A DNA stretch of 64,000 nt from Patescibacteria group bacterium (GTDB lineage Bacteria > Patescibacteriota > Minisyncoccia > Minisyncoccales > Staskawiczbacteraceae). Made by a program: the position numbers and the translations under genes. Where the stretch lies: positions 157,537 through 221,536 of the forward strand of contig JAHJTG010000016.1 in assembly GCA_018829965.1 (NCBI GenBank), given 5' to 3'. The notes under the pieces are model-generated. The model was not told the DNA's origin and ran no database searches. It saw only the letters and a program-made list of their open reading frames with translations. Positions 1 to 64,000 of the stretch are shown here, in pieces; positions within the stretch are counted from its first letter, which is position 1, and every line of letters begins with the position of its first letter.

Positions 1-1
1 C

Positions 2-1447
2 GAAATAAGTGGTGTTTGCCAAACCAGAAACACATCCCTCCGAAGCTAACATAATTTTTAAACTAACAACGTCTTGGTTTATACTCCCGAGATATAAATT
101 ATTTTTAAAGCTAAAACCAGCGGGGATATCTGGATTATTAGAAGACGCCACGCCAGAGGCAGAAACAGTAAAGGTAAAAGAACGTGACAATTCATTTTCA
201 CCAAAATCGAAAAGCTTAATTTGGGTTGATGGAATAATAATTAAAGCAATATTTTCTGTACCGAAATTCTGAATATTAATTTCTCCTTTTGATTTAACTA
301 AGTTAAGAAATTTAATAATATAACTTCCGTTATTTTTTTGTATTATATATGGTATTACAAAGCTATTTTCGCTATTGCTGATAAAAGATACTTTAACATC
401 TCCTTTCCCGCCGATTACCTTGAACCAATTACCAGCCCAGTCTTTGGTCGTTTCTGTAACGCTTAAAATACTCTTACCGGACAAAGGGAGAAAATTTATT
501 CTCGGATAAATATGCAAATCTTTTAAATTTTTATTAAGGTAGCAATAATCTTTTCCGAAATTGCAATCGTTTATAAAAACAGCGATGGTCCAATCAGTAA
601 AAATCTGGGTGAAATCTTTTGTAAATCCATTTTTCTTTAAAGCGTAATTTATACTATCTATTCCATTTTTAGAACTATGCAAAGAATCTATTAATATTTC
701 CTTACCGTAATTATCAATTAAATATTGAGCGAAAAGATTAACAGCGCCATAATCAGATTCGGTGCCATTCCATTCTGTTATTGAATCAAATGGTTCGTCC
801 GAAAATAATTGCACCCTGTTTTGAATGTAACTATTTTCAAAAACATCATCGTAGCCCAAGAGAGTTGAAGCATATTCTGCCCTCATCTCATTAAGCCAAA
901 CTTCTTCCTCAGTATTATAAATCTTATTCTTTTGATTAAAAATAATTAAATGAGTAAATTCATGAGCTAAAAAACTTTTAGCATTTGGATCCCGCAGAGA
1001 CATGGAACTCAAATACACCATTTCTCTTTCATTAGACCCTGGCACTTGAAGTTTTAAATATTCATCATTAGAACGAAAATAACCGCCAGCATCTTCTACC
1101 ATTGGATGAATCAAAATAGTAATCTTTGAATCATTATCTATTCCCGGACTCCACTCCATTCCGTAATTAGCAGTTAAAACAGGATAAATTTTGTTATCAA
1201 ATTCATCCCCCAAAGAACTTAATGTCGCATAAATTTCGTTTTGTGGAGTAAAGTTCCACCAATTTTCATCGGCATAGAAATAAGCCCTTGGGGTAACCTT
1301 AAGCAACACGGCACTAACACTAACCCTTTTATTTAAATCATAACTGGAATCTATAAAAAAATTGCGTTTTTCACCCAAGCTATCCGCACTTACTACAATC
1401 GGCGATAAAAGAAAGCAGGCGACAATAATTAAAATAATCTTTTTCAT
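2..1447 (-). CDS. Secreted HExxH metallopeptidase-like protein with C-terminal peptidoglycan-binding-like segment; 3' end beyond window
   Basis: Not in the supplied track because there is no stop inside the window. Hand translation from the ATG (complement of 1447-1445) gives MKKIILIIVACFLLSPIVVSADS..., which looks like a signal peptide. It contains ...KSFLAHEFTHLII... (HExxH near 964-950). I translated the 5' part, the HExxH region and the last ~120 nt by hand; the last part reads ...FSFKNNLYLGSINQDVVSLKIMLASEGCVSGLANTTYF (PG_binding_1-like start) up to position 2. The middle was only read quickly. Confidence 0.55.
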   Translation of the reverse strand, partial: MKKIILIIVACFLLSPIVVSADSLGEKRNFFIDSSYDLNKRVSVSAVLLKVTPRAYFYADENWWNFTPQNEIYATLSSLGDEFDNKIYPVLTANYGMEWSPGIDNDSKITILIHPMVEDAGGYFRSNDEYLKLQVPGSNEREMVYLSSMSLRDPNAKSFLAHEFTHLIIFNQKNKIYNTEEEVWLNEMRAEYASTLLGYDDVFENSYIQNRVQLFSDEPFDSITEWNGTESDYGAVNLFAQYLIDNYGKEILIDSLHSSKNGIDSINYALKKNGFTKDFTQIFTDWTIAVFINDCNFGKDYCYLNKNLKDLHIYPRINFLPLSGKSILSVTETTKDWAGNWFKVIGGKGDVKVSFISNSENSFVIPYIIQKNNGSYIIKFLNLVKSKGEINIQNFGTENIALIIIPSTQIKLFDFGENELSRSFTFTVSASGVASSNNPDIPAGFSFKNNLYLGSINQDVVSLKIMLASEGCVSGLANTTYF

Positions 1448-1485
1448 ATATTTATCTTATCACAGAATTTCATATTAAATAATTG

Positions 1486-3336
1486 TTATTTATTCGGCTT
1501 GTAAAAATAAAACAAGTTTTCTAAAGTTTTTTTTATTTCTTCCATTTTACCTTCACTCGCTATGGACTTTAATTTTTCTAATTTATTTTCCAATTCATTA
1601 TTATTTACGTTAGAAAGTTTAGCCATAAAAATCTTTTTATTTTTAGTAGCTATCGTCCCCTCTTCGGCTGTAAGAATTTCTTCAAATAGCTTTTCTCCAG
1701 GCCTTATCTCCGTAAATACTATGGGAATATCCTTATCAGGCTCAAAGCCAGCTAATTTTATCATTTCTTTTGCTAAATCCAAAATTTTAATCGGTTCGCC
1801 CATATCCAAAACAAATACTTCTCCCCCTTGGCCCATTGCCCCTGCCTGCATAACCAGAAGACAAGCCTCTGATATCAACATAAAATATCTTTTCATATCA
1901 GGATGAGTCACTGTTACTGGCTCTTTTTTCCTTATCTGCTCTCTAAAAGTAGGAATAACGCTTCCCCTGCTGTCTAACACATTGCCGAATCTAACTGAAA
2001 TAAATTTTGTATTGTTTTTTTGATTAAATGTTTGATAAATCATCTCGCCAATCCTTTTTGTCGCCCCCATAATAGATTTTGGATTTACCGCTTTGTCAGT
2101 GGATATAAAGATAAATTTTTCTGCGTCATTATACAAAGCAGCCCGGACAATATTTTCTGTCCCTAAAATATTATTTTTAACTGCTTCGTCTGGATTTTCT
2201 TCCATTAAAGGAACGTGTTTATAGGCAGCGGCATGAAAAATGACATTTGGTTGGAATTCTTTAAAGATTTTTTTTATTTTTTCTTCGTCTGTGATATCGG
2301 CTATTGAAGAAATTATTTTCAAGTCACTGAAGTTGTTCTTTATTTCTTCCGAAATATTAAAAAGGCCTGTTTCGTCCTGGTCTAAAAGCAAAAGCAAAGA
2401 TGGTTTGAATCTTGCTATTTGCCTTGATAATTCAGAGCCAATAGACCCCGCGGCCCCGGTAATTAAAACTATTTTATCTTTAATAAACCTCTCGATTTCT
2501 TTTGTATCCAGAACTACTGGAGTCCTCCCTAATAAATCTTCCGCACCAACATCTTTAAGGTCTCTTAAAGAAACTCTTCCATTAATAATTTCACTTATAG
2601 ATGGAGCGATTTTAATTTTTTTTAATCCTGACTTTTTTCCTAAATCAACTGCTTTTTTAATTATTGCATTTCCTGCCGAAGGAATAGCTATTATTAATTG
2701 TTTTACCTGATAATCTGCCACTATTTTAGGGATATCTTCAAGTTTACCCAAAACCTTAACCCCGTGAATGTTCACTCCCTGCTTTACAAGACTGTCGTCA
2801 ACAAAACCGATTAAAGAATATGGGCTATTGTTTGAAGACAATACGCTTCTTAAAATCTGTTCTCCGGCATCGCCAGCCCCGACAATTAAAGTTTTTTCTT
2901 TCTTTGACATCCTTCCCATTCCTATAATATGCAGATAAATTCTTTTAGAGAATCGAAAACCGCCACAAAGAATAAATATTAAGAAGTAACTTATAAAAAG
3001 AATAGATCGTGGGAAACTAATTAAAAATGAAAAAGATTTTAAAATATAGACAATGATGCCTAAAAATATAAAAGAAATGGTAGTAGCTTTAAAAAGAGAA
3101 ATCAGCTCATTGGCGCTGACATAAGACCAAGAAAATGAATAAAGCCTCTGGGAATAAAAGACGGGGACGATAAGTATTACTGCCAAAGCAATCATTTCCA
3201 AAATAAAAGCATTGTATTGCTTCGGAACATCACCATCAAACCTTATTAAAAAAGACAGCCAGATAGAAATGGTGATTAAAATAATATCAATAGCAACAAA
3301 AAATATTATTCTATTTTTAGCTGTTTTCTTAAACAT
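1486..3336 (-). CDS. capD: Membrane-bound UDP-GlcNAc (NDP-sugar) 4,6-dehydratase, CapD/PglF/WbpM family
   Basis: 616 aa. N-terminal hydrophobic helices are followed by two Rossmann motifs (VGAGDAGEQ; ITGAAGSIGSEL), then HAAAYKHVPLME and MGATK (Met-for-Tyr SMK-type triad), typical of this family. Confidence 0.9.
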   Translation of the reverse strand: MFKKTAKNRIIFFVAIDIILITISIWLSFLIRFDGDVPKQYNAFILEMIALAVILIVPVFYSQRLYSFSWSYVSANELISLFKATTISFIFLGIIVYILKSFSFLISFPRSILFISYFLIFILCGGFRFSKRIYLHIIGMGRMSKKEKTLIVGAGDAGEQILRSVLSSNNSPYSLIGFVDDSLVKQGVNIHGVKVLGKLEDIPKIVADYQVKQLIIAIPSAGNAIIKKAVDLGKKSGLKKIKIAPSISEIINGRVSLRDLKDVGAEDLLGRTPVVLDTKEIERFIKDKIVLITGAAGSIGSELSRQIARFKPSLLLLLDQDETGLFNISEEIKNNFSDLKIISSIADITDEEKIKKIFKEFQPNVIFHAAAYKHVPLMEENPDEAVKNNILGTENIVRAALYNDAEKFIFISTDKAVNPKSIMGATKRIGEMIYQTFNQKNNTKFISVRFGNVLDSRGSVIPTFREQIRKKEPVTVTHPDMKRYFMLISEACLLVMQAGAMGQGGEVFVLDMGEPIKILDLAKEMIKLAGFEPDKDIPIVFTEIRPGEKLFEEILTAEEGTIATKNKKIFMAKLSNVNNNELENKLEKLKSIASEGKMEEIKKTLENLFYFYKPNK

Positions 3337-3959
3337 TATTTCTTTTTCAATATAATTTTTTTAATTATCGTAAAGATTGTCTGAAAAAATATTCCGGCGT
3401 CAATAAAAAGCGAATTATTCTTAGCATATTTCACTCTTAGTTTATTCTTTTGAGGTTCAATCTTTTCTCGGTACGACTTATCTACATTTTCTTCATCTAT
3501 AAAATCTTCTTGATTTATATAATATATACTAGCATAATCTGTCATTCCCGGACTAACATTGAGAATTATTTTTTCCTCTTCGGTGTAAAGATCTACATAA
3601 TATTTAACTTGTGGACGAGGCCCAACAAAACTCATCTCTCCATTCAAAACATTAATCAACTGAGGGAGCTCATCAAGTTTAGATCTTCTTAAAAACTTTC
3701 CTATCTTTGTTATCCGGGGATCATTACGAGAAGCGTGTATCGTTCCTATTTTTTCAGCATTCGGAACCATTGTCCTAAATTTATAAATTTTGAAAATTTT
3801 GCCAAACTTACCGACTCTTTCTCCTTTATAAAAAACAGGACCTTTAGAATCTAATTTAACCAATAACCTGATAACAATTAGGAGGGGCGATAATAATATC
3901 AATCCCAATAAAGCAAAGATAAAATCAAGAATTCTTTTCAATACTAATTGGAATTTCAT
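3336..3959 (-). CDS. Initiating phosphoglycosyl transferase (bacterial sugar transferase, small PglC-like type)
   Basis: 207 aa with one N-terminal hydrophobic helix. Motifs YKFRTM and DELPQLINVLNGEMSFVGPRP. TAATG stop/start overlap with the capD-like gene. Confidence 0.9.
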   Translation of the reverse strand: MKFQLVLKRILDFIFALLGLILLSPLLIVIRLLVKLDSKGPVFYKGERVGKFGKIFKIYKFRTMVPNAEKIGTIHASRNDPRITKIGKFLRRSKLDELPQLINVLNGEMSFVGPRPQVKYYVDLYTEEEKIILNVSPGMTDYASIYYINQEDFIDEENVDKSYREKIEPQKNKLRVKYAKNNSLFIDAGIFFQTIFTIIKKIILKKK

Positions 3960-6586
3960 CTTAGTTTTTCCTTAATTAATCTTTGATATTCTTTTATCAT
4001 CATTTCAAAAATCAATTTTTCGTCAAACTCATTAACTACCTTTATTCTACCCTTTTTCCCCATTTCTTTCCCCTTTTCTGAATTCTCGAGAAAATAAATT
4101 AAGGCTTCAGTAAGTTTTTCGGGATTTCTTGCTGGTACCAAAATTCCTGTTTTGCCATCGTCAACTGCCTCACGACAACCCCGAACATCAGTTGCAACCA
4201 CTGGTTTTTCCATTGCCGAAGCTTCTAATATAGATAAACCCATTCCTTCTCTATACGACGGCAAAACAAAAATATCTATTAGAGGAAAAATTTCATCAAT
4301 ATCAGCTCTTGCTCCTAAAAATATTGCATTTTTCTCTATCCTATATTTCTTAAAAATACTTGAATCTATTCCGTCTTTTTTTTCCGGCTCTTCTGGTCCA
4401 ACTACCAAAAGCACAGTATTTGGAAATTTATCAAGAATATTCTTAAATGCTTTAAAAAGGTCTAAATATCCTTTTTCTTTAACCATTCTTGCTACAATTC
4501 CGATAATTTTGCTGTCTGGGTTAATGCCAAACTGTTTTTTTTCCTTAATAATGAACTTTTCTGAAAACCTATGAGGATTAAATTTTTCCAAATTAACCCA
4601 TCCTCCTAAATATTTTATTTTCTCAAGAGAGCATATTTTTTCTCCTACTGCCGTTTCAATATCTTCTTTATTAACGGATAGAATCAAATCAGAACACATG
4701 GCTGCGGTCTTTTCCACTAAAATAAACAGATTCCTTTTTAACCATGGATCTTTTTTTTGAAAATAAAAGCCGTGATTTGTGTGAATAATGATGGGCACCC
4801 CCGCCATTTTAGCCGCTATCTGGCCAATGAATCCGGCTTTTGGAGTATGAGTGTGAACGATATCAAATTTTTCTTTCTTAAAATAAAAAAACAGCCTGAC
4901 AAGGCTAATTAAATCGGAAATAGGGCTGAAAAGCTTTCTTTTAAATTTTATTGTTTTCACTTTAATATTCCTTTTCTCAATATCATTAACTAATTTCCCG
5001 GGCGAACAAACGCTTGAAACCTCGTATCCTTCTTTCTGTAATAATTTTATCTGGCTTAAAATTATAAACTTAATTGAAGAAGCAATATTAGTCACCTGAC
5101 AAACTTTAATTCTTTTATCCAAACTTCTAGTTTTCTCTTGGGATCCTATAAAACCAACTGGAATCAAACATAAAAGAGATATGAATGCTGGCATTCTAAT
5201 CCTCATCACTTGTCCAAAATTAGTAAAATATAAAGCAGTCATGCCAAATACTCCCAAACTAAAAACAATCAAAGGGATAGCGATTCTGTTTCGTTTGACA
5301 GAAACTATAGCTCCTTTAACTATAAAAAAGAGAAGAATATACCAAGGAATTGTTTCAACTAAGGCAAAAAGTTGCCGAGCATACTTCATATGCCATGGAA
5401 GAGGACCCAATAAACTATAAATACAAGACTTTAAATAATTTAATACAGACTTTAATGGTTTATCAAACTCCGTCTTTATAACTATTGTAGAATCATTCCC
5501 GGAAGGTAATGGTTCGAGTGATGGTCCAAGCGATGACTCAGACGATGGTTCAGGCGATGACTCAGACGATGGTTCAGGCGATGACTCAGACGATGGTTCA
5601 GGCGATGACTCAGACGATGGTTCAAATGATGACTCAAGTAGAGACGGAGGAATAAAAGCTACTTCTCGATAAAAAGTAATAGTTTCCGGCTTAAGAAAAT
5701 GTTTGAAAAGATTTATGCTGTAATATCCATGTCCGGCGAAAACTTGGAAAAGGAATCCAAAAAGAACGATGGCAACAACACCGTTAAATACTCTTTTCCT
5801 TAAATTAACCTTTGATAAAATAAACCAACAAAAAATAAAGGTGAAAATTATGGCATAGCTAATATAAAAACGGGAGTTAGTCAAAAGTCCTAAAAATAAA
5901 TAAAACAAGGCGAATTTTTTCCAAGTGAAACTTTCGATGAGCCTTAATAAAAACAATAAGCTAATTAACGAAAATAATATTACAAAACAATCTTTTAACA
6001 ATAAACTCCCGTAAAAAAGATAACTAGGATAAACACTAACTATTAAACCAATTAAAAAAGCCCATTTTTTAGAACCGCCGATTTTCCGAACTATTAAATA
6101 AATGAAAATGATCGAAAGAGCGACCACCCAAGCATTAAATATTTGACCAATAAGCATCTCGGGTAAGGTAAGCGCATATACATAACCGATGGCTATTGTA
6201 TGGTAAAGATATATTGTCTCTGATGTCGGACCTCCTGATACGTCTACATTTTCTAAAGAAAAATTCCATTGATGAACCCTACGCGCTATTTCTACGGCTT
6301 GCGGCTGATACTTTAAATAATCGCCTACTCCACCACTAAACGGCTGAAAATGAGCATAATGAACAAATAAAACTGTTCCGAAATGCATTAAAATAACAAT
6401 TAAAAAAAGCCAGACTAATAATTTTCCGCCTATCTTAAATTTTCGAAGGATATATAAAACAATTAAGCAAAGAAAAATAAGGAAGATAGATCCTACTACC
6501 AAAACTTTATCAAAAAAAGCAACTATCCCTAAAATTAGGATCGCTGAAATAATAAAGATTATGATTTTTTTACTTTTTGGGTACAT
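3956..6586 (-). CDS. Fusion protein: polytopic membrane domain (GT-C/ArnT-PMT-like or polymerase-like, unassigned) plus C-terminal GT4 glycosyltransferase
   Basis: 876 aa. Residues 1 to ~490 are about 12 hydrophobic helices with a loop carrying (SSESSPEP)n. Residues ~500-876 carry GT-B/GT4 motifs (HTHTPKAGFIGQ, PSYREGMGLSILEASAMEKPVVATDVRGCREAVDDGKTGILV). Confidence 0.8.
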   Translation of the reverse strand: MYPKSKKIIIFIISAILILGIVAFFDKVLVVGSIFLIFLCLIVLYILRKFKIGGKLLVWLFLIVILMHFGTVLFVHYAHFQPFSGGVGDYLKYQPQAVEIARRVHQWNFSLENVDVSGGPTSETIYLYHTIAIGYVYALTLPEMLIGQIFNAWVVALSIIFIYLIVRKIGGSKKWAFLIGLIVSVYPSYLFYGSLLLKDCFVILFSLISLLFLLRLIESFTWKKFALFYLFLGLLTNSRFYISYAIIFTFIFCWFILSKVNLRKRVFNGVVAIVLFGFLFQVFAGHGYYSINLFKHFLKPETITFYREVAFIPPSLLESSFEPSSESSPEPSSESSPEPSSESSPEPSSESSLGPSLEPLPSGNDSTIVIKTEFDKPLKSVLNYLKSCIYSLLGPLPWHMKYARQLFALVETIPWYILLFFIVKGAIVSVKRNRIAIPLIVFSLGVFGMTALYFTNFGQVMRIRMPAFISLLCLIPVGFIGSQEKTRSLDKRIKVCQVTNIASSIKFIILSQIKLLQKEGYEVSSVCSPGKLVNDIEKRNIKVKTIKFKRKLFSPISDLISLVRLFFYFKKEKFDIVHTHTPKAGFIGQIAAKMAGVPIIIHTNHGFYFQKKDPWLKRNLFILVEKTAAMCSDLILSVNKEDIETAVGEKICSLEKIKYLGGWVNLEKFNPHRFSEKFIIKEKKQFGINPDSKIIGIVARMVKEKGYLDLFKAFKNILDKFPNTVLLVVGPEEPEKKDGIDSSIFKKYRIEKNAIFLGARADIDEIFPLIDIFVLPSYREGMGLSILEASAMEKPVVATDVRGCREAVDDGKTGILVPARNPEKLTEALIYFLENSEKGKEMGKKGRIKVVNEFDEKLIFEMMIKEYQRLIKEKLR
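5508..5640. repeat. In-frame 24-bp tandem repeat (VNTR-like) inside the membrane/GT4 fusion gene
   Basis: The unit gatgactcagacgatggttcaggc is perfect at 5532-5555, 5556-5579 and 5580-5603. A fourth copy at 5604-5627 has 3 mismatches, and degenerate copies flank the array. It encodes FEPSSESSPEPSSESSPEPSSESSPEPSSESSLGPSLEP. Confidence 0.9.
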
Positions 6587-6589
6587 AAT

Positions 6590-7450
6590 TTATCCGCAGA
6601 ATTTAAAAATAACATTTATTAGTGGCTCTTTTCCAATTTTTTTCATGGTTAGCCTCTCTTTCGCTTTGATGATGTTAAAAGGATGATATGAAAATTTCGA
6701 CATATACTCAAGAATATTTTTTAGATTATTTCCCTCATGAGGATGAATTTCGCATAGAATTAAAGAATGAAAATTATCGTCACGATGTTCTAAAAAATAT
6801 TTTTCCAATCCTTTAAGAACCGGAAGTTCATAACTCTCGACATCTATCTTTATCATTTTCAGATTGTCAACTTTGTTCTCTATTATGTAATCGTCTAAAC
6901 GCCGAATTGGCACTTCAAGGATTTGTTTGACGTCATCTTTGCGCGGGATAACTGTATTGCTACCTATATCCTCGGCAGAGATATAGATTTTTATTTTACC
7001 GTTTTCATCCCCCATTGCAAAAGGATTTACAATTATTTTATAGTCTTTATTTATTTCCGCAATTTTTTTAATCCTTTGAAAATATTCCGGAACTGGCTCA
7101 AAACTATGGACTACTCCCGTTTTCCCAACACAACCAGTGGCAACTGCGGTAATGTACCCTATATTTGCTCCAATATCGATGAAGGTATCGCCCTCTTTCA
7201 AAAATGTTTTAATAATCCTAATAAGCTTCGCTTCATATGTTCCGAAATAAAATTCTTTCATATGAGAAGAGTAATTAAAGTCAAATTCGAATAATATTCC
7301 GTTTATTTTCTTAAAAACCGGAGAGTTAGGAAGTGGCGTAAAAATTGATCTTAGTTCAAGAAGAACGCGCTTAAAGAAAAATTGGGGGTCCGATAACAAA
7401 GTGGAAATAGCATTATGGAATAGGATTCTAGTGGTATAATAATTAAACAT
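6590..7450 (-). CDS. FkbM-family SAM methyltransferase
   Basis: 286 aa. GDTFIDIGANIGYITAVA glycine-rich SAM loop and overall length are typical of the FkbM family. Confidence 0.75.
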   Translation of the reverse strand: MFNYYTTRILFHNAISTLLSDPQFFFKRVLLELRSIFTPLPNSPVFKKINGILFEFDFNYSSHMKEFYFGTYEAKLIRIIKTFLKEGDTFIDIGANIGYITAVATGCVGKTGVVHSFEPVPEYFQRIKKIAEINKDYKIIVNPFAMGDENGKIKIYISAEDIGSNTVIPRKDDVKQILEVPIRRLDDYIIENKVDNLKMIKIDVESYELPVLKGLEKYFLEHRDDNFHSLILCEIHPHEGNNLKNILEYMSKFSYHPFNIIKAKERLTMKKIGKEPLINVIFKFCG

Positions 7451-7454
7451 AATT

Positions 7455-8456
7455 TTAAGATAAGATAATTTTTACTGCACCTAATAAGTTTTTGACGTAA
7501 TAATTGGATTCTAGATTTAAATTCTTAGACATTTTTCCTCCAATCTTAATCGTTTTAATATTCGCTTCTCTACCCACTATTATATCCCTCTCGTCATCGC
7601 CGACTATCCAACTTTTACTTAAATTGATGCCAAAATCCTTTACTGCTTTCAAAACCATCCCTATTTTAGGCTTACGGCAGGAACAATTGTCCTTCGCCTG
7701 ATGAGGGCAATAATAAATTTTATCAATTCTAATTCCCTTCTTCTTTAATTCCCTCAGCATCCATTGGTGAAGTTTTTTTAAATCGTTTTCTTTAAAATAT
7801 CCTCTCCCAACCCCAGATTGATCGGTCGCAATAATAATCTTATAACCTGTTTTTGACAATTTTTGCAGAGCTGGAATAACGCCTGAAGCGAATTTAAAAT
7901 CTTTTATTTTATTGACATATTCCGGCTTATTTATATTAATGGTGCCATCTCTATCCAAGAACACGGCTTTTATTTCTGGCGTAGAATAAACTTCCAATAT
8001 TTTTTGGACCAACTGGCTTGTTGAGGAATTTGCGTGAGATTTGAAGAAATAAACCCTGCCTTTATTTTGTTTTATCGTCTCCCGCTCAATAAAATCTTTC
8101 CCCCAATCCAAATCATGGCAATAAATATCCGGTTTAATCTTTTTTAAAATCTCTTTGGGCGTGATTTCATCAAATATGACGATGAAATCAATACATTCTA
8201 AGGCAGACAATATTTCTGCCCGTTCTTTTTGACAAATAATGGGCCTCTTAGGCCCTTTATAACTGCGAACTGACTCGTCGCTATTCAACATTACGATTAA
8301 AAAATCTCCTTGATTTTTAGCTTCCTTGAGTACCCTGATATGTCCTACATGGAGAATATCAAAACTGCCATTACAAGCAACTATTATTTTCCCTTGTTTT
8401 TTGAGCTTCCCAATAATTCTAACAATTTCTTTTTGATTTTTAATTTTAGAGTTCAT
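7455..8456 (-). CDS. hldC: Bifunctional heptose-1-phosphate adenylyltransferase (HldC/RfaE domain II-like) fused to D,D-heptose 1,7-bisphosphate phosphatase (GmhB-like HAD)
   Basis: 333 aa. The N-terminal half has a cytidylyltransferase-like HxGH motif (CNGSFDILHVGHIRVLKEAK). The C-terminal half has AVFLDRDGTIN (DxDGT), CSCRKPKIGM and GDDERD, which are GmhB hallmarks. Confidence 0.8.
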   Translation of the reverse strand: MNSKIKNQKEIVRIIGKLKKQGKIIVACNGSFDILHVGHIRVLKEAKNQGDFLIVMLNSDESVRSYKGPKRPIICQKERAEILSALECIDFIVIFDEITPKEILKKIKPDIYCHDLDWGKDFIERETIKQNKGRVYFFKSHANSSTSQLVQKILEVYSTPEIKAVFLDRDGTININKPEYVNKIKDFKFASGVIPALQKLSKTGYKIIIATDQSGVGRGYFKENDLKKLHQWMLRELKKKGIRIDKIYYCPHQAKDNCSCRKPKIGMVLKAVKDFGINLSKSWIVGDDERDIIVGREANIKTIKIGGKMSKNLNLESNYYVKNLLGAVKIILS

Positions 8457-9408
8457 TTTTTAGGTCTTTCTTAAGCTCTTCTAGAGAGACGACGGCTGTT
8501 CCTATTTTACCAACAACAATGCCAGCCGCATGATTAGCAAGCATAACTGCCTGGCCAAGATTAGCTCCAGAAACCAGCGCCAAGATAAGCGTAGCTGCCA
8601 CAGTGTCTCCCGCTCCAACAACATCAAATACTTCTTTTGCTTTTGTGGGAAAGTTTTTAACTCTGCTATTTTCGAAAAGAGTCATGCCCTTTGCTCCTCT
8701 CTTGATTAAAACATTGCAATTTAATTGTTTCTGAATTATCTTTCCCGCTTCCTTTATATCATCCGTACCGGCCATTGCCACAGCTTCTTTATTGTTGGGA
8801 ACCAAAAGAGTAATGTTTTTAAAATAGGAAAAGTGCGTTGGTTTTGTATCAGCAATAATGGTTTTTTTATATCTTCCGGCTAATTTAATTATTTTTTGAA
8901 TTAAATTTATTGTTACAATGCCTTTATTATAATCTGAGACAACTAAGCCATCCCAATCTTTAATATGAGAGGTGATAAAATCAATCGCTTGTTTTTCCTG
9001 ACGCTTGTTTATATCCTCTGTTTTTTCTTTATCGGCCCTTACTACTTGTTGATCTTTATCAACGACACGAATTTTTTGAGTAGTGACTCTATTCTTATCC
9101 GTAAAAATACCGTCTGTATTAACCTTTCCTTTTTTCAATTCAGAGATTAATTGCCTACCAGCAACATCAGATCCTACTACCCCAATAATAAAAACTTCTC
9201 CTCTAAGAGCAACAATATTATTAGCAGTATTTGCAGCACCGCCCGGAACGAAACTTTCTCTTGTAACTGAAACAACTGGAACAGGGGCTTCGGGAGATAT
9301 TCTTCTGACATCTCCCCACATAAAGTGGTCTAGCATTAAATCTCCTACCACCCCGATTTTCTTACCCTTAAAATTGTCGGCTATTTTACTTAGTTTATTT
9401 GTTTCCAT
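8446..9408 (-). CDS. hldA: PfkB-family sugar kinase, D-beta-D-heptose 7-phosphate kinase-like (HldA/RfaE domain I)
   Basis: 320 aa. IGVVGDLMLDHF N-terminus and the C-terminal GAGDTVAATL ribokinase-family motif. Adjacent to the hldC-gmhB-like gene and the GT9 gene. Confidence 0.8.
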   Translation of the reverse strand: METNKLSKIADNFKGKKIGVVGDLMLDHFMWGDVRRISPEAPVPVVSVTRESFVPGGAANTANNIVALRGEVFIIGVVGSDVAGRQLISELKKGKVNTDGIFTDKNRVTTQKIRVVDKDQQVVRADKEKTEDINKRQEKQAIDFITSHIKDWDGLVVSDYNKGIVTINLIQKIIKLAGRYKKTIIADTKPTHFSYFKNITLLVPNNKEAVAMAGTDDIKEAGKIIQKQLNCNVLIKRGAKGMTLFENSRVKNFPTKAKEVFDVVGAGDTVAATLILALVSGANLGQAVMLANHAAGIVVGKIGTAVVSLEELKKDLKNEL

Positions 9409-9409
9409 T

Positions 9410-10471
9410 TTAAAATTTAGATAAAACTTCTTTAATTTTGCCGAAAACTCGGTCGGGAGTTATCTTTTCTAAACAACTATGGACCCTTTCCCTATCATAA
9501 TTTTTATACGTATCAAGATTATAAGAATGCTCACAATTTTCTTTTAATATATATACATCTTCTCTATCAATCGGTGCTCCTCTTTTGGGGTCGGTGGGAC
9601 CGAATATTGAAACTAAATTAGTTTTTGTGGTTGAGGCAAGGTGATTGAGTCCGCTATCTGAAGAAACGAAAACTTTACATTTATTCATTAAAACAGCTAC
9701 TTGTTTTAATGAATATCCAGATATTACCATAGCATTCTTGTCTAACTCATTTTTTATTCCCAAACAGAGCTCTTCTTCTCCTCTCCCACCAAAAATCAAA
9801 ATAACTGCATTTGGAAAATTATATAATATCTTACGGCTTAATTCAATAAAATATTTTTGAGGCCATCTTTTGAATTTTTGATTCTCGCCGGAACCGGGAT
9901 GAAAACCAATTAAAATCTTATTGTTAAGACTATTTTTTATTAAAAAATTATCGGCAAATTCTTCATCTTTTGAGCTAACTTCTATAAACGGGGCAGGTAA
10001 AGGATAATCGATTCTCAAGCCAATAGCCCTTAATAGATCCATATCGCTTTCTGTCCTTTTTATATCTTGGCGCAAAAGAGAAGTGTGGGTATAGAACAAA
10101 CCGTTCTTACTTTTATTCTTTCTTTCTTCTCCCACCCTTACTTTCGCTCCGATAAAAAAACTTAAGATTTTTCCCTTTAATGGATGGAGGTCAGTTGGAG
10201 TAGTACTTAAATCATACTTTTCTTTTCTCAACCTATAAAGGAATTTTAATTTATTGAAAAAGCTATTCTTTGTCCAAGCAAACTCGAAAATTCTGTTGAC
10301 GGTTTCCCCTTCTTGCAGAACATGTCTTGACTCTGGTGTATATAAGACAAAAACATCTACCGTCGCCTTAGGGAAATTATTTCTTAAAATCCTTAAAACA
10401 GGGGTGAAGGCTATTAAATCCCCTATTCCAGCGGTATGAATTATTAAAATTTTCTTAAAGTTATAAACCAT
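9410..10471 (-). CDS. Glycosyltransferase family 9 (heptosyltransferase-like)
   Basis: ILIIHTAGIGDLIAFTPVLRILR and SSDSGLNHLAS are GT9 signatures. I placed the start at the internal Met (MVYNFKKIL, 10471). The track start at 10540 would overlap the upstream gene by 64 nt. Confidence 0.8.
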   Translation of the reverse strand: MVYNFKKILIIHTAGIGDLIAFTPVLRILRNNFPKATVDVFVLYTPESRHVLQEGETVNRIFEFAWTKNSFFNKLKFLYRLRKEKYDLSTTPTDLHPLKGKILSFFIGAKVRVGEERKNKSKNGLFYTHTSLLRQDIKRTESDMDLLRAIGLRIDYPLPAPFIEVSSKDEEFADNFLIKNSLNNKILIGFHPGSGENQKFKRWPQKYFIELSRKILYNFPNAVILIFGGRGEEELCLGIKNELDKNAMVISGYSLKQVAVLMNKCKVFVSSDSGLNHLASTTKTNLVSIFGPTDPKRGAPIDREDVYILKENCEHSYNLDTYKNYDRERVHSCLEKITPDRVFGKIKEVLSKF

Positions 10472-10476
10472 GGTTT

Positions 10477-11937
10477 TTAATATTCTCCATATCTTTCTCT
10501 CAAACTCCTTAAAAGAGGGAGGCGCAGAAGTTTTTTCCAAAAAATAGCCGAATAGGGTTTTGACATAAAATATGCCCTGAGAACCCGACCTAATATTTTA
10601 TGCATTGGCTTAAGGCCGTTGTAAACATAATAGTCGAACCAAATATAGTTTCTTTGTATTTGTTTTTTATTAAATCCTGGAAGATCTAAAGTAGCTTTCA
10701 TTCTTTCTATCTCTTCACCAGAAGATTCCTTTAACAAGCCTTTTTCTTTGCATAAAAAATATAAATCAGTCCCAGGATACGGGAAAAAAATGCCGGTAAG
10801 GTGCCAATCGGGCAGACATGTCCTGTTAATTTCCACTGTTTCTTTGAAATCAGCTACAGTTTCGCCTGGAAGTCCCACCATATTATAAAAAGCGACTTTC
10901 AAGCTATGCTTTCTCGCCAAGCTAACAGTATTAACAACATCTTTGTTTGAATAATTTCGTTTAAGTATTTCGCGACGAACTCTTTCACTCCCTGATTCTA
11001 ATCCAATATTGATAAACCTAAAATTAGCTTTTTTACAGGCGACAAGAAGATCTTCAAAATCTGCATTAGGCATAATTCTTAAATTCACTCCGAACGAAAG
11101 AAGTTGATTAACAGTTTTGTTAAAGCTCTCTAATTTTGAACATAATTCTATGGCCCATTTTTTATCTACCCCAAAACTTTCAACTTCTAAATATATCTCC
11201 CTTTTTTGCATTGGAAACCTAGCAATAATGTCTTTTATTTCTTCTATGATATTATCTGGCGATCTAAATCTGACATAAGAACCAGAAGCCAATTTTTTAA
11301 GAGCGTGATTGGAACAATAAGTACATTGAAACGGACAACCACGACCCAGTAAAACCGAATATCTTGCTCCTGGACGTTCTTTTGTCCACTCTTGCCACAT
11401 CTCTCTATCAGGAAAGGGCAAGCTGTCGAGATCTTGTAAAAACGGGCGCGGTAAGTTTTTTTCGATTTCAGAGCCACGCTTAATCCAAAGATTGGGAATA
11501 GTAGATGGCAAAACACCTTTTTCTAATTGAGAAACTAATTCCAGCGCAGGATTCTCGCCTTCACCAACACATAAAGCATCAAAGCCGTCTGATAGAATGC
11601 CGTTTGGATTTAAAGAAACGTACGGTCCGCCAACTAATAGATAAATATTCGGCCATTTTTCTTTTATATATTTTGCTATATTCGCAATAAATTGATATTC
11701 AGTGCTTACAGCGGTAAAGCAAATTAATTCAGGCGAAAATTTCTTTAAATATTCATCTAAAATATGCCTATTGTTTTTCGGCGAAGTCCTAGACAAAACA
11801 ATCATTCTTGTCTGGTGACCGTGCTTTTTTAAAAATGAGGAGATGTAAGATATCCCGAATTGTATTTGTTCTGGCGATTCTAACGGTTTAGCCAATGAGC
11901 CAACAATATTCAATGAATAAATAAAAAGAATTTTCAT
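10477..11937 (-). CDS. B12-binding-domain radical SAM enzyme (class B, putative methyltransferase)
   Basis: 486 aa. An N-terminal Rossmann-like B12-binding-type region (LICFTAVSTEY...LLVGGPYVS) is followed by GRGCPFQCTYCSN (CxxxCxxC) near residue 200. Confidence 0.8.
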   Translation of the reverse strand: MKILFIYSLNIVGSLAKPLESPEQIQFGISYISSFLKKHGHQTRMIVLSRTSPKNNRHILDEYLKKFSPELICFTAVSTEYQFIANIAKYIKEKWPNIYLLVGGPYVSLNPNGILSDGFDALCVGEGENPALELVSQLEKGVLPSTIPNLWIKRGSEIEKNLPRPFLQDLDSLPFPDREMWQEWTKERPGARYSVLLGRGCPFQCTYCSNHALKKLASGSYVRFRSPDNIIEEIKDIIARFPMQKREIYLEVESFGVDKKWAIELCSKLESFNKTVNQLLSFGVNLRIMPNADFEDLLVACKKANFRFINIGLESGSERVRREILKRNYSNKDVVNTVSLARKHSLKVAFYNMVGLPGETVADFKETVEINRTCLPDWHLTGIFFPYPGTDLYFLCKEKGLLKESSGEEIERMKATLDLPGFNKKQIQRNYIWFDYYVYNGLKPMHKILGRVLRAYFMSKPYSAIFWKKLLRLPLLRSLRERYGEY

Positions 11938-12007
11938 ATTTACCTCGACGGCGAGAATACCCCGTTCTTTAGATCGGAGGTGAAAAACGTGATTACGCCG
12001 ATAACAA

Positions 12008-13975
12008 CTATAATGCTTTTATTCTATTTTTAAGTATATCCATGCCCCCTAATTCTAAAAACCTGACAATATTTCTCAAGGATAAATCTTTCTTACCGTC
12101 TGGAGTTAAATGATATTCGGCGAAGGAAACAAATTCTTTAGGACGATAAATTTCTAATTCAATAACGTTCTTATTGGCAAATTTTTGATCACTGGTCACT
12201 ATAGAAACAACTTCACCCGGATATTTCACTGTTATCCGCTTCTCACCTTCTAAAAAATCTTTGCACAATAAAAGATTTGAAAGCTCAATCACATTACTCA
12301 TAACAGCCTGATTGAAAATATTCTTTGATTTGAGTTTTTCAGTTACAATTGTTTCCATTTCTTTTTGCAGAGCTTTAAGAATTTCCGGATCCTGATACAC
12401 CAAGGCGATGTAAAAAAAATTCAATTTCATAAAACCATTAACCAGCTTATTATAATTTTCAGGCTGTTCATAAAAAGAGATCATCTCTTCCTTGGTTTCA
12501 AACCATTCTTCCTTAGATTCTTTTTTTATACGGTCAAAAAGATTTCTCAGCATGGGATTTTTTGTCTGAGAAAGCTCACCTACAACCATTTCGGGATTAA
12601 TTCCTTGTTTTTTAGCTAATAATAAGATGGGTTTGAATATACCGGTGTTCCAGATAAAAAATATAAGCCAGTGTTGAACTTTAAAGTTATTCATTTCTTC
12701 CTCTGACATATCTTTCGTTGCCCTGACAGATTCTTCTGTCTCAAACACTATCTTGTTGTCGTATTTTCCATAGGCGCCGAAAATTGGCCTGTATTTTGTC
12801 TTAACCTCATATTTTTGGCGATATTCATCGCTTTCATATTTCGTGCCGTGTAAAAGCCTGATGTTAAACGGGCCGACATAATCAAATCCCATATCAAAAG
12901 CAGTTGAAAGAGTATTGTAATGACTCTCCGGAGTCTCACCAGGCAAACCTATAAGAATATCTGTCCCTACGTCGATATTTTTATTATGGTAATAATCGAG
13001 TTGTTCTTTTATGCTACTTATTTTTATAGCGCCCCGACCAATATTATCAAGAACTTTCGGGTCTGCTGATTGCAAGGCAATTAATCCTCTATTATTTCTT
13101 CCTAAAAGCTCGGATATTTCTATATTCCGTTTTGATGTATTTTTTGATTGCCAAACGGTTACATTTGTAGGATATCCTTTTTTATCCATGATATTACGTA
13201 CCTTTTTTGCAATTTCCAAGTCTCTCGGCAAGATTCCAAAATTACTATCGCAAAATATCCAAGTAAGCTGGCCTGCTGATTTTTCAGCTATATAATCAAT
13301 TTCTTCTAATACTTGATTAAGCGGTCTTACTCTTATCCTTGGAAGCATTGCTCCCCAAGCGCAATAGACGCACCGGTAAGGACATCCCCTATTGGTTTCC
13401 AGAAGAGGAATCATATTGGGGTCAGTTAAAAACTGATCCAGCCATCCTGTGAGATAAGGACTTGGCTGGTTTATCTCCAAACTTCTTTCGCGCAACGGCT
13501 CTGGGGTATAAAAAAACTCCCCATTGATAATAGTAGCACAGCCCATGGGGTGCGGTTTAACAGACCCTTTTAAAACTTCTCCCACAATTCTTGCAAATGG
13601 TTCTTCGCCTTCATATATGATGTAATAATCAAGATTTTTGTGTTCAGTGAGGAACTTTTTAATATCAGCGGGCTCCATTCTAATATTTGGTCCTCCCATT
13701 ACTGTCAACGTCTTTGGGCTTAGGCGCTTAACCATGTCTAAAAAAAGAAAGCCGAGCCTCGCATTCCAGCTGTAATGACTTAAAGCTAAAATATCAGGAG
13801 GATTTTCAAGAAGAGCTTTTTCAAGAATATCCGGATATTTAAAAAGTTTGATATTAACTTCTTGTCCGAATTTTTTTTTAATAAATGCTGCCATATACCC
13901 TATATTTAAGGGCGTGACATAATTTGTTTTAATAGTGTTATACACTAAATCGGCAAGATATATATTTAGGGCCAT
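12008..13975 (-). CDS. B12-binding-domain radical SAM enzyme (class B) with long C-terminal extension
   Basis: 655 aa. PDILALSHYSWN...TVMGGPNI is followed by NRGCPYRCVYCAWG (CxxxCxxC) near residue 198. Confidence 0.8.
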   Translation of the reverse strand: MALNIYLADLVYNTIKTNYVTPLNIGYMAAFIKKKFGQEVNIKLFKYPDILEKALLENPPDILALSHYSWNARLGFLFLDMVKRLSPKTLTVMGGPNIRMEPADIKKFLTEHKNLDYYIIYEGEEPFARIVGEVLKGSVKPHPMGCATIINGEFFYTPEPLRERSLEINQPSPYLTGWLDQFLTDPNMIPLLETNRGCPYRCVYCAWGAMLPRIRVRPLNQVLEEIDYIAEKSAGQLTWIFCDSNFGILPRDLEIAKKVRNIMDKKGYPTNVTVWQSKNTSKRNIEISELLGRNNRGLIALQSADPKVLDNIGRGAIKISSIKEQLDYYHNKNIDVGTDILIGLPGETPESHYNTLSTAFDMGFDYVGPFNIRLLHGTKYESDEYRQKYEVKTKYRPIFGAYGKYDNKIVFETEESVRATKDMSEEEMNNFKVQHWLIFFIWNTGIFKPILLLAKKQGINPEMVVGELSQTKNPMLRNLFDRIKKESKEEWFETKEEMISFYEQPENYNKLVNGFMKLNFFYIALVYQDPEILKALQKEMETIVTEKLKSKNIFNQAVMSNVIELSNLLLCKDFLEGEKRITVKYPGEVVSIVTSDQKFANKNVIELEIYRPKEFVSFAEYHLTPDGKKDLSLRNIVRFLELGGMDILKNRIKAL

Positions 13976-14095
13976 ATATTTTTATTATCTTTTTATCCTA
14001 CCAAGAAATTACTCTCACTACAAGGTAATAATTTTTAGATATTTTCGTAATTCTCTTGCTAGCTGAAAAGATATTCCATGATTACCGTGATATAT

Positions 14096-14530
14096 TTATA
14101 GACCGATCTCGCGGAACAAAAAAGCTAAAAATGAAGGTAATCGAAGAAAAATAGTATAAACAACTATACTTACTATCGTACTAATAATCACGGTTTCGAT
14201 ATTTTTACGAAAATAGATTATGATTTTTTTATACCAGGGTTCAAACAATTCATATCCCTTTGGTTCGAGAGAGTAAAATGTGCTTATTCTCCCTCCAGCT
14301 AATCGTCCACTTTTTTTTTGGATTAAATGATCGCTAACGAGTAAATCGAGAATGTGCATTACTTTACTAGAAAAAATGTCTAAATGATCTTCTATTTCTT
14401 CCTCGTAACTAAATCTATTTTTTAACTCTTTTTTCAACTTATTAAATTCGAGGGCATATCTTTTATCATATAAAGCTTGTAATATGTCTTTTTTTAATTT
14501 TTTATTATCTTTCATATTATTTTTTATCAA
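14096..14530 (-). CDS. Small winged-helix-like protein with C-terminal transmembrane anchor (hypothetical)
   Basis: 144 aa. ILDLLVSDHLIQKKSGRLAGGRISTFYSLEPKGYELF resembles a wHTH recognition helix plus wing. The C-terminal ETVIISTIVSIVVYTIFLRLPSFLAFLF is hydrophobic. Confidence 0.45.
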   Translation of the reverse strand: MIKNNMKDNKKLKKDILQALYDKRYALEFNKLKKELKNRFSYEEEIEDHLDIFSSKVMHILDLLVSDHLIQKKSGRLAGGRISTFYSLEPKGYELFEPWYKKIIIYFRKNIETVIISTIVSIVVYTIFLRLPSFLAFLFREIGL

Positions 14531-15968
14531 TTTTTATTGATTTTTTAAAATTTTGGAAATATTCGTAATTTTTCTTCATAATTTCCGCTTTTTTCTGCCA
14601 ATGGCTAATAAGCATATTTTCATTACTCTCAAACCATCGAGGAAAATCATTGCACTCAATAGTAGTTCTATAAGGATAATCCCCGCACAGCAGATTTATC
14701 ATAGTTTCCTGGTCTGCCATTTCTTTGTTTTTAATTATTATTTCAAAACAACCGAAGGGAATCGCTTCTTCTATCACACTTGATGTAACGCTAACAAGAC
14801 AAACAGCGCGAGACAACATTTCCCAAAGAGAAACTTCGTGATTTTCAAATACTTTAACCTTAGCCAACTCCAAATCTTTGTATATATTTTTTTCCGAAGG
14901 ATGGAGAACCAAAGAAATATTCCAATCTTTAAATTTTTCTTTGTTTTTTTCTATTCCAAGAATAAAGTTTTTAATTGTTCCCTGAATGGTCCCTCCGAAT
15001 CCTCCTATTATTACCATTTCTTTTAATCCTGCTTTTTTATCGAAAAAGTTTTTTTGAATATTTTTAAGAAAATAAAAATAAACTTTGGGATTGGACTTCA
15101 CTTTTACGTTTTGGGATGAATATCCGTTATTAATAAGTATCTTACGTATTTCTTCCGAGAAAACAATTATTTTTTTGTTCTTCACATATTCTCTTATCGA
15201 GGATATATTAGGAAAAACATATTGAGGAGCAACGTCGTCAATCCGACCGTGCTGTATTTCTGTTACATCTGGAAATTTATCGAGCGCTCCCATACAACCA
15301 TAGATAAGTTTTGCCTTTGGATTAAGCAATTTGATTATTTTCAAAAAAATTCCGTAATAATTAATGCCATACGCCTGAAGAGCAGTGAATTTTACAACTT
15401 TTTTAATGTCTTTTTCTTGTAAAAGTCCTGATTTTTTAAGTTTGGGATAAAATTCTTTATTTATTTTCGGATAAAAGAATAAACGAAGAAAAGATAGAAC
15501 TCCTTTAACGGCAACGATAAAATCCATTGGCAAATATCTCTCATAGCATGTTTTTTTATACTTTGTCTTCATAAAGGCCGGGAATTCAAAGATGAGTGGC
15601 TTTTTACCCGGATTGTCTTCTAGGGCCAGCTCTACATACTGGTTATAGAAATTATTCTCTTGACTGTTCCATTGAAGATGCCTCTCGTTGGCAAAAATTA
15701 TAATGTCGTTTCCAAATATTTTATTTAAACTAAAAAGGAAACGAATAAATCTCTTGAATAGATTAATTGGCCTTATTTTGAAAAAAGCGGACGTCGGCTC
15801 TGAAAATGAAGCCAGTCCGCTGGCAAGATAATAGGTTTTTTCCCGCAGATAAGACCATAATGGTATTTTATTATAAGAAACATTATAGAAATCAAATTTC
15901 TTTTCCGCCTCCCACAGCGCTTCAACTGTTTCCTTCATTTTTACTTTTTTTGATGTTTGGATAGGCAT
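14517..15968 (-). CDS. Hypothetical protein, possibly GT-B-fold polymer-forming transferase (TagF-, capsule- or sialyltransferase-like)
   Basis: 483 aa. The only family cues are EIQHG (compare the WHG motif of the TagF family) and LVLHPSEKN (an HP motif found in TagF/Capsule_synth/sialyltransferases). The assignment is weak. Confidence 0.35.
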   Translation of the reverse strand: MPIQTSKKVKMKETVEALWEAEKKFDFYNVSYNKIPLWSYLREKTYYLASGLASFSEPTSAFFKIRPINLFKRFIRFLFSLNKIFGNDIIIFANERHLQWNSQENNFYNQYVELALEDNPGKKPLIFEFPAFMKTKYKKTCYERYLPMDFIVAVKGVLSFLRLFFYPKINKEFYPKLKKSGLLQEKDIKKVVKFTALQAYGINYYGIFLKIIKLLNPKAKLIYGCMGALDKFPDVTEIQHGRIDDVAPQYVFPNISSIREYVKNKKIIVFSEEIRKILINNGYSSQNVKVKSNPKVYFYFLKNIQKNFFDKKAGLKEMVIIGGFGGTIQGTIKNFILGIEKNKEKFKDWNISLVLHPSEKNIYKDLELAKVKVFENHEVSLWEMLSRAVCLVSVTSSVIEEAIPFGCFEIIIKNKEMADQETMINLLCGDYPYRTTIECNDFPRWFESNENMLISHWQKKAEIMKKNYEYFQNFKKSIKIDKK

Positions 15969-15970
15969 AT

Positions 15971-16789
15971 TTAAAAAATTCCTCTTCTTAAAAAATATTT
16001 ATTGATAAAAATTTTTAAAAAAGGCGGACAGGCTAAAGAAAGGTAATCTCTTAAGAGATAGACATAGCAAATTATTGGATAATCTTTGCTTTTTATCACT
16101 CTTTTTTTAAGCAAAATTGCTTGTTTTATCTGTTCCTTGTTCCTTTTAGAGGATATCATTTCCGGCTGATATTTTTTTTTCACTAAAAATAGTGGTAAGT
16201 TTTCTCCTTTGGCAACTTTTAAGATTCTAAACCATAATTCATAATCCTGGATAACTTTAAAATCTTCATTATACTTCCCTACTTTGTTTATGATTTCTTT
16301 CCTTATCATAACCGAAGTATGAATAAAAGGATTTCTTCTAATAAGGACATTCTTTATATCTTGATGAGAGACGGGCAAAGTTTCTTCCCTTAAAATTTTC
16401 CCTTCTTGGTTTATCGCATAACCGAATGTTCCTAAAACCTTAATTTCGAGATGATCTTCCAAAAAAACAACCTGCTTTTCCAATCTTTGAGGCAAAGAAA
16501 TGTCGTCAGCATCCTGGCGGGCAATATATTTACCTTGTACCACATCTATCGCCTTATTAAGAGATTTTGTTAAGCCGATATTAGAGGGGTTGCTAATTAT
16601 TTTAATCCGGCTGTCTTTCTTTTCCCAATTGGTTAAAATTTCTTCAGTTTTATCCGTAGAGCCATCATTAACAATAATAAATTCAAAATTCTTGAAGGTC
16701 TGCTCTAAAATATTTTTAATCGCCTCTCCAACATATTGCTGGCCGTTAAAAACCGCCATTATTACTGAAACTTTTGGATTAATATTCAT
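15971..16789 (-). CDS. Glycosyltransferase family 2
   Basis: VSVIMAVFNGQQYVGEAIKNILEQTFKNFEFIIVNDGSTDKT and ARQDADDIS (DxD). Confidence 0.85.
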   Translation of the reverse strand: MNINPKVSVIMAVFNGQQYVGEAIKNILEQTFKNFEFIIVNDGSTDKTEEILTNWEKKDSRIKIISNPSNIGLTKSLNKAIDVVQGKYIARQDADDISLPQRLEKQVVFLEDHLEIKVLGTFGYAINQEGKILREETLPVSHQDIKNVLIRRNPFIHTSVMIRKEIINKVGKYNEDFKVIQDYELWFRILKVAKGENLPLFLVKKKYQPEMISSKRNKEQIKQAILLKKRVIKSKDYPIICYVYLLRDYLSLACPPFLKIFINKYFLRRGIF

Positions 16790-18657
16790 AATATTTCTAT
16801 TTTTTTAAGCCAAAACTCAAACATAATTAATTTATCAATTAAATATATCTCCCAGTTTTTTAATCTTTTTGGGTCTTTTTCTAAAATTTTAGAAACAAAC
16901 TCTTCATTTAAGAAATCCTTCCACAAACATTTTTCGCCATTAAGTAATATCTTTTTTACTAATTCTGAATTATCAACTAAAACCTGCCTCCCATTAACTG
17001 CCTTCATATTTATCGGTTTTATTATTTCTTTTCGGAATATTTTAAAAAGAATTGAAGAAACATAATTTTTTGTCTTAAGCAAGTTAACCCAAATCTTCGT
17101 AAAAATACTTTCATTTCCAAAAAGTTCTAAAGTGTTTCTAGGAACAGATGAAGCTATTGGCAATTTCTCCTTGATATATTTTTTAATTATTGATTCGTTG
17201 AACCTATAAGATAGTGGTAATTTATATATAAAATCCTGGAAATCATAATCGAGATAAGGCGAATGTATTTGTACGTAATCCTTAGCAGCTAAGCTTGTAA
17301 TACCACAATGGCGTCTTTCAAAATCTAGGACACTTATAACGTCGAAGGTATTAACAAATGAAGGCTGTTCGTATTTTTTTACTAAATTTAAAAAAGTTTC
17401 TTTTGATAAATCAATATAGGGATGTAATTTCTCTTTGAAAAATTGTTTTTGGATCTTATGCGGGATTATCCTATTCCATTTATTAAATAAAATTTCAGAA
17501 AAAGTTGTAATATCTATAGCATTTTTAAATTCTTCCTCAATATCTTTTCCAAAACTGCAATCGCCAAATTCCCCCGAGAAAACATCTTTAATTCCTTTCC
17601 TTCGAACTTCTTCATAAAAGGGGACGAATCGAAAATCAAAACCGCTATATTCTGGTCCTATACTCGCTAAACCCTTCTCCAAGCAGGACTTGTAACCTAT
17701 ACGGATAAATTCATGAACTATACCATACAAATTAGCTAACCGCTTGCTAAATAAAGAATCTAGATTATCTTCACTCATTCCATAATTAAATGAACGTAAA
17801 ACAAACTTATTTTCTCCTTTTAACTTTTCGAGGATATCTAAAATTATTCGGGAGTCTAGCCCTCCACTCAAACCTATACCAATATCTTTTTGGTTTCTTG
17901 AGATTTTCCTCTCGACTGCTTTTTTAATCTTTTCATCCAACCCTTCAATAGCCTCTTTTTCTGTCATATCTCTCTTTTCTTTGAATTGAGGTTGCCAATA
18001 ATTTGTTAAGCTGATTTCATCATCTGAGTATTTTAATATCGACGCCGGAGAAAACAAAGAAATCTCTTTAATCATTGTTTTCGCACCAAATAAATGTTGG
18101 AAGGTGAAATGCTCTATTATTGCCTCTTCATTAACTGTATTTTTTAGGTTTTCAATTTTTTGCTTAATCTCAATTAATCCTTTCAACTCTGATGAAAATA
18201 TAATTCCGTCTGAAATTTTCCTATAATAAATGGGCCTTAAACCATATCTATCATTTCCTATAATAAGACTGTTCCTCTCTTTATCGTAAATAAAAAATGA
18301 AAATAATCCGTTTATAGACGGTATGAAAGATTCGAGCTTGCCTAGCTTATAGGCTTCTATGATTTTTTTAGAAAGTATATCACTTGAATCATTAATATTT
18401 ATTTCAATCTGAGTCCCTGTTTCAAAATCCCTATACCCTACGGCTTGTCCATAGAAACTTACAATTATGCCTTTATCAATTAATAAAGGATAAAAAATTT
18501 CCTCTAGATCCACTTTTCCGAAGCCGTAGTTTTCATAATAATCAATAGAAGATTTCTGCCAATCTTTGTGAACCAAAGAGGCGCTCAAAAACTCTGTTAG
18601 TTCCCTTATTTTCTCCTTATTTGTATTAAATTTTATAATTCCTGTTATCCCTGGCAT
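16786..18657 (-). CDS. Asparagine synthetase B-like amidotransferase (PP-loop) lacking the N-terminal Cys nucleophile
   Basis: 623 aa. IGLSGGLDSRIIL is the SGGLDS PP-loop. The N-terminus is MPGITGI instead of the canonical MCGI. Confidence 0.75.
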   Translation of the reverse strand: MPGITGIIKFNTNKEKIRELTEFLSASLVHKDWQKSSIDYYENYGFGKVDLEEIFYPLLIDKGIIVSFYGQAVGYRDFETGTQIEININDSSDILSKKIIEAYKLGKLESFIPSINGLFSFFIYDKERNSLIIGNDRYGLRPIYYRKISDGIIFSSELKGLIEIKQKIENLKNTVNEEAIIEHFTFQHLFGAKTMIKEISLFSPASILKYSDDEISLTNYWQPQFKEKRDMTEKEAIEGLDEKIKKAVERKISRNQKDIGIGLSGGLDSRIILDILEKLKGENKFVLRSFNYGMSEDNLDSLFSKRLANLYGIVHEFIRIGYKSCLEKGLASIGPEYSGFDFRFVPFYEEVRRKGIKDVFSGEFGDCSFGKDIEEEFKNAIDITTFSEILFNKWNRIIPHKIQKQFFKEKLHPYIDLSKETFLNLVKKYEQPSFVNTFDVISVLDFERRHCGITSLAAKDYVQIHSPYLDYDFQDFIYKLPLSYRFNESIIKKYIKEKLPIASSVPRNTLELFGNESIFTKIWVNLLKTKNYVSSILFKIFRKEIIKPINMKAVNGRQVLVDNSELVKKILLNGEKCLWKDFLNEEFVSKILEKDPKRLKNWEIYLIDKLIMFEFWLKKIEIL

Positions 18658-18662
18658 ATTTT

Positions 18663-19802
18663 TTATAGATAAAAGCGGCTTAATATTTTTTCACACCTTT
18701 TTTTCCGATCGTATGTTTTAATTTTTTCATAGGCATTATTAGTTAGTTTTTCTGCTAATTGTTTATCTTCTAAAACCATTCTTACAAAACGACTTAATTC
18801 CTGAATATTATTAGGTTCGGCCAATAACCCATCAATATTATGGGTGATAATTCTTGAAATCGCAGGGATATTTGTAGAAATAATGGGCTTCTTTGTAGCC
18901 ATATATTCAAACAATTTTAAAGGGGAGGTCGTACTAATATCCATTCTCTCTATTTTTTGGTCAGTTTTATAGGGCATTATTAAAGCATCGGCTACCTGTA
19001 AAAACAAAGGAGCTTTGTTTCTTTCTATAAACTTTACAAATTGAACATTTTCAATTTTGTGAGAATTAGTAAAATCTTTCCAAAATTTTATCTGAGAATC
19101 CTGCCCACCTGCAAGCAAAAAATCAACATCGGGAATGTTTTTAGCAACTAATAATATATGCTCTATTCCTTTATCGGGAAAAAGAGAACCACAATAAACA
19201 ACGATTTTTTTATCCTTTACCAAATTAAATATTTTTCTGCACTCGTCTTTGTTTGGCAGGTTTTGAAAATCTTCAATATCAACCCCATTTTGTAATACTA
19301 ATATTTTATTTTCCGGAAAACCGGTCTTAATAAAACTCTGTTTTACTACGTCTGAAACAGTCGCAAGTCCTTTAAGGTATTTAGAATGACTTAATTTAAT
19401 TACCTTCTTCAGATCAGGGTGTTTAACATTTGTCGTATGCGATTCTAAAATAGTAGGTATCCCGTTTTTTATATTGTAATAAACGACTCTATAAGCTCTA
19501 CAATAACAAATATCTATGTTATTTTTTTTGCAATATTGGCTAATTCTTTTTTCAGGGTCGAAAAAATACCTTCTAAAATATAATATTTTTATTTTTTCGT
19601 TAACTCCGTAAAAATTATGAACATTTTTTATCTTCTTTCTATTCCTTCTTTCTAAAAATCTTTCCACTGTTAAAACCTCGACTTCGTAACCCAACTTGAA
19701 AAAAGCGTTCGCCGTCTTCATCACGTTTATACTGTGCGCCCATTGCGACGGAATATGACCTGAAGTAACTACTGCTATTTTTATTTTATCTCTTGGTATC
19801 AT
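18663..19802 (-). CDS. Glycosyltransferase family 4 (GT-B)
   Basis: 379 aa. The C-terminal KLFEYMATKKPIISTNIPAISRIITHNIDGLL matches the GT4 E-x7-E region. Confidence 0.8.
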   Translation of the reverse strand: MIPRDKIKIAVVTSGHIPSQWAHSINVMKTANAFFKLGYEVEVLTVERFLERRNRKKIKNVHNFYGVNEKIKILYFRRYFFDPEKRISQYCKKNNIDICYCRAYRVVYYNIKNGIPTILESHTTNVKHPDLKKVIKLSHSKYLKGLATVSDVVKQSFIKTGFPENKILVLQNGVDIEDFQNLPNKDECRKIFNLVKDKKIVVYCGSLFPDKGIEHILLVAKNIPDVDFLLAGGQDSQIKFWKDFTNSHKIENVQFVKFIERNKAPLFLQVADALIMPYKTDQKIERMDISTTSPLKLFEYMATKKPIISTNIPAISRIITHNIDGLLAEPNNIQELSRFVRMVLEDKQLAEKLTNNAYEKIKTYDRKKRCEKILSRFYL

Positions 19803-19809
19803 AAATATT

Positions 19810-20775
19810 TTACTTATTTTCAGCCACGGTCAAACCCATGCTATTATTGTAATCAATTTTGCCTTTCAAAATTTTAAAATTCTTCTCTATAAAGCTTAAC
19901 ACTTCCTTTCTTTCAATTTGCCCTTTTTTCGTATCTAATCCTATGCAATCTCTCTTATCATAATCAAAGATTAGCACTCCCCCTTTTTCTAAATGTTGAT
20001 GCAATATTTTAACAATCTCTACAGGATTAGTTAAAAACTCAAACACAGTGCGGCATATTATTACATTATATTTTGCACCCGAAGGTAAATTATCTTTTAT
20101 AGCCGGGCCTATTGTTATAAAGTTTATGTAATTTTTATTGGCAAATTTCCATCTCGCATAAAAGAAATTAATTTGTTTAATATCCACTATCGTGAATTTT
20201 AGATTTTTATAAGAACAGTATCTAATAAGCCCTTCGGTGATTGGCGCAATTCCGCAGCCGTACTCTAATATAGAAGAATTATTCGAAATATATTTAAGGA
20301 ATGGATAAAAACCTAAGTAAGCTAATTTGGTATATCTCCAGACAGCATTAAAAACCATAAAAATACACCCTATGGCTTGCCATCTTTTAACAAACTCTTT
20401 TGCGTTTCGTTCATTTGTATGAACGACTTCTTGAAATTTTGCACGATAACTACCGCGAAGAAAATGGAAATCAAATATATCTATAGGCCTATTTCCTAAA
20501 TAATCTACCCAAAAATCTTTAAATGAGCTAAACCATTTGGTCGATAAATTCGAAAAAAGAAATTTTTCTAGAACATTTGTCCTTTCAAGAATCCCCATAT
20601 AATACATTTTCAATAAATTAAAAATCCTTGAAATAAACCTTATCTTATATTCCTTCCTTGTTGAAGAATTTTTGTCAAATTTATGGACTGTACTTAGCCA
20701 TAAATCCTGCTCTTTAAATTTTTGATCTATATTTATATATACTCTGTTAAATTTATTATAATTTTCTTCTCTCAT
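19810..20775 (-). CDS. Class I SAM methyltransferase (paralog 1 of tandem pair)
   Basis: LEYGCGIAPIT (motif I), GGVLIFDY, C-terminal ILKGKIDYNNSMGLTV. Colinear with the next gene. Confidence 0.7.
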   Translation of the reverse strand: MREENYNKFNRVYINIDQKFKEQDLWLSTVHKFDKNSSTRKEYKIRFISRIFNLLKMYYMGILERTNVLEKFLFSNLSTKWFSSFKDFWVDYLGNRPIDIFDFHFLRGSYRAKFQEVVHTNERNAKEFVKRWQAIGCIFMVFNAVWRYTKLAYLGFYPFLKYISNNSSILEYGCGIAPITEGLIRYCSYKNLKFTIVDIKQINFFYARWKFANKNYINFITIGPAIKDNLPSGAKYNVIICRTVFEFLTNPVEIVKILHQHLEKGGVLIFDYDKRDCIGLDTKKGQIERKEVLSFIEKNFKILKGKIDYNNSMGLTVAENK

Positions 20776-20776
20776 A

Positions 20777-21694
20777 TTATTTTTTTATCTTTTTAACAAC
20801 ACACAACCCTACGCTTTTTCCAAAGTCGATTTTCCCTTTTATCAATTGGAAATTATTTTTGATAAATTTAAGCACCTCTTCCCTTTCATCTAGGGATTGC
20901 CTACTGTCTAATCCTATTCTTTCAATATTTGTTTTTATATAATCAAAGACCAATACTCCCCCTTCTTTAAGTCCGCTATAAAAACTTTTAACAACTTTCA
21001 GGGGGTTAGGCACATGTTCTAGTACTGTTTGACAAATAATAGCAGAGTAATAATTATCTTTATCTACTAAATTATTATACGGCTCTAATATCCGGTATTT
21101 AACATTTGGCAAATTTGATAAATTATAAATTGCGTATAAAAAATTTATTTGCAAAATATCGACTATTTCAAAATCATATTTTTTTGAAGGGAAATATTTT
21201 AGAATACCTGTTGTAAACGGAGCAACAGCGCAACCATATTCTAAGACCTTCCCTTTTCTAGGCAACTGGAAATAAAATCTTAAGAAATCTAGGTAAGCCG
21301 ATTTGGCGTATCTCCAAGTGGCGTTAAATAGCTGAGAAATATTTTCATCAGATTGCCAGGCTTTTAAGAAATCTGAATTATTTGATTCATTAAAGTGCTT
21401 GGCGCTTTGGAATCTACCTCTGTAAGAAAATCTTAAAAGATGGAAGTCCATAATATCAATCGGCCTTCCATTAAGTATTTCTTGCCAAAAACATTTAAAA
21501 TTTTTAAACCAACTTGTTAATAAAAAAGAATAAACAAATTCCTTTGAAATCTTTAATACATGAATCGCGCCATTAAGTATCATGCTAATTTTTGGAAAAA
21601 CTGGCCGCAACAACTTATGCTTATCGCTTGCTAAAACTTTGCTTTTAAATTTATCTATATCCAATTTTAAATTGTCGTAATAGTTATTTTCCAT
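20777..21694 (-). CDS. Class I SAM methyltransferase (paralog 2 of tandem pair)
   Basis: LEYGCAVAPFT, GGVLVFDY, LIKGKIDFGKSVGLCV. Also shares WFxxFKxFWxxxLNGRPIDIxDFHxLRxSYR with 19810-20775. Confidence 0.7.
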   Translation of the reverse strand: MENNYYDNLKLDIDKFKSKVLASDKHKLLRPVFPKISMILNGAIHVLKISKEFVYSFLLTSWFKNFKCFWQEILNGRPIDIMDFHLLRFSYRGRFQSAKHFNESNNSDFLKAWQSDENISQLFNATWRYAKSAYLDFLRFYFQLPRKGKVLEYGCAVAPFTTGILKYFPSKKYDFEIVDILQINFLYAIYNLSNLPNVKYRILEPYNNLVDKDNYYSAIICQTVLEHVPNPLKVVKSFYSGLKEGGVLVFDYIKTNIERIGLDSRQSLDEREEVLKFIKNNFQLIKGKIDFGKSVGLCVVKKIKK

Positions 21695-21700
21695 ATAATA

Positions 21701-22813
21701 TTACTGCATCAATGATTTAAATAATCGCATATATTTTTCTCCCATAATTTCTTTTGTATGATATTGTTTTACTAAATCCACGCATCGTTTTTTGAATAAA
21801 TATAGATGATTGATAACTTCCTTAAGAGAATAAATCGGATTCCGCTCATCAATAAGTATGCCTCCATGAATGTCTTCCTTTAAAAGCAACTCCGGCGAAC
21901 CGCCGCTATTTGTGGCTATAACAGGCATGCCACAACTCATTGCTTCTAGAATAACGTTCGGAGAACAATCGTTAATTGTGGGATAAAGCAATACATCGCC
22001 ACTTCGATAAAGAGAAGCTAATTCATATCTATCGTTAGTATGGTTCAAACAATGAACATTAGGAAATTTTTTTATTTCATATCCGTAAACTGGATCATCA
22101 ATCTGCCTTCCAATCAGATAAAATTGAATTTCTGGATTATTCTTCAGTAAATGAGCGAATTCCAATACAGTGCCCAATCCTTTACGAGCCATGCCGCTGG
22201 TAGACACATGAAAAATCTTATATTTTCCTTTTAGGTCTTTTTTAGGACCATTTTCACTAAAAATATCCCTATCCACGCCGTTGTAAATAATAGTACCGTT
22301 TTTTATATTCATCGGCCCCTCAAAGCCAAAAATTGATTTCACCCCGCGAACATATAAAGATTTACAATATTCTGTCTGAAAAACTGTGGCATCCGCTCTT
22401 TTATTAATCCAAGACACGGTTTCATCACAGCCATATACCTTACATAATATTCGATAACGGTCGTCCAGCCTATGCACTACTTTCGCTTTTGGATTTTTTT
22501 TAATCAGTCTTGCGAAACGCTTTTCGTAATCAGTATTTGATTTTGAATATCTATTATAATCAATTTCCTGAAAGAACCGACCTCTATTTAAAAAATTTGC
22601 GACTTTCCTTTTAATGATTCCCGTTAATGACCTATCTGTATAATGCGACCCGCCACTGATAATAAATAAAATATCAAAGCGATCTTCTTCACCTACCAAT
22701 TCGATATCTTTCTGATTTTTTAAGAAATCGAAAAGATATTGAGGAAAACTTAAACCTTTAAACTCTTTATTATCGGAAACAGGATAATCGATAAATACTT
22801 TTATTTTGTTCAT
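21701..22813 (-). CDS. Glycosyltransferase family 4
   Basis: PTINDCSPNVILEAMSCGMPVIATNSGGSPELL. Start placed at the internal Met (MNKIKVF, 22813); the track start at 22843 overlaps the upstream stop by 22 nt. Confidence 0.8.
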   Translation of the reverse strand: MNKIKVFIDYPVSDNKEFKGLSFPQYLFDFLKNQKDIELVGEEDRFDILFIISGGSHYTDRSLTGIIKRKVANFLNRGRFFQEIDYNRYSKSNTDYEKRFARLIKKNPKAKVVHRLDDRYRILCKVYGCDETVSWINKRADATVFQTEYCKSLYVRGVKSIFGFEGPMNIKNGTIIYNGVDRDIFSENGPKKDLKGKYKIFHVSTSGMARKGLGTVLEFAHLLKNNPEIQFYLIGRQIDDPVYGYEIKKFPNVHCLNHTNDRYELASLYRSGDVLLYPTINDCSPNVILEAMSCGMPVIATNSGGSPELLLKEDIHGGILIDERNPIYSLKEVINHLYLFKKRCVDLVKQYHTKEIMGEKYMRLFKSLMQ

Positions 22814-22821
22814 AGTTTTTA

Positions 22822-23457
22822 TTATTTTATAACAACACTCCAAATTTCGCCGAATTGGACACTATAACTACAAATTTTAAACCCCGCCTTTTTTAGTTCT
22901 TTTTGAAAAGACTCTAAGGTGTATTCCGTAAAATGGCCCCTATCTAACATCCATTCCAATCCTAATTCTTTTTTATACAAAGTTATCCAATCCCTGTTTA
23001 TCATCGGCACTCTTATCAAAAACTTATCTGCCTTACTTTTTAAAACTTTTAAAAATTTGGCTCTGTTTTTAATATGTTCCAACACATTTGACAGAATAAT
23101 AACATCGAATTTTTTTCCTGGAAAATTTTCTAAAATATCCCCTTGAACATATTCTATATTTTTTCTGGAAAACATTTCTTTGGCGAATCTTATATTTTCT
23201 TCATCTAAATCAATCCCGATGACTTTTTTGGCCTTTTTGGCAACATCAAAAGTCAAAGCGCCGTTACCGCATCCAATATCTAAAACCGTATCTCTAGGAT
23301 TGATATTATCTATGAAAAATTTATGATAATTCATCAAACGGTGCTTAGGATGCAATCCTTGCTCAATTTTATTAGAAAAAAAGCTACTTAACTTATAAGA
23401 AAAGCTATGCAATCTTAACGCTGATTTAATTACAATTTTATAAATCTTTGTTTTCAT
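22822..23457 (-). CDS. Class I SAM methyltransferase
   Basis: VLDIGCGNGALTFDVAKKAKKVIGIDLD and FDVIILSNVLEHI. Confidence 0.8.
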   Translation of the reverse strand: MKTKIYKIVIKSALRLHSFSYKLSSFFSNKIEQGLHPKHRLMNYHKFFIDNINPRDTVLDIGCGNGALTFDVAKKAKKVIGIDLDEENIRFAKEMFSRKNIEYVQGDILENFPGKKFDVIILSNVLEHIKNRAKFLKVLKSKADKFLIRVPMINRDWITLYKKELGLEWMLDRGHFTEYTLESFQKELKKAGFKICSYSVQFGEIWSVVIK

Positions 23458-24145
23458 TTTTAATCACTAATATATAAAATGACGAAAAAATAGGAAGAAA
23501 GCGGTCAAATTTATTAGCAGTATTAAGAAGTTTAGGATAAATATTTGATTTCCGTAGCTTATTATTCTTTAAAATGATTTCGGGAATTGTTATAAAAAAC
23601 AAATGTAGGAAAAAAGAAAATAACCCTCCTATCCTATATACTTTAAACTTATCCCCAAATATTTTTTTAAAACGAACCGGCGTATATCTTCTATATCCAT
23701 GACGGAGATAAAGGAATACTGACCAAAAAGTAGGAATGATGTGTATTTGAATCCCTCCTTTTTCTAAAAATTCACGGGCTTTTGAAACAGCTAAAACGTC
23801 TTTATCTATATGCTCCAGGGCTGAAATGGAAAAAACAAGGTTATATTTATTATTTGTATTAAAATCTTCTATTTTTATCTTGATAAAATCGGACTTTACG
23901 GCGTATTTGTTAAACTGTTCAAAATTCTTATTTTTTTCAATATCTACCCCAGTGTAAAATAACTTGTAACCTAAATCGTAAAAAATCTTTCTGATGTATC
24001 CTGAACCACAGCCAATATCCAACATTTTAACCTCTTTGCTGGGCAATATTTTAAGCAGATTATCATATAAAAATCTATTCGAATATACTCTCCCGGGAGA
24101 ATCATTCACCTCTTCTATTTTTTCAGGACGCCAATATTTTATCAT
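23438..24145 (-). CDS. Class I SAM methyltransferase
   Basis: MLDIGCGSGYIRK, GVDIE and LVFSISALEHID. Confidence 0.75.
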   Translation of the reverse strand: MIKYWRPEKIEEVNDSPGRVYSNRFLYDNLLKILPSKEVKMLDIGCGSGYIRKIFYDLGYKLFYTGVDIEKNKNFEQFNKYAVKSDFIKIKIEDFNTNNKYNLVFSISALEHIDKDVLAVSKAREFLEKGGIQIHIIPTFWSVFLYLRHGYRRYTPVRFKKIFGDKFKVYRIGGLFSFFLHLFFITIPEIILKNNKLRKSNIYPKLLNTANKFDRFLPIFSSFYILVIKNENKDL

Positions 24146-24172
24146 ACTATTTTATAATTTCATTTGTTCTTT

Positions 24173-24973
24173 TTAACTTCTAAAAAATCTATTAACAAAA
24201 CCCTTGATCATCCTGTTCCCACCATTTCCAATATAATTATCCATCTCTAAAAAATCTGGTTGCGATCCCCAACTTTTAGGCCAATGGTTGTGTTGATACA
24301 ATCCATCAAATCGATCTGTTTTAATAAGAGCTAACCATTTTTTATGTTTATAATAGAAACTCTCGAAATCTTTTAATGCTTCTTTATGCCCTGCTAAATA
24401 TTGCTCCTCATAATCAAAGCTATCTTCCCAGAAATAATTTAGAGCAGATTGCCCTATTTCATCAATAAGCCACCGTCTGTTCTGATAAAGTAAGGGGGTT
24501 TTCATCTTAAACACAAGTTTTGCATCAATAATTTCAACAAACCATCTATGATGGAAATAACCTTGCAATTTATTCGATTTTGAATGCTCACTAACACCTA
24601 TTTTACTTTCAGCTGCGCGAGTTGGAGTTGAAATATATCCCGCTTTCGATACTCTTTGAATTTCTTTACAAATTGCGATAGGGTCGCGCAGATCTTCTAA
24701 AGTGTCCGTGCATAAAGAGAAATCAAAAAATTTATCTTCAAAGGGCCATGGAAGTTCATAGAAATCTCTTGAAACCCATGTCTCTCTAGAAAAATGCTCT
24801 TCCCCTCCCACCTTTTCGTCAATATCTGTTTTTCCAACTCTTTTATCAAATGCTCTTTTATCTAAGATATAATTTGCTCTGAACCATGGATATCTTCCTC
24901 CCCCAATATCTATTACAATATCATCTTTCTTCAATCTACTCAGTATTAAATTAGAAATTTTTCCGTTTATCAT
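24173..24973 (-). CDS. Class I SAM methyltransferase-like protein
   Basis: VIDIGGGRYPW glycine loop and FDFSLCTDTLEDLRDPIAICKEIQRVSKAGYIS. Confidence 0.6.
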   Translation of the reverse strand: MINGKISNLILSRLKKDDIVIDIGGGRYPWFRANYILDKRAFDKRVGKTDIDEKVGGEEHFSRETWVSRDFYELPWPFEDKFFDFSLCTDTLEDLRDPIAICKEIQRVSKAGYISTPTRAAESKIGVSEHSKSNKLQGYFHHRWFVEIIDAKLVFKMKTPLLYQNRRWLIDEIGQSALNYFWEDSFDYEEQYLAGHKEALKDFESFYYKHKKWLALIKTDRFDGLYQHNHWPKSWGSQPDFLEMDNYIGNGGNRMIKGFVNRFFRS

Positions 24974-25765
24974 TTAAGTTCTTTTTTTTAAAACCAATAG
25001 AATACTGTGGCCAGCTATTTTTGATAGGAAAAACGAGTTTAAAAATTTTATTCCTTTAGCTAAAAGATTGTGGCTGTCGTACACTTTTTGTAAAATCGGT
25101 TTGAGCAAAAAGATTTCATCTTTCAATCCTTTAGTAGCATCAAATGGTTTCTTAAAAATCAGCTTAAATCCGTGTTTTTCAACATTTTTTGCAACTTCTT
25201 TTTCGTTTAAGATAAAACAATAAAAATTGTTGTTTATATCGTTATCTAATTTTTTATAGATTCCTAGTTTTGCTTTTAATCTCCGAAGAAAAAACATATG
25301 AGGAAAAGTTAAAAATAAGTATCCGTTAGTTTTTATTACTCTTTTTGCCTCCTCTATGATTTTTTCGTACCCGCCGGTAAAGTGTTCTATCACTCCTAGG
25401 GACCAATAGCCATCGAAAAAATTATCGGGAAAATCTAAACTTCTGACATCCTGAAAGGAAACTTTTAAATCAGGGAGGTTTTCGTTTATCTTCTTAACGG
25501 TTTCTTCGGCGAAATCAACGCCATAAGCATCATATCCCCAATGCTTTAACCCGTAAACAATTTGTCCTCTACCACAACCTCCTTCTAATACCCTTGCCCC
25601 GTGTTTTAAAAACTTATTTGTATTTTTTTTAACGAACCAACTGTTTTTTCCTTTTTCTATCTCTTTTTTAAAGTTTTTTGCCTCCCAATGCCTATCCCAA
25701 AATTTATTTGTTGCTTTTTCTTCAATAACTATCAATCTTTTATTGTCTTTATCGTAAAATTTCAT
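24974..25765 (-). CDS. Class I SAM methyltransferase
   Basis: VLEGGCGRGQIVYGL, AYGVDF and FDGYWSLGVIEHF. Confidence 0.8.
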   Translation of the reverse strand: MKFYDKDNKRLIVIEEKATNKFWDRHWEAKNFKKEIEKGKNSWFVKKNTNKFLKHGARVLEGGCGRGQIVYGLKHWGYDAYGVDFAEETVKKINENLPDLKVSFQDVRSLDFPDNFFDGYWSLGVIEHFTGGYEKIIEEAKRVIKTNGYLFLTFPHMFFLRRLKAKLGIYKKLDNDINNNFYCFILNEKEVAKNVEKHGFKLIFKKPFDATKGLKDEIFLLKPILQKVYDSHNLLAKGIKFLNSFFLSKIAGHSILLVLKKRT

Positions 25766-25768
25766 ACT

Positions 25769-26440
25769 TCAAGAAGATTTTCTTATTAAAAACCACGTAG
25801 TTCCATTAAACCAATTAAGCGCTTTTTTTCTATTAAATCCACTCAAGATAAGCTTTAATAGTTTTTTAAAATTCCCTTGAAAATCAATCGTATAAATTAT
25901 CTTTAAAATTTTACATTTATTCTTCTCAGATCGGTATCTAACAAAATCAACAGATTCTTCATTATTAAAAAACCATCTATGCCTATCTTTCGGCCTCTCT
26001 AGGGGTAATCCGTAAAACTTCAAATATTTCCCGAATTCCTTTTGTTTTTCTGTAACGATAGAATACTTTTTCCCAAGCAAAATAGTAAATATTCCTAAAA
26101 AAGGGTTGGGCAAGCTAATAATAATGTATTTTTTACTTATCCTACATAATTCATCAAAAACAAAATGAATATTTTCTAAATGTTCTAACACATCCGCGCA
26201 AAATACTAAATCAAAATTATTTTTTTTAAACGGCAATCCTTCTTTTTTATCCAAATCGAAAGAAATATCTGGCTTACCAAAATTATCTATACCAACATAT
26301 TTAATTTTTTTTGAAAGAATTTTTTCTAAATGTTTTTCGTCGCAACCAATATCTAAGACGCTACCTATTTCTTTAAAAATGGAGTCGAATTGATGAACTA
26401 TCCATTTTGCTTTTTCTTCACGATTTTTATAAGGTTCCAT
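25769..26440 (-). CDS. Class I SAM methyltransferase-like protein
   Basis: VLDIGCDEKHLEK, YVGIDN and FDLVFCADVLEHLEN. Confidence 0.65.
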   Translation of the reverse strand: MEPYKNREEKAKWIVHQFDSIFKEIGSVLDIGCDEKHLEKILSKKIKYVGIDNFGKPDISFDLDKKEGLPFKKNNFDLVFCADVLEHLENIHFVFDELCRISKKYIIISLPNPFLGIFTILLGKKYSIVTEKQKEFGKYLKFYGLPLERPKDRHRWFFNNEESVDFVRYRSEKNKCKILKIIYTIDFQGNFKKLLKLILSGFNRKKALNWFNGTTWFLIRKSS

Positions 26441-27542
26441 ATATATTTATTTCCTTTTCCATTATTTTTAAGAAATCGAAGTTTTTTAAAATATCTTGCC
26501 GGGCATTTTTGCCAATTTTCTCCTGAAGTTCCTTATCCTTTAGAACTTCGACGATTGCTTTTTTTATTGACTCAACACTAATATCGCAAAGATAACCATT
26601 TTCTCTATGACGGATAATTTCCTTTATCCCCTCAACATTTGTCCCGATGCAGGGCAAACCACAGCTCATTGCCTCTAATAAGGTTTTTGGGCACCCTTCA
26701 TATAATGAGGGGAGAATAAAAATCTCCGATCTATTCAACTCTTCTGGCAGTTTATTGTTCGGAATATTTTCCCGAAATTCTATATTTGCTCTCTTTTTTC
26801 TCGCAACCACCTTTATCTTCTCTTTTAAACATCCTGACCCGATAATCGCTAATTTACACGAGTTTCCCGAGATTGCTTCAATTAAATTAAAAAGGTTCTT
26901 TTGTTCATGCAGTCTTCCGATAAAGATAACTTTTGATTTATCTTTTTCTATTTTTAAAGGTTTAAATAATTCGGTGTCAATATAATTAGGGATGAATTCT
27001 ATTTTAAAAAAAGGGACTTTAAAATTATTTTTGACGAACCTCTTATCTTTTTCTGAAGTTAGAATAATCCTATCAGCATTTTTATAAGCAAGCTTTTCGA
27101 TATTAAATACAAGTGCTTTTTTCCAAAACGGTTTTTTTTCCTTCCTTAAAAATTCTAACCACTCATAGCCACACCTAATTATTAATTTCTTTTTATACAA
27201 CCATTTTGAAAGAATCGCCGGGATAACAGCTGCCATCTGATTTGTCTTATAAACATCAGCTCCCCTGAGCTCTTTATAATAAATTAAGGGAATAAAAAAT
27301 TGGTAAATTCTTGAAGGGAAGAAAGCAGGTTTTGATAAGATTCTAATATTCGTTGATAGTTTTTCTTGAAAATTAAACTCTTTCTTATTTCCATAAGTAA
27401 TAAAATATATTTTTTTAAAATATTTTGCTAATTCATTATAGGGCTTAATTTCCCTCTCCAAATTTCCGATTTTTTCCCATATTTTTAAAGAAACTCCACA
27501 GGTAAAAAATAAAGCTAATTTTTTGTCTTTTAAGTTTTCCAT
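26427..27542 (-). CDS. Glycosyltransferase family 4
   Basis: PSLYEGCPKTLLEAMSCGLPCIGTNVEGIKEIIRHRENGYL. Confidence 0.85.
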   Translation of the reverse strand: MENLKDKKLALFFTCGVSLKIWEKIGNLEREIKPYNELAKYFKKIYFITYGNKKEFNFQEKLSTNIRILSKPAFFPSRIYQFFIPLIYYKELRGADVYKTNQMAAVIPAILSKWLYKKKLIIRCGYEWLEFLRKEKKPFWKKALVFNIEKLAYKNADRIILTSEKDKRFVKNNFKVPFFKIEFIPNYIDTELFKPLKIEKDKSKVIFIGRLHEQKNLFNLIEAISGNSCKLAIIGSGCLKEKIKVVARKKRANIEFRENIPNNKLPEELNRSEIFILPSLYEGCPKTLLEAMSCGLPCIGTNVEGIKEIIRHRENGYLCDISVESIKKAIVEVLKDKELQEKIGKNARQDILKNFDFLKIMEKEINIYGTL

Positions 27543-27547
27543 TCCTA

Positions 27548-28378
27548 TTATCTTTTTGAGAATTTTTCGGGATCATCGATTCCTTGATCCTTCATTAGTT
27601 TATTATTAATCTCCTCCACTACTTTATGGATTTTTAAATCAACACCTTGTTCATCTGCAAATTGGATTAAAGCTTTAATGTCTTTCGGCAAACATTTCTT
27701 GCCGTATCCCCTATAGTCTCCGTAATAAATATTTAAATGACTAGGGCCTATTCTTTTATCCATTGAAGCGCATTCTCTCACTTCGTCGTAGTCAATGCCG
27801 ACTGCCTTGCATAAATCGTACATTTGATTGCCAAAAATAACTTTTGTTGAAAGAAATGTATTGCCGAAATATTTAACCATCTCTGCTTCAGTCGCCCTAA
27901 TAATCTTTTCAAAGGGAGCTTTCGGCAAAATAGACAAAACTTTTTCAGCTGATTCACGGCTGGAATCTGTATAGCCGACTATTTGTCTATCCGGGTTTTC
28001 CATACATTCATCCGCTTTTTCTTCAATTAAAAATTCTGGATTGAACAAAAACTTATGCTGAGGATATTTTTGCTGAAATTTTTCCGTAGTGCCAAGTAAA
28101 ACAGTTGATTTAATCACTATTGTTTTATTTCCGGAGATACTTGAACAAGCGTCTTCAACATAAGATAAATCAAATCCTTTTTCCTTATCAAATGGGGTCG
28201 GGACACAGATAAAAATAATATCGGCTTGGTTCACTTCTTCAGTAGAGCCCTTATTTTTTCCATTGTCGTAAAAAAATACCTTATATCCTACTTTATCAAA
28301 ATATCTTTTTAACGCTCCGCCAATCATTCCTAGACCCATTATTCCTATTTTTAAATCTTTTAAATTTTTGTTCTTCAT
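27548..28378 (-). CDS. UDP-glucose/GDP-mannose dehydrogenase-family protein, short form lacking the C-terminal UDP-binding domain
   Basis: 276 aa. IGIMGLGMIGGAL NAD-binding loop and the catalytic-Cys motif GKKCLPKDIKAL (compare GGxCxxKD). The protein ends about 30 aa after it. Confidence 0.65.
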   Translation of the reverse strand: MKNKNLKDLKIGIMGLGMIGGALKRYFDKVGYKVFFYDNGKNKGSTEEVNQADIIFICVPTPFDKEKGFDLSYVEDACSSISGNKTIVIKSTVLLGTTEKFQQKYPQHKFLFNPEFLIEEKADECMENPDRQIVGYTDSSRESAEKVLSILPKAPFEKIIRATEAEMVKYFGNTFLSTKVIFGNQMYDLCKAVGIDYDEVRECASMDKRIGPSHLNIYYGDYRGYGKKCLPKDIKALIQFADEQGVDLKIHKVVEEINNKLMKDQGIDDPEKFSKR

Positions 28379-28458
28379 AATTATGAGCGAGGGAGGAAAG
28401 GAAAAACCTTTTTTACTTTCCGACCAAGCGATTAATTATATAGACTAAAAGTCTCTAT
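28379..28458 (-). promoter_or_regulatory. Conserved leader element, copy A (abuts ATG of 27548-28378)
   Basis: Gene-sense sequence: ATAGAGACTTTTAGTCTATATAATTAATCGCTTGGTCGGAAAGTAAAAAAGGTTTTTCCTTTCCTCCCTCGCTCATAATT, then ATG. Hairpin 1 pairs 28442-28446 with 28450-28454. Hairpin 2 pairs 28395-28400 with 28416-28421, plus an inner A/T stem. TATATAAT lies at 28435-28442. Confidence 0.75.
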
Positions 28459-28462
28459 AAAT

Positions 28463-29383
28463 TTATTTTTTAATTAAATTATGATTTTCAAACCATTCTT
28501 TAGTTTTTCCAACTCCAGTAGCAAAATCTGTCTTAGGCTGCCAATTCAAAAGCTTTTTAGCTAAGTTGATGTCTGCCTGGGTATGGAGAGGGTCACCTAA
28601 CCTTGGGGGCAGATATTGAACCGAACCGCCGATTAATTTGCTTAAATAATTGATCGAATAAGATTTCTTCTGCCCAATATTTATTATTTCTCCTCCTTTT
28701 ATCTTTTTGCTTTCCGCTGCTTTTATATTTGCATCTACTACATCATCTATATAGCAAAATGCCCTAGTCTGTTCCCCATCTCCAAAAATTGTTAATGGCT
28801 TATTCTGAACCCTTAATCTTAAAAATTTTCCCAAAACTAAACTATAATCAGAATCGAAATCAATTCTTGGCCCATAGACATTAAAATATCTTAAACAAAC
28901 TATCGGAACCTTATATAGCCCAACAAATAGTTTTGCAGTTTGCTCTCCAACAAACTTCTGTAGCCCATATGGGCTAAGAGGATTAGGAATCATATTCTCT
29001 TTTAGAGGAAACTTCTTTTGATCCCCATATATAGAAGAAGAGGAGGCGAAAATAATTCTTTTAACCCCTTCATCAATCGCCGCTTTAAAAACATTAATCG
29101 TACCCAAAATATTCACTTGAGATGTACCGACTGGATCCTTAATCGAAATCGGCACTCTCGGAATAGCAGCTAAGTGTAAAACATAGTCAACTCCTTGAAA
29201 GCAGGGCTTGATTTTGTTAAAATCACGAATATCTAATTGATAAAACTCTACCTTAGGATTCAAGTTTTCCTTCTTCCCAGTTGAAAGATTATCAATAACC
29301 ACTACTTGGTGGTTTTGTTTTATTAACTTATCAACGAGATGGCTGCCTATGAATCCAGCTCCGCCAGTAATTAAGTATTTCAT
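28463..29383 (-). CDS. NAD-dependent NDP-sugar epimerase/dehydratase (extended SDR)
   Basis: ITGGAGFIGSHL and the YGLQK (YxxxK) motif; 306 aa. Confidence 0.85.
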   Translation of the reverse strand: MKYLITGGAGFIGSHLVDKLIKQNHQVVVIDNLSTGKKENLNPKVEFYQLDIRDFNKIKPCFQGVDYVLHLAAIPRVPISIKDPVGTSQVNILGTINVFKAAIDEGVKRIIFASSSSIYGDQKKFPLKENMIPNPLSPYGLQKFVGEQTAKLFVGLYKVPIVCLRYFNVYGPRIDFDSDYSLVLGKFLRLRVQNKPLTIFGDGEQTRAFCYIDDVVDANIKAAESKKIKGGEIINIGQKKSYSINYLSKLIGGSVQYLPPRLGDPLHTQADINLAKKLLNWQPKTDFATGVGKTKEWFENHNLIKK

Positions 29384-29397
29384 ATAGTAAAATTATT

Positions 29398-30507
29398 TTA
29401 ATTATATAATGTGGGCACTTGAGATACTTTATAATGTATCGTGTTGTAAAAAGTCCAATGACTTCTCCATTTCTTGCCATGCTTAAGAAAAAAATAAATC
29501 TTTAGAATACTTCGTAAAATAAAAGAGGGGGTTAAAGACGCGATTATAAAAGTGAGAGAAAACATCAAGCCATCTCTAAGTGTTGCTTTTTGAAAAAATC
29601 CTTTTAAAACTCCGAGATAAGACGAATAAAAAAACGTCTTAAAAGCCTTCATTAATATTAAATGCTGGACAATATTCCATCTAAATCCTCTGTCCATTTC
29701 TTTGATTCTTTTGATTGTAGCATCGTTTACATAACCGCTTGACAACAGCAATTTATTCAATCTTTTTTTACACACATAATGTTTCTTGAATCTGTCTTCA
29801 ATGGAAATCTTATAATAAGGCAGCTCTTGAGAAACTATATGTTTATTAAGCGCCAACCCTTTAACATCAGAAAATTTTAAAAACATCAACCGATATAAAA
29901 ATACTTGAGGATAATGGCTTCCGATTGACTTTTCTGCTAATTCCCTTTCTTGCTCTAATATCTTTTTAAAGAAGCTATTTTTAAATATTAAAATACTTAA
30001 AAATACGCTGTCAGGAAAATTTGCCTCGATAATATTCTCTCTATTTATTTCAAAAACCAACGGCTTATCTGGCTCCAGAGAAGTATAATAAACAGTCTTT
30101 TTTCCGGTTTTTTTATCAATAAAATATGCTTCTGATTTAAGAGTGACAAGAGCTGTATTTTCTTTGCAATTTTTCTTAATAAAATTAATCACCTCCTCTA
30201 AACCATTGGGGATGATAGAATCGTCATCTGCAAAAAGCCAAATATAGTCCCCCTCAGACATTTCCATCACTTGGAAAAGATTCCTATCGCCTAAATCTTC
30301 CTTATTTTCATTATATTTTATCAAATCTGGATATTTTTCCTTAAAATTCATTACAACTTCTCGAGTATTATCTGAAGAACCATTATTAGAAACGCATATT
30401 TCAATCCCATCTTTAATTTGAGGTATAATGTAATCCAAAAGATTCTTCAGATAAACTGCTCTATTGTAAGTAGGAATAGCAATACTTAATAAAGGTTTAC
30501 TGCTCAT
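29398..30507 (-). CDS. Glycosyltransferase family 2 with C-terminal membrane segment
   Basis: LSIAIPTYNRAVYLKNLL, NNGSSDNT, FADDDS (DxD), and C-terminal hydrophobic LMFSLTFIIASLTPSFIL. Confidence 0.8.
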   Translation of the reverse strand: MSSKPLLSIAIPTYNRAVYLKNLLDYIIPQIKDGIEICVSNNGSSDNTREVVMNFKEKYPDLIKYNENKEDLGDRNLFQVMEMSEGDYIWLFADDDSIIPNGLEEVINFIKKNCKENTALVTLKSEAYFIDKKTGKKTVYYTSLEPDKPLVFEINRENIIEANFPDSVFLSILIFKNSFFKKILEQERELAEKSIGSHYPQVFLYRLMFLKFSDVKGLALNKHIVSQELPYYKISIEDRFKKHYVCKKRLNKLLLSSGYVNDATIKRIKEMDRGFRWNIVQHLILMKAFKTFFYSSYLGVLKGFFQKATLRDGLMFSLTFIIASLTPSFILRSILKIYFFLKHGKKWRSHWTFYNTIHYKVSQVPTLYN

Positions 30508-31819
30508 AATTTTGGAGAAAGTTTTTCATAATTTTAATCATGTAATTCAACTTATTTCTAGTTATTCCCGGATAAACGCCTATCCAAAAAAGATTATTCA
30601 TTACCAAATCAGTATTTTTTAAGGAACCGAAAACCCTGCACTTTATGTCTTTATAAGCCGGCTGTTTTTTGAGATTTCCGCCAAAAAGCATTCTGGTAGC
30701 GATTTTATTATCTTCCAAATAGTTCACAATTTCGTTCCTAGAAAAAGGAGCACCTTCTTTTAACAGTATCGGAAAGCCAAACCAAGATGGCTGAGAATTT
30801 TTTGTTGCTTGAGGAAAAATTAGATATTTATCGTACTTTTTCAAAAATCCATATAATAGATCAAAGTTTTTCCTTCTTGCTTTAATAAATTGAGGCAGTT
30901 TTTTAAGTTGAGCTACTCCAATCGCCGCCTGCATATCAGTGATTTTAAAATTATAGCCGATATGAGAATAAATATATTTATGGTCATAACCAAATGGTAG
31001 TTTCCCAATTTGCCAAGAAAATCTTTTTTTACAGGTGTTATCCTGACCCGATTCACAGTAGCAATCTCTCCCCCAGTCACGAAAAGAAGCAATAATTTTC
31101 TTTAATTCCCAATTATTAGTTAAAACCGCTCCACCCTCCCCCATTGTAATATGATGAGCAGGAAAAAAACTGCAGGTAGAAATATCTCCAAATGTTCCTG
31201 TGTATTTATTTTTATATTTAGAACCCAAAGCATCGCAATTGTCTTCAATAACCCAGAGATTATGTTTTTTTGCTAATTTTAAAATCTTATCAAGAGCAAC
31301 AGGATTTCCTAATGTGTGAGCAACAAAAATTGCTTTTGTTTTTTTAGAAATTGCTTTTTCAATTTTTCCGACATCTATATTATAGATTCCTAAGCTAACA
31401 TCAACGAAAACTGGAATTAAGTTGTTTTGAATAATTGGGTTTAAAGTAGTTGGAAAACCGCAAGCAGTGGTTATTACTTCGTCTCCGGGTTTTAATCTTC
31501 TCTTTCCGAGTTTTTGCGAAGTTAAAGCAGATATGGCTAAAAGATTAGCTGAAGAGCCGGAATTAACTAAAAGACAGTGCTTTACGCCTAAAAACTCGGC
31601 GAGTTCTTTTTCAAACTGCTGAGCATACCTTCCAGCAGTCAACCAAAAATCAAGCGAGGAGTCAATTAAATTTATCATTTCTTTTTCATTATAAACCCTA
31701 CCAGCATAATTAATGTATGTTTTGCCCGGAATAAATTTCTCCTCTTTTTTTCTTGAATGGCAAATCGCTTTTATTCGGCTAAAAATTTCTTTTTTTAACT
31801 TCAACTGATTATTTGGCAT
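30497..31819 (-). CDS. rfbH: CDP-6-deoxy-4-hexulose 3-dehydrase (E1; RfbH/DdhC/AscC family)
   Basis: 440 aa. LIDSSLDFWLTAGRY, LVNSGSSANLLA and FPAHHITMGEGG (His where aminotransferases have the Schiff-base Lys). Cys cluster RDWGRDCYCESGQDNTCKKRF, consistent with the E1 Fe-S motif. Confidence 0.85.
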   Translation of the reverse strand: MPNNQLKLKKEIFSRIKAICHSRKKEEKFIPGKTYINYAGRVYNEKEMINLIDSSLDFWLTAGRYAQQFEKELAEFLGVKHCLLVNSGSSANLLAISALTSQKLGKRRLKPGDEVITTACGFPTTLNPIIQNNLIPVFVDVSLGIYNIDVGKIEKAISKKTKAIFVAHTLGNPVALDKILKLAKKHNLWVIEDNCDALGSKYKNKYTGTFGDISTCSFFPAHHITMGEGGAVLTNNWELKKIIASFRDWGRDCYCESGQDNTCKKRFSWQIGKLPFGYDHKYIYSHIGYNFKITDMQAAIGVAQLKKLPQFIKARRKNFDLLYGFLKKYDKYLIFPQATKNSQPSWFGFPILLKEGAPFSRNEIVNYLEDNKIATRMLFGGNLKKQPAYKDIKCRVFGSLKNTDLVMNNLFWIGVYPGITRNKLNYMIKIMKNFLQNYEQ

Positions 31820-31823
31820 TTTA

Positions 31824-32936
31824 TTAAGCTCCTATAATTTTTAATAAAGAATCGCAAACAAAATTAACATCTTTTTTAGTTAGATTTGATGCCGAAGAAA
31901 GACAAATACCTCTTTTTTCCACTTTTCCTGCTTCAGGATTATTAAATCTTCTTTCTTGCTCAAAAACCGGAAATAAGCTCATTCTTGGAAATCCTGACCT
32001 GCAATGAATATTAAGATCTTTCAGTTGTTTTAATACCTCGTCTCGCGGAACTGAGATACTGTCTTCTAAAAGAATGGACGAATAGCAATAATTGCTTTTA
32101 CAATTTTCTTTCTCCTTTATAATCTTTATTCCCTTTACACTTTGAAGTCTCTCGTAATACCAATCAAACATCTGTCTCTTCTTTGCAACCAATTCATCAA
32201 TTCTTTCAACTTGAGCCAGAGCAAGCGCCGCTGTCAAGTTTGCTATCGTATACTGATACCCTATTTGATCTGACCAAAAAACTGCTTTAGAATCAGTGCG
32301 ACCCATTGTCGCAAACAACAGCGCTTTCTTATAAAGCTCTTCATTATCTGTTACGAGAATACCTCCTTCTCCACTTACAGTAATTTTTGCGCCCTGAAAA
32401 CTAAAACATCCGAAGTCGCCGAAAGTGCCAACTTTTTGGCCTTTAAATCTAGAGCCGAGGGCTGGAGCAGCGTCTTCAATCACCCGTAAATTATACTCTT
32501 TTGCAATCTCCATAATTTCATCCATCTGAGCAGGATGACCATAAGAATGAACGAGCATAATGGCTTTTGTTTTGTCGGTAATAGCCTTTCTTATTGCTTT
32601 TGGATCAATACACCAGGAATCTGGATCTATATCAACAAAAACAGGAGTTGCTCCGCTGTAAGCAATCGCATAACCAGTAGCAATCCAGCTAAAATCAGTA
32701 CAAATTACTTCGTCTCCTTTTTTCAGCCCTAATGCCATTACTGCCAGATGTAAAGCCATCGTACAACAATGGGTGGCAATCGCATATTTAACGCCTAAAT
32801 ACTCCGGAACTTTCTGTTCAAGCTTTTTTGCGTGCTTATCATAGGTCTCATACCAGCCGTTTTTAACAGCATCCATTACATAATCGATTTCCTTTTGAGT
32901 AATACAGGGACCGGCAAAGCTTATTTTCTTATTCAT
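31824..32936 (-). CDS. DegT/DnrJ/EryC1/StrS-family NDP-sugar aminotransferase
   Basis: 370 aa. FGDFGCFSFQGAKITVSGEGG (active-site Lys) and overall DegT architecture. Confidence 0.85.
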   Translation of the reverse strand: MNKKISFAGPCITQKEIDYVMDAVKNGWYETYDKHAKKLEQKVPEYLGVKYAIATHCCTMALHLAVMALGLKKGDEVICTDFSWIATGYAIAYSGATPVFVDIDPDSWCIDPKAIRKAITDKTKAIMLVHSYGHPAQMDEIMEIAKEYNLRVIEDAAPALGSRFKGQKVGTFGDFGCFSFQGAKITVSGEGGILVTDNEELYKKALLFATMGRTDSKAVFWSDQIGYQYTIANLTAALALAQVERIDELVAKKRQMFDWYYERLQSVKGIKIIKEKENCKSNYCYSSILLEDSISVPRDEVLKQLKDLNIHCRSGFPRMSLFPVFEQERRFNNPEAGKVEKRGICLSSASNLTKKDVNFVCDSLLKIIGA

Positions 32937-33017
32937 AATTATGAGCGAGGAAGATATGAAAATTTATTTTCATATCGACCGAGTGATTAATTATATAAAT
33001 TACGAAGTAATTTCTAT
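32937..33017 (-). promoter_or_regulatory. Conserved leader element, copy B (abuts ATG of 31824-32936; overlaps stop codon of 33014-34174)
   Basis: Gene-sense sequence: ATAGAAATTACTTCGTAATTTATATAATTAATCACTCGGTCGATATGAAAATAAATTTTCATATCTTCCTCGCTCATAATT, then ATG. Hairpin 1 pairs 32997-33003 with 33007-33013. Hairpin 2 pairs 32953-32962 with 32967-32976. TATATAAT lies at 32990-32997. Confidence 0.75.
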
Positions 33018-34174
33018 TTTTTTAATGTTAATAATTTTTCATACGCCTTATTTAATTCTTCGTCTTTTTTTGCGAAACAAAATCTTAATAAATTTTCTCC
33101 GCTTTCATCATGGTAAAAAGCGCTCCCTGGCACGCTTGCAACGCCGGTCTTTTTTAATAGATACATCGCTTTCTCTTTACTTGTTTTACCTGGCAGACAG
33201 CTTGCATCAGCAAAAACGTAATAAGCTCCATGCGAAACAAATGGCGTAAGCCCCACTTTTTTCAAAACAGAGCAGATTTTATCTCGCTTTAACTTATATT
33301 CCGCGCAGATTGACTGATAAAATTCATCGGGTAATTCATTAATTCCTTTAGCAACTCCCATTTGAAGAGGCGCGGGTCCGCAGACATATATCAAATCATT
33401 GACATAACCAATCATAGTCGCCCATTTTTCGTCACAAACGCAATAACCGATTCTCCACCCAGTGATGCTGAATGCTTTTGAATAGCCTGATATAGTAATC
33501 GTTCTATCCTGAATATTTGATAACACTCCTGGGCTTATATGCTTTAAACCATCATAAACAAAGTATTCATATATCTCATCGGTAAAGATAAACAAATCGT
33601 GGCGGATGCAGAAATCTGCTATCTTTTTTAATTCTTCTTCGGAGAAAACCTTGCCCGAAGGATTGGCAGGGGTGTTAATTATTATCCCTTTGGTTTTTTT
33701 AGTTACTGATTTTTCTAATTCGTCTATACTGAATGTCCAATCCGGCGGATTTAACCTAACATATATTGGTTCTATTCCAACTGCTAATAAGGTATTAACA
33801 TGATATCCGTAGTAGGGTTCAAAAACAATAACCTCGTCACCAGAGTTAAGTAGCGCTAAACAGGCTGAATAAAATGCTCCCGTGGCTCCGCAAGAAACAA
33901 TGATATTTTTCTCCGGATCCACGCGCATATTATTGTGCTTCAACATTTTTGAAGCGATTGAATTTCTCAGTTCAGGCAGACCATCATATCTCGTATATTG
34001 GTTTATGCCAGCATCTATCGCATCTTTAGCTCCTTTTTTCACTGGTAAAGGAACCTCTAAATCACAAAAACCCTGAGACAAATTAATCCCGCCTACCTTG
34101 ACGCATTCAATGGACATATTCCTGATTTCAGACTGAACAATTTTTTTAGAACGATCGCTTATAGATAATTTCAT
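33014..34174 (-). CDS. Class I/II PLP aminotransferase (YbdL/kynurenine-aminotransferase-like)
   Basis: 386 aa. NLSQGFCDLEVP and SGYSKAFSITGWRIGY (SxxK...GxR). Confidence 0.85.
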   Translation of the reverse strand: MKLSISDRSKKIVQSEIRNMSIECVKVGGINLSQGFCDLEVPLPVKKGAKDAIDAGINQYTRYDGLPELRNSIASKMLKHNNMRVDPEKNIIVSCGATGAFYSACLALLNSGDEVIVFEPYYGYHVNTLLAVGIEPIYVRLNPPDWTFSIDELEKSVTKKTKGIIINTPANPSGKVFSEEELKKIADFCIRHDLFIFTDEIYEYFVYDGLKHISPGVLSNIQDRTITISGYSKAFSITGWRIGYCVCDEKWATMIGYVNDLIYVCGPAPLQMGVAKGINELPDEFYQSICAEYKLKRDKICSVLKKVGLTPFVSHGAYYVFADASCLPGKTSKEKAMYLLKKTGVASVPGSAFYHDESGENLLRFCFAKKDEELNKAYEKLLTLKK

Positions 34175-34177
34175 AAG

Positions 34178-34828
34178 TTAAAATAGTTTCATAACTAGAT
34201 CATATTTATTTATTTCTCCATCATAGCCCTCAGGAGCTTCTACCCATTCCAATCCGTCTTTCCCCTCCACTTGTATCATCGGAATCCTTGAGATCTCCTT
34301 AAAGCCAAGCTTTTCATAAAGCCTTACTGCTCTTTCATTGTCTAAAAAAGTCTTTAGAGAATAACCCTTCAATCCTAAGATAGCTTTCCCCCAATCCATC
34401 ATATTTCTGATTGCATCATTCATAATGCCAGGATAGCCTGATTCTCCGCGTATGATGTTATCTATTTCACATGTTCCATTTTCAAAATCAAATCTGAATA
34501 AACCTACATGGCCGATATATTCGTTGCCAACTTTAATTATAAATAACAGCCTATCAGGAGCGTCTATTAATCTTTCCTTGAACCATTTTGTCGTCCTTTC
34601 AACGGTTACCTCAAATTTGCAGGCAAACCATATTTCATTCTTTTTTCGCCATCCGCCAATTATATTCATTAAATTGGCATCCTTACCGCACTCCGAAGTA
34701 AGAAATATGAGCTTGTAATCAACACCATTAAATTTGCAGTTAATAAAAACTTCTCCAAATGGTAATTGTTTTAATTCTTTAATCTTTGCTAAAACTCTTT
34801 CTTTTGAAAATGCTTTAAGATTAGTCAT
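34178..34828 (-). CDS. GNAT-family N-acetyltransferase
   Basis: FLDNERAVRLYEKLGF acetyl-CoA-binding region. Start placed at the internal Met (MTNLKAF, 34828); the track start at 34864 overlaps the upstream stop by 32 nt. Confidence 0.7.
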   Translation of the reverse strand: MTNLKAFSKERVLAKIKELKQLPFGEVFINCKFNGVDYKLIFLTSECGKDANLMNIIGGWRKKNEIWFACKFEVTVERTTKWFKERLIDAPDRLLFIIKVGNEYIGHVGLFRFDFENGTCEIDNIIRGESGYPGIMNDAIRNMMDWGKAILGLKGYSLKTFLDNERAVRLYEKLGFKEISRIPMIQVEGKDGLEWVEAPEGYDGEINKYDLVMKLF

Positions 34829-34832
34829 ATAT

Positions 34833-35324
34833 TTAAATTGTTTTTTTTTGCTTTTCGTCCTCATATTTATTTACTAAAATTTTTATTACCATCTTTCTAA
34901 TATCTGATTTTTCATTAAAAATACATCCTGGCCTATGTATGTCTGTCGGAAAAAATATTACAAACATTCCTCTATTTATAACAAGAAAATGTTCATTCTC
35001 TATTTTTTTATAAAAAGTACAATCTTTTTCTTCATTGTATTCTTCTAATAATTCGTTTTGGGGATTATTAAAACCTAAACCGATTAGCTCTGTCCCCGAA
35101 ATTACATACTGAATATCTATATATTTTTTATGCACTTCAGCTTTTTTTTCTTTTAATTTCTTTGTCTGATAACTAAACAGATTCATAACGACATCCCTTC
35201 CAAGAGGATATTTTCCGTCTGCAAATTTAGAAAAATCGGTTGTTTTTATATAATTTAAATATTTTAATAAAATTTTCGGGAAAACAGATTTTTTATTAAT
35301 TTCAGATATGTTACCTAAAATCAT
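34833..35324 (-). CDS. YhcH/YjgK/YiaL-family (DUF386) cupin-like protein
   Basis: 163 aa. EVHKKYIDIQYVISGTELIG and IFFPTDIHRPG match the signature I recall for this sialic-acid-associated family. Confidence 0.65.
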   Translation of the reverse strand: MILGNISEINKKSVFPKILLKYLNYIKTTDFSKFADGKYPLGRDVVMNLFSYQTKKLKEKKAEVHKKYIDIQYVISGTELIGLGFNNPQNELLEEYNEEKDCTFYKKIENEHFLVINRGMFVIFFPTDIHRPGCIFNEKSDIRKMVIKILVNKYEDEKQKKTI

Positions 35325-35914
35325 ATTTGTAATAATTTATTTATTTTTAAAAATGTTTCTTTTAATGAGTTTTTATTATTATTCCAAGGCCTTGGAAAAG
35401 TTATCGTTTTTATTCCAAAGGCTTCAACAGATTGTATATTTTCTAAAGAATCGTCAACAAAGAAGTCTACCTTATTATAACCAAGGTATTCTCCTTTGTT
35501 TTTATCATACTGAGGTATAATTATACCTTCCCTATGAGAGGGTATGAAATGAAATGTTCTTATCCACTTCCCATAATTTCTTATAACCCATTCGGCAGAT
35601 ATCGAAGCTGTAGCAAATGGAGTACTAGTCAGAGCAATATGTCTACACCTATCTCCGTATTTTGAAAACCAATCCAAAACTTCCGGAATCGGTTTTAACT
35701 CAAAATATTTACTCCGTCTGAATTCATCCAATGAAGCAAGATATTCTTCCTTTGAAACTCCCAATAGTTCATGCGGGGGATTCTTTAATATATCTTTATA
35801 GTCAACCTTACATTCGGGATGTTCGAGCTTCCATAATTTTTCGAACCATTCCTTCATTAATTCATTCAATACATCATCTATATCCCACGCTATCGTAAAT
35901 GTTTTATTTTTCAT
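35321..35914 (-). CDS. HAD-superfamily phosphatase (NT5C-like)
   Basis: 197 aa. N-terminal FTIAWDIDDVLNEL (DxDxV nucleophile motif) and C-terminal FFVDDS. Confidence 0.6.
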   Translation of the reverse strand: MKNKTFTIAWDIDDVLNELMKEWFEKLWKLEHPECKVDYKDILKNPPHELLGVSKEEYLASLDEFRRSKYFELKPIPEVLDWFSKYGDRCRHIALTSTPFATASISAEWVIRNYGKWIRTFHFIPSHREGIIIPQYDKNKGEYLGYNKVDFFVDDSLENIQSVEAFGIKTITFPRPWNNNKNSLKETFLKINKLLQI

Positions 35915-35915
35915 A

Positions 35916-37562
35916 TTATTTTTCCTTTAATAAACCAGCTTCCCACTTAGGAAGCTTTTTTTGCTCAGGATCGATAAAAACTTCACAGAAGATAGGACCA
36001 TCAAAATCTAATACAGATTTTATTTTATCTAAATCCTTTCCATTTTTTATCGATTCGTATTTTATTCCCCAAGCAGGAGCTAATTTACTCCAATCAGGAA
36101 ATCCGACTCCTGAGCTTTTATCACAGGCAAAAACTTTGTTGAAGAACTTCAAATGGGTGTTTCTTATGGAATAATACCCTCCATTATTGAATAAAAATAT
36201 CTTTATCGGGAGCTTGTGATAAATCACTGTTTGTAGTTCCTGAATATTCATCATAATTGAACCGTCCCCCTCCAAACATATCACCGGCTTCTTATTATTA
36301 GCGATGCAAGCTCCGATTGACATTGGAAGTCCTTTACCCATTTCGCCGAAAGCAGTATTAGTAATCAATCTTTGCCCCTTTTTCAGTTTCAATGCCTGAT
36401 GTGGCGTTTCTGCGACCATGCCGTTTGAAGTAATTACTGAATAATCGCATTTTCCGCTTAAAGTTTCTAAAAACTGATAAGCGTCAACATATTTATTATT
36501 TGCTTCGTAAGAAACAGGCTTTTTCTCAATATCCCATCTTTTCAATTTAATATCCTGTTTTAACGTTCCTTCTAGAAAATCTTTAGCATCAACACAAACA
36601 GGAGTATCAATTTTTAATGTCCTTTTATATAGCTCAGCCTTATCTATATCAACCATTATCTTAACAGCATTTTCAGCAAACTTTTTATACTCAAAAGAAG
36701 TATTCCTGATTTGCATTCTCGTTCCAACGATAAGAAGCAAATCGCAATTATCAAATGCATAGTTTGCAGTTTCTACCCCCGATAATCCCTGTTCCCCTAA
36801 ATAGTACGGATAATCATCATTCACTAAATCAGTTCCGCTCATTGCCGAAACAACATTAATTTTTGTTTTTTTAATAAATTCCCATAGTTCTGGAACTGCG
36901 CCAGCTAACCTAATCCCATTCCCAACTATCATTAAAGGTTTTTTAGCTTTATTTAAAGCTTCTATTATTTCTTTGAAAGGGATATTATATTTCGGTTTTT
37001 CCGGCGCTTCAAAACCAATCAAATTATTTTCGTCAATTTCGGCACATTGGACATCCAAAGGAATCTCAAGCCAGACAGGCCCCGGCTTTCCTGATTTGGC
37101 CAGATAACAAGCTTTCTCAAGGTGATACTTTATTTCATCCGGGTTCTCAACGCAAACTGCATATTTTGTTATCGGCTTTACAACATCCAGCAAATTTATT
37201 TCCTGTGGCTCTCCTAACCTTCTCAATCCGTTTTCTATGTCTTCCCTAGTAAGCTTTATCTCTTTCCTGACCTGCCCAGAAATAATCATCATCGGGATTC
37301 CATCAACCCAAGCAGCAGCAACCCCAGTGATCGTATTCGTCCCTCCAGGACCCGTTGTAACGCTTGCAACGCCGATTCTATTGCTTATCCTTGAATAACC
37401 TTCGGCGGCAAGAGCACAGGACTGCTCATGATGGCAACAATAAGAATCCAGTTGGGACTTCCCGATGGAATCAACTGTATGCATACATCCTCCTCCCGAA
37501 ACAAGAAAAATGCTGTCTGTAATTTTTTCTAAATGTTTTACTAAATAGTCGCTTAATTTCAT
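35916..37562 (-). CDS. Thiamine-diphosphate-dependent enzyme, acetolactate-synthase large-subunit-like (YerE-like candidate)
   Basis: About 548 aa. TGPGGTN, and a ThDP-binding GDGS motif (CLEGDGSIMMNIQELQT...NNGGY). Start placed at the internal Met (MKLSDYLVKHL, 37562); the track start is 37595. Confidence 0.85.
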   Translation of the reverse strand: MKLSDYLVKHLEKITDSIFLVSGGGCMHTVDSIGKSQLDSYCCHHEQSCALAAEGYSRISNRIGVASVTTGPGGTNTITGVAAAWVDGIPMMIISGQVRKEIKLTREDIENGLRRLGEPQEINLLDVVKPITKYAVCVENPDEIKYHLEKACYLAKSGKPGPVWLEIPLDVQCAEIDENNLIGFEAPEKPKYNIPFKEIIEALNKAKKPLMIVGNGIRLAGAVPELWEFIKKTKINVVSAMSGTDLVNDDYPYYLGEQGLSGVETANYAFDNCDLLLIVGTRMQIRNTSFEYKKFAENAVKIMVDIDKAELYKRTLKIDTPVCVDAKDFLEGTLKQDIKLKRWDIEKKPVSYEANNKYVDAYQFLETLSGKCDYSVITSNGMVAETPHQALKLKKGQRLITNTAFGEMGKGLPMSIGACIANNKKPVICLEGDGSIMMNIQELQTVIYHKLPIKIFLFNNGGYYSIRNTHLKFFNKVFACDKSSGVGFPDWSKLAPAWGIKYESIKNGKDLDKIKSVLDFDGPIFCEVFIDPEQKKLPKWEAGLLKEK

Positions 37563-37576
37563 AAAAATATAGCCAA

Positions 37577-39094
37577 TTAATCTATTTTTAACCAATGGGT
37601 TAATTGAGTTTTTCTATTCTTATTTTCCATTATCTTATTATCGTAATAAAAAGAATCGTCCTTGAAATGAGTGGTTGATATTTCTTCAAGAATAGCGCCG
37701 TTTTTTGTTCCAAAACTGTGCTTCGCCCCTCTCTGGATTAAAACAATCTCTCCCGTCTTATATTCTTTTTCTTTTCCATCAAGATTTATACCCAAGTTTC
37801 CATATAGAATCTGAAAACTTTCTTCTTTTTGCTTGTGAAGATGAACGGGATGATTCTGGCCGGGAAATAGAACAATCAGTTTTTTGCAGTATTCCCTGTT
37901 AACGCAATTGAAAATAACCGCTCCGTGTTTATAAAAATTATCTATTCCGTAATGATGAGACACTTCCACCTCTAATTTATCAGGAAGAGCTATTTTTGCC
38001 TCCTCTAAAAACTTCCTGGCTTCAGTTATAATCTTATATACTTTTTCTCTGTTATTTGACGCTTTGACATCGGAAAAAAATATTGAAGCGTTTTTCTTTA
38101 TATCCTTCTCAGAAAAATAATCAATATATTTTGACATATTGTTTGCCAGCAATTGATTATCTATATTCGGCCAGGCAAAAAATGTATTAGATGTGTTTAT
38201 TTTATCGCCTTTTATTATTTGTTTCTTAGCAAAAACTCCTCTTTGGAATTGCCTTAAATCAGCCAACTCTTTTTCAGAAAATCCCGCTCTTTTGTGAAAA
38301 ATACCACAAGTAGTAAATGTTTTTTGAGCTGCTTCTAACCATTGCTCGATTTGCGATGGCGTTGCGGAATAATTATTAAGTTCAATTCCTTCAACTTTTA
38401 TCCCGACATGTTTTTCAAAAATAGTTGCTCCTTTGGCAGTAGCTATTTTGATTGAATCAAAATTATCAGGACTTTCATGGGTGGAATAACCGATTTCCAC
38501 TTCAGGATACCGCTTTTTTAATAAATCGATTTGATTCAGTTGGATATTTTCCGGTAAAGTCGGGTATTCTCCAACACAGTGCATTAAAGAAAGCTTTTTT
38601 CCTCTATGCCCAAGAAAGCTAACTACTTTATCTATATCTTCCAGGGACACTCCGGCAACAGAAACAATAATCGGTTTATCTGTTTTAACGATTTTTTCTA
38701 AAAGTGGCCAATCAGTAAAAGAACAGCTAGCTATTTTAATAAAATCGAAATTAAGCTTCTCAATTAGATCAACTGAGTTTTCATCAAAGGGGGTACAGAT
38801 AGAAATAAATCCCAGTTTATCAATTTCGTCTTTCAGAATTTTAAATTCCTCTTCTTTCAGCTTCGTCTCTGAAAATCGCTTCACGTATTTCAAATCAGTC
38901 CTGTTCTGATAATCCGGATGGATAAAGGTCGGGATATCACGGGATTGCAGCTTGAAAGCAAAATTGAAGGAGAATTTTTTACTTACCTTGTGAATTTCTC
39001 TGATGATTCTCAATCCATGCTCAACCTTACCTTGATGATTGTTGGCCATCTCAAATATGAATAATGGCCTTTGTTGAATGTTTTTTATAGACAT
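37577..39094 (-). CDS. NeuB-family ulosonate synthase with SAF domain fused to a C-terminal cupin (D-lyxose/mannose-isomerase-like)
   Basis: About 505 aa. NeuB motifs FIFEMANNHQG, FKLQS, CTPFDENS, IKIASCS, MHCVGEYPT, GYSTHE and FEKHV. SAF-like FQRGVFAKKQIIKGDKI. The last ~120 aa read FPGQNHPVHLHKQKEESFQILYG...GAKHSF (cupin His/Glu pattern). Start placed at the internal Met (39094); the track start is 39133. Confidence 0.8.
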   Translation of the reverse strand: MSIKNIQQRPLFIFEMANNHQGKVEHGLRIIREIHKVSKKFSFNFAFKLQSRDIPTFIHPDYQNRTDLKYVKRFSETKLKEEEFKILKDEIDKLGFISICTPFDENSVDLIEKLNFDFIKIASCSFTDWPLLEKIVKTDKPIIVSVAGVSLEDIDKVVSFLGHRGKKLSLMHCVGEYPTLPENIQLNQIDLLKKRYPEVEIGYSTHESPDNFDSIKIATAKGATIFEKHVGIKVEGIELNNYSATPSQIEQWLEAAQKTFTTCGIFHKRAGFSEKELADLRQFQRGVFAKKQIIKGDKINTSNTFFAWPNIDNQLLANNMSKYIDYFSEKDIKKNASIFFSDVKASNNREKVYKIITEARKFLEEAKIALPDKLEVEVSHHYGIDNFYKHGAVIFNCVNREYCKKLIVLFPGQNHPVHLHKQKEESFQILYGNLGINLDGKEKEYKTGEIVLIQRGAKHSFGTKNGAILEEISTTHFKDDSFYYDNKIMENKNRKTQLTHWLKID

Positions 39095-39098
39095 ATTA

Positions 39099-40121
39099 TT
39101 ATTCGTAATATTTTTTAAGCCGCTCGGCATCATTAATAGTTATAACATCTTCTGGAAACAATCTATGTTTAACTATTTTGCATTTTGCACATATTTCTCC
39201 TACGTTTTTGATACCATCCAGCATTTTGCACCTAAACCCTTGAAACTCCTTGCCATTCCATATTTCAGATACTGATTGATTGTTGCAATCACCAACAAAA
39301 CCAGGAAATTCATAAGAATAACAAGGGATTACTTTCCCATCGGTATTAATTCTCAGTGTAAAAAATGGCTGTGGGCAAACTAACACATCTGAAGCTGGCA
39401 ACCCGAATTGAGTAACCGATTTGTCTTCACCTTTTAACACTTTCCCGTAATCTACATTCGGCTGGATCGGAACAATATGTTCAATAGCAATGATATCGCA
39501 AATATCCCCAAAAAGCTTATAAAACCTTTCTTCGTCCTCTTTATTTTCTAATGCTTCATCTACGATTTTGATATAAAGTTTAGTGTTCTTTTTCTTATTA
39601 TCAAAAAAATATCGCAGATTCTCAACAAAATTTTCGAAATCTATGTCCACTCCAGACACTTCTTTATACTTTTCTTTTGTCGTCCCCTGCAATGATACGA
39701 TCAATCTTGAAAGCCCAGCTGAAATAAGCGAATCTGACATCTCGGGAGTTAAAAGCGAGGCGTTTGTTAATATCTCTATGTCATTGGTAATATTTTTTAA
39801 AGCGGCGTATTCCACCATATCAGCTATATTTTTATGCAGGAGGGGCTCGCCAATTCCTGAAAAACGCAATATCTTCAATTTATCAGGAAAAAGAACAATG
39901 TCATTTATGCATTTTTTATACAAGCCGAAATCCATAATAATCTTATCTGAAATAAAATTCCGCTCTTCTTTTTTCACCGACATCATGCAATATTTGCAAG
40001 TAAAGTTGCAGGCATGCATTGGATATATTTCTATCATAAAAGGAGTGTTCAAAGGAAGCACTTCTGCAAGCTTCTTTCTTTTTCCTCCCGGCGCTTGTCC
40101 GCTGATATTTTTTGCCTTCAT
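39099..40121 (-). CDS. Radical SAM enzyme with C-terminal SPASM/twitch-type Cys-rich domain
   Basis: 340 aa. YPMHACNFTCKYC (CxxxCxxC). C-terminal Cys pattern VCPQPFF...GKVIPCYSY...GDCNNQ...CAKCK. Confidence 0.85.
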   Translation of the reverse strand: MKAKNISGQAPGGKRKKLAEVLPLNTPFMIEIYPMHACNFTCKYCMMSVKKEERNFISDKIIMDFGLYKKCINDIVLFPDKLKILRFSGIGEPLLHKNIADMVEYAALKNITNDIEILTNASLLTPEMSDSLISAGLSRLIVSLQGTTKEKYKEVSGVDIDFENFVENLRYFFDNKKKNTKLYIKIVDEALENKEDEERFYKLFGDICDIIAIEHIVPIQPNVDYGKVLKGEDKSVTQFGLPASDVLVCPQPFFTLRINTDGKVIPCYSYEFPGFVGDCNNQSVSEIWNGKEFQGFRCKMLDGIKNVGEICAKCKIVKHRLFPEDVITINDAERLKKYYE

Positions 40122-40125
40122 TTGT

Positions 40126-41208
40126 TTAACTTATATTAAATGGTTTTTTAGTTTTATCCTTATCAGTGAAAACTTCGGAACAAGGAACTGGAAGTGGCTT
40201 TCCATAAATCTTTTTCACTAAATAGTTATCAATAAAATTCCTATCTTCTGCAATAGTACACGTATCAACATACTCACCAAAATATTTAATATCTAATCCC
40301 CTTTTGATTATGTCTTTCAAGGGCTCTTCAAAAACATTGCCGATGGACGTATGAATATACGGACAAGGCAAAACGTCTCCATATTGGGTCACAGATATCA
40401 TTCCTTTAACTCCTATACAGCCCATATTAATGCCATAGGCCGGAGTTAAATGAGTATAAACATTATATTTCTTTTCAAGGTTGTTTCTCATATAATCTAT
40501 ATCGTCCTTATTAACCAAAATATCAAAATTACCCTCCCAAGAACCAACCGGCTTTGCATAAGTTACAAACACTCCAATCCCTCTTTTATTGAAATATTCA
40601 ATAAATTTGATGAATTCGTCTGAATAAAGCCTCTGTTTTGTAACAACAGTTTGAATAAAAATATTCAAACCTGCCGCTAAAGTCGCGTCAACCGCTTTCA
40701 TTGCCCTTTCGTGCGCACCTTTAGCTTTCCTAAAACTATCGTGTTCTTTAGCATCAAGACTGTCTATGCTTAATTGGACTCTATCAACGCCTATCTCTCT
40801 AAGATGCTTGGCTTTTTTTTCATCTAAAAACCATCCATTAGTATCAACATTAATATAGAATTTTTGAGGGTCAATAGCTTTAACTAATTCATCAAAATCC
40901 GGAAATACTAATGGTTCTCCGCCTGTAATCACAAAGCGCGCCAAACCTATCTCGTCGGCCTGCCGGCTGAGATTTTTTACATCATCCATAGTAAATTGCC
41001 GCTTTTCATTTCTACCTTGAAATTTCTTTACCGAGCAGTGTTGACACTGAAAATTACAAACGTAATTATATTGAAACTGAATAATAGCAATACTTTCTCC
41101 ACGTTTAATCTTTTCATCAAATTTCATAATTTTTTCATAGACATACGGCTTTTCTTCTTTCAAACGATTTCTTTTTTCTGCTTCTAATTTTTGCTGATTT
41201 ATTGGCAT
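40126..41208 (-). CDS. Radical SAM enzyme (MoaA/NirJ/PqqE-like) with twitch/SPASM-like C-terminus
   Basis: 360 aa. QYNYVCNFQCQHCS, ITGGEPLV, and C-terminal GCIGVKGMISVTQYGDVLPCPY...DTC. Confidence 0.85.
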   Translation of the reverse strand: MPINQQKLEAEKRNRLKEEKPYVYEKIMKFDEKIKRGESIAIIQFQYNYVCNFQCQHCSVKKFQGRNEKRQFTMDDVKNLSRQADEIGLARFVITGGEPLVFPDFDELVKAIDPQKFYINVDTNGWFLDEKKAKHLREIGVDRVQLSIDSLDAKEHDSFRKAKGAHERAMKAVDATLAAGLNIFIQTVVTKQRLYSDEFIKFIEYFNKRGIGVFVTYAKPVGSWEGNFDILVNKDDIDYMRNNLEKKYNVYTHLTPAYGINMGCIGVKGMISVTQYGDVLPCPYIHTSIGNVFEEPLKDIIKRGLDIKYFGEYVDTCTIAEDRNFIDNYLVKKIYGKPLPVPCSEVFTDKDKTKKPFNIS

Positions 41209-41230
41209 ATTTTTTATTTTAATTTAATTA

Positions 41231-42457
41231 TTATTTATTGCTTAATTTTTGATATTGTTCATATTCTAAAGGCTTACTTGTTTGAATGGACGGCGTTATC
41301 TCGGAATCTCCGAATGACCTTCCATTACAAAAATCACATGCTTCTAAATAATCTTTATTCAAAAGATAATCTCTAACCTTATTCTTCGTCGCCAATATGC
41401 CCTTTTCATCTAATGGCTCCTGGAATAAATCGATGTAATCATTTTTACAATCCGGAACTGCCCTAAGTCTGGCGGCATTGGCGATAAAAGGGCATCTGTA
41501 TAATTTTCCATCTGATATATTAACTGTGTTTTTAGCGCAACATTTTCCAAAAATTTCTTTTTGCTGTTTAGGGTTACGATTATGCCTCTTTATTTTAGAA
41601 CAATCTGTCCAGCCTTGAGCTTTCCGTGAATAAAAGGCGATATTCTTGCTTGATAGTTTTTGAATCAAAGCATCTAAATTTCTTGAAAGCAGACCATAAT
41701 CTGTAATCATAAGCAGTACTTTATTGTTTTTCAAGCATTCTATCTTTTCGTCCGGAGGAACTATTGTTCCATTTACATAAACTATAATCTTCTTTACCTT
41801 AGGCTCATCGATTAATCTTTTTATCACTAAATCAAAGTCTCTATTCATAAACGGATCACCGCCAATAACCCTGAACTCATTAACCTCGTCCATAATACTG
41901 CAAAATGTATCTATAGATTTCATTAATTCTTCGGCGTCGCAATCCTTAGGATTTTTGTAATACTGCGTAAGATTAGAACAATCTCTGCATTTTAAAGAAC
42001 AGCGTTCGGTAATGATAATATCGACGCTTCTTAAGAAAAGCTTATCGGGGGTCAGATAACTGTCGTGGCAGAAAAGACAAGTATCAACCGCATATTGAAC
42101 AAAATCGCTTGGGGCACTGAATTGATATTTAAATATATCAAAGTCTTTTAGCAACAAATTAGACGGATACCATTTGGAGAATCCTAAACTAGATAATTGC
42201 TCAACCACGTCTTTTATATCAGCTGCCGATATTAAGAAAATAGCATCTTGATATTTCTTTTTCAAATCAGAAACAGGGATTACTTCAATATCAGCCTTTT
42301 TATTAATGTTATTATCGCAAAAACACTCGACTTTAATTCCTGCGTCGCAACAAGCTTTTAATATCACTTCGCCAACAATACCGGCTCCGAATATTATTAT
42401 CGGCAATCCTTTATCTTTAATCTCTTTAATGATTTTTTGATTTGAAAAATTTTTCAT
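41231..42457 (-). CDS. Rossmann-like N-terminal domain fused to radical SAM/SPASM-like enzyme
   Basis: 408 aa. IIIFGAGIVGEVILKAC (GxGxxG), ITERCSLKCRDCSN (CxxxCxxC), and C-terminal CCAKNTVNISDGKLYRCPF...CDFCNG. Confidence 0.8.
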   Translation of the reverse strand: MKNFSNQKIIKEIKDKGLPIIIFGAGIVGEVILKACCDAGIKVECFCDNNINKKADIEVIPVSDLKKKYQDAIFLISAADIKDVVEQLSSLGFSKWYPSNLLLKDFDIFKYQFSAPSDFVQYAVDTCLFCHDSYLTPDKLFLRSVDIIITERCSLKCRDCSNLTQYYKNPKDCDAEELMKSIDTFCSIMDEVNEFRVIGGDPFMNRDFDLVIKRLIDEPKVKKIIVYVNGTIVPPDEKIECLKNNKVLLMITDYGLLSRNLDALIQKLSSKNIAFYSRKAQGWTDCSKIKRHNRNPKQQKEIFGKCCAKNTVNISDGKLYRCPFIANAARLRAVPDCKNDYIDLFQEPLDEKGILATKNKVRDYLLNKDYLEACDFCNGRSFGDSEITPSIQTSKPLEYEQYQKLSNK

Positions 42458-42462
42458 TGAAG

Positions 42463-43557
42463 TTATTTAATAATGTCTTCTTTTTTAAGCTTTTTGTATC
42501 TTTTAAAAGCTTTGTACTGACACATCCAGATAATCAGCCGGACAAGCTTTAGCTTCATTAAAACAGGGATTATCTTGCTTTCGCCTTTTGAGGGAGAATA
42601 AAATCGTAGATTATCCCTAAAATTTGAATCATTGATTATTTGACAGATAAACTCATAAGTCTTTTTCTTATTACTGCTATTAATCTGACCACAAATACGG
42701 ACTAATTGAATTATGGCTAAAAAGATATCGGCATGTCCAACTTCTTTTTCTATATTAATGCCAAAACCACAATCTTTAAGGAAGCTTTTTATTCTAATAA
42801 GAGCTTGTCTATATCCGAATAATATTTCGGGATGATTGCCTATTGCCATTGCCGCCGAAGTATAATTATTGAAAACCAAATGATTGTATATCGTTTCCTT
42901 TAAGAAAGACGCCTTTTCTATGTGATTTAGATAGTCGAAATTAAAGGCTACATCTTCAAACGTACGCAAATTATTATCAAAGTGGATATCATTGTTTTTT
43001 ATAATCGATGATTTAAATAATCTTCCCCAAGAATATGCGAATAGCTGGAAACTATTGGGTTTTTTTAAATAACACCTAACATAATCTATAATATCTTTTT
43101 TTGTTAACAATTTGCTTTCTAAAAGAATACGGCCGTGTCCAGAATCAGGATTGTTGTTATCATTAATCTTTCTGAAATCTCCTATTATTATATCTGCTTT
43201 TATTCGACGATAATTTTCTATTAACAAGCTTATGGCATTATTTTCGATGAAATCATCGGAGTCAAGAAAGAATATAAAACTTCCTTTTGAATTTTCTATA
43301 CCTATATTTCTAGCGGCTGCCGGACCATTATTTTCTGTATGTATTACCTTAATTCTTTTGTCATTAAGCACATATTCATCGCAAATCTTTCCGCTATTAT
43401 CAGTTGACCCATCGTCAATAAGTATTATCTCTATTTTTTTATAAGTTTGGCCTATAATGCTTCCCAAACAGCGATCAAGATATCTTTCAACATTATATAC
43501 CGGGATTATAACACTTATCAGGTCGTCGATTAATTTGTCATTATTAGTTTCTTCCAT
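42463..43557 (-). CDS. Glycosyltransferase family 2
   Basis: ISVIIPVYNVERYLDRCLGSIIGQTYKKIEIILIDDGSTDNS and FLDSDD. Confidence 0.85.
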   Translation of the reverse strand: MEETNNDKLIDDLISVIIPVYNVERYLDRCLGSIIGQTYKKIEIILIDDGSTDNSGKICDEYVLNDKRIKVIHTENNGPAAARNIGIENSKGSFIFFLDSDDFIENNAISLLIENYRRIKADIIIGDFRKINDNNNPDSGHGRILLESKLLTKKDIIDYVRCYLKKPNSFQLFAYSWGRLFKSSIIKNNDIHFDNNLRTFEDVAFNFDYLNHIEKASFLKETIYNHLVFNNYTSAAMAIGNHPEILFGYRQALIRIKSFLKDCGFGINIEKEVGHADIFLAIIQLVRICGQINSSNKKKTYEFICQIINDSNFRDNLRFYSPSKGESKIIPVLMKLKLVRLIIWMCQYKAFKRYKKLKKEDIIK

Positions 43558-43561
43558 TTCT

Positions 43562-44050
43562 TTATATATATTTTCTATATATTTTTTGGACCTTCAATAA
43601 ATTCGACGGACAAGTATCATGCCACTTAAGATAGCCGGGATCTTTGCTTGATAAGCCTCTGTTTTTCAAGGGAAATCTGCTTGAAAGAAAACACTTATAT
43701 AATAGGTATATAAAATGCCCTCGCGTGTCTTGCTTTGCCATTAACTGGTAAATGGCTATGGGAGTATGGTCAAATTTTATTTTGGCGCCTATTTCCTGCT
43801 TTGCCACTTTTAATATTCTTGTTTCTGCTTTTTCTTTAAATCTGATAATGCCACCAGGCACATGCCATCCTTTCTGGTATTTATCATCTCTCCAAGATAA
43901 AAGAGTTCTGCCCTTTTCGTCTTTTATCAATAAATCAACATTTATCATCGGCGTAATCTTGCTGATAAAAAGAAACACTTCTTCTGGCAATCCGACAGAA
44001 GGATTTTTAATCTTCTTTTCTAAAAACTTTATCGCTTTTCTTATATCCAT
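43562..44050 (-). CDS. Nudix-fold protein with degenerate Nudix box (WcaH/GDP-mannose mannosyl hydrolase-like)
   Basis: 162 aa. GGIIRFKEKAETRILKVAKQEIG aligns to Gx5Ex7REUxEExGU with RE replaced by KV and EE by QE. Confidence 0.45.
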   Translation of the reverse strand: MDIRKAIKFLEKKIKNPSVGLPEEVFLFISKITPMINVDLLIKDEKGRTLLSWRDDKYQKGWHVPGGIIRFKEKAETRILKVAKQEIGAKIKFDHTPIAIYQLMAKQDTRGHFIYLLYKCFLSSRFPLKNRGLSSKDPGYLKWHDTCPSNLLKVQKIYRKYI

Positions 44051-44052
44051 AT

Positions 44053-45012
44053 TTATAAATTATTCTCACACCAATCAAACGTTTCTTTGATCCCATTTTC
44101 AAAGCTTGTTTTCGGCTCCCAACCCAATCTTTCTTTCGCTTTTGTCCAATCAAGATATTGTTCCGGTATTTCATTTTTGGCGATATTCAATATTTTATAA
44201 TCTATTTTCTTTCCTAAAATTATTTCAGCTTTTTTCACTAAATCTATCACACTGAAAATATTCTTGCTTCCGAAATTGAACGCCTCGCCAAAAACCTTCC
44301 TATTGTCAGCCAACCTTATGCAACCATCTACTATATCTTTTATATACGTATACTCTCTTATCATTTTTCCATCGCTTCTTATTAAAAATTTTTTATTCTT
44401 AATAACTGCCTCTAAAATTCCTGGTATAATTCTAGAAAGATTAAAATCGCCCGGACCAAAGACATTACTGAATCTCGTGATAACAATCGGTAGACCGTAT
44501 GTTGAAAAATATGTCTGGGCTATCAAATCAGCTGATGCTTTTGACGCATTATAAGGATGATCACCCATTAAAGGATATGTTTCTTTATAGGGCAATTTTT
44601 CTGCCTTGCCATAAGCTTTATCTGAAGAAACAACAACAATTAATTCTATGTTTTTCTGTTGCCTACACATCTCTAAAATATTCACGGTACCCATAATATT
44701 AGTTTCAATCGCATCAAACGGATTCTTATATGCTTCCTCAACTAAAGGCTGGGCTGCCAGATGGAAAACTATTTCAGGGTTCTCTTTTTTGAAGATTTCA
44801 GAGATTTTTCTATCCCTTACATCTATTTCATAGAACTTTGCCTTGGGACTGATGCTCTCCTTCCTGCCGGAAGACAAATTATCTACCACAATTACATTGT
44901 GGCTTTTTTGCATCAGTTCGTTGACAAGATTACTTCCGATAAATCCTGCTCCGCCGGTGACTAAAATGTTTTTTAATTTTCCCATATTTTCCATTTGGGA
45001 TCTTTTGTCCAA
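44053..45012 (-). CDS. rfbG: NDP-hexose 4,6-dehydratase-type extended SDR, probable CDP-glucose 4,6-dehydratase
   Basis: VTGGAGFIGSNL, SSDKAYG (the Asp-Lys pair seen in CDP-glucose dehydratases rather than the TDE of RmlB) and YNASKAS (YxxxK). Overlaps and follows the rfbF-like gene. Alternative starts at 44994 or 44985. Confidence 0.6.
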   Translation of the reverse strand: MDKRSQMENMGKLKNILVTGGAGFIGSNLVNELMQKSHNVIVVDNLSSGRKESISPKAKFYEIDVRDRKISEIFKKENPEIVFHLAAQPLVEEAYKNPFDAIETNIMGTVNILEMCRQQKNIELIVVVSSDKAYGKAEKLPYKETYPLMGDHPYNASKASADLIAQTYFSTYGLPIVITRFSNVFGPGDFNLSRIIPGILEAVIKNKKFLIRSDGKMIREYTYIKDIVDGCIRLADNRKVFGEAFNFGSKNIFSVIDLVKKAEIILGKKIDYKILNIAKNEIPEQYLDWTKAKERLGWEPKTSFENGIKETFDWCENNL

Positions 45013-45767
45013 AGATCGTTTAAAAATACAAAGTCTCTATAGGTATCCATCGCGTACCAAAAGCTTTCGTGTTTATACAAAGTTAATTGTTTTTCAGCAA
45101 TTAACCTACTTAAAGCGTCTTCTATCATATCTCCTGGTTTCAGATAATTGAAAAATTCCTTTTTAAAAACCATAAAACCGCCGTTGATATAATCATAGAG
45201 CAGAGGCTTCTGAGCGAATTCTGTGACAAGCTTGTCTCCATCAGTATTGACCAGCCCCCATCTTGATATTGGATGTACCCCTGTGATAGTTCCTATTTTC
45301 CCTTGCTGTTTATGAAACTCAATCAACTTATTTATATCTATATCAGCAATGCCGTCTCCATAAGTGACCATAAATAAGTCCTCGTTAATATATTTCTTTA
45401 ACTTCAAAACTCTTTCGCCATGAGGAGTCTCCAGCCCAGTATCGGCAAAAGTAATGTTAAAATCGTCGTTGGGATTATCAGGGGTATTATTATCAAAAGT
45501 TACAACCTTACCGTCTTTTGTGTTTAAAGCAAGATCAGTATTACAATATTTCTGTCTAAGGAAATGATCTTTTATATCGGTCCCTTTATAGCCGAGGGCT
45601 AAGATAAAATCACGGTAATTATAATGGTTATATATCTTCATGATGTGCCACAAAATTGGCTCACTCCCAACTTTTACCAAAGGTTTTGGTCTAAACTCTG
45701 TTTCTTCTTTTAAACGAGTACCTATTCCCCCGCAAAGAATAATTGTTTTGATTTTTTGATTATCCAT
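44973..45767 (-). CDS. rfbF: Glucose-1-phosphate cytidylyltransferase
   Basis: 264 aa. ILCGGIGTRLKEETEFRPKPLVKVGSEPILWHIMKIY closely matches the RfbF/DdhA N-terminus. Confidence 0.9.
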   Translation of the reverse strand: MDNQKIKTIILCGGIGTRLKEETEFRPKPLVKVGSEPILWHIMKIYNHYNYRDFILALGYKGTDIKDHFLRQKYCNTDLALNTKDGKVVTFDNNTPDNPNDDFNITFADTGLETPHGERVLKLKKYINEDLFMVTYGDGIADIDINKLIEFHKQQGKIGTITGVHPISRWGLVNTDGDKLVTEFAQKPLLYDYINGGFMVFKKEFFNYLKPGDMIEDALSRLIAEKQLTLYKHESFWYAMDTYRDFVFLNDLWTKDPKWKIWEN

Positions 45768-45790
45768 TTTTAGTATAAGTTTTTAATTGT

Positions 45791-47101
45791 TTATTTTAAA
45801 AGGGAACTACTTTGCTCTTGATATTCAGTTTTCCAACTTAATCGTGGTTGAACGACCCCCATTAAAATCTTCCTGTTATGTTCTTTGTGCATGTTTTTTT
45901 TATCAATAATTTCAAAAGATAAAATCTGGTCTTCATATACATGAGCAAAAGAATCAATAACTCCCGCTAGATTTCCTATGATTATATTAATAAAATAATG
46001 CCCCTCTTTCAGCAAATCGCCTGGTATTCGGCATACACAACGGAACAGACCTTCTGGACAAGGACGGTCATACCAGTGATCAATCTCCGAACAAACTGAA
46101 GGAAGATTGGTCGCCGATAAAACATAAACGCCCTCATTATTAACCAAACGGATACACGGCAATAGCTTTGCTCCTTTCAGAAAATTCCAATAAGTTAATT
46201 CAATATAAAAATCTTCGCTTACCTCTAACTTAGAAGCTGGTCTTTTTTCTTTTGAGAGAACGCGCACGCTTTTAAGCTTTACGTATGGGTCCCCCGGCGC
46301 CTCAATAGGGTTTTCCCAATTGATTTCTGGTCCTATTCCTTTTCTTAAACCGGTATATTTTTCAATGACATCTGGTGTAGGACCTTCCATTATTAATCTG
46401 CCTTTTTCTAAAAGAATTGACCGATTGCAAAGCCTTGCCACGCTGTCCATATTATGAGAGACAAACAATATTGTTCTTCCCTCTTGGCTAACCTTGCTCA
46501 TTTTTTCCAAACATTTCTTTTGAAACTTGAAATCGCCAACTGCTAAAACTTCGTCTACAAATAAAACCTCGGGTTCAAGATGGGCCGCTACTGCAAACGC
46601 TAATTTAACATACATGCCACTTGAATATCTTTTGACGGGAGTATCTAAAAACTCTCCGATTTCCGAAAATTTCACAATTTCGTCAAATTTTGAATCAATT
46701 TCTTTTTTTGTCATTCCTAAAATTGCGCCGCTAAGATAGATATTCTCTCTGCCCTTCAATTCCGGATGAAAGCCAGTCCCTACTTCCAATAAACTATTTA
46801 TACGACCCCGAATTATGGCCCGGCCTTCAGTGGGAGGAGTAATTTTAGACAGCACTTTCAAAAGGGTAGTTTTACCAGCGCCATTTCTACCAATAACTCC
46901 TATTACTTCACCTTTCTTTACTGAAAAACTGACATCTTTTAACGCCCAAAAATCTTTTTTACTTGTCTTTTCCCCCTTCAACCATTGGATTGGTTTTTTT
47001 GCCAATTTAATCATCTCCTCTCTTAATGAATAATATCTTTCCTTCTCTTCCCCTATTTTATAGTTCTTTGATAAATTGTGAACTTCTATAATTTTTTCCA
47101 T
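45791..47101 (-). CDS. wzt: Polysaccharide ABC exporter ATP-binding protein with C-terminal beta-sandwich (Wzt_C-like) domain
   Basis: 436 aa. Walker A GRNGAGKTTLLK, signature YSSGMYVKLAFAVA, Walker B LFVDEVLAVGD. An extra ~180 aa follows the NBD. Confidence 0.9.
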   Translation of the reverse strand: MEKIIEVHNLSKNYKIGEEKERYYSLREEMIKLAKKPIQWLKGEKTSKKDFWALKDVSFSVKKGEVIGVIGRNGAGKTTLLKVLSKITPPTEGRAIIRGRINSLLEVGTGFHPELKGRENIYLSGAILGMTKKEIDSKFDEIVKFSEIGEFLDTPVKRYSSGMYVKLAFAVAAHLEPEVLFVDEVLAVGDFKFQKKCLEKMSKVSQEGRTILFVSHNMDSVARLCNRSILLEKGRLIMEGPTPDVIEKYTGLRKGIGPEINWENPIEAPGDPYVKLKSVRVLSKEKRPASKLEVSEDFYIELTYWNFLKGAKLLPCIRLVNNEGVYVLSATNLPSVCSEIDHWYDRPCPEGLFRCVCRIPGDLLKEGHYFINIIIGNLAGVIDSFAHVYEDQILSFEIIDKKNMHKEHNRKILMGVVQPRLSWKTEYQEQSSSLLK

Positions 47102-47186
47102 AATTATAAACGAGGGAGGAATGAAAAAATTTGTTTTTGCATTCCGACCGAGTGATTGATTATATAAATGGCTTTGTCATTTCTAT
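47102..47186 (-). promoter_or_regulatory. Conserved leader element, copy C (abuts ATG of wzt)
   Basis: Gene-sense sequence: ATAGAAATGACAAAGCCATTTATATAATCAATCACTCGGTCGGAATGCAAAAACAAATTTTTTCATTCCTCCCTCGTTTATAATT, then ATG. Hairpin 1 pairs 47166-47170 with 47178-47182. Hairpin 2 pairs 47118-47123 with 47140-47145, plus an inner A/T stem. TATATAAT lies at 47159-47166. Confidence 0.75.
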
Positions 47187-47198
47187 TTTTATTCGAAA

Positions 47199-48017
47199 TT
47201 AGATTATGTCAGCGAAAAATCTCTCGGATTTCTTAAAATACAATATTCCTAAAAAGAATAATACAATTGATATTAAAGCGGAAAAACCAAAGGCAAACCA
47301 ATTAATTGTTCCAACTCCTAATAATCCTGTTCGTATTGTCTCAATTACTCCACTTATTGGATTGAGATACAACAACCATTGATATTTTCCCAAAATACTT
47401 ACTGGGTAGATAACCGGAGTAAGAAAAAGCAAAAGCTGGATAAAAAATGGCAAGGCATAACGAACATCGCGATATTTAACATTAATAGCTGAAAAAACAA
47501 GACTAAGTCCAGAAATGCCAAAGAAAGTTATAAGAAGAGATGGAATAATAAGTAAAAGTCCGGTTAAGGTCGGAAAAAAATGATAGTAAAACATCAAACC
47601 CACAAAAACTATAAAAGAGAATACAAAATCAAGGAGAAAAACAAAGGTAGAGGCAAGCGGTATAATGATTCTTGGAAAATGAACTTTTTGGATAACATTT
47701 TGTTCTGCAATCAAACTATTACTTGCTGTTAAAAGAGAATTAGCGAAATAATTCCAGAAAAGAAGGCCGGAATAGACAAAAATTGGATAAGGAATCTCTC
47801 CACTTGAAATGCCAGCCAACTTACCGAAAAATATAGAGAAAATTATCATTGTCAAAAACGGCTGTAAAACCGCCCAAGCAATGCCTATTAATGTTTGCTT
47901 GTAGCGAACTTTAACATCTCTCCAAGACAAGAAATAAAAAAGCTCTCTGAAGTGCCAGATTTCTTTCAGGTCTAAATTAAAAAATCCTTTATTGGGTTTT
48001 ATTATTATTTCAACCAT
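47199..48017 (-). CDS. wzm: ABC-2 type polysaccharide exporter permease
   Basis: 272 aa with six hydrophobic helices. N-terminal ELFYFLSWRDVKVRYKQTLIGIAWAVLQP is typical of Wzm/TagG/KpsM permeases. Confidence 0.85.
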   Translation of the reverse strand: MVEIIIKPNKGFFNLDLKEIWHFRELFYFLSWRDVKVRYKQTLIGIAWAVLQPFLTMIIFSIFFGKLAGISSGEIPYPIFVYSGLLFWNYFANSLLTASNSLIAEQNVIQKVHFPRIIIPLASTFVFLLDFVFSFIVFVGLMFYYHFFPTLTGLLLIIPSLLITFFGISGLSLVFSAINVKYRDVRYALPFFIQLLLFLTPVIYPVSILGKYQWLLYLNPISGVIETIRTGLLGVGTINWFAFGFSALISIVLFFLGILYFKKSERFFADII

Positions 48018-48021
48018 TGTT

Positions 48022-48813
48022 TTATATTGAACGAAAATAATTCATATTTTTAATGTCATTTAAAAGTCCGTTTCCCTCTTTCGGCGTCTCAAATGCCAAA
48101 TATATATCTTTTTCTTTTGCTAACCCCGACAGCATCTTTTTAATCCATTTAATATCAAATTCACCATCAAACAGATTTTTATGTTCATCTTCTTCGTTAT
48201 TCATATTCCCATTGCTTATATGAAAATAGAATGGATTTAATTCAGAAATCAGTTTTTTGATAAAATCTTTATAATCAAGTTTCTGACTTACGGCGCTTTT
48301 TATTGTATGGGCTAAATCCAAACAAAAATCAAATCCGCAATCTTTAATAAATTTCAGCTGTTCGCAAGAATACCCGAAACAAAATACATTATTTGTTCCA
48401 ATTTTTCCAGCCTTTGGCATGTTCTCAATTAAAATTCTTTTATCGTTTATCTTCTTGATGTTTTCTTCGAATATTGTTTGAGAATCTCCAACTCCGGCAT
48501 GAACGATTATAAATTTACTATTTAAAAAATCAGCGGTTTTTATAACTTGTTCTTTGAATAATTGTATTTTTGAATCATCTAGCCAAAAAACATCGAAGTC
48601 GTGCTCTGTATGGGTGCTATGAATGACCGTAGGAATATTTTTCAAATAGTTTAAGATATTAGATTTTCCCAATACAAAAGAATCGGGAACAATATATAAT
48701 TCTACAAAATCAATCTCTTTTTTTTCAAATAACTGAACGGCCTCTTTGAATAGTCCTTCGTCATCTATAGACCAAAGCTTTAAACCAAGTTTTATATTGT
48801 TCATTTTATGCAT
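48022..48813 (-). CDS. Xylose-isomerase-like TIM-barrel protein (sugar phosphate isomerase/epimerase family)
   Basis: 263 aa. IDFVELYIVP, FIIVHAGVG, CLDLAHT and ETPKE pattern. An alternative start at 48804 gives an ATGA overlap with the upstream stop. Confidence 0.6.
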   Translation of the reverse strand: MHKMNNIKLGLKLWSIDDEGLFKEAVQLFEKKEIDFVELYIVPDSFVLGKSNILNYLKNIPTVIHSTHTEHDFDVFWLDDSKIQLFKEQVIKTADFLNSKFIIVHAGVGDSQTIFEENIKKINDKRILIENMPKAGKIGTNNVFCFGYSCEQLKFIKDCGFDFCLDLAHTIKSAVSQKLDYKDFIKKLISELNPFYFHISNGNMNNEEDEHKNLFDGEFDIKWIKKMLSGLAKEKDIYLAFETPKEGNGLLNDIKNMNYFRSI

Positions 48814-49538
48814 CTTATTAATTCAAAGGCTTCAACGAAATTTTTACCGACCACTGTGCCCCAGCGCTGGGCAATAATCTTTATGGCTTTTAGTGAACGA
48901 GGATGGGGATATTTTTTAAGTTCGCTTTTATAACAATCCAATGCTTTTATTTTTTGCGAAAGCGTTTTTGATATATCTACAAAATAGTTTGGCACAAAGC
49001 AATCTTTCCTTTTTGGAATTCCCCACTCAGTCGAAGAAAGAACCTCAAAAGAATAAATTTTCTTAACCGTTTCTCCTCTTACTGGTCGACAAGCGGTTAA
49101 AACAGCTTTAAGTGTTATCTGATGGTCAAGATTCAAGTCGCCTGAATGATGGGTAAAAATAGTATCGGGTTTAATTTGCCCCTTAACTTTTTCTATACTT
49201 TTAATTATTTTTATCAAAGGGATAGTTTCATATTGCTGATCTGGGAAATTTTCAAAGAATACTTTTGAAATCCCTAAAATCTTAGCGGCTTTTGAAGCCT
49301 CTTCTTTCAAAGCAACTTGTTCTTTTTCTATTTTGGATTTTTTATCCTTTCCCCTTAAATGCCGTGAAGATTTCCCTTGCCCCAAAAATAAGCAGGAAAT
49401 CTGGCTTCCTTCTTTTTTAAGCTTTGCGATTGTTCCGCCACAGCCAAGTGTTTCATCGTCCGGGTGAGCGGCAATTATTAATATTTTTTTCCCGCCTTTG
49501 GCGGGATTCCGCTGTAGCGGAACTTTCTTAATTACCAT
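48801..49538 (-). CDS. PIG-L/LmbE-family N-acetyl-sugar deacetylase
   Basis: ILIIAAHPDDETLGCGGTIAKL and HHSGDLNLDH. Confidence 0.85.
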   Translation of the reverse strand: MVIKKVPLQRNPAKGGKKILIIAAHPDDETLGCGGTIAKLKKEGSQISCLFLGQGKSSRHLRGKDKKSKIEKEQVALKEEASKAAKILGISKVFFENFPDQQYETIPLIKIIKSIEKVKGQIKPDTIFTHHSGDLNLDHQITLKAVLTACRPVRGETVKKIYSFEVLSSTEWGIPKRKDCFVPNYFVDISKTLSQKIKALDCYKSELKKYPHPRSLKAIKIIAQRWGTVVGKNFVEAFELIRCIK

Positions 49539-50250
49539 AAATTTTTAATAATTCTTTTTTTGTAATATTATTTTCCATTAAAATCTCCAAACTTTTATCA
49601 CCACAGTTAAAAAGTAAATCAATAATACTCATATAAGGAAGGAATTTGCCGTGAAGTTGCGGATAGACGGGATGCTTATATTCCTGAGAATATATCTTAA
49701 TATTTTCTTTAGTAAATTTTTCTTCTTCAGCATAGTCCTTACCCAATGTTCCGAAGATATACAAATCTGCTCCTAATTTTTTGCACATATCCAATACCAA
49801 ATCCGATTTACTCCCCTGAAAATTCAACTCCGAAGCTTTATAGAATTTATTCTTAATACCGAGCGTTGCCAGAAACCATTTAAGCATATATTCGTTCAAA
49901 TCGGTTAGATATTTCCACTCTTTTTTATAGACATCTTCAAAAAAATCTGCGTATTTGTTGAAATAAGGAGCTTTTTTATAATTTAAATAAATTGATTTCC
50001 AGTGTTTTTTTCTCCAATCTACAGAATTATTTATTTCTATTTCTCTTATCTTCTTCTCCCTGTATCCTGTGGTCAAAACCGGCACCGTCATCCATATTTC
50101 CCCGTTTTGCGTCTTAATCTTGTTTCTATTATTCCAATCCTTTATTAAATATTGGACATCGTCAAAATAACAGAAAACATCACTGATAGCAATTTTATGA
50201 AATAATCCAAGCCATGGTAAATATACTGGTTGATGAGCGGTTAAAATCAT
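49528..50250 (-). CDS. WbqC-family protein
   Basis: 240 aa. MILTAHQPVYLPWLGLFHKIAISDVFCYFDDVQY matches the WbqC-like family N-terminus as I recall it. Confidence 0.75.
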   Translation of the reverse strand: MILTAHQPVYLPWLGLFHKIAISDVFCYFDDVQYLIKDWNNRNKIKTQNGEIWMTVPVLTTGYREKKIREIEINNSVDWRKKHWKSIYLNYKKAPYFNKYADFFEDVYKKEWKYLTDLNEYMLKWFLATLGIKNKFYKASELNFQGSKSDLVLDMCKKLGADLYIFGTLGKDYAEEEKFTKENIKIYSQEYKHPVYPQLHGKFLPYMSIIDLLFNCGDKSLEILMENNITKKELLKIYGN

Positions 50251-50251
50251 T

Positions 50252-50944
50252 TTATTTTCTCGTTATTATTACATACTCGTCAAATGCCATGAGCCTTTGC
50301 GGTTTATTATGGACTTCAGTTACCGAATGCCTCATAATATTTTTTATCTTAAACTTGGAATATAATTCATAAATTTCTTTAAGGTTTATAAAATGAACTT
50401 TGCCTGTATTAAAAAAACTGCCTTTTCGAAAATTAGTATATGTATTTGGCTCAATTTCTTCTCCAAGCTTGCGTTCCGGATGGTAAAAACTATAAATAAA
50501 ACTTATAAATAATCCGTTTCTTTTCATTTTTTTGTAAATCTCATCAACAATATTTTTGATGTCGCTAAATTTATTGGCATATAAACTTTCTCTATCAACA
50601 ACTAAGTCAAAAAAATTATTACTATAAGGCAAATTTAAAAAATCTCCTTGGATAAAATTGCCTTTTAAGTTTAACGTTTTAAACTTCTCTCTACACTTTT
50701 CTATCGCCGATTTTGAACCGTCTATCCCCCAAACGTCAAAGCCGTTTTCGGCTAAAAATTTGGTGTTGTTTCCAGCACCGCAACCCAAATCTAAGACCCT
50801 TATTTTATTTCTTTTATTCTTAAGAACGTCAAAAAAATTATGGGCAACTATGCTTACCAGAATATCATAAGGATATTTATTCAAATGTTTTCCCTTTGAA
50901 TAAATATTTTCTTCCCAATTTTTATCAAAACTTTTTTTAATCAT
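50252..50944 (-). CDS. Class I SAM methyltransferase
   Basis: VLDLGCGAGNNTKFLAENGFDVWGIDGS. Confidence 0.8.
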   Translation of the reverse strand: MIKKSFDKNWEENIYSKGKHLNKYPYDILVSIVAHNFFDVLKNKRNKIRVLDLGCGAGNNTKFLAENGFDVWGIDGSKSAIEKCREKFKTLNLKGNFIQGDFLNLPYSNNFFDLVVDRESLYANKFSDIKNIVDEIYKKMKRNGLFISFIYSFYHPERKLGEEIEPNTYTNFRKGSFFNTGKVHFINLKEIYELYSKFKIKNIMRHSVTEVHNKPQRLMAFDEYVIITRK

Positions 50945-51384
50945 TTTTTTATATTCTTATAATAACCGCTTTTAATCTTCATCGGATTGCCAACTACCAA
51001 TGAATAAGGAGGGATTTTTACGCCTTCAACAATTGTTCCTGCGGCAATCACTGAATGATGCCCTATATATGCTCCTTTTTTTACAAAACAATGAGAGCCT
51101 ATAAAAACATTATTCTCAATAGTAATATCTTTCCGCTCTATTTCTGATGCCAATCCAATACATTTTTTATGGGAATCAGCCACATTTATAGCGACGAAAG
51201 AAGCAATATCGCAATTATCCCCTATAGATATTTTTGCCCCTTTCGCATTGATTTCTGAGAAAAAACCAATGAAAACGTTTTTCCCTATTTCTGGCTTGCC
51301 ATTAATAAATGCGAAGGGGTGAAACGGATTTTCTTGATTTTCCATCACTTCAAGCAATAATTTTTTAAATTCTTTTTTTCCCAT
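50941..51384 (-). CDS. Hexapeptide-repeat (left-handed beta-helix) acetyltransferase
   Basis: 147 aa. Repeating [LIV]G-x4 pattern: ISIGDNCDIASFVAI...ITIENNVFIGSHCFVKKGAYIGHHSVIAAGTIV. Confidence 0.75.
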   Translation of the reverse strand: MGKKEFKKLLLEVMENQENPFHPFAFINGKPEIGKNVFIGFFSEINAKGAKISIGDNCDIASFVAINVADSHKKCIGLASEIERKDITIENNVFIGSHCFVKKGAYIGHHSVIAAGTIVEGVKIPPYSLVVGNPMKIKSGYYKNIKK

Positions 51385-51387
51385 AAT

Positions 51388-52449
51388 TTATTTTAATTTT
51401 TTTAAAGTTATCAGTTCGCCTTTTTTTATATCTTTGATTGCTTCCTTTCCTTTAATAATCCCTGCAAATCTAGGAGGAAGCCCTGTCCCTGGTCTTTTAC
51501 ATTCAACGTCTGATAGTTTTATCTTTTCTCCTCTTTTAATATTTTTCGTGGCAACTATACTTCTCCTGACCAGCTTGCGCATTCCTTTTTCCTTTCTGGT
51601 AGGAAAAATTAAAGGGCTACCTAATGATTTTTCAATGAATCTTATTCCCTCCACCAATTCTTTTAATTCTTCGGGATCGGCGGAAAACCAGTGGTCTGGC
51701 CCTGACATATTTTTATTAAGAGTAAAATGTTTTTCCACAACTTTAGCTCCGAGAACTACTGCTCCGACAGAAGCCAATATCCCTTCTGCGTGATCAGAAA
51801 AACCAACAACAATTTTGAATGAATCTTTTATTGTTTTTATTCTTTTCAAATTTACTTCCTCTGCGCTCGCAGGATAAGAAGAAATGCAATGTAAAACAAT
51901 GATATTGTTATTGCCCGATTTCCTAATTGCCGATACTGCGTCTTTAATTTCGGAAGCATAAGCCATACCCGCAGAAATTATCATAGTTTTTTTCTTCTTC
52001 GCATAATATTCAATTAAATCTAAATTTGTAAGGTCATCTGAGCCTATCTTTATAAAAGGCAAACTAACTAAAGATAATATAAAATCTAAATCTGAAATAT
52101 TTTGGGCAGTTGTAGAAAAAACTATTTTTTTCTTTTTGCAGTAATCAATAATTTCTTTCCATTCTTTTTCAGAAAATTCATACCGCTGAAGCATTTTAAT
52201 CTGGGGTTCTGTAATTTTTTTGCCTTGAGATTTGTAAGTGTAAGTAAGATTTTCATCTGCAATAAGTTTTTTTGCTTTAAAGGTTTGAAATTTAATGCAA
52301 TCTGCTTTTGCACTTTTCGCTACATCAACCATTTTTTTGGCAATGTTTACGTTTCCATTATGGTTTATCCCGGCTTCGGCAATGATAAAACAGGGTTTTC
52401 CTTCCCCTACCCATTTGTTACCTATTTTTATTTTATTTACTGTCTTCAT
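51388..52449 (-). CDS. neuB: Nonulosonic acid synthase (NeuB/PseI/LegI family) with SAF domain
   Basis: 353 aa. IIAEAGINHNGNVNIAKKMVDVAKSAKADCIKFQTF, IKIGSDD, LHCISSYPA, GFSDH and EKHFT. The C-terminus is SAF-like. Confidence 0.9.
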   Translation of the reverse strand: MKTVNKIKIGNKWVGEGKPCFIIAEAGINHNGNVNIAKKMVDVAKSAKADCIKFQTFKAKKLIADENLTYTYKSQGKKITEPQIKMLQRYEFSEKEWKEIIDYCKKKKIVFSTTAQNISDLDFILSLVSLPFIKIGSDDLTNLDLIEYYAKKKKTMIISAGMAYASEIKDAVSAIRKSGNNNIIVLHCISSYPASAEEVNLKRIKTIKDSFKIVVGFSDHAEGILASVGAVVLGAKVVEKHFTLNKNMSGPDHWFSADPEELKELVEGIRFIEKSLGSPLIFPTRKEKGMRKLVRRSIVATKNIKRGEKIKLSDVECKRPGTGLPPRFAGIIKGKEAIKDIKKGELITLKKLK

Positions 52450-53216
52450 ATCTGTTTCCGTTTAACTTCTTTATTTATCTCCATTAACTCAGGATGCGTT
52501 TTTAATAGGTTCACCACGTCTTCCATGAAAAAAATCTCGCCTTTTTTATATAGTCTTTTATAAATCTCTCTGACTAATTCCAAATCTTTCATTTCGTCTA
52601 CCGTGCACCGCATATACGAAACATCTTCAGTGTTTTTGATAGCGGCTATCTTAAAAATCTCTGGGTGTTCAAAAATATAAGGATCGACGTGTTCTCTCTG
52701 GTACGGTTCTTTTGCCTGCTGGTAAGCATTTTCAAGGGTTGAAAAATTGAAAACTTCAAGCTCTGTCCCGTGGAGGAATGTTCTTTCAAGCGTTTCCCCT
52801 CTTTTTCCTTCAAGAAAATTAGCAGTGAAATCAGCGCCGTAATTTAAGTGTTTTTCGATAACCAAATCTGCTATTTTAGGGTCGATCAAAGGACAATCTG
52901 AGGTCATTCTTACTATCAAATCACATTTAAATTTTTGCGCTGCTTTAAAATATCTTGAAAGGACATCTTCTTCGCTACCTCTAAAATATTTTATTTTATT
53001 TTCCTCAGCAAATTTTTCTAATGCATCATTTTCTTTCGTATCGGGAATGGCAAGAATGACTTCATTAATTCTCTTTGAAAATTTTAATCGGTTAATTAAA
53101 TGCCAAAGCATTGGTTTGCCCATTATATCCATTAACACCTTGCCAGGTAACCGCGTAGACCCCATCCTTGCCTGGATGATTGCTCCGATTATTAACTTAG
53201 GATTTTCTTTTTCCAT
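52446..53216 (-). CDS. Cytidylyltransferase-family protein (SpsF/CTP_transf_3 type; candidate CMP-nonulosonate synthetase)
   Basis: 256 aa. GAIIQARMGSTRLPGKVL. Translationally coupled to the neuB-like gene. Confidence 0.75.
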   Translation of the reverse strand: MEKENPKLIIGAIIQARMGSTRLPGKVLMDIMGKPMLWHLINRLKFSKRINEVILAIPDTKENDALEKFAEENKIKYFRGSEEDVLSRYFKAAQKFKCDLIVRMTSDCPLIDPKIADLVIEKHLNYGADFTANFLEGKRGETLERTFLHGTELEVFNFSTLENAYQQAKEPYQREHVDPYIFEHPEIFKIAAIKNTEDVSYMRCTVDEMKDLELVREIYKRLYKKGEIFFMEDVVNLLKTHPELMEINKEVKRKQI

Positions 53217-53868
53217 TCTTTTTTAAAAGATACATTACGTCTGTATTGTTTTCAGCCAAATATTTAACCTTTTTTTCTTTAACTAATTTCAAATCTTTAA
53301 AAGAATCCAAATATAATTTTGGGTAATTTGCCTTCCATGCGAATTTTCTTTTCCGGCGAGACCAATTTAATATTTCTGTGAATTTTTCATCGAAATATTC
53401 AAAACCAAAAATATATTTTTTAGAACATCGATGAATTTCTTTCAGCGCTTTTTTAATATCTTTCGGTGAAATATGAATAAGAACACCGGAGGTAAATACT
53501 AAATCAAAATAATTATCTTTAAATGGAATATCTAGTGCCGAGCCTTGAACAACGCTGACGTTTTTTGCAATTGATTTGCCACGCTCTATAACTTTTGGAT
53601 TTATTTCTACCCCATAAAGATTTTTAAAGCCCATTTTTTGAAGATATAGAAATTGGACGCCTACATTACATCCCACTTCCAGAATCTTAATGGAACGATC
53701 AAGTTTACCGAGGAATTCTTTATTTAATTTTGTCCGGCTGATGCCATAATACTTAACGTATAATTTATCTGTTCCTTCTGTGCTTAGAGGATTTTTAACA
53801 ATATCGGCGGTATATTCATTACCGAGATCGCCGCCCCATTGTTGCTCTTGAAGAGTTAATTTAACCAT
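53197..53868 (-). CDS. Class I SAM methyltransferase of the pseudaminic-acid-biosynthesis-associated methylase type
   Basis: 223 aa. N-terminal QEQQWGGDLGNEYTADI and ILEVGCNVGVQFLYL. The family resemblance is from memory. Confidence 0.65.
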   Translation of the reverse strand: MVKLTLQEQQWGGDLGNEYTADIVKNPLSTEGTDKLYVKYYGISRTKLNKEFLGKLDRSIKILEVGCNVGVQFLYLQKMGFKNLYGVEINPKVIERGKSIAKNVSVVQGSALDIPFKDNYFDLVFTSGVLIHISPKDIKKALKEIHRCSKKYIFGFEYFDEKFTEILNWSRRKRKFAWKANYPKLYLDSFKDLKLVKEKKVKYLAENNTDVMYLLKKNGKRKS

Positions 53869-53881
53869 GGTGAAAATTATT

Positions 53882-55006
53882 TTAATTAATTATTTTTTTA
53901 ATTTCTTTTATGACCTTTTTTATATCCTTTTCCGCCAATGACGGGAAAAGCGGTAAAGTTATTTCTTTTCCATAATACTTTTCCGCTACAGGAAAATCTC
54001 CATTTTTATATCTGAATTTTTTCTGATAGAAAGGATGAAGATGTAAGGGCATATAATGAACCTGAACGCCAATTCCTTGTTTTTGCAAGGCATCAAATGT
54101 TTTTCTTTTATCAATCCATCTCAATTGAATAGGATATATATGCCAAGACGATTTAACATAATCTTTTTCAGTTGGAGTTATGATCTCTTTAATGTTTTTA
54201 AATGCTCTATTATATATTACAACAATTTCTCTTCTTCTTTTAATAAATCTATTTATCTTTTTTAATTGGCTTAATCCTAAGGCACATTGAAAATCAGTAA
54301 TTCGATAATTGTATCCGGGATTTTCTATCTCATAATACCATCCGCCTTTCTCTGGTTTTTTTACTATTCCATGATGCCTTAATGTTTTCAGCTTTTTATA
54401 AAAATCTTTATTGTCTGTTAATATCATTCCCCCCTCCCCTGTAGTAATGTGCTTTACTGGATGAAAACTTAGAATTGTCATATCCGCGAAAGAACCGACT
54501 TTCTTCCCTTTATATTTCGCTCCTAAGGCATGACAGGCATCTTCAATCACTAAAAGATTATGCTTCTTTGCTATTTTTAAAATTTCATCATAATCACAAG
54601 GATGTCCGGCAAAATCAACTGTAACTATAGCTTTAGTTTTTTTAGTTATTTTTTCTTCAATTAAATCGGGATTAATATTGAGAGTATCGCTCTTAATATC
54701 AATAAAAACTGGCTTTGCCCCTAAAACTGCGAGCATATTAGCAGTGGCAGCAAAGGTTAAGGGAGTTGTGATTATTTCATCTCCTGATTTTATCCCGGCT
54801 ACGATATAGGCTAGGTGAAGGGCGGCTGTACCCGAAGAAACAGCTACGCCATATTTTGCTCCGCAGTACCTGGCAACTGCTTTTTCAAATTCCTCAACTT
54901 TTGGCCCTTGAGTCAACAAATCGCTTTTTAAAACCTTAACGACTTCTTTAATGTCGTTATCGTCTATCGACTGGTGGCCATATGAAATTATTGGGATTTT
55001 AGCCAT
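53882..55006 (-). CDS. pseC: UDP-4-amino-4,6-dideoxy-N-acetyl-beta-L-altrosamine transaminase-like (PseC-type DegT aminotransferase)
   Basis: 374 aa. SYGHQSIDDNDIKEVVKVLKSDLLTQGPKVEEFE, SFHPVKHITTGEGG, HGIVKK, GYNYR and GIGVQVHY are all shared with PseC as I recall it. Confidence 0.85.
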   Translation of the reverse strand: MAKIPIISYGHQSIDDNDIKEVVKVLKSDLLTQGPKVEEFEKAVARYCGAKYGVAVSSGTAALHLAYIVAGIKSGDEIITTPLTFAATANMLAVLGAKPVFIDIKSDTLNINPDLIEEKITKKTKAIVTVDFAGHPCDYDEILKIAKKHNLLVIEDACHALGAKYKGKKVGSFADMTILSFHPVKHITTGEGGMILTDNKDFYKKLKTLRHHGIVKKPEKGGWYYEIENPGYNYRITDFQCALGLSQLKKINRFIKRRREIVVIYNRAFKNIKEIITPTEKDYVKSSWHIYPIQLRWIDKRKTFDALQKQGIGVQVHYMPLHLHPFYQKKFRYKNGDFPVAEKYYGKEITLPLFPSLAEKDIKKVIKEIKKIIN

Positions 55007-55929
55007 TGTGTTGTTTTATTTATTCCTTGTTCTAAATTTATTATCGGTTTCCATCCTAAAATATTCTCTGCTTTGCTTGAATCTGCGCACATATTCATTA
55101 TTTCTGCATGAGGATGATGATGTTTAATAAATTTTACTTCCACTTTGTTATCGGCTATTTTTTCTGCCAAATCTTTTATTTTTAATTCTATTCCGGAACC
55201 AGCGTTAAAAATCTCTCCGATTGCTTTATCATTAAAACAAGCTTTTACAATAAATTCAGCGCAATCTTCTATGTAGAAAAAATCTCTTCCCTGCTTCCCG
55301 TCTCCAAAAACTTCCAATGGTTCTCCTTTAAGCTTCTTATTTATAAATATACTCATTACCCCTCCTTCAGAATCGCTCCTTTGATAAGGGCCGTATATGC
55401 TGAATGGCCTTAGGATGACAACTGGCAAATTATACGTTTTGAAATAAGACATTATAATATCTTCTCCGTTGATCTTGCTTGCCGTATAAGGACACGAAGG
55501 ATTAAGAGAATGTCCTTCCGCTATTTTTTGACCTGGTTCGATCTTCTTATAGACTAAAGCAGAACTTGCAAAAACCATTTTTACATTATGCCTTCTACAT
55601 TCTTCAAGAATATTGAAAGTGCCTAAACAATTGTCGTTAAAACATTTCTCCGGATTATCAATACTTTCTTGAACGTCTATTGCTGCAGCGAAATGAATAC
55701 ATATATCAAAATTGTTTTTAAAAAGGTTTGAAACTAATTTTCTGTCTTTAATATCTCCTATCACTAATTCCTCTAATTTATCTTTGAATTCTTCGACATT
55801 TTTTTCAAAACCATTTGAAAGATTGTCTAAAATCCAAACTTTGTGCCCTTTATCAAGTAAGTTTTTTGCAGTCCAACGGCCCATAAAACCAGCTCCTCCT
55901 GTTATTAAAATTTTAGCCTTTATATCCAT
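54988..55929 (-). CDS. NAD-dependent NDP-sugar epimerase/dehydratase/reductase (extended SDR)
   Basis: ITGGAGFMGRW and YTASKINGE (YxxxK). Confidence 0.85.
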   Translation of the reverse strand: MDIKAKILITGGAGFMGRWTAKNLLDKGHKVWILDNLSNGFEKNVEEFKDKLEELVIGDIKDRKLVSNLFKNNFDICIHFAAAIDVQESIDNPEKCFNDNCLGTFNILEECRRHNVKMVFASSALVYKKIEPGQKIAEGHSLNPSCPYTASKINGEDIIMSYFKTYNLPVVILRPFSIYGPYQRSDSEGGVMSIFINKKLKGEPLEVFGDGKQGRDFFYIEDCAEFIVKACFNDKAIGEIFNAGSGIELKIKDLAEKIADNKVEVKFIKHHHPHAEIMNMCADSSKAENILGWKPIINLEQGINKTTQWLKSQ

Positions 55930-57334
55930 AATCCCACCAATTTACAGGTAAATTATATTTTTTCATTTTATCTTGAACAGCCTTAAATGCTTTCTTTTTG
56001 AATTCTTCTATCTCCGGAGCACTCACATCATAGGGCTCGCCAACGCTGGTATTACAATCATAGAGCTCCCAGTTTTTATGAAATATCTTATACCTGAACT
56101 TTTCGGGATTTCTAAATATTTCTGTGCCTGGATTCGGAGCCAGAAGATTAAACTCTGCTCTTGAATTCTCAACAATCAATTTAAACGACATCATTCCAAG
56201 AAGCTCCTTAAAGTTTTTTTTCACCGTTGGGAATGTGGCATCACAGCATTTTAAGGCAATATCCAAGGTCTGTTCAAGTGTTTGTTTTGTTTCTCCTGGA
56301 AGCCCTAAGATAAAGCCTGCATGAAAAAGCATTTCATTTCTCAAAAACATTTCGGCAATTTCCAAAATCTTAGATACGGTGATGGCCCGCTTGTTAAACT
56401 TAAGTACTTCGTCCGAACCTGACTCCATTCCAATATATAAGTTAGTGCAGCCTGCTTCTTTTAATTTTTTAAGGATATCTTCAGTAATGCCATCCGGCCT
56501 TGTCGCTGCCCGGAACTGTCCGACATTTTTGCTTTTTATCACATCTAAGACTTGCTTAGTGCGTTCCGGGTATAAGCCCATAAATTCGTCTTCGTACCTT
56601 ATTTCAAGTTTTGGATTCAATGAAAGAGCAAGCTCTAATTCTTGAGATATTTTATCAGAAGGACGACAACGGATTACTCTTCCATGTATTAGCGGCAATT
56701 CGCAGAAAGTGCAGTTATGCGGACATCCTCGCGTGCACATCAGAACAACATAAGTGTATTTACTCATATCAAGCATATCATAGGCTGGTATAGGAATCTC
56801 TTCGGGGCTCAATAACGGGCCTATCGGATTATCAACTATCTCTTCGCCATTTCTATAACTAATATTTTGTATTTGCGGAAAAGGTTTACCTTGACTAAGC
56901 TCAAATATCGAACGTTCTCCTTCTCCTCTAATGACAGCATCAATCCACGGACATTCATTCAGAGTTTCATGAGCCATAAATGTGACATGCACGCCTCCGA
57001 TAACTACTATTGCGTTCGGAGCTGCCTCTTTTGCTGCTTTAACTATCTTAGTAGCGGGAATATATGATATTGTTGTAGATGTTATCCCAATAATATCCGG
57101 CTTATGCTCTTCTATATAGTATTTTACAAATTGCTGTATTTCTTCTATTGAGCGGGAAAGGAGCGAAGGTCGTTCATATTGCATCTGTTTTGTATCTAAA
57201 ATATCTACCTTGACTCCTGCATTGCGCAAATAGGCCGCTATATACATAAGTCCCTTCGGAGGAAACTGAGTCAACCATTTTATATCCCACGGTCTTTCTG
57301 GAAACGGCGGATCAATTAGTAAAACCTTTAGCAT
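55913..57334 (-). CDS. B12-binding-domain radical SAM enzyme (class B)
   Basis: 473 aa. DIIGITSTTISY...VVIGGVHVT is followed by CTRGCPHNCTFCE (CxxxCxxC). Confidence 0.8.
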   Translation of the reverse strand: MLKVLLIDPPFPERPWDIKWLTQFPPKGLMYIAAYLRNAGVKVDILDTKQMQYERPSLLSRSIEEIQQFVKYYIEEHKPDIIGITSTTISYIPATKIVKAAKEAAPNAIVVIGGVHVTFMAHETLNECPWIDAVIRGEGERSIFELSQGKPFPQIQNISYRNGEEIVDNPIGPLLSPEEIPIPAYDMLDMSKYTYVVLMCTRGCPHNCTFCELPLIHGRVIRCRPSDKISQELELALSLNPKLEIRYEDEFMGLYPERTKQVLDVIKSKNVGQFRAATRPDGITEDILKKLKEAGCTNLYIGMESGSDEVLKFNKRAITVSKILEIAEMFLRNEMLFHAGFILGLPGETKQTLEQTLDIALKCCDATFPTVKKNFKELLGMMSFKLIVENSRAEFNLLAPNPGTEIFRNPEKFRYKIFHKNWELYDCNTSVGEPYDVSAPEIEEFKKKAFKAVQDKMKKYNLPVNWWDYGYKG

Positions 57335-58335
57335 AGGTCTATTTCTGTTTCCAATAATTTATTTATTTCTTCCTGCGATATATGCTGACCCATGTTTGAA
57401 GCAATAACCGGATTTTCAATCAATTTCGTATCCTGATATTTATTTCTGACGTTTGAATAATCAACCATCGGGAAAATAACATATAGATTATCCATTTCTA
57501 TCGCCCGAGAAAGTTCTTCGTCTGACATTATATGCTCATGCATTTTTTCACCTTCTCCCTTTCCCGCAATAATCGTTTTTATTTCTTTCCCATTGGAATA
57601 TCTGTTTATCATTGCCTGGGCTAAATCAACAACTTTTAATGTTTTCATTTTCCAAACAAAAGATTCTCCTCCTTTTACAAATTTGATGGCCTTACAAATT
57701 AAATCTACCGCTTCATCCATTGTGATGACAAAACGAGTCATTTCCTTATCGGTAACTATAATCGACCCGCCTTCTTTAATCTGTTTTTTAAAAAGCGGAA
57801 TAACAGAACCGTTAGACCCTATTACATTTCCAAAACGCACAGAAGCAAACAAGGTTCTTTTATTTCCCTTGTAAAATTCTGCTAAAGAAACTAATTTCTC
57901 GCCCATAAGCTTTGTTATGCCCATTACACTTAATGGACGAGCGGCTTTATCCGTACTTGAAAAAATCACTTTTTCAACATTTTCGTTTCTAGCGCAGTCT
58001 ATAACATTCTGTAAACCTTCTATATTTGTTTTAATCGCTTCAAACGGATTATATTCGCAGGCATAAACATGCTTCATTGCCGCCAAATGGATGACTATAT
58101 CAATTCCTTCCATTGCCGTCTTTAACCTATTCAAATCCTTTACGTCTCCGATTAAATAACGCAATCGTTTTTCATTAATAAACGCGCTTCTGATTTTAGA
58201 TATTTCGTTTTCCGACAAATCAAAAATACGAATAACATTTACATCATACTTCAACAGCTTTTTTATTAAAGCATTTCCCACTGAACCTGCTCCGCCGGTT
58301 ATTAATATTTTCTTATTTTTTAATTCTTGTTCCAT
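57328..58335 (-). CDS. Soluble UDP-GlcNAc 4,6-dehydratase of the PseB/FlaA1/CapE/FnlA family (MxxxK variant)
   Basis: 335 aa. ILITGGAGSVGNAL, HLAAMKHVYACEYNPFEAIKTNIEG, STDKAA, MGITK (Met where PseB has Tyr) and VRFGNVIGSNGSVIPLF. Confidence 0.85.
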   Translation of the reverse strand: MEQELKNKKILITGGAGSVGNALIKKLLKYDVNVIRIFDLSENEISKIRSAFINEKRLRYLIGDVKDLNRLKTAMEGIDIVIHLAAMKHVYACEYNPFEAIKTNIEGLQNVIDCARNENVEKVIFSSTDKAARPLSVMGITKLMGEKLVSLAEFYKGNKRTLFASVRFGNVIGSNGSVIPLFKKQIKEGGSIIVTDKEMTRFVITMDEAVDLICKAIKFVKGGESFVWKMKTLKVVDLAQAMINRYSNGKEIKTIIAGKGEGEKMHEHIMSDEELSRAIEMDNLYVIFPMVDYSNVRNKYQDTKLIENPVIASNMGQHISQEEINKLLETEIDLC

Positions 58336-58351
58336 TTTTTAAAAAACAAAG

Positions 58352-58600
58352 CTACCATTTTTTGATAGCTTCTTTAGTTTTATTTCTTACTTTTTTATAA
58401 ACATTAAGGACTCTTGTTTCAAAGGTAGGAGAAATCAGATTCAGAATTTCATCGCCCCAAATCCTATATTGACCGCTTACTTTATAAGCTTTAATAATGC
58501 CGTTCCTTATCATTCTTTTCATCGTGCTCTCGCTGACTTTTAGAAAATCACGAGCTTCCTTTGGCGTATATATTTTTTCTGGTTTGATTTCTTCTGGCAT
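58352..58600 (-). CDS. Small helix-turn-helix DNA-binding protein (excisionase/MerR-type HTH_17-like)
   Basis: 82 aa. YTPKEARDFLKVSESTMKRMIRNGIIKAYKVSGQYRIWGDEI. Lies 16 nt upstream of the dehydratase gene. Confidence 0.7.
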   Translation of the reverse strand: MPEEIKPEKIYTPKEARDFLKVSESTMKRMIRNGIIKAYKVSGQYRIWGDEILNLISPTFETRVLNVYKKVRNKTKEAIKKW

Positions 58601-58641
58601 ACAATAACATTAAACCCCTCTCGACGTAGTGTCAAGAGGGG
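58601..58641 (-). terminator. Putative intrinsic terminator after 58666-59232
   Basis: In gene sense, the CCCCTCT/AGAGGGG stem (58635-58641 pairs with 58615-58621) has a 13-nt loop that contains GAC/GTC pairing. It is followed by TTTAATGTTATTGT running into the HTH start codon. Confidence 0.5.
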
Positions 58642-58665
58642 TCAAAAGGTATCAATTGCCTATTA

Positions 58666-59232
58666 CTAGATTCTATTGAATGCGATGTTTTTTTCCCTTA
58701 TTTTAAATCTCTTTTTAATCCAGACTCCTATTAATTCATAGCTCCCGAAAAAGACGGTCGCGTAAAATAAATTTCCCAATAATGTATTTCTGAAAAATGG
58801 CAGAGCCATAAAATAACACTGGATTATTCCAGAAATAGTTTTGGCATACCAAGGGGAAAAAGCCCAAACTGCAAAATTAGTGATAAGGAAAAATAGAACA
58901 GCGGATAAAATCGCGCTCCCCCCTACTGTATACCACTTCTTATGTCCCTTTAACCAGAAACCAAGAATAACGTATAAAAGAAAGCTACCATAAACTGCAA
59001 TCATTAATTTCGGGTCATAATAGCCGATAAATAGATCGCTGATTGCCATTACTGCTAACGGCAGAAATAATGCTATCTTTCTTGAGAAATAGACTCCTCC
59101 AAATAAAGCAATGACGGCTATGGGGGTGAAATTAGGAGCATGGGGAATAAGCCTCAAGCTGACTCCGATTATAATAAAAACTAAAGCAATAGTGAAATTT
59201 AATGTTTTCCCTTTTTCAGTTAATTTTGACAT
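58666..59232 (-). CDS. Polytopic membrane protein (ECF S-component-like/DUF6580-like putative vitamin transporter)
   Basis: 188 aa with 5-6 hydrophobic helices. The RLIPHAPNFTPIAVIALFGG motif is one I associate with a putative-transporter family. The assignment is tentative. Confidence 0.5.
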   Translation of the reverse strand: MSKLTEKGKTLNFTIALVFIIIGVSLRLIPHAPNFTPIAVIALFGGVYFSRKIALFLPLAVMAISDLFIGYYDPKLMIAVYGSFLLYVILGFWLKGHKKWYTVGGSAILSAVLFFLITNFAVWAFSPWYAKTISGIIQCYFMALPFFRNTLLGNLFYATVFFGSYELIGVWIKKRFKIREKNIAFNRI

Positions 59233-59261
59233 ATTACTATAATATATAAAATTATTAATAA

Positions 59262-60404
59262 TTAAAAGGTTGATTTTTCAAATTTAAACTCTACTTTGTC
59301 CCCAGATTTTATAATCATTTTATCCGCGGAAATCATAGGCATTTCTCCATTAATGTAATATAGCCAATATTTTCCATCCTGTCCATTTTCTTTATCCCCA
59401 ATTGCTTCAATAAATATTCCAATATCATAATTCTTTGTTTTAAGCGCTAAGTATAATTTTTTAGCCTCCTCCTCTAATAAATCAAAAGCGGTCATTCCTT
59501 CTTTAAATTCGGCAACAGAGGTCTTTGGATTCTCTTCCCCATAATCAATTACCAATACTGCTTCTTTCCCTACTGTTTCCAGGGCAACATTATTTTCTTT
59601 AACGTTAGCCTGCCAAAAATCACTAGAAAGTATCAACCAACTGCCAATAATAACAATTATTACCGCTCCAATTATGATGTAAATAAATTTCTTATTAACA
59701 AAATTTCTATTAATAATTTTTTTCTTAATAAAATATAAAATCGCTAATAATAAGATTATCAAAATTACCAATATGACTGTTAACCATATATCGTTCAAGA
59801 TATTCATCATTCCTGTCAATAAACCAGCTTGGGCTATAATCTCATAATTAATTTGATTGGACGTAGATTCTTCTTGCTCCTCTTGTTGTAAAATTGTTTC
59901 TTGCTCTTGCTGTTCAACATCCTGTTGAATATCTTTAGGTACAATTATATTAACAGCAGTTATGTTATATGCACCACCTTCTACATTAAAAGGAATATCT
60001 GTGCCCGCCCCTATAACATTAACATCTGTTAAAAATAATTTTCCTTGACCGGCTTGAACTCCTTCAGCAGACACCGAAAGAATATTTTGAACAGCAACTA
60101 CGCACTTTGGAATCCCTAAAACAAAACTGGGGCTAGCGCAAGTTGGAGTAATCATGGCCATAACACCACTATCTGTAATAATATTTTGGCAAGATAAATT
60201 ATCAAAGTTTAAAGTACCTTTTACAACACAAATATCGTTATTTACCGAATCTATTTGGATAGAAATGCTAAAAACGCTACCAGCTGTGCTATTAAGCGAT
60301 GCTGGTAAAACAGACAATGTTGAGCTATCTGCATAAACCATTTGGCTCATTCCAAATATTACTACGATAGTTAATAATACTAATAAAGTTATTTTTTTCA
60401 TCAT
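59262..60404 (-). CDS. Surface protein: signal peptide, cohesin-like beta-sandwich, Q/E-rich linker, two TM helices, C-terminal DUF4430 (transcobalamin-like beta domain)
   Basis: 380 aa. MMKKITLLVLLTIVVIFGMSQMVYA; LSVLPASLNSTAGSVFSISIQIDSVNNDICVVKGTLNFDNL (cohesin-like); QQDVEQQEQETILQQEEQEE. C-terminal AFDLLEE...IGIFIEAIGDKENGQDGKYWLYYINGEMPMISADKMIIKSGDKVEFKF is DUF4430-like. Confidence 0.6.
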   Translation of the reverse strand: MMKKITLLVLLTIVVIFGMSQMVYADSSTLSVLPASLNSTAGSVFSISIQIDSVNNDICVVKGTLNFDNLSCQNIITDSGVMAMITPTCASPSFVLGIPKCVVAVQNILSVSAEGVQAGQGKLFLTDVNVIGAGTDIPFNVEGGAYNITAVNIIVPKDIQQDVEQQEQETILQQEEQEESTSNQINYEIIAQAGLLTGMMNILNDIWLTVILVILIILLLAILYFIKKKIINRNFVNKKFIYIIIGAVIIVIIGSWLILSSDFWQANVKENNVALETVGKEAVLVIDYGEENPKTSVAEFKEGMTAFDLLEEEAKKLYLALKTKNYDIGIFIEAIGDKENGQDGKYWLYYINGEMPMISADKMIIKSGDKVEFKFEKSTF

Positions 60405-60405
60405 A

Positions 60406-60438
60406 ATTTTATTTACATTTTATTTACATTTTATTTAC
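60406..60438. repeat. Perfect 11-bp x3 tandem repeat filling the intergenic gap
   Basis: attttatttac at 60406-60416, 60417-60427 and 60428-60438. The third copy contains the stop codon (60435-60437) of the upstream gene. The first copy ends 1 nt from the ATG at 60404. Confidence 0.85.
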
Positions 60439-61739
60439 TTATCCCAATTAAACATCAAAAGGGCAAAATCGTATTCGTTAATTGCGCCGTCGTGATTTAA
60501 ATCAGCCAAACCTAAACCAGGTTGGCCCCAATCTTCTCTTAATACGGCGAAATCATATTCGTTAATAATATTATCGCTATTTATATCGCCGCTTTTTTTA
60601 GCTGACTGCGGAGGATCAACAGCAAAACTAACTGAAATGGTGTGGTCAGCATCAATATTATTAAAAGTATAACTAGTTACTGTGCCGACCGAAACGCCAT
60701 CTACTAAAACATCCTCAACGTGGTAACCGGTGTCCGGACTAATAGTGAAAGCTTCGTCTGAAGTAGCGCCAACCCTCACCATTCCCGAAAAGAAAATTAA
60801 GCCATGCTCACTAGCAGACGCATTAATAACATACATTCTTACTCCGCCACCACTGCTATCTATTGAGACAGAATATTTGCCTACTGGATAAAACTTTTGA
60901 GACAAAGCAATCACCGCGTAAGCAGTCGAACTTGGAAAAGGCCAATACTTTTCAAAAGAACCGTCGGATATTTGTAAGGACTTCAAATTATCAATAGGAT
61001 TTTTACCATTTTTTGACCAATCAGAGGGATTTTGACCTAATTTATAAATAGCCGAAATAACCCAAGCATCGGAAGAAGCATTTGAATCAGTCCCCCAAGG
61101 ACTTACAGGGTCATAAGGAAACCCGCCATCAGAGTTTTGGCATGATTTTAAATAATCAACAGCTTTTATAATTACTGGGTCGCTTGATGAAGTTCCAGAT
61201 TCCAATAAAGCCATAATAGCTGCTGCTGTATCGTCAACATCACTACCCCACCCAATACCAAAAGGAAATCCGCCATCAGGATTTTGGTTTGTCAAAATAA
61301 AATTTTTAGAATCCTGAATAATTTGACTGCTTGAATCTTCACCGGCTGAAACCAAAGCTAAAATTCCCCAAAAATCATCGTTTAAATAATTCGTAGAACC
61401 AATCTGATTATTTTGATAAAAACTCTCCAACTGGCTAACAAAATCAATATCGCCAAAAGTTCTTGGATTCTCGCCGGCAGCAGTAATAGCTAAAATTATT
61501 TTTTCGTAATCAGTGGCTGAGCTACCACTAAGAGTTTTTAGATAATTTAGGTCCGTATCTGTTTTTCCACCCGCGATTAAACCCATAGTTATCCAAGGGT
61601 CGGAAGATTGAAGCTCAAGATAATTAATAGCTTTATCAATTTCTGATTGATTTTCTGCTTGAACTTCAGAAAAAGCGGTGAATCCGATTAAACCGACTGA
61701 AATTGCGACTAAAGAAACGACTAAAATTATTTTTTTCAT
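60435..61739 (-). CDS. Secreted alpha/alpha-toroid (prenyltransferase/squalene-oxidase repeat) protein with beta-repeat domain and C-terminal dockerin-like repeats
   Basis: QNPDGGFPFG, QNSDGGFPYD and QISDGSFEKY (QW-type repeats). C-terminal GDINSDNIINEYDFAVL...ADLNHDGAINEYDFALL (two dockerin-like Ca-binding repeats). Start set at MKKIILVVSLVAISVG (61739); the 13 extra codons in the track (to 61778) lie inside leader copy D. Confidence 0.7.
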   Translation of the reverse strand: MKKIILVVSLVAISVGLIGFTAFSEVQAENQSEIDKAINYLELQSSDPWITMGLIAGGKTDTDLNYLKTLSGSSATDYEKIILAITAAGENPRTFGDIDFVSQLESFYQNNQIGSTNYLNDDFWGILALVSAGEDSSSQIIQDSKNFILTNQNPDGGFPFGIGWGSDVDDTAAAIMALLESGTSSSDPVIIKAVDYLKSCQNSDGGFPYDPVSPWGTDSNASSDAWVISAIYKLGQNPSDWSKNGKNPIDNLKSLQISDGSFEKYWPFPSSTAYAVIALSQKFYPVGKYSVSIDSSGGGVRMYVINASASEHGLIFFSGMVRVGATSDEAFTISPDTGYHVEDVLVDGVSVGTVTSYTFNNIDADHTISVSFAVDPPQSAKKSGDINSDNIINEYDFAVLREDWGQPGLGLADLNHDGAINEYDFALLMFNWDK

Positions 61740-61821
61740 AATTACGAATGAGGGAAGAAAATGATAATTTATTATCATTTTCCGACCGAATAAAGTGATT
61801 ATATAGGTTCGTAACCTCTAT
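61740..61821 (-). promoter_or_regulatory. Conserved leader element, copy D (abuts ATG at 61739)
   Basis: Gene-sense sequence: ATAGAGGTTACGAACCTATATAATCACTTTATTCGGTCGGAAAATGATAATAAATTATCATTTTCTTCCCTCATTCGTAATT, then ATG. Hairpin 1 pairs 61805-61809 with 61813-61817. Hairpin 2 pairs 61757-61767 with 61772-61782. TATATAAT lies at 61798-61805. Confidence 0.75.
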
Positions 61822-61822
61822 T

Positions 61823-61844
61823 AAAAAATCCCCTTCGAGGGGGA
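61823..61844 (-). terminator. Putative intrinsic terminator
   Basis: In gene sense, TCCCC-CTCGAA-GGGGA (61844-61829) is followed by TTTTTT (61828-61823). Confidence 0.55.
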
Positions 61845-62005
61845 AAAATTCATCTAATCCAAAGATTAGATTGACCTTTTTCTTTGCTCGAAGAAATTAA
61901 AGTTAATTATATGGTATTCTGGCTTAGGAATTCTTTTAAAAATTCCGTTACAGTTGCGGCACAGCCCCGGATTTGAACCGGTGTTTCCCATTTATTTTAA
62001 AACGC
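61823..62005 (-). other. Candidate stand-alone small transcription unit: structured sRNA or 41-aa ORF (61866-61991)
   Basis: Bounded by a TTGACA-18 nt-TAGTAT promoter-like site and the terminator at 61823-61844. Three further hairpins lie at 61961-61986, 61927-61946 and 61853-61870. The ORF reads MGNTGSNPGLCRNCNGIFKRIPKPEYHIINFNFFEQRKRSI. Confidence 0.3.
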
Positions 62006-62013
62006 TTTTATAT

Positions 62014-62043
62014 ATACTATCTTTTTCTCAGCAAGGTTGTCAA
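62014..62043 (-). promoter_or_regulatory. Putative sigma70-type promoter (TTGACA, 18-nt spacer, TAGTAT)
   Basis: In gene sense, TTGACA lies at 62043-62038 and TAGTAT at 62019-62014. No experimental support. Confidence 0.3.
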
Positions 62044-62085
62044 GGAGTTTGCTTTTTATGTATTTAATTTATATCATAAAAATAT

Positions 62086-64000
62086 ATGCAAGACAATCTC
62101 CAAAGTAAGTTTTATTGGGTTTACTTAATCGGATTCTTTTTGATTGTATCTCTTCCTTTTTGGGCAATTCCTCCATTATTGCATCCTCCTGCCTGGGGAA
62201 AAACCATTGTTCTCAGAATTATTCTTTCCTGCTTGTTTTTCTTTTTTATTTACCAAGTTCTTTATAATAAGAATACTTTTGTTTTCGAAAAACTGAAGTC
62301 AAAACCAGTAAAAATAATATTGGGCATCTTGATAACTCTGCTAGTTCTTTTCTTGCTCGCAACCATTTTCTCCCAAGATGCCTATTTCAGTTTTTGGGGA
62401 AACCCATATCGCGCCGGCGGGTTTTTAAATTTTGCTTTTTATATAACTTTTGCGATTTTTGTATTTTTAATTCTAAAACCCCGCCACTGGAAATTGCTTT
62501 GGAACTTTTCTCTAGGGATAGCTTTATTAATATCACTTATTGCTTTACTCCAGCAATTTAACGCTTTTAAGGAATTTCTTGTGTCTTACAGCGCCAGATT
62601 ACCGGCAACCTTAGGTTCGGCAATTTTTTTAGCCATCTACCTTTCTTTTTTCGTATTTTTAAGCTTGTCTTTTGCGATTTTAGAGAAAAATAGAAAGAAA
62701 AAAATTCTCTATCTCCTTTCTTTTTTGATAATCGTTTTTGTTATTTTTCTTTCTGGCACAAGAGCTGTTTTTTTAGGGATAGCGCTGGCTTTTTTATATT
62801 TCATTTTATTTTACCCCGTTAGAAAATTGCCACCGCAAACCTCTAGTCCTCAAAACTATGAACAAGTTCCGCAAAATTCTAACGGGACAAAACAAGCACG
62901 GGGCATAAAAATTTTAAAGATTATAACACTGGCATTATTAGTTATTGGTATTTCAGGTATTTATTATTTAAACACCCCCTCTGAAAAAATTTCTTCCCAC
63001 CCTCTTGTAGTTAAAAACCAGGCTTTAACTACTATCGTCTCTAGAATTAAAATTAAACCATCCTTGGAAGACCCCCGTTTTGCTTATTGGAAAATGACGC
63101 TTCCAGCTATAAAAGAAAAACCTCTTTTAGGATACGGGCCTGAAAACTTCTCAATCGCTTTTGATAAATACTACGACCCTTCCCTGCCCTATATGGGTTA
63201 TGAAGTAGCCAAAGGTTGGACAGATAAAGCCCATGGCTTTATTTTTGAAACAGCAATTACTGCCGGAATTCCGGCTTTAATTGTTTATCTCTCACTTTTT
63301 GCCGTATTATTATGGCAACTCCAAAAATTAAAAAATCCGCATAAATCCGAGGAAATCAGCATAAATCAGCGTCCTATAATTATTCATAGCGTCCAAGCAA
63401 CTATTATTGCCTATTTTATAAGTATATTTTTAGGTTTTAACACCTTTGATACTTATCTCATATTCTTTCTCTTAGTAGGATACTGTTTATATTTAATTTT
63501 TTCTTCGAAAAAAGAAATCCTACTGAATCAAAATGAGAATAAACCAACTATTTCTTTACTATATAAATGGAGAAAAACTATAATCATTTTTCTTTTTATC
63601 TTTCTTTTATTATTTATCTGGCTCTATAATTTAAAACCTCTCCTTATCAACAAAGAACTAAATTGGGCCGAGTATTATTCAACAACTGGAAAATGCCAAC
63701 AAGCAATTGATAAGATGGAAAAAGTTTTGCCTTCCCACAGCATCATCAACCATTATGTGCTCCTGCAATATTCAGAAGTTCTTAAAGAATGCCAAATATT
63801 AAATCCGGAAGAAGAAACTAAATTTATCCAGAAATCGATTCAAGTTTTAGAAGAAGCCGCAAAATTGAGGCCGACCTATACTAGAACTTGGCTATTATTG
63901 GGAAGCTACTCTAATTTTGCCGTTGAAAATAATCCGAACCTAAAAAGCGAAGAAAAAAATGAACTTCTCTTAAAAGCCGACTCTTATTTTACAAAAGCTT
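62086..64000 (+). CDS. O-antigen ligase/polymerase-like (Wzy_C) polytopic membrane protein with C-terminal TPR-like region; 3' end beyond window
   Basis: Not in the track because it is open to the window edge. Hand translation from the ATG at 62086 gives MQDNLQSKFYWVYLIGFFLIVSLPFWAIPPLL... with many hydrophobic helices. It contains LSGTRAVFLGIALAF and PLLGYGPENF (Wzy_C-like). The last ~120 aa are soluble and helical (NKELNWAEYYSTTGKCQQAIDKMEKVL...). The in-frame stop at 62077-62079 fixes 62086 as the first ATG. Confidence 0.7.
   Translation, partial: MQDNLQSKFYWVYLIGFFLIVSLPFWAIPPLLHPPAWGKTIVLRIILSCLFFFFIYQVLYNKNTFVFEKLKSKPVKIILGILITLLVLFLLATIFSQDAYFSFWGNPYRAGGFLNFAFYITFAIFVFLILKPRHWKLLWNFSLGIALLISLIALLQQFNAFKEFLVSYSARLPATLGSAIFLAIYLSFFVFLSLSFAILEKNRKKKILYLLSFLIIVFVIFLSGTRAVFLGIALAFLYFILFYPVRKLPPQTSSPQNYEQVPQNSNGTKQARGIKILKIITLALLVIGISGIYYLNTPSEKISSHPLVVKNQALTTIVSRIKIKPSLEDPRFAYWKMTLPAIKEKPLLGYGPENFSIAFDKYYDPSLPYMGYEVAKGWTDKAHGFIFETAITAGIPALIVYLSLFAVLLWQLQKLKNPHKSEEISINQRPIIIHSVQATIIAYFISIFLGFNTFDTYLIFFLLVGYCLYLIFSSKKEILLNQNENKPTISLLYKWRKTIIIFLFIFLLLFIWLYNLKPLLINKELNWAEYYSTTGKCQQAIDKMEKVLPSHSIINHYVLLQYSEVLKECQILNPEEETKFIQKSIQVLEEAAKLRPTYTRTWLLLGSYSNFAVENNPNLKSEEKNELLLKADSYFTKA

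Follow-up and report, generated by a model that had tools for sequence, protein, structure and literature searches.

TokK and ThnK, which alkylate C6 of carbapenems, and CysS, which carries out the alkoxy extension of cystobactamid, are sequential C-methylases with solved structures (PDB 7kdx/7kdy and 9n1b-d). In enzymes of this type one SAM methylates cob(I)alamin and a second gives rise to a 5′-deoxyadenosyl radical. This radical removes hydrogen from a substrate carbon that is sp3 and unactivated, and the radical left on the substrate then receives the methyl group from methylcobalamin. TokK carries an AxSxYxW motif, the tryptophan of which sits under the cobalt (PMC9204698, PMC13331322). 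GenK, Fom3, PhpK and HpnP/HpnR share their class B architecture with the three enzymes described here, and some of them act on sugar or cytidylylated substrates. AprD4 is a radical SAM diol dehydratase that is not known to use cobalamin and is paired with an SDR reductase, AprD3; together they perform the 3′-deoxygenation of apramycin on an amino-sugar substrate. We found no paper in the literature that ties B12-type radical SAM enzymes such as ours to nonulosonates.

The stretch of DNA that we analysed, henceforth the window, is 64,000 nucleotides long and comes from a Patescibacteria (CPR) bacterium, a member of a group with tiny genomes. It holds a surface-glycan locus of about 60 kb, in which about 58 genes are co-directional on the minus strand. 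Three of these minus-strand genes, A (10477-11937), B (12008-13975) and C (55913-57334), encode proteins of 486, 655 and 473 residues. Each has an N-terminal B12-binding-type domain followed by a radical SAM core with a CxxxCxxC motif near residue 200, which is the class B (cobalamin-binding-domain) radical SAM architecture. The motifs read CPFQCTYC in A (C201, C205 and C208), CPYRCVYC in B (C198, C202 and C205) and CPHNCTFC in C (C204, C208 and C211), and their cysteines do not vary across the alignments of each family. All three proteins match the Pfam model PF04055 (Radical_SAM), with E-values of 1e-23 for A (84.7 bits), 1e-15 for B and 1.5e-22 for C (80.9 bits).

These genes were first picked out by a sequence-only reading, the coordinates of which proved exact. 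It had proposed B12-binding domains in all three, and PF02310 (gathering score 32.1) recovers them in A and C with 58.0 and 85.2 bits; B falls just below with 30.0 bits, a borderline score that is settled by its full-length match to TokK. None of the three proteins attains the cut-off of a named family among the NCBIfam models, nor can any of them be assigned to a subfamily whose known role is an unrelated one. The comparators that the reading had named did not hold up as families: against PhpK the scores are 48-111 bits where 600 are needed, against HpnR 23-86 where 650 are needed, and the GenK and Fom3 models are not among the top matches. Its count of ten conventional methyltransferases in the window was right (genes at 6590, 19810, 20777, 22822, 23438, 24173, 24974, 25769, 50252 and 53197). 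Three more radical SAM genes, at 39099-40121, 40126-41208 and 41231-42457, had been overlooked.

Enzyme B can be placed most closely. Searched against the PDB with phmmer, it matches TokK (E = 4e-36) and CysS (E = 3e-31), and its N-terminal domain corresponds to the cobalamin domain of TokK both in alignment and in superposition. The B residues A64-L-S66-H-Y68-S-W70 align to the A70xS72xY74xW76 motif of TokK, W207 corresponds to TokK W215, the tryptophan one residue past the Cys loop, and D243-S244-N245 corresponds to TokK D250-A-N252 at the GGE position, where the family consensus is DAN. Across 20 B orthologues S66, Y68, W70, W207, D243 and N245 are invariant, while A64 and S244 vary. These TokK-type motifs lend indirect support to cobalamin binding by B. 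The AlphaFold2 model of B (pLDDT 90.3) superposes on TokK in Foldseek with TM-scores of 0.75-0.77 in both directions, over all three domains including the C-terminal helical domain, and on CysS with 0.70-0.73. Against the KedN5 family model NF033712, whose cut-off is 700, B scores 160.9 bits; judged by sequence it belongs to a family related to KedN5 but separate from it. We therefore describe B as a putative TokK/CysS-type cobalamin-dependent C-methylase, on the grounds of sequence, cofactor motifs and predicted fold.

The gene neighbourhood of B orthologues points to a pathway. We sampled 13 distinct genome loci with a B relative at least 47% identical, and in the fetched flanks PseB-like and/or NeuB/CMP-synthetase genes lie near B in 10 of the 13; nonulosonate genes were not seen in two. 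The gene order in Planctomycetota is PseB-like, DegT, Pse-methylase, B, CMP-synthetase and, further on, NeuB, and in four relatives from the Patescibacteria B lies directly upstream of an uptake cassette and a PseB-like/C module. The conserved partners of B are thus the genes of pseudaminic/legionaminic-type nonulosonate operons. Many B relatives at 28-41% identity have no recognisable glycan neighbours. In the window itself 42 kb separate B from the nonulosonate module, and its neighbours are heptose genes; B may for that reason have been re-purposed here.

The nonulosonate module, all on the minus strand, is the Pse-like module that the sequence-only reading had proposed, and it is real. Its first gene (57328-58335) encodes a PseB-like UDP-GlcNAc 4,6-dehydratase (Polysacc_synt_2, 316 bits; 309.7 bits against the PseB model TIGR03589, cut-off 407.75). 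Enzyme C follows, then an extended SDR of RmlB/GalE/LegB-like type (54988-55929) and a DegT-type sugar aminotransferase resembling PseC/LegC (53882-55006, 438.7 bits in Pfam), orthologues of which, 51-54% identical, precede the B orthologues of Planctomycetota. The next gene (53197-53868) encodes a pseudaminic acid biosynthesis-associated methylase (TIGR03587, 158.6 bits, cut-off 112.05); genes 52-55% identical to it stand directly beside B in three loci from other phyla (L007, L015 and L016). A CMP-nonulosonate synthetase-like cytidylyltransferase (52446-53216, Pfam CTP_transf_3) has counterparts that immediately follow the B orthologues of L003/L007, L010 and L015. The last gene (51388-52449) encodes a NeuB-family nonulosonate synthase (NeuB, 286 bits, and SAF).

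We infer that B works in this pathway, encoded at 50-58 kb, and not on heptose. It would place at least one C-methyl group on the nonulosonate, on the 6-deoxy-hexosamine from which this sugar is made, or on a substituent that the nonulosonate carries. One candidate target is the methyl group placed by the Pse-associated methylase, the neighbour of B in other genomes; this would be analogous to CysS, which extends a methoxy group. The sequence-only reading had predicted C-methylated or otherwise radical-modified sugars, and from the motifs and fold of B it is reasonable to expect that this enzyme carries out a cobalamin-dependent C-methylation in a sugar pathway; A and C may or may not be methylases, and the best fold match of C is, by a small margin, AprD4.

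Enzyme C belongs to a narrow clade of Patescibacteria and Omnitrophota, at whose boundary the identity of homologues drops from at least 55% straight to 34%. The triad of PseB-like gene, C and SDR is kept in six loci from two phyla, the window among them, and the SDR adjoins C orthologues in four of these (L005, L009, L086 and L087). In the clade loci examined, C and the SDR are inserted after the 4,6-dehydratase gene of the nonulosonate pathway and ahead of its aminotransferase gene. The two would act at the stage of UDP-4-keto-6-deoxy-HexNAc, and the chemistry of C could be a radical methylation or a radical dehydration.

The second option has a model in AprD4. On this reading C, and possibly A, would not be a methylase but would dehydrate a sugar by radical SAM chemistry without cobalamin: C would remove the hydrogen beside a hydroxyl group, water would be lost, the adjacent SDR would reduce the resulting keto-deoxy sugar, and the nonulosonate precursor would undergo an extra deoxygenation. 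Compared by fold over the full length, the AlphaFold2 model of C (pLDDT 86.8) matches AprD4 (PDB 6fd2) best (TM 0.71/0.74, E = 1.2e-22), ahead of MgmA and TsrM, and the two also match by sequence (E = 3.3e-15); furthermore, an extended SDR always adjoins C in the loci examined, as in the AprD4/AprD3 pair. Nevertheless, the fold margin is small, since MgmA, TsrM, OxsB and TokK lie near E = 1e-20, within two orders of magnitude. The AprD4 family model NF033070 gives C just 62.1 bits for a cut-off of 500 and aligns core residues 181-362 only, and PF02310 matches the N-terminal domain of C strongly. In this lineage the uptake cassette directly precedes the PseB-like gene and C. There is also a chemical objection: by the known carbon mapping, loss of the hexose 3-OH would take away the oxygen needed to close the pyranose ring of the nonulosonate. 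We regard a dehydratase as less likely than not, though it is the strongest of the alternatives.

Enzyme A is related to C (29% identity, hhalign E = 1e-33) and is a member of a cross-phylum family. Orthologues at about 60% identity are found in Planctomycetota, Margulisbacteria, Omnitrophota, Elusimicrobia, Chloroflexota and Nanoarchaeota, all in glycan clusters. Among 23 loci examined, its neighbours are most often further B12-radical-SAM paralogues, in 8 loci, and glycosyltransferases of the GT4 type, in 7. A is probably a glycan-tailoring enzyme that moves between phyla along with glycosyltransferases. By sequence the nearest solved relative of both A and C is the methylase MgmA (PDB 9ccb; E = 6e-19 and 1.6e-18), though they score 85-92 bits against its model TIGR04014 (cut-off 360). 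Neither carries a diagnostic cobalamin motif, and cobalamin use by the two is our inference.

Beside A lies a heptose-type module (7455-10540, minus strand) with genes for a GT9 (9410), a PfkB kinase (8446) and a cytidylyltransferase-like/HAD fusion (7455). The sequence-only reading had recognised this module, which is plausible by Pfam, and the link that it drew to A and B is one of position. One could suppose that A and B work in the pathway encoded next to them, as a two-step radical modification that C-methylates an NDP-heptose or a heptosylated glycan: the two genes adjoin those for GT9, the kinase and the nucleotidyltransferase/HAD fusion and run in the same direction, and some distant A relatives (about 30% identical) also stand beside GT9 and PfkB (L120, L130, L137, L146, L147 and L156). 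But GT9, PfkB and HldE-like genes occur in just 0-1 of the 78 loci holding B relatives, and in none of the close A loci is the module conserved. The pairing of A and B orthologues was seen in the window's own contig alone, among 79 B loci, 80 metagenome A loci and 3 more A loci. In L088, the closest A relative on a long contig (77% identical), A is followed directly by the GT4-PMT homologue and heptose genes are absent, so the module looks as if it had been inserted in the window. The position of B beside it looks incidental, and we consider a role of A and B in heptose modification quite improbable.

Least probable of all is a non-methylating, cobalamin-dependent radical rearrangement of a sugar by A and/or C, such as a ring contraction of the HpnJ/OxsB kind or a cyclisation like that of BchE, for although HpnJ, whose substrate is a hopanoid-linked amino sugar, and BchE are their top NCBIfam similarities (108 and 144 bits, and 96 and 150 bits, for A and C), these scores are far under the cut-offs of 481-578 (the best of A and C against the HpnJ, BchE, PhpK, HpnR and MgmA equivalogs being 108-150 bits for cut-offs of 360-650), hopanoid and chlorophyll genes are absent from the window, and the closest solved relative by sequence is a methylase.

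How the corrinoid would be obtained is suggested by the head of the locus, again on the minus strand. A cobalamin riboswitch aptamer lies at 61892-62033 (RF00174, 39.0 bits, gathering score 31.5); the local search aligned the full model, 1-189, with E = 2e-8. It stands 113 nucleotides upstream of the gene at 60435-61778, on the same strand, and a terminator-like hairpin with a T-run (61830-61842), between aptamer and start codon, is a candidate expression platform. This first gene encodes a secreted alpha/alpha-toroid protein with a C-terminal dockerin (SQHop_cyclase_C, Prenyltrans and Dockerin_1), a candidate corrinoid-binding alpha domain. The second (59262-60404) encodes a membrane-anchored protein with a C-terminal DUF4430 domain (PF14478, 57.5 bits), a domain found at the C-terminus of transcobalamins (PMC4350170). 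The third (58666-59232) encodes a DUF6580 polytopic membrane protein (PF20221, 170 bits), a candidate corrinoid transporter. Terminator-like hairpins bracket the three genes, the unit ending in a strong one of 13 pairs (58613-58643).

Relatives show similar arrangements. In L006 the toroid and DUF4430 are found in one chain, where the window has two separate proteins, and an AdoCbl-II riboswitch is at the equivalent place. The DUF6580 gene follows cobalamin-type riboswitches in L006, L063 and L070, and in L063 it follows a TonB-dependent receptor; SAR11 loci have the order riboswitch, TonB-dependent receptor, DUF6580 and B-like radical SAM. The DUF6580 and DUF4430 proteins have no sequence match to any solved structure, and the toroid protein matches only squalene-cyclase and prenyltransferase repeats; solved transcobalamins are not matched by sequence. 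Because a cobalamin riboswitch precedes a three-gene uptake-like unit, the locus points to scavenging of corrinoid rather than synthesis: the riboswitch would control a split transcobalamin-like surface binder, made up of the toroid protein and the DUF4430 protein, together with a membrane transporter of the DUF6580 family. This answers the puzzle raised by the sequence-only reading, which had noted a corrinoid requirement without cobalamin biosynthesis genes in the window and had missed both the riboswitch and the cassette. Actual use of cobalamin is indirectly supported as well, since the riboswitch and cassette are in the same locus and adjoin B and C in relatives. Alternatively, the cassette could supply a B12 enzyme encoded outside this locus, e.g. 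a class II ribonucleotide reductase.

Taken as a whole, the account that we favour, with somewhat more belief than doubt, is that the window represents this bacterium's main locus for surface glycans, that B acts on a nonulosonate, C acts with the SDR in the same pathway and A tailors glycans, and that the corrinoid is scavenged. A wider proposal is tentative, and we think it rather doubtful: that the B family consists of widespread, nonulosonate-dedicated TokK-like methylases making C-alkylated (methyl, ethyl or isopropyl-type) Pse/Leg, and that the ultra-small Patescibacteria keep a riboswitch-run split binder and DUF6580 transporter largely for glycan-tailoring enzymes. If this were true, the C-alkylated Pse/Leg derivatives would be sugar chemistry so far undescribed, and DUF6580 would be a new transporter family.

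Several known systems resemble parts of this locus. The cassette recalls eukaryotic transcobalamin and intrinsic factor, in which an alpha6-alpha6 barrel is joined to a C-terminal beta domain, although here the toroid and DUF4430 domains are on separate proteins, one of them with a dockerin. It also recalls bacterial riboswitch-controlled B12 uptake (BtuB, ECF-CbrT and BtuM) in having a small polytopic membrane protein after the riboswitch. The pairing of C with its downstream SDR resembles that of AprD4 with AprD3, from which C differs in its N-terminal B12-binding domain and in its score against the family model. MgmA, the methyl-coenzyme M reductase glutamine C-methyltransferase, is like A and C in its B12-binding domain, radical SAM core and length; it acts on a protein in methanogens, whereas A and C lie in glycan loci. 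B is only about 20% identical to TokK and CysS and belongs to a nonulosonate/surface-glycan context, where theirs is an antibiotic gene cluster; their substrates are pantetheinylated and that of B is presumably a sugar or nucleotide-sugar. Nonetheless, B shares with these enzymes the Rossmann cobalamin domain, the radical SAM core and the C-terminal helical domain, together with the AxSxYxW motif, the tryptophan after the Cys loop and the D-(A/S)-N signature.

The window has a GC content of about 0.32 and a sequence match to a metagenome contig of run ERR2191545. About 58 of its genes, spanning 61.8 to 1.5 kb, are co-directional on the minus strand, and Pfam and NCBIfam scans of all of them describe a single very large surface-glycan locus. 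This hosts an initiating transferase (Bac_transf) and a PglF-like dehydratase, GT2, GT4 and GT9 glycosyltransferases with an ABC (Wzm/Wzt-like) exporter, a heptose-type activation set (PfkB kinase, nucleotidyltransferase/HAD fusion and GT9, at 7455-10540) and a Pse/Leg-type nonulosonate module at about 50-58 kb. The nonulosonate module consists of a PseB-like dehydratase, DegT, TIGR03587, CTP_transf_3, NeuB, a hexapeptide acyltransferase, WbqC and PIG-L; its TIGR03587 'pseudaminic acid biosynthesis-associated methylase' scores 158.6 bits against a cut-off of 112. Downstream of the locus a secreted protein of more than 485 aa (2-1456, minus strand) runs off the window end. One minus-strand ORF (27548-28378, 276 aa) is of the UDP-glucose/GDP-mannose dehydrogenase family, with an N-terminal NAD domain that is truncated and no C-terminal domain, and may be a gene fragment or a mis-start.

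Three minus-strand genes of this locus encode B12-binding radical SAM proteins, namely A (10477-11937, 486 aa), B (12008-13975, 655 aa) and C (55913-57334, 473 aa). Pfam places Radical_SAM (PF04055) mid-protein in each, and B12-binding (PF02310) at the N-terminus with 58.0 bits in A, 85.2 in C and 30.0 in B, where the gathering score of 32.1 bits leaves A and C above and B below. The CxxxCxxC cysteines (C201/205/208 in A, C198/202/205 in B, C204/208/211 in C) are invariant in alignments of 17, 20 and 15 homologues, respectively. The ORFs, domains and cysteines thus agree with an earlier sequence-only reading, whose observation of the three genes is confirmed far beyond chance and whose count of ten conventional methyltransferases is also right by Pfam and NCBIfam scans of the window; its interpretation is partly supported. 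Judged by architecture, all three are predicted class-B radical SAM enzymes. None is a member of a curated NCBIfam family.

Many full-length relatives of B, at 48-59% identity, are found in other phyla, including Phycisphaerae, Sedimentisphaerales and Pirellulales, and at least 595 stretches of GTDB species genomes encode B relatives. The nearest solved proteins in a sequence search are TokK (E 4e-36) and CysS (E 3e-31). TokK, ThnK and CysS have an A-x-S-x-Y-x-W motif, the Trp of which lies below the cobalt, a Trp past the Cys loop, and D-A-N at the GGE position (PMC9204698; PMC13331322). B carries all three of these cofactor features (A64..W70; W207, one residue beyond the Cys loop; and D243-S-N245), and S66, Y68, W70, W207, D243 and N245 are invariant in its family. 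The AlphaFold2 model of B (pLDDT 90.3) matches TokK over all three domains with a TM score of 0.75-0.77, and CysS with 0.70-0.73. We file B as an enzyme that probably works like a TokK/CysS-type cobalamin-dependent C-methylase, yet belongs to a separate, unnamed family.

What does this enzyme act upon? We fetched 79 genome loci with B relatives and compared every ORF with all window proteins. Where the B relative is at least 47% identical, PseB-like and/or NeuB/CMP-synthetase genes are found in the flanks of 10 of the 13 distinct loci. The order in Planctomycetota is PseB-like, DegT, Pse-methylase, B, CMP-nonulosonate synthetase and, further on, WbqC and NeuB, with the DegT and Pse-methylase proteins 51-54% and 52-55% identical to those of the window. 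On a 430-kb JGI contig, NeuB, CTP_transf_3, PseB-like and PglD-like genes surround B. In four Patescibacteria relatives (loci L004-L006 and L009) B directly precedes the cassette and module with which the locus of the window opens, in the order toroid gene, DUF6580, PseB-like, C, SDR and DegT. In the window itself the nonulosonate module is intact and the Pse-methylase is kept exactly at the spot expected for a neighbour of B, with B 42 kb off. From these gene orders we conclude that the conserved functional partner of B is probably the nonulosonate pathway. Nonulosonate genes are absent from two B orthologue loci (L011 and L014) and glycan neighbours are not recognisable for many relatives at 28-41% identity, so the proposal is limited to the B orthologous group and does not extend to the whole branch. 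In locus L004 (8053-11965, plus strand) there are two tandem B paralogues, which share 68% and 78% identity with B; ahead of them is a 558-aa B12-radical SAM protein of another family that is 23% identical to A.

The role for B that we rank as most likely is that of a cobalamin-dependent C-methylase of the nonulosonate pathway. By analogy with TokK and CysS it is possibly iterative. It may act on a methyl-bearing substituent supplied by the Pse-associated methylase, much as CysS extends a methoxy group.

Gene C belongs to a narrow clade of about 70 clusters at 55% identity or more, mostly from Patescibacteria and Omnitrophota, after which identity drops to 34%. It lies between the PseB-like dehydratase and an extended SDR, within a nonulosonate cluster, in the window and in loci L005, L009, L086 (Omnitrophota) and L087; L004 shows the PseB-like gene and C only, as that locus stops there. 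In Planctomycetota, which lack C, the aminotransferase directly follows the dehydratase, therefore C and its SDR look like a two-gene insertion, apparently at the 4-keto-6-deoxy-HexNAc stage. We propose that the pair would modify the UDP-4-keto-6-deoxy-HexNAc intermediate. The nearest solved proteins by sequence are AprD4 and 9ccb, which is the methylase MgmA (PMC11796369). The AlphaFold2 model of C (pLDDT 86.8) has AprD4 as its best match (TM 0.71/0.74, E 1e-22), followed by MgmA, TsrM, OxsB and TokK at about 1e-20. C may be a methylase or a radical dehydratase. An SDR pairing like that of AprD4 and AprD3 favours dehydration, and we give an AprD4-like dehydratase role about one chance in four; the strong PF02310 score and the corrinoid cassette nearby favour cobalamin use by C.

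Doubt is greater for the proposal that A and B modify heptose, which is improbable on the present counts. The sequence-only reading had tied the two genes to the adjoining heptose module. Across 78 loci with B relatives, however, GT9 and PfkB genes each occur near B in none and the nucleotidyltransferase/HAD gene in one, and the A-B pairing is absent from all other fetched loci. We conclude that the position of B beside the heptose genes probably reflects a local rearrangement. In the closest long-contig relative of A (locus L088, 77% identical) the next gene is homologous to the GT4-PMT fusion of the window, and heptose genes are absent between the two. Some distant relatives of A, about 30% identical, do adjoin GT9/PfkB genes, which weakly suggests a heptose link for the wider A branch. 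The window's fusion (3956-6586, minus strand) is an 876-aa protein with a PMT_2-type polytopic glycosyltransferase-like N-terminus and a GT4 domain; the L088 homologue is 43% identical to it.

The surroundings of A, in three annotated contexts and 80 metagenome loci, are polysaccharide clusters, and A would tailor the glycan. Its orthologues, about 60% identical, are spread over Planctomycetota, Margulisbacteria, Omnitrophota, Elusimicrobia, Chloroflexota, Saganbacteria and Nanoarchaeota. The commonest neighbours in 23 orthologue loci are other B12-radical-SAM paralogues (8) and GT4 (7), with GT2, PseB-like SDRs and FkbM methyltransferases also frequent. De novo clustering of the neighbours yielded generic GT4/GT2 and FkbM genes and other B12-radical-SAM paralogues only, and no tightly conserved partner for A. 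A aligns with C at 29% identity (hhalign E 1e-33) and with B at 21% (E 6e-18). The position aligned to the under-cobalt residue is Thr79 in A and Ile89 in C, and does not discriminate between methylases and non-methylases. Of the NCBIfam models HpnJ comes nearest to A, with 108 bits where the cut-off is 578. An HpnJ/OxsB/BchE-like rearrangement, by A and/or C, is the least probable of the alternatives, at roughly one chance in ten.

A Planctomycetota contig (L083, 5252-11458) has an A orthologue, 61% identical, directly after genes for a cytidylyltransferase-PEP mutase fusion of Fom1-like type, a TPP enzyme like phosphonopyruvate decarboxylase, Fe-ADH and Glyphos_transf. This resembles a fosfomycin-like early pathway, and is inside a glycan cluster with four B12-radical SAM genes. 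A general Fom3-like role for A, based on this locus, was rejected: neither the window nor the other A loci contain phosphonate genes, and scores against the PhpK/Sden_1168 models are low. At another locus (L093, 11385-13727, plus strand) one neighbour of the A orthologue is a 781-aa B12-binding radical SAM protein fused to a C-terminal class I SAM methyltransferase.

The sequence-only reading had implied a corrinoid requirement with no cob genes in the window, a need that would be answered by a riboswitch and a candidate uptake cassette. The cobalamin riboswitch (61892-62033, minus strand; 39 bits, gathering score 31.5) is the sole gathering-level Rfam element in the window, in a divergent intergenic region 113 nt upstream of the locus's first gene. 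A large polytopic membrane protein (62080-64000, plus strand) diverges from it and runs off the window end. A terminator-like hairpin (61842-61830, minus strand) lies between aptamer and start codon and a strong one (58643-58613, minus strand) after the third gene of the cassette, therefore the riboswitch-controlled unit is three genes. According to Pfam the first of these minus-strand genes (60435-61778) encodes a secreted alpha/alpha-toroid protein that carries a dockerin, the second (59262-60404) a membrane-anchored protein with DUF4430 at its end, and the third (58666-59232) a polytopic membrane protein of DUF6580 type.

Vertebrate transcobalamins have DUF4430 as their C-terminal domain (PMC4350170). 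In the Patescibacteria relative L006, toroid repeats and DUF4430 occur in one 599-aa secreted protein (8142-9941, plus strand), followed by a second, small TM-DUF4430 protein and then DUF6580; an AdoCbl-II riboswitch lies between B and the fused gene. DUF6580 weakly resembles ECF S-components (E 2e-4). From this arrangement we infer riboswitch-repressed corrinoid capture and import, and regard the cassette as a candidate for a split, transcobalamin-like binder of corrinoids together with a transporter of a new family. Sequence searches of the PDB gave no matches for the DUF6580 and DUF4430 proteins, even with limits as loose as E 10 and E 1, and matched the toroid protein to squalene-cyclase and prenyltransferase repeats only, not to transcobalamin. 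Our literature searches found no mention of DUF6580 and nothing relevant on a transcobalamin-like protein with a riboswitch. The N-terminus of 59262-60404 was considered as a cohesin for the dockerin of 60435-61778, with no Pfam cohesin match at E 0.1; a cohesin-like tethering of the toroid and DUF4430 halves on the cell surface is speculation.

In two Pelagibacteraceae single-cell genomes (L063, 930-5587, and L070, 3268-12109) DUF6580 and a B-like radical SAM gene lie downstream of an AdoCbl-II riboswitch. L063 has a TonB-dependent receptor between riboswitch and DUF6580, and in L070 the riboswitch is preceded by a second B-like gene. SAR11 is commonly portrayed as a group that does not use B12, which makes these loci unexpected. 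None of six loci from organisms with larger genomes (L007, L010, L083, L084, L086 and L087) gave a riboswitch when scanned, therefore riboswitch-uptake coupling is seen only in Patescibacteria and SAR11. L004 and L005 have no gathering-level riboswitch.

The three B12-type genes of the sequence-only reading stand, but the locus total is six radical SAM genes, not three. The others, which lack a B12 domain, are at 39099-40121 (with SPASM), 40126-41208 and 41231-42457 on the minus strand, in a row next to a second NeuB, here as a NeuB-cupin fusion (37577-39133), and a TPP enzyme (35916-37595). Together these look like a second, unusual nonulosonate-like sub-pathway. NT5C-like, DUF386 and GNAT genes are also beside the three radical SAM genes, and a radical SAM-SPASM homologue is present in a Phycisphaerae nonulosonate operon (L003, 14902-15963).

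So far, cobalamin-dependent radical SAM enzymes have been described chiefly in antibiotic, cofactor and lipid pathways and in the modification of proteins. A 2026 review of these enzymes makes no reference to polysaccharide, glycan or heptose, and literature searches found nothing relevant that links radical SAM enzymes to nonulosonate (nonulosonic, legionaminic or pseudaminic) biosynthesis or to O-antigen. New sugar chemistry at this locus is a real possibility. If B-type C-methylation of pseudaminic/legionaminic-type sugars is true, it would provide a new set of surface-sugar structures, and TokK/CysS enzymology would gain a soluble nucleotide-sugar-type substrate. A genome-reduced Patescibacteria episymbiont would then be devoting about 60 kb, six radical SAM enzymes and a scavenged vitamin to surface decoration, a point of relevance to its attachment to a host and its evasion of phages. 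As candidates for a new route of corrinoid uptake, the DUF6580 and toroid/DUF4430 genes linked to the riboswitch can be tested.

In comparison with known systems, the single-chain toroid-DUF4430 protein of L006 has a transcobalamin-like architecture, and C recalls AprD4/AprD3 in its pairing with an SDR and, by a small margin, in the best fold match of its model. B is like TokK and CysS in its cofactor motifs and three-domain predicted fold, but it falls below the NCBIfam KedN5-family cut-off (161 bits against 700), and the usual context of its orthologues is that of nonulosonate operons. On its model, B is a structurally TokK/CysS-type enzyme in a new pathway context.

What the first reader, a model, noticed from the sequence alone, without database searches (positions are those of the whole stretch)
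22822..26440. Five SAM methyltransferase genes in a row, bracketed by GT4 genes
Genes 22822-23457, 23438-24145, 24173-24973, 24974-25765 and 25769-26440 each carry a class I SAM-binding glycine loop (DIGCGNG, DIGCGSG, DIGGGRY, EGGCGRG, DIGCDEK) and a downstream acidic/LEH motif. They are mutually divergent rather than recent duplicates, and most overlap or abut. With the two paralogs at 19810-21694, this gives seven methyltransferases in 6.6 kb, and ten in the locus. Such density predicts a polymethylated glycan (compare the mycobacterial methylglucose/methylmannose polysaccharides), or several alternative terminal caps.
Basis: partly seen in the sequence, partly recalled or inferred. Interest (0 to 1): 0.6.

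Follow-up and report, generated by a model that had tools for sequence, protein, structure and literature searches.

The report
Five tandem glycan methyltransferase genes
Five unrelated-looking methyltransferase genes sit side by side in a giant cell-surface sugar-chain gene cluster of an uncultured ultra-small (Patescibacteria) bacterium. They most likely add methyl groups to that sugar chain, which is a plausible but unproven and fairly ordinary kind of decoration.

Summary
Five adjacent minus-strand ORFs (25769-26440, 24974-25765, 24173-24973, 23438-24145, 22822-23457) all pass Pfam class I SAM-methyltransferase cut-offs. They share only 21-37% identity over the core, and GT4 genes flank them. 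The locus holds ten SAM methyltransferases in about 57 kb, in a Patescibacteria MAG.

The two least canonical enzymes, M3 and M5, give confident AlphaFold models that match only class I methyltransferases. Their odd glycine loops are conserved across their whole families.

Comparative loci show a modular cassette. An ortholog of the upstream GT4 (GT4a, 26427-27542) is followed by different subsets of the same methyltransferase families:
- M2-M1-M5-M3 in a Saccharibacteria MAG.
- M4-M1 in a metagenome contig.
- M4 alone in a Falkowbacteria MAG.
- M1, M5 and GT4a together in an Omnitrophota MAG.

The window carries the union of these sets.

The surrounding genes include an initiating phosphoglycosyltransferase, Wzm/Wzt, about eight glycosyltransferases, a pseudaminic-acid-like pathway and an AsnB-like amidotransferase. 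This points to multi-site methylation of an exported, lipid-linked surface heteroglycan.

The mycobacterial MGLP/MMP analogy is not supported. The closest worked example is the Tannerella forsythia O-glycan cluster. No substrate has been shown. This is a new member of a known kind, of moderate interest.

The parts
26427..27542 (-). GT4a: GT4 glycosyltransferase directly upstream of the methyltransferase block. It is the conserved anchor of the cassette.
   Evidence: Pfam Glycos_transf_1 134.5 bits and Glyco_transf_4 39.6 bits. Orthologs at 54% (L004/L008), 56% (L171) and 45% (L172) identity, and at 273 bits (L173), each lie beside members of the same methyltransferase families.
25769..26440 (-). 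M5: class I SAM methyltransferase, 223 aa, with the non-canonical loop DIGCDEK.
   Evidence: Methyltransf_23 40.6 bits. Family alignment A2 has D30, G32, LEH85-87, LPN110-112 and DRHxWFF invariant or nearly so, and the loop variant is found across the family. AF2 pLDDT 89.8. Foldseek best hit 3cc8, E 5e-11, TMq 0.60. Orthologs in L008, L009, L010, L088 and L173.
24974..25765 (-). M4: class I SAM methyltransferase, 263 aa, loop EGGCGRG. It is the accessory member, absent from the closest cassettes.
   Evidence: Methyltransf_11 60.5 bits over profile positions 1-95 of 95. 1237 homologs, aligned at full length in the 120 listed and 49-87% identical, in Patescibacteria, Asgard archaea and Scalindua. 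In three other contexts it sits immediately after a GT4 gene. No ortholog in L004, L006, L010 or L088.
24173..24973 (-). M3: divergent class I SAM methyltransferase, 266 aa, loop DIGGGRY, with a conserved C-terminal region carrying an HHRW motif.
   Evidence: Methyltransf_11 27.0 bits against a cut-off of 21.2. Family alignment A1 has D22, G24, G25, D38, PWP, TLED, RDP and HHRW invariant or nearly so. AF2 pLDDT 91.4, pTM 0.88. All top Foldseek hits are class I methyltransferases, but TMq is only 0.3-0.38. 287 relatives among 185,579 species genomes.
23438..24145 (-). M2: class I SAM methyltransferase, 235 aa, loop DIGCGSG, with a hydrophobic C-terminal segment.
   Evidence: Methyltransf_11 36.2 bits over profile positions 1-92 of 95. 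Orthologs at 70% (L004) and 46% (L006) identity. Hydrophobic stretch at residues 169-193.
22822..23457 (-). M1: class I SAM methyltransferase, 211 aa, loop DIGCGNG.
   Evidence: Methyltransf_23 70.1 bits and Methyltransf_11 66.4 bits. Orthologs at 67% (L004), 52% (L006) and 65% (L171) identity, and at 221 bits (L173).
21701..22813 (-). GT4b: GT4 glycosyltransferase directly downstream of the block. The likely ATG start is at 22813; the ORF opens at a TTG at 22843.
   Evidence: Glyco_trans_1_4 64 bits and Glycos_transf_1 59.7 bits. The public gene call is 370 aa and the start context is shown. Orthologs at 56% identity in L006 and 493 bits in L010, next to M3.
19810..21694 (-). P7 (20777-21694) and P6 (19810-20775): paralogous methyltransferases with an N-terminal extension of about 140 aa.
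   Evidence: Methyltransf_23 49.9 and 41.7 bits. 42.6% identical over 282 aa. Small family: 398 cluster representatives at E<=1e-3 and 140 at E<=1e-10 among 1.84 billion, and many of the best matches extend into the N-terminal region.
18663..19802 (-). GT4c: third GT4 glycosyltransferase of the sub-cluster.
   Evidence: Glycos_transf_1 93.8 bits. Ortholog at 39% identity in L006.
16786..18657 (-). AsnB-like glutamine amidotransferase. It may make a sugar carboxamide; this is an inference.
   Evidence: GATase_7 and Asn_synthase. It recurs with the methyltransferase/GT4 sets in L006, L088, L173 and L174.
28463..29383 (-). SDR nucleotide-sugar epimerase, co-inherited with GT4a.
   Evidence: Epimerase 215.7 bits. 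Best NCBIfam matches are TviC and GalE, both below cut-off. Orthologs at 72% (L004), 48% (L171) and 45% (L006) identity.
45791..48017 (-). Wzm (47199-48017) and Wzt (45791-47101): ABC exporter for the lipid-linked glycan. Wzt has a C-terminal extension of about 180 aa.
   Evidence: ABC2_membrane and ABC_tran. Best PDB match is Aquifex aeolicus Wzt at 1e-65, over residues 35-253 only. Wzt_C 20.5 bits against a cut-off of 30.4, over residues 270-402.
3336..6586 (-). Initiating phosphoglycosyltransferase (3336-3959), and a GT-C (PMT_2) domain fused to GT4 (3956-6586).
   Evidence: Bac_transf 206.8 bits; PMT_2 plus Glycos_transf_1. The N-terminal half holds multiple hydrophobic, predicted transmembrane segments.

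Best explanation
The five genes encode five different, catalytically competent class I SAM-dependent methyltransferases. They decorate sugars of a polyprenol-linked cell-surface heteroglycan. That glycan is built in the cytoplasm by the neighbouring GT4 enzymes and then exported by the locus's Wzm/Wzt ABC transporter.

The block is a modular 'methylation cassette' anchored on the upstream glycosyltransferase GT4a and its partner epimerase. Different lineages carry different subsets of the same five methyltransferase families beside the GT4a ortholog. This genome carries the union, {M4, M1} plus {M2, M1, M5, M3}. Each enzyme probably has its own position or residue specificity, so the residue(s) installed around GT4a and GT4b end up methylated at several sites. 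One of these sites may be the non-reducing terminus.

Shown here:
- The enzyme family and fold.
- Intact cofactor motifs.
- Tight operon packing.
- Conserved co-occurrence with GT4a, GT4b, the epimerase and the exporters.

Inferred, not shown:
- That the substrate is a glycan.
- That the methylation is on oxygen rather than on nitrogen or a carboxyl group.
- Which sugar is modified.
- Whether methylation happens on the nucleotide sugar or on the lipid-linked chain.
For: - Pfam class I methyltransferase hits above the gathering cut-off for all five.
- Motif I, the beta-2 Asp and the beta-4 FD..LEH motif align in all five.
- High-confidence AF2 models of the two least canonical enzymes match only class I methyltransferases, including the sugar O-methyltransferases AtmM and RebM and the EvdMO1 N-terminal domain solved with SAH and D-fucose.
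- All genes lie on one strand with overlaps or gaps of 27 nt or less.
- M1, M3 and M5 orthologs co-occur in four of four close relatives, in shuffled order. M2 is present in two of four and M4 in none.
- GT4a orthologs are followed by M2-M1-M5-M3 in L008, by M4-M1 in L171 and by M4 in L172. In L173 (Omnitrophota) the GT4a ortholog lies 3' of M1 and M5 orthologs.
- L088 alternates GT4 and methyltransferase genes directly after Wzm/Wzt.
- Of 71 loci of at least 15 kb around M3-family genes from many phyla, 55 carry glycosyltransferase homologs and 12 carry strong Wzm/Wzt matches.
- The locus has an initiating phosphoglycosyltransferase, Wzm/Wzt and eight glycosyltransferases.
- Precedent: in the T. 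forsythia O-glycan cluster, cluster-encoded methyltransferases methylate specific glycan residues (PMC6120980).
Against: - No member of any of the five families has a demonstrated substrate.
- No NCBIfam equivalog reaches its cut-off, and PDB sequence neighbours are generic or act on non-sugar substrates.
- SAM binding was judged only from motifs and fold. No cofactor was modelled, and M1, M2 and M4 were not modelled at all.
- Ortholog assignment rests on best-hit scores within 10 kb flanks, so an 'absence' may mean only that the gene lies elsewhere in that genome.
- A single terminal hexose has only four free hydroxyls, so five enzymes cannot all act on one residue unless some are redundant or act elsewhere.
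- One relative (L009) links the cassette to a Wzx flippase rather than Wzm/Wzt. The export route is therefore not a fixed part of the module.
Confidence: 0.6

Rival explanations
1. Terminal-cap reading. The methyltransferases make one or several alternative methylated non-reducing-end caps. These stop chain growth and are read by the C-terminal domain of Wzt as the export signal, as in E. coli O8/O9a and the Geobacillus stearothermophilus S-layer glycan.
For: - Wzm/Wzt are present, and the Wzt nucleotide-binding domain is closest to O-antigen Wzt.
- Wzt has a C-terminal extension of about 180 aa. Its Wzt_C match spans profile positions 6-134 of 143 but scores only 20.5 bits.
- Wzt orthologs in L004 and L088 also carry weak Wzt_C matches next to the cassette.
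Against: - The Wzt_C score is below the gathering cut-off of 30.4.
- None of the five has the kinase or coiled-coil domains of WbdD, or the glycosyltransferase fusion of WsaE.
- Five distinct enzymes are far more than a cap needs.
- L009 carries the cassette with a Wzx flippase, where no cap signal is required.
- In P. aeruginosa CPA, small locus-encoded methyltransferases did not behave as WbdD-like terminators (PMC3560663).
Confidence: 0.15
2. Redundancy reading. Several of the five are redundant, conditionally expressed or non-catalytic partners. The glycan then carries far fewer methyl groups than there are genes, and the array reflects accretion by horizontal transfer rather than five separate functions.
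For: - T. forsythia has three methyltransferases for two methyl groups. Loss of either MtfJ or MtfO removes the same 4-O-methyl group, although the two proteins share no significant sequence similarity (PMC6120980).
- The P. aeruginosa methyltransferases PA5457 and PA5459 are partly redundant (PMC3560663).
- The window's set looks like a merger of two cassette types, and M4 is missing from the closest relatives.
Against: - All five keep their family-conserved cofactor and C-terminal motifs.
- M1, M3 and M5 are co-retained across lineages at 40-75% identity, which implies purifying selection on each.
- The sequence is identical in independent samples, with no frameshifts.
Confidence: 0.15
3. 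Mycobacterial-type polymethylated polysaccharide. This is the first reader's lead analogy: a cytoplasmic MGLP/MMP-like polymer in which most residues carry the same methyl ether.
For: A high number of methyltransferases next to GT4 enzymes.
Against: - The locus encodes an initiating phosphoglycosyltransferase, an ABC exporter, a GT-C enzyme and eight different glycosyltransferases, which means an exported heteroglycan.
- Five mutually divergent families argue for different sites rather than one repeated site.
- No NCBIfam or PDB match to a mycobacterial polysaccharide methyltransferase appeared.
- From my own knowledge, MGLP/MMP systems use one or two methyltransferases acting repeatedly. This was not tested here.
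Confidence: 0.03
4. Non-glycan substrates. Some or all of the five methylate a lipid carrier, a surface protein, or a small molecule or cofactor, and are merely co-located with glycan genes.
For: - Class I methyltransferases are promiscuous in substrate class.
- The best sequence neighbours include UbiG, BioC, phosphoethanolamine N-methyltransferases and CFA synthase, all below cut-off.
- M2 has a hydrophobic C-terminal segment that could place it at the membrane.
Against: - The genes are packed tightly between glycosyltransferase genes.
- Synteny with GT4a, GT4b and the epimerase recurs across two phyla.
- 55 of 71 loci around M3-family genes are glycan loci.
Confidence: 0.07

Closest known systems
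Tannerella forsythia general protein O-glycosylation gene cluster (MtfJ, MtfO, MtfY with GtfS/M/I/L/E)
   Same: - A polycistronic cluster that mixes several glycosyltransferases with several unrelated small methyltransferases, which methylate specific residues of a lipid-assembled surface glycan (PMC6120980).
- That glycan contains a pseudaminic acid derivative and an aminuronamide.
- The window likewise encodes a pseudaminic-acid-like pathway (a PseB-like dehydratase, DegT, NeuB, a CMP-transferase and a TIGR03587 methylase) and an AsnB-like amidotransferase.
   Different: - Five adjacent methyltransferases, ten in the locus, against three.
- Different phylum.
- Export by Wzm/Wzt, an ABC transporter.
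- No sequence orthology was tested or shown.
- The acceptor of the glycan (protein, wall or lipid) is unknown here.
ABC-transporter-dependent glycans with a methylated terminus (E. coli O8/O9a WbdD with Wzt-CBM; Geobacillus stearothermophilus WsaE 2-O-methyl cap)
   Same: - A Wzm/Wzt exporter, and a Wzt with a C-terminal extension.
- A WbaP-type initiating transferase combined with Wzm/Wzt, as in the S-layer glycan clusters (PMC2943079).
- Methyltransferases encoded within the locus.
   Different: - The five enzymes are stand-alone proteins of 211-266 aa. They lack WbdD's kinase and coiled-coil domains and WsaE's glycosyltransferase fusion.
- There are far more methyltransferases than a cap needs.
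- The Wzt_C match is below threshold.
Pseudomonas aeruginosa CPA locus methyltransferases PA5457/PA5459
   Same: Small, stand-alone putative methyltransferases that sit beside GT4-type glycosyltransferases in a Wzm/Wzt-dependent locus and show partial redundancy (PMC3560663).
   Different: - Two enzymes rather than five to ten.
- An LPS O-antigen in a Gram-negative bacterium.
- Homology to the present enzymes was not tested.
Mycobacterial MGLP/MMP polymethylated polysaccharides
   Same: SAM-dependent O-methylation of a glycan made by GT4-type enzymes. This rests on my own knowledge and was not tested here.
   Different: - Those are cytoplasmic and not exported.
- They use one or two methyltransferases acting repeatedly.
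- This locus has export machinery, many different glycosyltransferases and five divergent methyltransferase families.

Membership tests
Class I (Rossmann-fold) SAM-dependent methyltransferases | Profile match above the curated threshold. | tested here: met
   All five exceed the gathering score of at least one class I Pfam model. M3 is the weakest, at 27.0 bits against 21.2.
Class I (Rossmann-fold) SAM-dependent methyltransferases | Motif I (acidic residue plus glycine-rich loop), an acidic residue at the end of beta-2, and the beta-4 motif. | tested here: met
   The motifs align in register in all five. M5 lacks the second and third Gly (DIGCDEK). This holds across its whole family, where D30 and G32 are invariant. 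M3 has D22, G24, G25 and D38 conserved.
Class I (Rossmann-fold) SAM-dependent methyltransferases | Seven-stranded methyltransferase fold with a SAM pocket. | tested here: inconclusive
   The AF2 models of M3 (pLDDT 91.4) and M5 (89.8) hit only class I methyltransferases. For M3 only the core aligns (TMq 0.3-0.38). No cofactor was docked.
Capped ABC-transporter-dependent glycan systems (WbdD/Wzt-CBM type) | Wzm/Wzt exporter present. | tested here: met
   ABC2_membrane and ABC_tran. The best PDB match is A. aeolicus Wzt at 1e-65.
Capped ABC-transporter-dependent glycan systems (WbdD/Wzt-CBM type) | Wzt carries a C-terminal carbohydrate-binding module. | tested here: inconclusive
   An extension of about 180 aa. 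Wzt_C scores 20.5 bits against a cut-off of 30.4, over profile positions 6-134 of 143. The extension is not aligned to any PDB chain by sequence.
Capped ABC-transporter-dependent glycan systems (WbdD/Wzt-CBM type) | A terminator enzyme that joins a methyltransferase to kinase/coiled-coil domains (WbdD) or to a glycosyltransferase (WsaE). | tested here: not met
   M1-M5 are single-domain proteins of 211-266 aa. Pfam finds no second domain.
Mycobacterial polymethylated polysaccharide (MGLP/MMP) systems | Cytoplasmic product with no lipid-linked initiation or export genes. | tested here: not met
   Bac_transf initiating transferase, Wzm/Wzt and a GT-C enzyme lie in the same one-strand locus.
Mycobacterial polymethylated polysaccharide (MGLP/MMP) systems | Sequence homology of the methyltransferases to the MGLP/MMP enzymes. 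| not tested
No such name appeared among the NCBIfam or PDB hits.
TIGR03587 pseudaminic acid biosynthesis-associated methylase | Score above the curated cut-off of 112.05 bits. | tested here: not met
   Of the five, only M2 (20.2 bits) and M5 (20.6 bits) show weak hits. The separate gene at 53197-53868 does pass, at 158.6 bits.
Protein O-glycosylation clusters of the T. forsythia type | A polycistronic cluster with glycosyltransferases, several methyltransferases and a nonulosonic acid pathway. | tested here: met
   All genes lie on one strand. There are eight glycosyltransferases, ten methyltransferases, two NeuB genes, a CMP-transferase, a PseB-like gene and DegT.
Protein O-glycosylation clusters of the T. 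forsythia type | An oligosaccharyltransferase and a glycoprotein acceptor. | not testable with these tools
   The only candidate is the PMT_2 (GT-C) domain at 3956-6586. The acceptor is unknown.

The most novel reading that the evidence does not exclude
The GT4a-anchored cassette may be a combinatorial 'methyl code'. Ultra-small episymbiotic bacteria (Patescibacteria, Omnitrophota) would mix and match up to five regiospecific methyltransferases to produce a heavily or fully O-methylated, hydrophobic sugar on their surface glycan. Variation in cassette content between lineages would then tune host attachment or evasion of phage and predators. The M3 and M5 families, which share an HRWF motif, would represent previously undescribed sugar O-methyltransferase families.
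Probability: 0.15. Interest if true: 0.6.

Novelty: new member of a known kind. Interest (0 to 1): 0.4.

Why it matters
To my knowledge almost nothing is known experimentally about the cell-surface chemistry of Patescibacteria (CPR). The literature searches here found nothing on methylated glycans in these lineages. These bacteria live attached to host cells, so their surface glycans are likely to mediate the contact.

This genome has a contig of about 250 kb. It devotes about 57 kb to a single glycan operon, with ten SAM methyltransferases and three B12-dependent radical SAM enzymes.

If the cassette does produce a multiply methylated sugar, it gives three things:
- A defined, portable gene set (GT4a plus 1-5 methyltransferases) for testing how regiospecific glycan methylation is programmed.
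- Several uncharacterised methyltransferase families with good structural models.
- A genomic marker for surface-glycan variation among uncultured lineages.

If it does not, this is simply another decorated polysaccharide locus.

Tried and rejected
- PDB sequence searches for M1, M2, M4 and M5 returned only generic class I methyltransferases or enzymes acting on other substrates. They gave no substrate clue.
- NCBIfam gave no equivalog above cut-off for any of the five.
- The promoter and terminator scan of 18-30 kb was no better than shuffled sequence: 56 promoter-like sites against 55 expected, and 10 terminator-like sites against 6.5 expected. It says nothing about operon boundaries.
- The metagenome scan with the M3 profile added only two close relatives.
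- Literature searches for methylated glycans or glycosylation in Patescibacteria, CPR or Saccharibacteria found nothing relevant.
- The Rhizobium etli tri-O-methylfucose papers I recalled are not in the library. That comparison was therefore dropped from the evidence.
- tRNA and Rfam scans found nothing inside the block.
- The 483-aa ORF at 14517-15968 was considered as a membrane polymerase or ligase. This was rejected because it has no hydrophobic segments and no Pfam match.
- Recent tandem duplication was considered as the origin of the five and rejected, given at most 37% identity over the core only.

Full report
**What is in the sequence**

The window is AT-rich (about 33% G+C). Nearly all substantial ORFs lie on the minus strand.

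From 58335 down to 1486 the genes form one almost gap-free glycan-biosynthesis locus of about 57 kb. Pfam assigns the following:
- A PseB/CapD-like dehydratase.
- Three B12-binding radical SAM enzymes, and three further radical SAM enzymes.
- Three DegT aminotransferases.
- Two NeuB homologs, one fused to a cupin domain.
- A CMP-sugar cytidylyltransferase, WbqC, PIG-L, and a TPP-dependent enzyme.
- Wzm and Wzt.
- Three GT2, four GT4 and one GT9 glycosyltransferases.
- PfkB kinase and cytidylyltransferase-HAD genes resembling those of heptose activation.
- An AsnB-like amidotransferase.
- A Bac_transf initiating phosphoglycosyltransferase.
- A PMT_2 (GT-C) domain fused to GT4.

The organism is a Patescibacteria (CPR) MAG. 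NCBI names the identical proteins '[Patescibacteria group bacterium]', on a contig of 249,967 bp. The same DNA was assembled at 99.97-100% identity from two other samples.

**Check of the observation**

The five ORFs are as described. I call them M5 (25769-26440), M4 (24974-25765), M3 (24173-24973), M2 (23438-24145) and M1 (22822-23457), in the order of transcription.

- Each passes the gathering threshold of at least one class I methyltransferase Pfam model. M3 is the weakest, at 27.0 bits against 21.2.
- The quoted loops are present. In a joint alignment, motif I, the Asp that ends beta-2 and the FD...(L/I)E(H/D) motif of beta-4 fall in the same columns.
- Pairwise similarity is confined to the core, at 21-37% identity. 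These are not recent duplicates. P6 and P7 (19810-21694) are real paralogs at 42.6% identity.
- The genes overlap or are separated by at most 27 nt.
The downstream GT4 most likely starts at the ATG at 22813 rather than the TTG at 22843, which leaves an 8 nt gap after M1.
- The total of ten SAM methyltransferases in the locus is correct.
- A run of five among ten methyltransferases in 58 genes has p of about 0.003. Seven or more in eight genes has p of about 0.0002.

**Are the SAM pockets intact?**

M1, M2 and M4 have textbook loops and match the whole Methyltransf_11 or Methyltransf_23 profile.

*M3*
- Its family (38 aligned homologs) keeps V20, D22, G24, G25, P29, D38, D70, PWP, TLED and RDP.
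- It also keeps a C-terminal GY-HHRW motif, invariant or nearly so.
- The AF2 model is confident (pLDDT 91.4, pTM 0.88).
- All significant Foldseek PDB hits are class I methyltransferases. They include the sugar O-methyltransferases AtmM and RebM, and the EvdMO1 N-terminal domain solved with SAH and D-fucose.
- TMq is only 0.3-0.38, because only the core superposes.

*M5*
- Its unusual DIGCDEK loop is a trait of the whole family. D30 and G32 are invariant, and the later glycines are variable in all 37 sequences.
- LEH, LPN, GLP and DRHxWFF are invariant or nearly so.
- Its model (pLDDT 89.8) matches 3cc8 and 3l8d at TMq of about 0.6.

M3 and M5 share an 'HRWF' motif after the core. This suggests a common catalytic histidine, which is an inference. 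I could not dock SAM or read the coordinates, so 'intact pocket' rests on motif conservation and fold.

**Comparative evidence: the cassette**

This is the most informative result. Loci encoding M3 homologs at 50% identity or more all carry M1 and M5 orthologs nearby, in shuffled order:

| Locus | Source | Gene order |
|---|---|---|
| L004/L005/L008/L091 | Saccharibacteria MAG and JGI contigs | Wzm-Wzt-Epi-GT4a-M2-M1-M5-M3 (65-75% identity) |
| L006/L009 | Patescibacteria MAG | GT4-GT4-M2-M5-M1-Wzx-M3-...-GT4b-MT-AsnB-GT4c-Epi |
| L010 | MAG labelled Gammaproteobacteria, 35% G+C | M5-M1-M3-GT4b next to Wzt/Wzm |
| L088 | Logan assembly SRR27205362 | Wzm-Wzt-M3-GT4b-MT-AsnB-MT-GT4c-M5-GT4a-M1-GT2 (GT4 and methyltransferase genes alternate) |

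M2 is present in two of the four relatives and M4 in none.

M4 belongs to a large family of about 265 aa. It has 1237 hits; the 120 listed align at full length with 49-87% identity. The family is found in several CPR lineages, Asgard archaea and Scalindua. In all three contexts I fetched, the M4 homolog lies immediately after a GT4 gene, overlapping or abutting it. In the two of those contexts for which DNA was available:
- L171 reads Epi(48%)-GT4a ortholog(56%)-M4(61%)-M1(65%).
- L172 (Falkowbacteria) reads GT4a ortholog(45%)-M4(50%).

An Omnitrophota MAG (L173) has M1 (221 bits), M5 (279 bits) and a GT4a ortholog (273 bits) together with two further methyltransferases and AsnB-like genes.

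GT4a is therefore the recurring anchor, and the methyltransferase complement beside it varies from one to five. The window holds the largest set, formally the union of the {M4, M1} and {M2, M1, M5, M3} arrangements.

More broadly, the genome scan found 287 species genomes with an M3 relative. Of the 71 fetched loci of at least 15 kb around M3-family genes (from the genome and metagenome scans, many phyla), 55 contain glycosyltransferase homologs and 12 contain strong Wzm/Wzt matches.

**Mechanism**

The best-supported reading is a stepwise assembly line:
1. A polyprenol-linked heteroglycan is assembled on the cytoplasmic face. The initiating enzyme is the transferase at 3336-3959.
2. Eight glycosyltransferases extend the chain.
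3. The five stand-alone methyltransferases decorate it at several positions, acting on the residues installed by GT4a and GT4b.
4. Wzm/Wzt export the finished glycan. The Wzt nucleotide-binding domain is closest to Aquifex aeolicus Wzt (1e-65).
5. The glycan is transferred to an unknown acceptor, possibly by the GT-C domain at 3956-6586.

Five mutually divergent families argue for five specificities rather than one repeated reaction.

The nearby TviC/GalE-like epimerase, a truncated UDP-sugar dehydrogenase-like ORF and the AsnB-like amidotransferase hint at a uronic acid or uronamide residue. All of these score below the NCBIfam cut-offs, so this is only an inference.

A terminal-cap role for at least one methyl group is plausible, because Wzt has a C-terminal extension of about 180 aa. 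However, its Wzt_C match is sub-threshold (20.5 bits against 30.4). None of the enzymes has WbdD-like or WsaE-like extra domains. One relative also uses a Wzx flippase.

**Comparison with known systems**

- *T. forsythia.* The closest worked example is the 27-kb protein O-glycosylation cluster of T. forsythia. There, three unrelated methyltransferases sit among glycosyltransferases and methylate defined residues of a glycan that contains pseudaminic acid and a uronamide. Notably they produce only two methyl groups, because loss of either MtfJ or MtfO removes the same 4-O-methyl group (PMC6120980). This warns against equating gene count with methyl count.
- *S-layer and O-antigen caps.* The G. 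stearothermophilus S-layer glycan has a 2-O-methyl cap made by WsaE, with Wzt predicted to bind the capped chain (PMC2943079). The P. aeruginosa CPA locus has the partly redundant methyltransferases PA5457 and PA5459 (PMC3560663). These are the relevant precedents for the ABC-transporter pathway.
- *Mycobacterial MGLP/MMP.* This analogy is not supported. The present locus is built for export of a heteroglycan, and no similarity to those enzymes appeared in any search.
- *The ten methyltransferases are heterogeneous.* The gene at 53197-53868 is a TIGR03587 pseudaminic-acid-associated methylase (158.6 bits against 112). The gene at 6590-7450 is FkbM-type. P6 and P7 belong to a small family with a distinctive N-terminal extension (398 representatives at E<=1e-3 among 1.84 billion).

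**Novelty and verdict**

Small methyltransferases inside polysaccharide or glycosylation loci are well known. Multi-methyltransferase loci also occur in Omnitrophota and Bacteroidales MAGs.

What is new here:
- The size of the array.
- Its placement in a CPR genome.
- The recognition of a GT4a-anchored, mix-and-match cassette.
- Two well-modelled but uncharacterised methyltransferase families (M3 and M5).

No substrate is demonstrated and nothing contradicts an ordinary decorating role. I classify it as a new member of a known kind, with interest about 0.4.

I found no literature on methylated glycans in Patescibacteria. A modest experimental follow-up would therefore break new ground.

Noticed in passing
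window 61892-62033 (-) and 58666-61778 (-): A cobalamin riboswitch (RF00174, 39 bits against a gathering score of 31.5) sits directly upstream of three genes: a prenyltransferase/dockerin-like gene, DUF4430 (which I recall as transcobalamin-like; not tested here) and DUF6580. These look like a B12-uptake operon. It lies immediately next to a glycan locus that encodes three B12-binding radical SAM enzymes (55913-57334, 12008-13975, 10477-11937), which may be C-methylases..
   Followed up: partly
window 27548-28378 (-): The UDP-glucose/GDP-mannose dehydrogenase-like ORF is only 276 aa. It lacks the C-terminal UDP-binding domain and part of the N-terminal domain, whereas the related locus L171 has a full 433-aa version. 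It may be a remnant or a degenerate enzyme wedged between the epimerase and GT4a..
   Followed up: partly
window 3956-6586 (-): An 876-aa fusion joins a multi-spanning PMT_2 (GT-C) domain to a cytoplasmic GT4 domain. In the Saccharibacteria relative (L004) the two halves are separate genes. The GT-C domain is a candidate for the extracytoplasmic transfer step..
   Followed up: partly
window 7455-10540 (-): A Patescibacteria genome carries heptose-activation-like genes (a PfkB kinase and a cytidylyltransferase-HAD fusion) together with a GT9 heptosyltransferase-family gene. To my knowledge this lineage is not expected to make LPS..
   Followed up: no
window 35916-42457 (-): A TPP-dependent enzyme, a NeuB-cupin fusion and three consecutive radical SAM genes (one with a SPASM domain) lie near an NDP-sugar transferase and dehydratase pair (44053-45767). 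This looks like a pathway for an unusual branched or otherwise modified sugar..
   Followed up: no
window 19810-21694 (-): The paralogs P6 and P7 belong to a rare methyltransferase family of about 310 aa with a conserved N-terminal extension of about 140 aa and unknown function. Only 140 cluster representatives reach E<=1e-10 among 1.84 billion..
   Followed up: partly
window 24173-24973 and 25769-26440; alignments A1, A2: The M3 and M5 families are otherwise dissimilar, yet both carry a conserved motif after the Rossmann core (GY-HHRWF in M3, DRHRWFF in M5). It may be a shared catalytic histidine..
   Followed up: partly
L010 (CAZALZ010000003.1): A contig binned as 'uncultured Gammaproteobacteria' carries M5-M1-M3-GT4b and Wzt/Wzm orthologs of the Patescibacteria cassette, at 35% G+C. 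This is either mis-binning or horizontal transfer..
   Followed up: no
window 14517-15968 (-): A 483-aa ORF with no Pfam or NCBIfam match and no hydrophobic segments. It is conserved at the edge of the Saccharibacteria locus (41% identity over the 91 aa available). Its function in the glycan locus is unknown..
   Followed up: partly
L173 (Omnitrophota, GCA_030765235.1) and L174 (Bacteroidales, GCA_016927025.1): Other uncultured lineages also have three to six methyltransferases mixed with GT4 and AsnB-like genes, and in L174 with sulfotransferases. Dense methyltransferase content in glycan loci is therefore a wider, unstudied theme..
   Followed up: partly

Follow-up and report, generated by a model that had tools for sequence, protein, structure and literature searches.

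A candidate family of small interspersed palindromic repeats at gene starts in Patescibacteria

Four copies of a structured element in a glycan-biosynthesis array

The window analysed here is a stretch of 64,000 nucleotides from a Patescibacteria group bacterium. About 60 kb of its minus strand is taken up by an array of glycan-biosynthesis genes, encoding NeuB, DegT aminotransferases, epimerases, methyltransferases, B12-radical-SAM enzymes, glycosyltransferases and Wzm/Wzt, and a B12-uptake-like operon lies upstream of the array. Hardly any of the window's genes is preceded by a Shine-Dalgarno sequence. An element occurs four times on this strand, see Table 1, as an earlier note made from the sequence alone had reported, and the last base of each copy is directly followed by an ATG. 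A covariance model (CM) search of the window finds these four copies and no others, and the gaps at 11938-12007, 13976-14095 and 58601-58665, which the same note had listed as free of the element, are indeed free of it. The copies are spaced 4.5-14.6 kb apart, with many genes between them.

Table 1. The four copies of the element in the window, their parts and neighbours, and the riboswitch features upstream of copy D.
Feature	Position	Strand	CM score (bits)	Hairpin 1	Outer helix, 5' arm	Hairpin 2	Outer helix, 3' arm	Upstream neighbour	Downstream neighbour	Remark
Copy A	28379..28458	(-)	90.5	28442-28454	ATAATTA 28433-28439	28395-28421	TAATTAT 28377-28383	NAD-epimerase gene 28463-29383	UDP-glucose-dehydrogenase-like gene 27548-28378	ATAGAG 28453-28458
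Copy B	32937..33017	(-)	84.2	32997-33013	32988-32994	32953-32976	32935-32941	class I/II aminotransferase gene 33014-34174	DegT aminotransferase gene 31824-32936	
Copy C	47102..47186	(-)	96.8	47166-47182	ATAATCA 47157-47163	47118-47145	47100-47106	wzm 47199-48017	wzt 45791-47101	
Copy D	61740..61821	(-)	75.1	61805-61817	ATAATCA 61796-61802	61757-61782	61738-61744	cobalamin riboswitch terminator	first gene of B12-uptake-like operon	
Cobalamin riboswitch aptamer	61892..62033	(-)								Rfam match; upstream of copy D; context, outside the element
Intrinsic terminator of the riboswitch expression platform	61823..61843	(-)								CCCCT-CGA-AGGGG + ATTTTTT; copy D begins directly after

Read along the minus strand, the four copies align over about 85 nt with a mean column identity of 77%. 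A 22-nt core, TATATAATYAATCRCTYGGTCG, is present in copies A-C and in 0 of 100 shuffles, and the 3' block YCCTCRYTYRTAATTATG is matched exactly in all four. Four such copies are far beyond chance. The cobalamin riboswitch is the sole Rfam match in the window: a scan against Rfam 15 gave no match on any copy, neither at the gathering threshold nor at E <= 10, and the related loci described below are also without a match to the element. The impression of the earlier note that this is no recognisable known family is thereby borne out, and we found no published description of the element in the literature on Patescibacteria repeats or CPR gene starts.

The genes wzm and wzt, between which copy C is located, are normally adjacent and co-transcribed. 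The junctions that hold copies A-D are not natural sub-operon boundaries. In copy A the final two bases of the 3' arm are the AT of the ATG, and in copy B the ATAGAA contains the TAG stop of the upstream gene.

A small hairpin followed by a long imperfect rod

The structure was derived with RNAalifold from the four copies of the window aligned with 27 copies from public genomes. The unit is about 83 nt long and consists of hairpin 1, located between ATAGAR and TATAT, followed by an imperfect rod of about 65 nt. From the outside in, the rod is built of an outer helix, an RY/RY helix of 2 bp, GG/CC and hairpin 2, with two conserved 2x2 mismatch loops. In gene sense the 5' half reads ATAGAR - hairpin 1 - (C/T)TATAT - AATTA(N) - loop - RY - UY - GG - UC, and the 3' half hairpin 2 - UY - CC - UC - RY - loop - (N)UAAUU - AUG. 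The outer helix, AUAAUUA(N)/(N)UAAUUAU, ends in the AU of the AUG. The two hairpins described in the earlier note are both present, with a sequence that varies between the copies and a complementarity that is kept. Its "conserved single-stranded blocks", on the other hand, are paired with each other, in the outer helix, the RY/RY helix and GG/CC, and ATAGA pairs with TATAT, which lengthens hairpin 1 and in one relative (L008) makes it a perfect 13 bp.

The covariation that had been claimed for the stems is statistically supported. Among 106 distinct sequences, standard pairs are found in 92.8% of the cells vs 40-59% after a shift of the 3' partners by 1-3 columns, and double-sided changes occur in 146 cells vs 61 +/- 5.5 in shuffled alignments, a number that 0 of 500 shuffles reach. 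For example, the first pair of the RY helix is GC 66 and AU 26 times and the second UA 65 and CG 23 times; in the outer helix the seventh pair is AU (64) or GC (29) and the eighth CG (56) or UA (12). In three divergent copies both arms are rewritten together, e.g. ATTAACACG...CGTGTTAAT. Hairpin 2 is 17-42 nt long, with one outlier of 74 nt, and ranges from AU-rich to GC-rich (GTCCCGC/GCGGGAC), with complementarity kept. The two 2x2 loops are never Watson-Crick: U/C stands opposite U/C on the gene-sense strand, i.e., tandem G.A on the other, below referred to as the purine-loop strand. Most copies were gathered with patterns that fix ATAATT, TYGGT, CYTCRYTY and AATTAT, so that the search itself accounts for part of the invariance at these positions; it placed no constraint on the covarying positions, hairpin 2 or the flanks.

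Co-varying arms could also be expected if one protein read both of them, that is, if the element were a double-stranded DNA binding site (an operator or a nucleoid-protein site) with two inverted half-sites. These half-sites would be about 55 bp apart, hairpin 2 is free in both sequence and length and still complementary, and the conserved positions between the helices are asymmetric, with pyrimidines on one strand and purines on the other. We therefore regard a binding site as extremely improbable.

Some other candidates were rejected on structural grounds. An intrinsic terminator does not fit, as hairpin 2 is followed by a C-rich sequence and not by a U-run, and separate canonical terminators are found beside some copies. 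Integron attC sites have RYYYAAC...GTTRRRY cores and form single-gene cassette arrays; here the cores are ATAATTA/TAATTAT and the copies are dispersed, many genes apart. A small ORF on the plus strand is not conserved between the copies.

Distribution and gene context of the family

An exact-pattern scan, with one genome per species, returned 27 loci, all in Patescibacteria MAGs, several of them Candidatus Staskawiczbacteria, and 7 of these loci are on different contigs of a single MAG. A looser pattern gave at least 117 metagenomic loci. The earlier note had named further copies in relatives as a check, and they do exist: altogether 166 copies, 154 of them unique, are confirmed by the CM in Patescibacteria MAGs and metagenomes. 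Viral contigs gave two pattern matches, neither CM-confirmed at E <= 0.001. A protein of the window is identical to one from a Patescibacteria group bacterium MAG, for which Candidatus Staskawiczbacteria is the nearest named relative, and its homologues are found in Staskawicz-, Nealson-, Colwell-, Jorgensen-, Falkow- and Liptonbacteria.

The genes that follow the element, named by tblastn or by inspection of the sequence, include rplB, rplC, rplD, rplP, rplV, rplM, rpsC, rpsS, rpsK, tuf, dnaA, glyA, smpB, pnp, proS, pheT, atpA/D/F, hpf, pilins and pilus ATPases, and a functional theme is absent. Some copies adjoin a 16S gene, tRNA genes or a truncated tRNA, and at several loci the copies form head-to-tail tandems. 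Compared with the ORFs on either side, 34 copies run the same way as both and 19 are antisense to the two; 15 lie between divergent and 9 between convergent ORFs. In the S10/spc operon the occupancy is patchy. The element is found before rplC in one genome, before rplB in two, before rplD in one and before rplP in one; among further genomes, one has it before rpsS and rplV, one before tuf, rpsS, rplV and rpsC, and two have none.

This distribution bears directly on the proposal of the earlier note that the element is the leader of a sub-operon's first gene. As a cis-acting mRNA leader, riboswitch-like or a protein-bound switch, the outer helix would occlude the AUG and the extension of hairpin 1 would be the alternative fold. 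The strong covariation, the AU of the AUG within the outer helix and the mutually exclusive folds of TATATAAT, which has ATAGA upstream and TAATTAT downstream as alternative partners, all fit this idea. So do the 55 of 154 copies whose outer helix overlaps a start codon in the register seen in the window, and the copies internal to ribosomal-protein operons, all 9 of which share the orientation of the window. About 30 further copies have a start within 35 nt. However, 49 of the 154 have no same-strand ORF within 150 nt, the antisense copies would lead into neither neighbour, the downstream genes are unrelated and form no regulon, and orthologous junctions are mostly empty. With unrelated downstream genes, both orientations and patchy occupancy, the sub-operon leader is not sustained, and a leader of any such kind appears improbable.

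Insertion directly before the start codon

For copy C, the Wzt orthologues were used as a series of graded identity. The gap between wzm and wzt is 97 nt in the window and 100 nt in an 83%-identical relative, both with the element, vs 3-35 nt in seven orthologues of 62-79% identity without it. The empty sites read ...TAA ttttttaatttaaaa/ATGgaaaaa, where the slash marks the junction and the sequence before the ATG reads TAAttttttaatttaaaa, and the filled sites read ...TAA tttcgaataaaa[ATAGAA...TATAATT]ATGgaaaaa. Similarly, in two orthologues of the copy D locus (69% and 65% identity) the U-tract of the terminator meets the ATG directly (gggatttttta/ATGaaaaag), and in the window and in a third relative (L157, 71%) the same point between U-tract and ATG is filled with [ATAGAGG...GTAATT]. 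Copies C and D are lineage-specific insertions, and hairpin 1 and the rod entered as a single unit, between the last upstream base and the A of the start codon. At both sites there is no target duplication beyond a 2-nt AT ambiguity. A TAATTA target-site duplication, suggested by a comparison of two other loci (L007 and L008), was rejected, as the empty wzm-wzt sites contain no TAATTA; the apparent duplication arises because TAATTA is its own complement.

The occupancy differs among related genomes, and the copy number even among near-identical strains. For example, L157 carries the element at two junctions where the window lacks it, and two near-identical strains, with 96% identity in the flanks, are set apart by exactly one unit of 79 nt. 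A recent burst is not indicated, as the copies of one genome are not near-identical. A search for near-identical copies between unrelated flanks turned up little else than the same locus assembled twice, tandem duplicates and one polymorphism of a unit insertion or deletion. A search for a full-length parent element, with half-elements flanking a coding insert, returned only drop-outs of the regular expression.

The flank offers an explanation for the position at the ATG. After AATT/AT, the third base is A in 73 copies, G in 62, T in 18 and never C, and the fourth is a purine in 141 of 153 copies, including those that are not at a start codon (ATAA, ATAG, ATTG). The preferred flank is thus AT[A/G/T][A/G], where the AT itself was set by the pattern used in the search and the rest may in part result from selection against sites at which an insertion is disruptive. 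Gene starts with ATGA or ATGG, as is usual for Met-Lys/Asn/Glu in an AT-rich genome, are the commonest harmless instances of this flank, which would account both for the contact with the ATG and for the orientation relative to the gene. The preference may reflect the choice of target, selection, or both.

The strand under pairing constraint

On the gene-sense strand, A.C mismatches clearly outnumber G.U (116 vs 58, p = 1.3e-5), and the CM would favour the opposite bias. The excess is seen in every orientation class, including the copies co-oriented with the next gene (25 vs 13), and in the outer helix (26 vs 10). In leading-strand genes, the known strand biases of deamination would be expected to act in the opposite direction. 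The purine-loop strand also folds more stably in 138 of the 154 copies (-19.9 vs -15.4 kcal/mol); for the window's four copies alone, the energies of the two strands do not clearly differ. The wobble bias and the tandem G.A loops together place the folding, and with it the pairing constraint, on the purine-loop strand. In the window this is the plus strand, antisense to the genes. Neither this nor the lineage-specific insertion of copies C and D agrees with a leader that acts on the gene strand, where the mRNA would have to tolerate A.C and not G.U even in the co-oriented copies.

A better-folding, wobble-tolerant strand opposite the genes might instead suggest that each copy is a gene for a small antisense RNA, read from the purine-loop strand, with the (C/T)ATAAT arm as promoter, the GA-loop stem as body and, as terminator, hairpin 1 with a U-run from the A-rich upstream flank. 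Indeed, on this strand hairpin 1 of copies B and C is followed by CTATTTTT, and every sense copy would offer its CCUCCCUC as a pairing partner to the GAGGGAGG block. The arm is however without a -35 or TGn in this orientation class, and copies A, D and many others have no U-run. Moreover, the outer helix shows the same wobble bias as the rest, yet its 5' arm would be the -10 and thus untranscribed. An antisense RNA gene is therefore highly unlikely.

The last argument applies to RNA more generally. In the opposite orientation the 5' arm is a -10 and lies upstream of the transcript, which makes the outer helix hard to explain as RNA. By inference, this favours a single-stranded DNA form.

Promoter-like arms in the opposite orientation

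Both outer arms are -10-like hexamers that face inward. Where the purine-loop strand points toward the next gene, a TGn precedes the arm in 11 of 34 copies (p = 2e-6), and one copy (L059) has TTGACC-17-CATAAT. Copies in this orientation often come after the terminator of the upstream gene. In L035 only about 10 nt and the element separate a bidirectional terminator from the gene. In the orientation of the window, there is no -35 at the expected distance of 16-18 nt, TGn is at the level of chance (2/51 and 3/52), and a promoter scan calls none.

These observations could be taken to mean that the element is a mobile promoter or expression cassette, which would spread because it equips the downstream gene with a -10 promoter of its own (TATATAAT), with a transcript-stabilising 5' hairpin and with a favourable context for the start. 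The inward-facing hexamers, the TGn and -35 signals of the opposite orientation, the several copies placed behind an upstream terminator and the short distance left in L035 all speak for it. Against it stands, besides the missing signals in the window orientation, copy D. In the window and in L157, whose downstream proteins are 71% identical, copy D occupies the same site with an identical hairpin 2, and both lineages have kept a high-scoring B12 riboswitch with its terminator upstream. A constitutive promoter in copy D would bypass the riboswitch, so its retention counts against the cassette and argues that copy D is not a strong constitutive promoter. Neither the rod nor the strand-specific wobble bias would be explained. 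A mobile promoter as the general explanation is thus unlikely.

For copies in the other orientation, we suggest more modestly that the outer arm (T/C)ATAAT may have been recruited as an extended -10 promoter.

Possible signs of selection in orthologous copies

Two loci may point to effects on the host. In the orthologous copies D, hairpin 1 has GGTT/AACC in the window vs GGCC/GGCC in L157, a compensatory change. At an orthologous trmD-tRNA locus the element is 94-98% identical where the coding flanks are about 75%, and its 3' arm adjoins the -35 of the tRNA promoter. The compensatory change and the highly conserved trmD-tRNA element suggest host-level selection or gene conversion beyond mobility. 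Host-level roles are likely for at least some copies, as promoter -10, as 5' or intercistronic hairpins or in the occlusion of the AUG. The long-term maintenance of the structure in orthologous copies is not explained by pure selfishness.

Comparison with known repeat systems

The earlier note had considered that the element might turn out to match a described REP or MITE family. No described family matches it; the element does behave like that class, and the data are best read as an element of the REP/REPIN or IS200/IS605-MITE kind. The many dispersed copies, the patchy occupancy, the insertions and deletions of whole units and the tandems support this reading, as do the absence of a target duplication, the apparent preference for a short flank on one strand and the strand-specific folding. 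We thus consider it probable that the four copies belong to a large and so far undescribed family of small, non-autonomous, interspersed palindromic repeats in Parcubacteria-type Patescibacteria.

REP sequences carry GTAG at the 5' end of the palindrome, and the cognate RAYT gene is usually flanked by repeats. Like REP/REPIN elements, which are mobilised by RAYT transposases (Y1 HUH), the element is a short extragenic imperfect palindrome with many copies per genome, within and between operons; its long hairpin keeps its pairing by compensatory change, folding as a single strand is implied, and a short conserved motif stands beside the hairpin (ATAG/CTAT here, GTAG in REP). It differs in that it has ATAGAR (CTAT on the other strand) in place of GTAG, in that it consists of a small hairpin and a long rod with two tandem G.A loops and not of an inverted REP doublet, and in that it inserts exactly at start codons, which is not a trait of REPs. 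The host phylum is also another.

The PATEs derived from IS200/IS605 share with the element two subterminal hairpins, the lack of strict terminal inverted repeats and of target duplication, strand specificity and tandem copies. They insert immediately 3' of a specific short sequence on one strand, a role that Y-H-A-T may have for the element. The strand-specific folded ends are as expected for an IS200/IS605-type MITE. However, the hairpin is much longer than IS608-type ends. A RAYT-like or other transposase gene was found nowhere in about 1 Mb of sampled loci (4-15-kb genome pieces), where a tblastn search for TnpA, with an IS200 sequence as query, had a best E of 0.34.

Correia elements (NEMIS, in Neisseria) and ERIC (in enterobacteria) are likewise palindromic repeats of about 100 nt near genes, co-transcribed, with long hairpins, ends able to act as promoters and effects that depend on orientation. 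There is no sequence similarity to either, and it is the flank preference of the present element that would put it on the start codon. In Correia elements the ends are inverted over 26 bp and a TA target is duplicated, in contrast to the lack of duplication at the two sites tested here. A Correia-like or other TA-targeting MITE was rejected, as the empty copy C site has no TA at the junction.

The "mobile promoters" that Matus-Garcia and colleagues reportedly described in 2012, a case of promoter propagation in prokaryotes, are similar in that one upstream sequence abuts the start codons of unrelated genes. The element differs by lacking a promoter signature in the window orientation and by occurring also inverted and beside RNA genes.

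TIGR arrays, which are found in CPR bacteria, resemble the element in their hairpin units and tandem-purine box motifs; they lie next to a Tas gene and have variable 8-12-nt spacers bordered by CCA/UG boxes (PMC12045711). A TIGR-Tas array was rejected for the present element, which is dispersed and has neither variable spacer loops nor an adjacent Tas (Nop-domain) gene.

A possible mechanism and its consequences

Since no transposase was found in the roughly 1 Mb of sampled loci, the mechanism of transposition is one that we infer. The element may move, or have moved, in single-stranded form, as folded DNA acted on by an enzyme that recognises hairpins, much like REP/REPIN-RAYT or IS200/IS605 MITEs. 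On the purine-loop strand it would sit 3' of Y-H-A-T, with CTAT at its own far end. Y-H-A-T is the complement of ATGA/ATGG. The copies of the window would be passengers that are transcribed as part of the long glycan operon and of the B12-riboswitch mRNA. Once co-transcribed, the rod could pair the AU of the AUG and place hairpins between the cistrons. It is plausible, though unproven, that the window copies in this way affect translation start or the processing and stability of the mRNA.

CPR genomes are tiny and thought to be poor in repetitive DNA. We would class the element as a new family within a known kind, in a phylum for which repeats of that kind are not known to have been described; the exact placement on start codons is the unusual trait of the family. 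A bolder claim is tempting and, in our judgement, doubtful, namely that this is the first interspersed mobile-repeat family described for CPR/Patescibacteria, one that homes to start codons as single-stranded DNA, is recognised by way of a rod with two tandem G.A loops, and inserts 3' of Y-H-A-T. If the single-strand mechanism is true, these reduced genomes would be expected to contain an uncharacterised mobilising enzyme guided by hairpins, HUH-type or other. The element would then rewire 5' ends genome-wide, decouple cistrons within ribosomal-protein operons, sit between riboswitches and their genes and, in the other orientation, donate ready-made -10 promoters.

In practice, the four elements of the window should not be taken as signals of operon structure, and the element offers a natural marker of strain-level variation. 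An abundant structured repeat on start codons, found even in the S10 operon and behind a B12 riboswitch, is a recurrent and unannotated feature of gene starts. The true ATG of the first gene after copy D is at 61739, not 61778. Gene callers are misled by the element and place starts within hairpin 2, both in the window and in L157.

A B12-regulated operon next to one element copy

The genes next to copy D of the element (an ~83-nt repeat with hairpin 1 and a long rod including hairpin 2) encode first a lipoprotein that combines an alpha/alpha-toroid domain of the SQHop_cyclase/prenyltransferase-like type with a dockerin. The genes after it code for a protein with DUF4430 and for a membrane protein with DUF6580. 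In three loci from relatives (L157-L159) the operon is kept together with an AdoCbl-II-type riboswitch, and it looks like a transcobalamin-like system for B12 capture and uptake.

Coordinates of features in the window and in loci from related genomes or metagenomes
Feature	Locus	Position	Strand	Remark
B12-regulated operon	window	58666-62041	-	promoter, riboswitch, terminator, then three named genes
sigma-70-like promoter, TTGACA	window	~62036-62041	-	of B12-regulated operon
cobalamin riboswitch	window	61892-62033	-	between promoter TTGACA and terminator of the operon
alternative starts of gene behind element	window	61739 vs 61778
alternative starts of gene behind element	L157	2001 vs ~2040
HTH_17 gene upstream region	window	58601-58665	-
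dehydrogenase homologue behind copy A	window	27548-28378	-	276 aa
long hydrophobic ORF	window	62090-64000	+	strand opposite to the B12 operon; extends past window end
half-tRNA and element	L026	5900-6112
element copy without hairpin-1 stem	L015 / L109	1051-1146		opposite strand to 16S rRNA gene
second palindrome family	L008			rpsC-rplP and rpsJ-rplC junctions
second palindrome family	L007			rpsS-rplV
second palindrome family	L039			rplW-rplB

Upstream of the 82-aa HTH_17 gene, the spacing TTGACA-17 nt-TAATGT-6 nt-ATG gives a leaderless-looking arrangement, and the -35 sits within a CCCCTC...GAGGGG palindrome. L157 keeps the entire arrangement, and this points to an operator under autoregulation; just upstream of the arrangement, L157 has an antisense copy of the element.

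The UDP-glucose/GDP-mannose dehydrogenase homologue behind copy A has its N-terminal and central domains while the C-terminal UDP-binding domain is absent, and the gene may be truncated or split. For the long hydrophobic ORF at the window end, the neighbouring gene in the relative L158 is Wzy_C (O-antigen ligase/polymerase-like).

Start codons

The mechanical ORF call for the first gene of the B12 operon starts at an ATG within hairpin 2 of copy D. For L157, the publicly annotated gene likewise begins within hairpin 2 (451 aa vs 434 aa). The conserved start is instead the ATG that abuts the element, and thus the element causes mis-called starts. Throughout the window, Shine-Dalgarno sequences are nearly absent at minus-strand gene starts and the leaders are rich in A/T, with AAATTATG seen repeatedly as the start context. 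The GC skew of the plus strand is negative throughout, so the leading strand carries all genes.

Element copies at RNA genes and partial forms

In L026, the 5' half of a tRNA, terminating in the anticodon loop CTTATAA, continues straight into the element, and 20 nt past the element begins an intact tRNA-Ile(TAT) whose acceptor stem differs from that of the half. This may be a tRNA gene that was broken by insertion of the element and then replaced. In L015 / L109, ~10 nt separate the copy from the point on the 16S rRNA gene where the mature 5' end lies; given the copy's orientation, the purine-loop strand (with the tandem G.A loops) would belong to the pre-16S leader.

Partial forms also exist. 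In L008, the rplW-rplB junction carries a hairpin-1 module on its own, lacking the rod (TATAGAG-hairpin-CTATATAAT-14 nt-ATG). The rplV-rpsC junction of L007 has a minimal form, ATAGAAAATTATAATTATG. The element therefore seems to be built of modules, or to leave remnants.

A second palindromic family

A second family of intergenic palindromes, unrelated to the element, has the form CCCCGCCCTCTATG...(variable)...GCTTAGAGGGCGGGG, then ATATTATTCAYTTCRTTCATAAT(T)ATG. Its core has no match in the window and 12 among the fetched loci. A pyrimidine-rich ...TTCATTCATAAT-ATG tail is common to both families.
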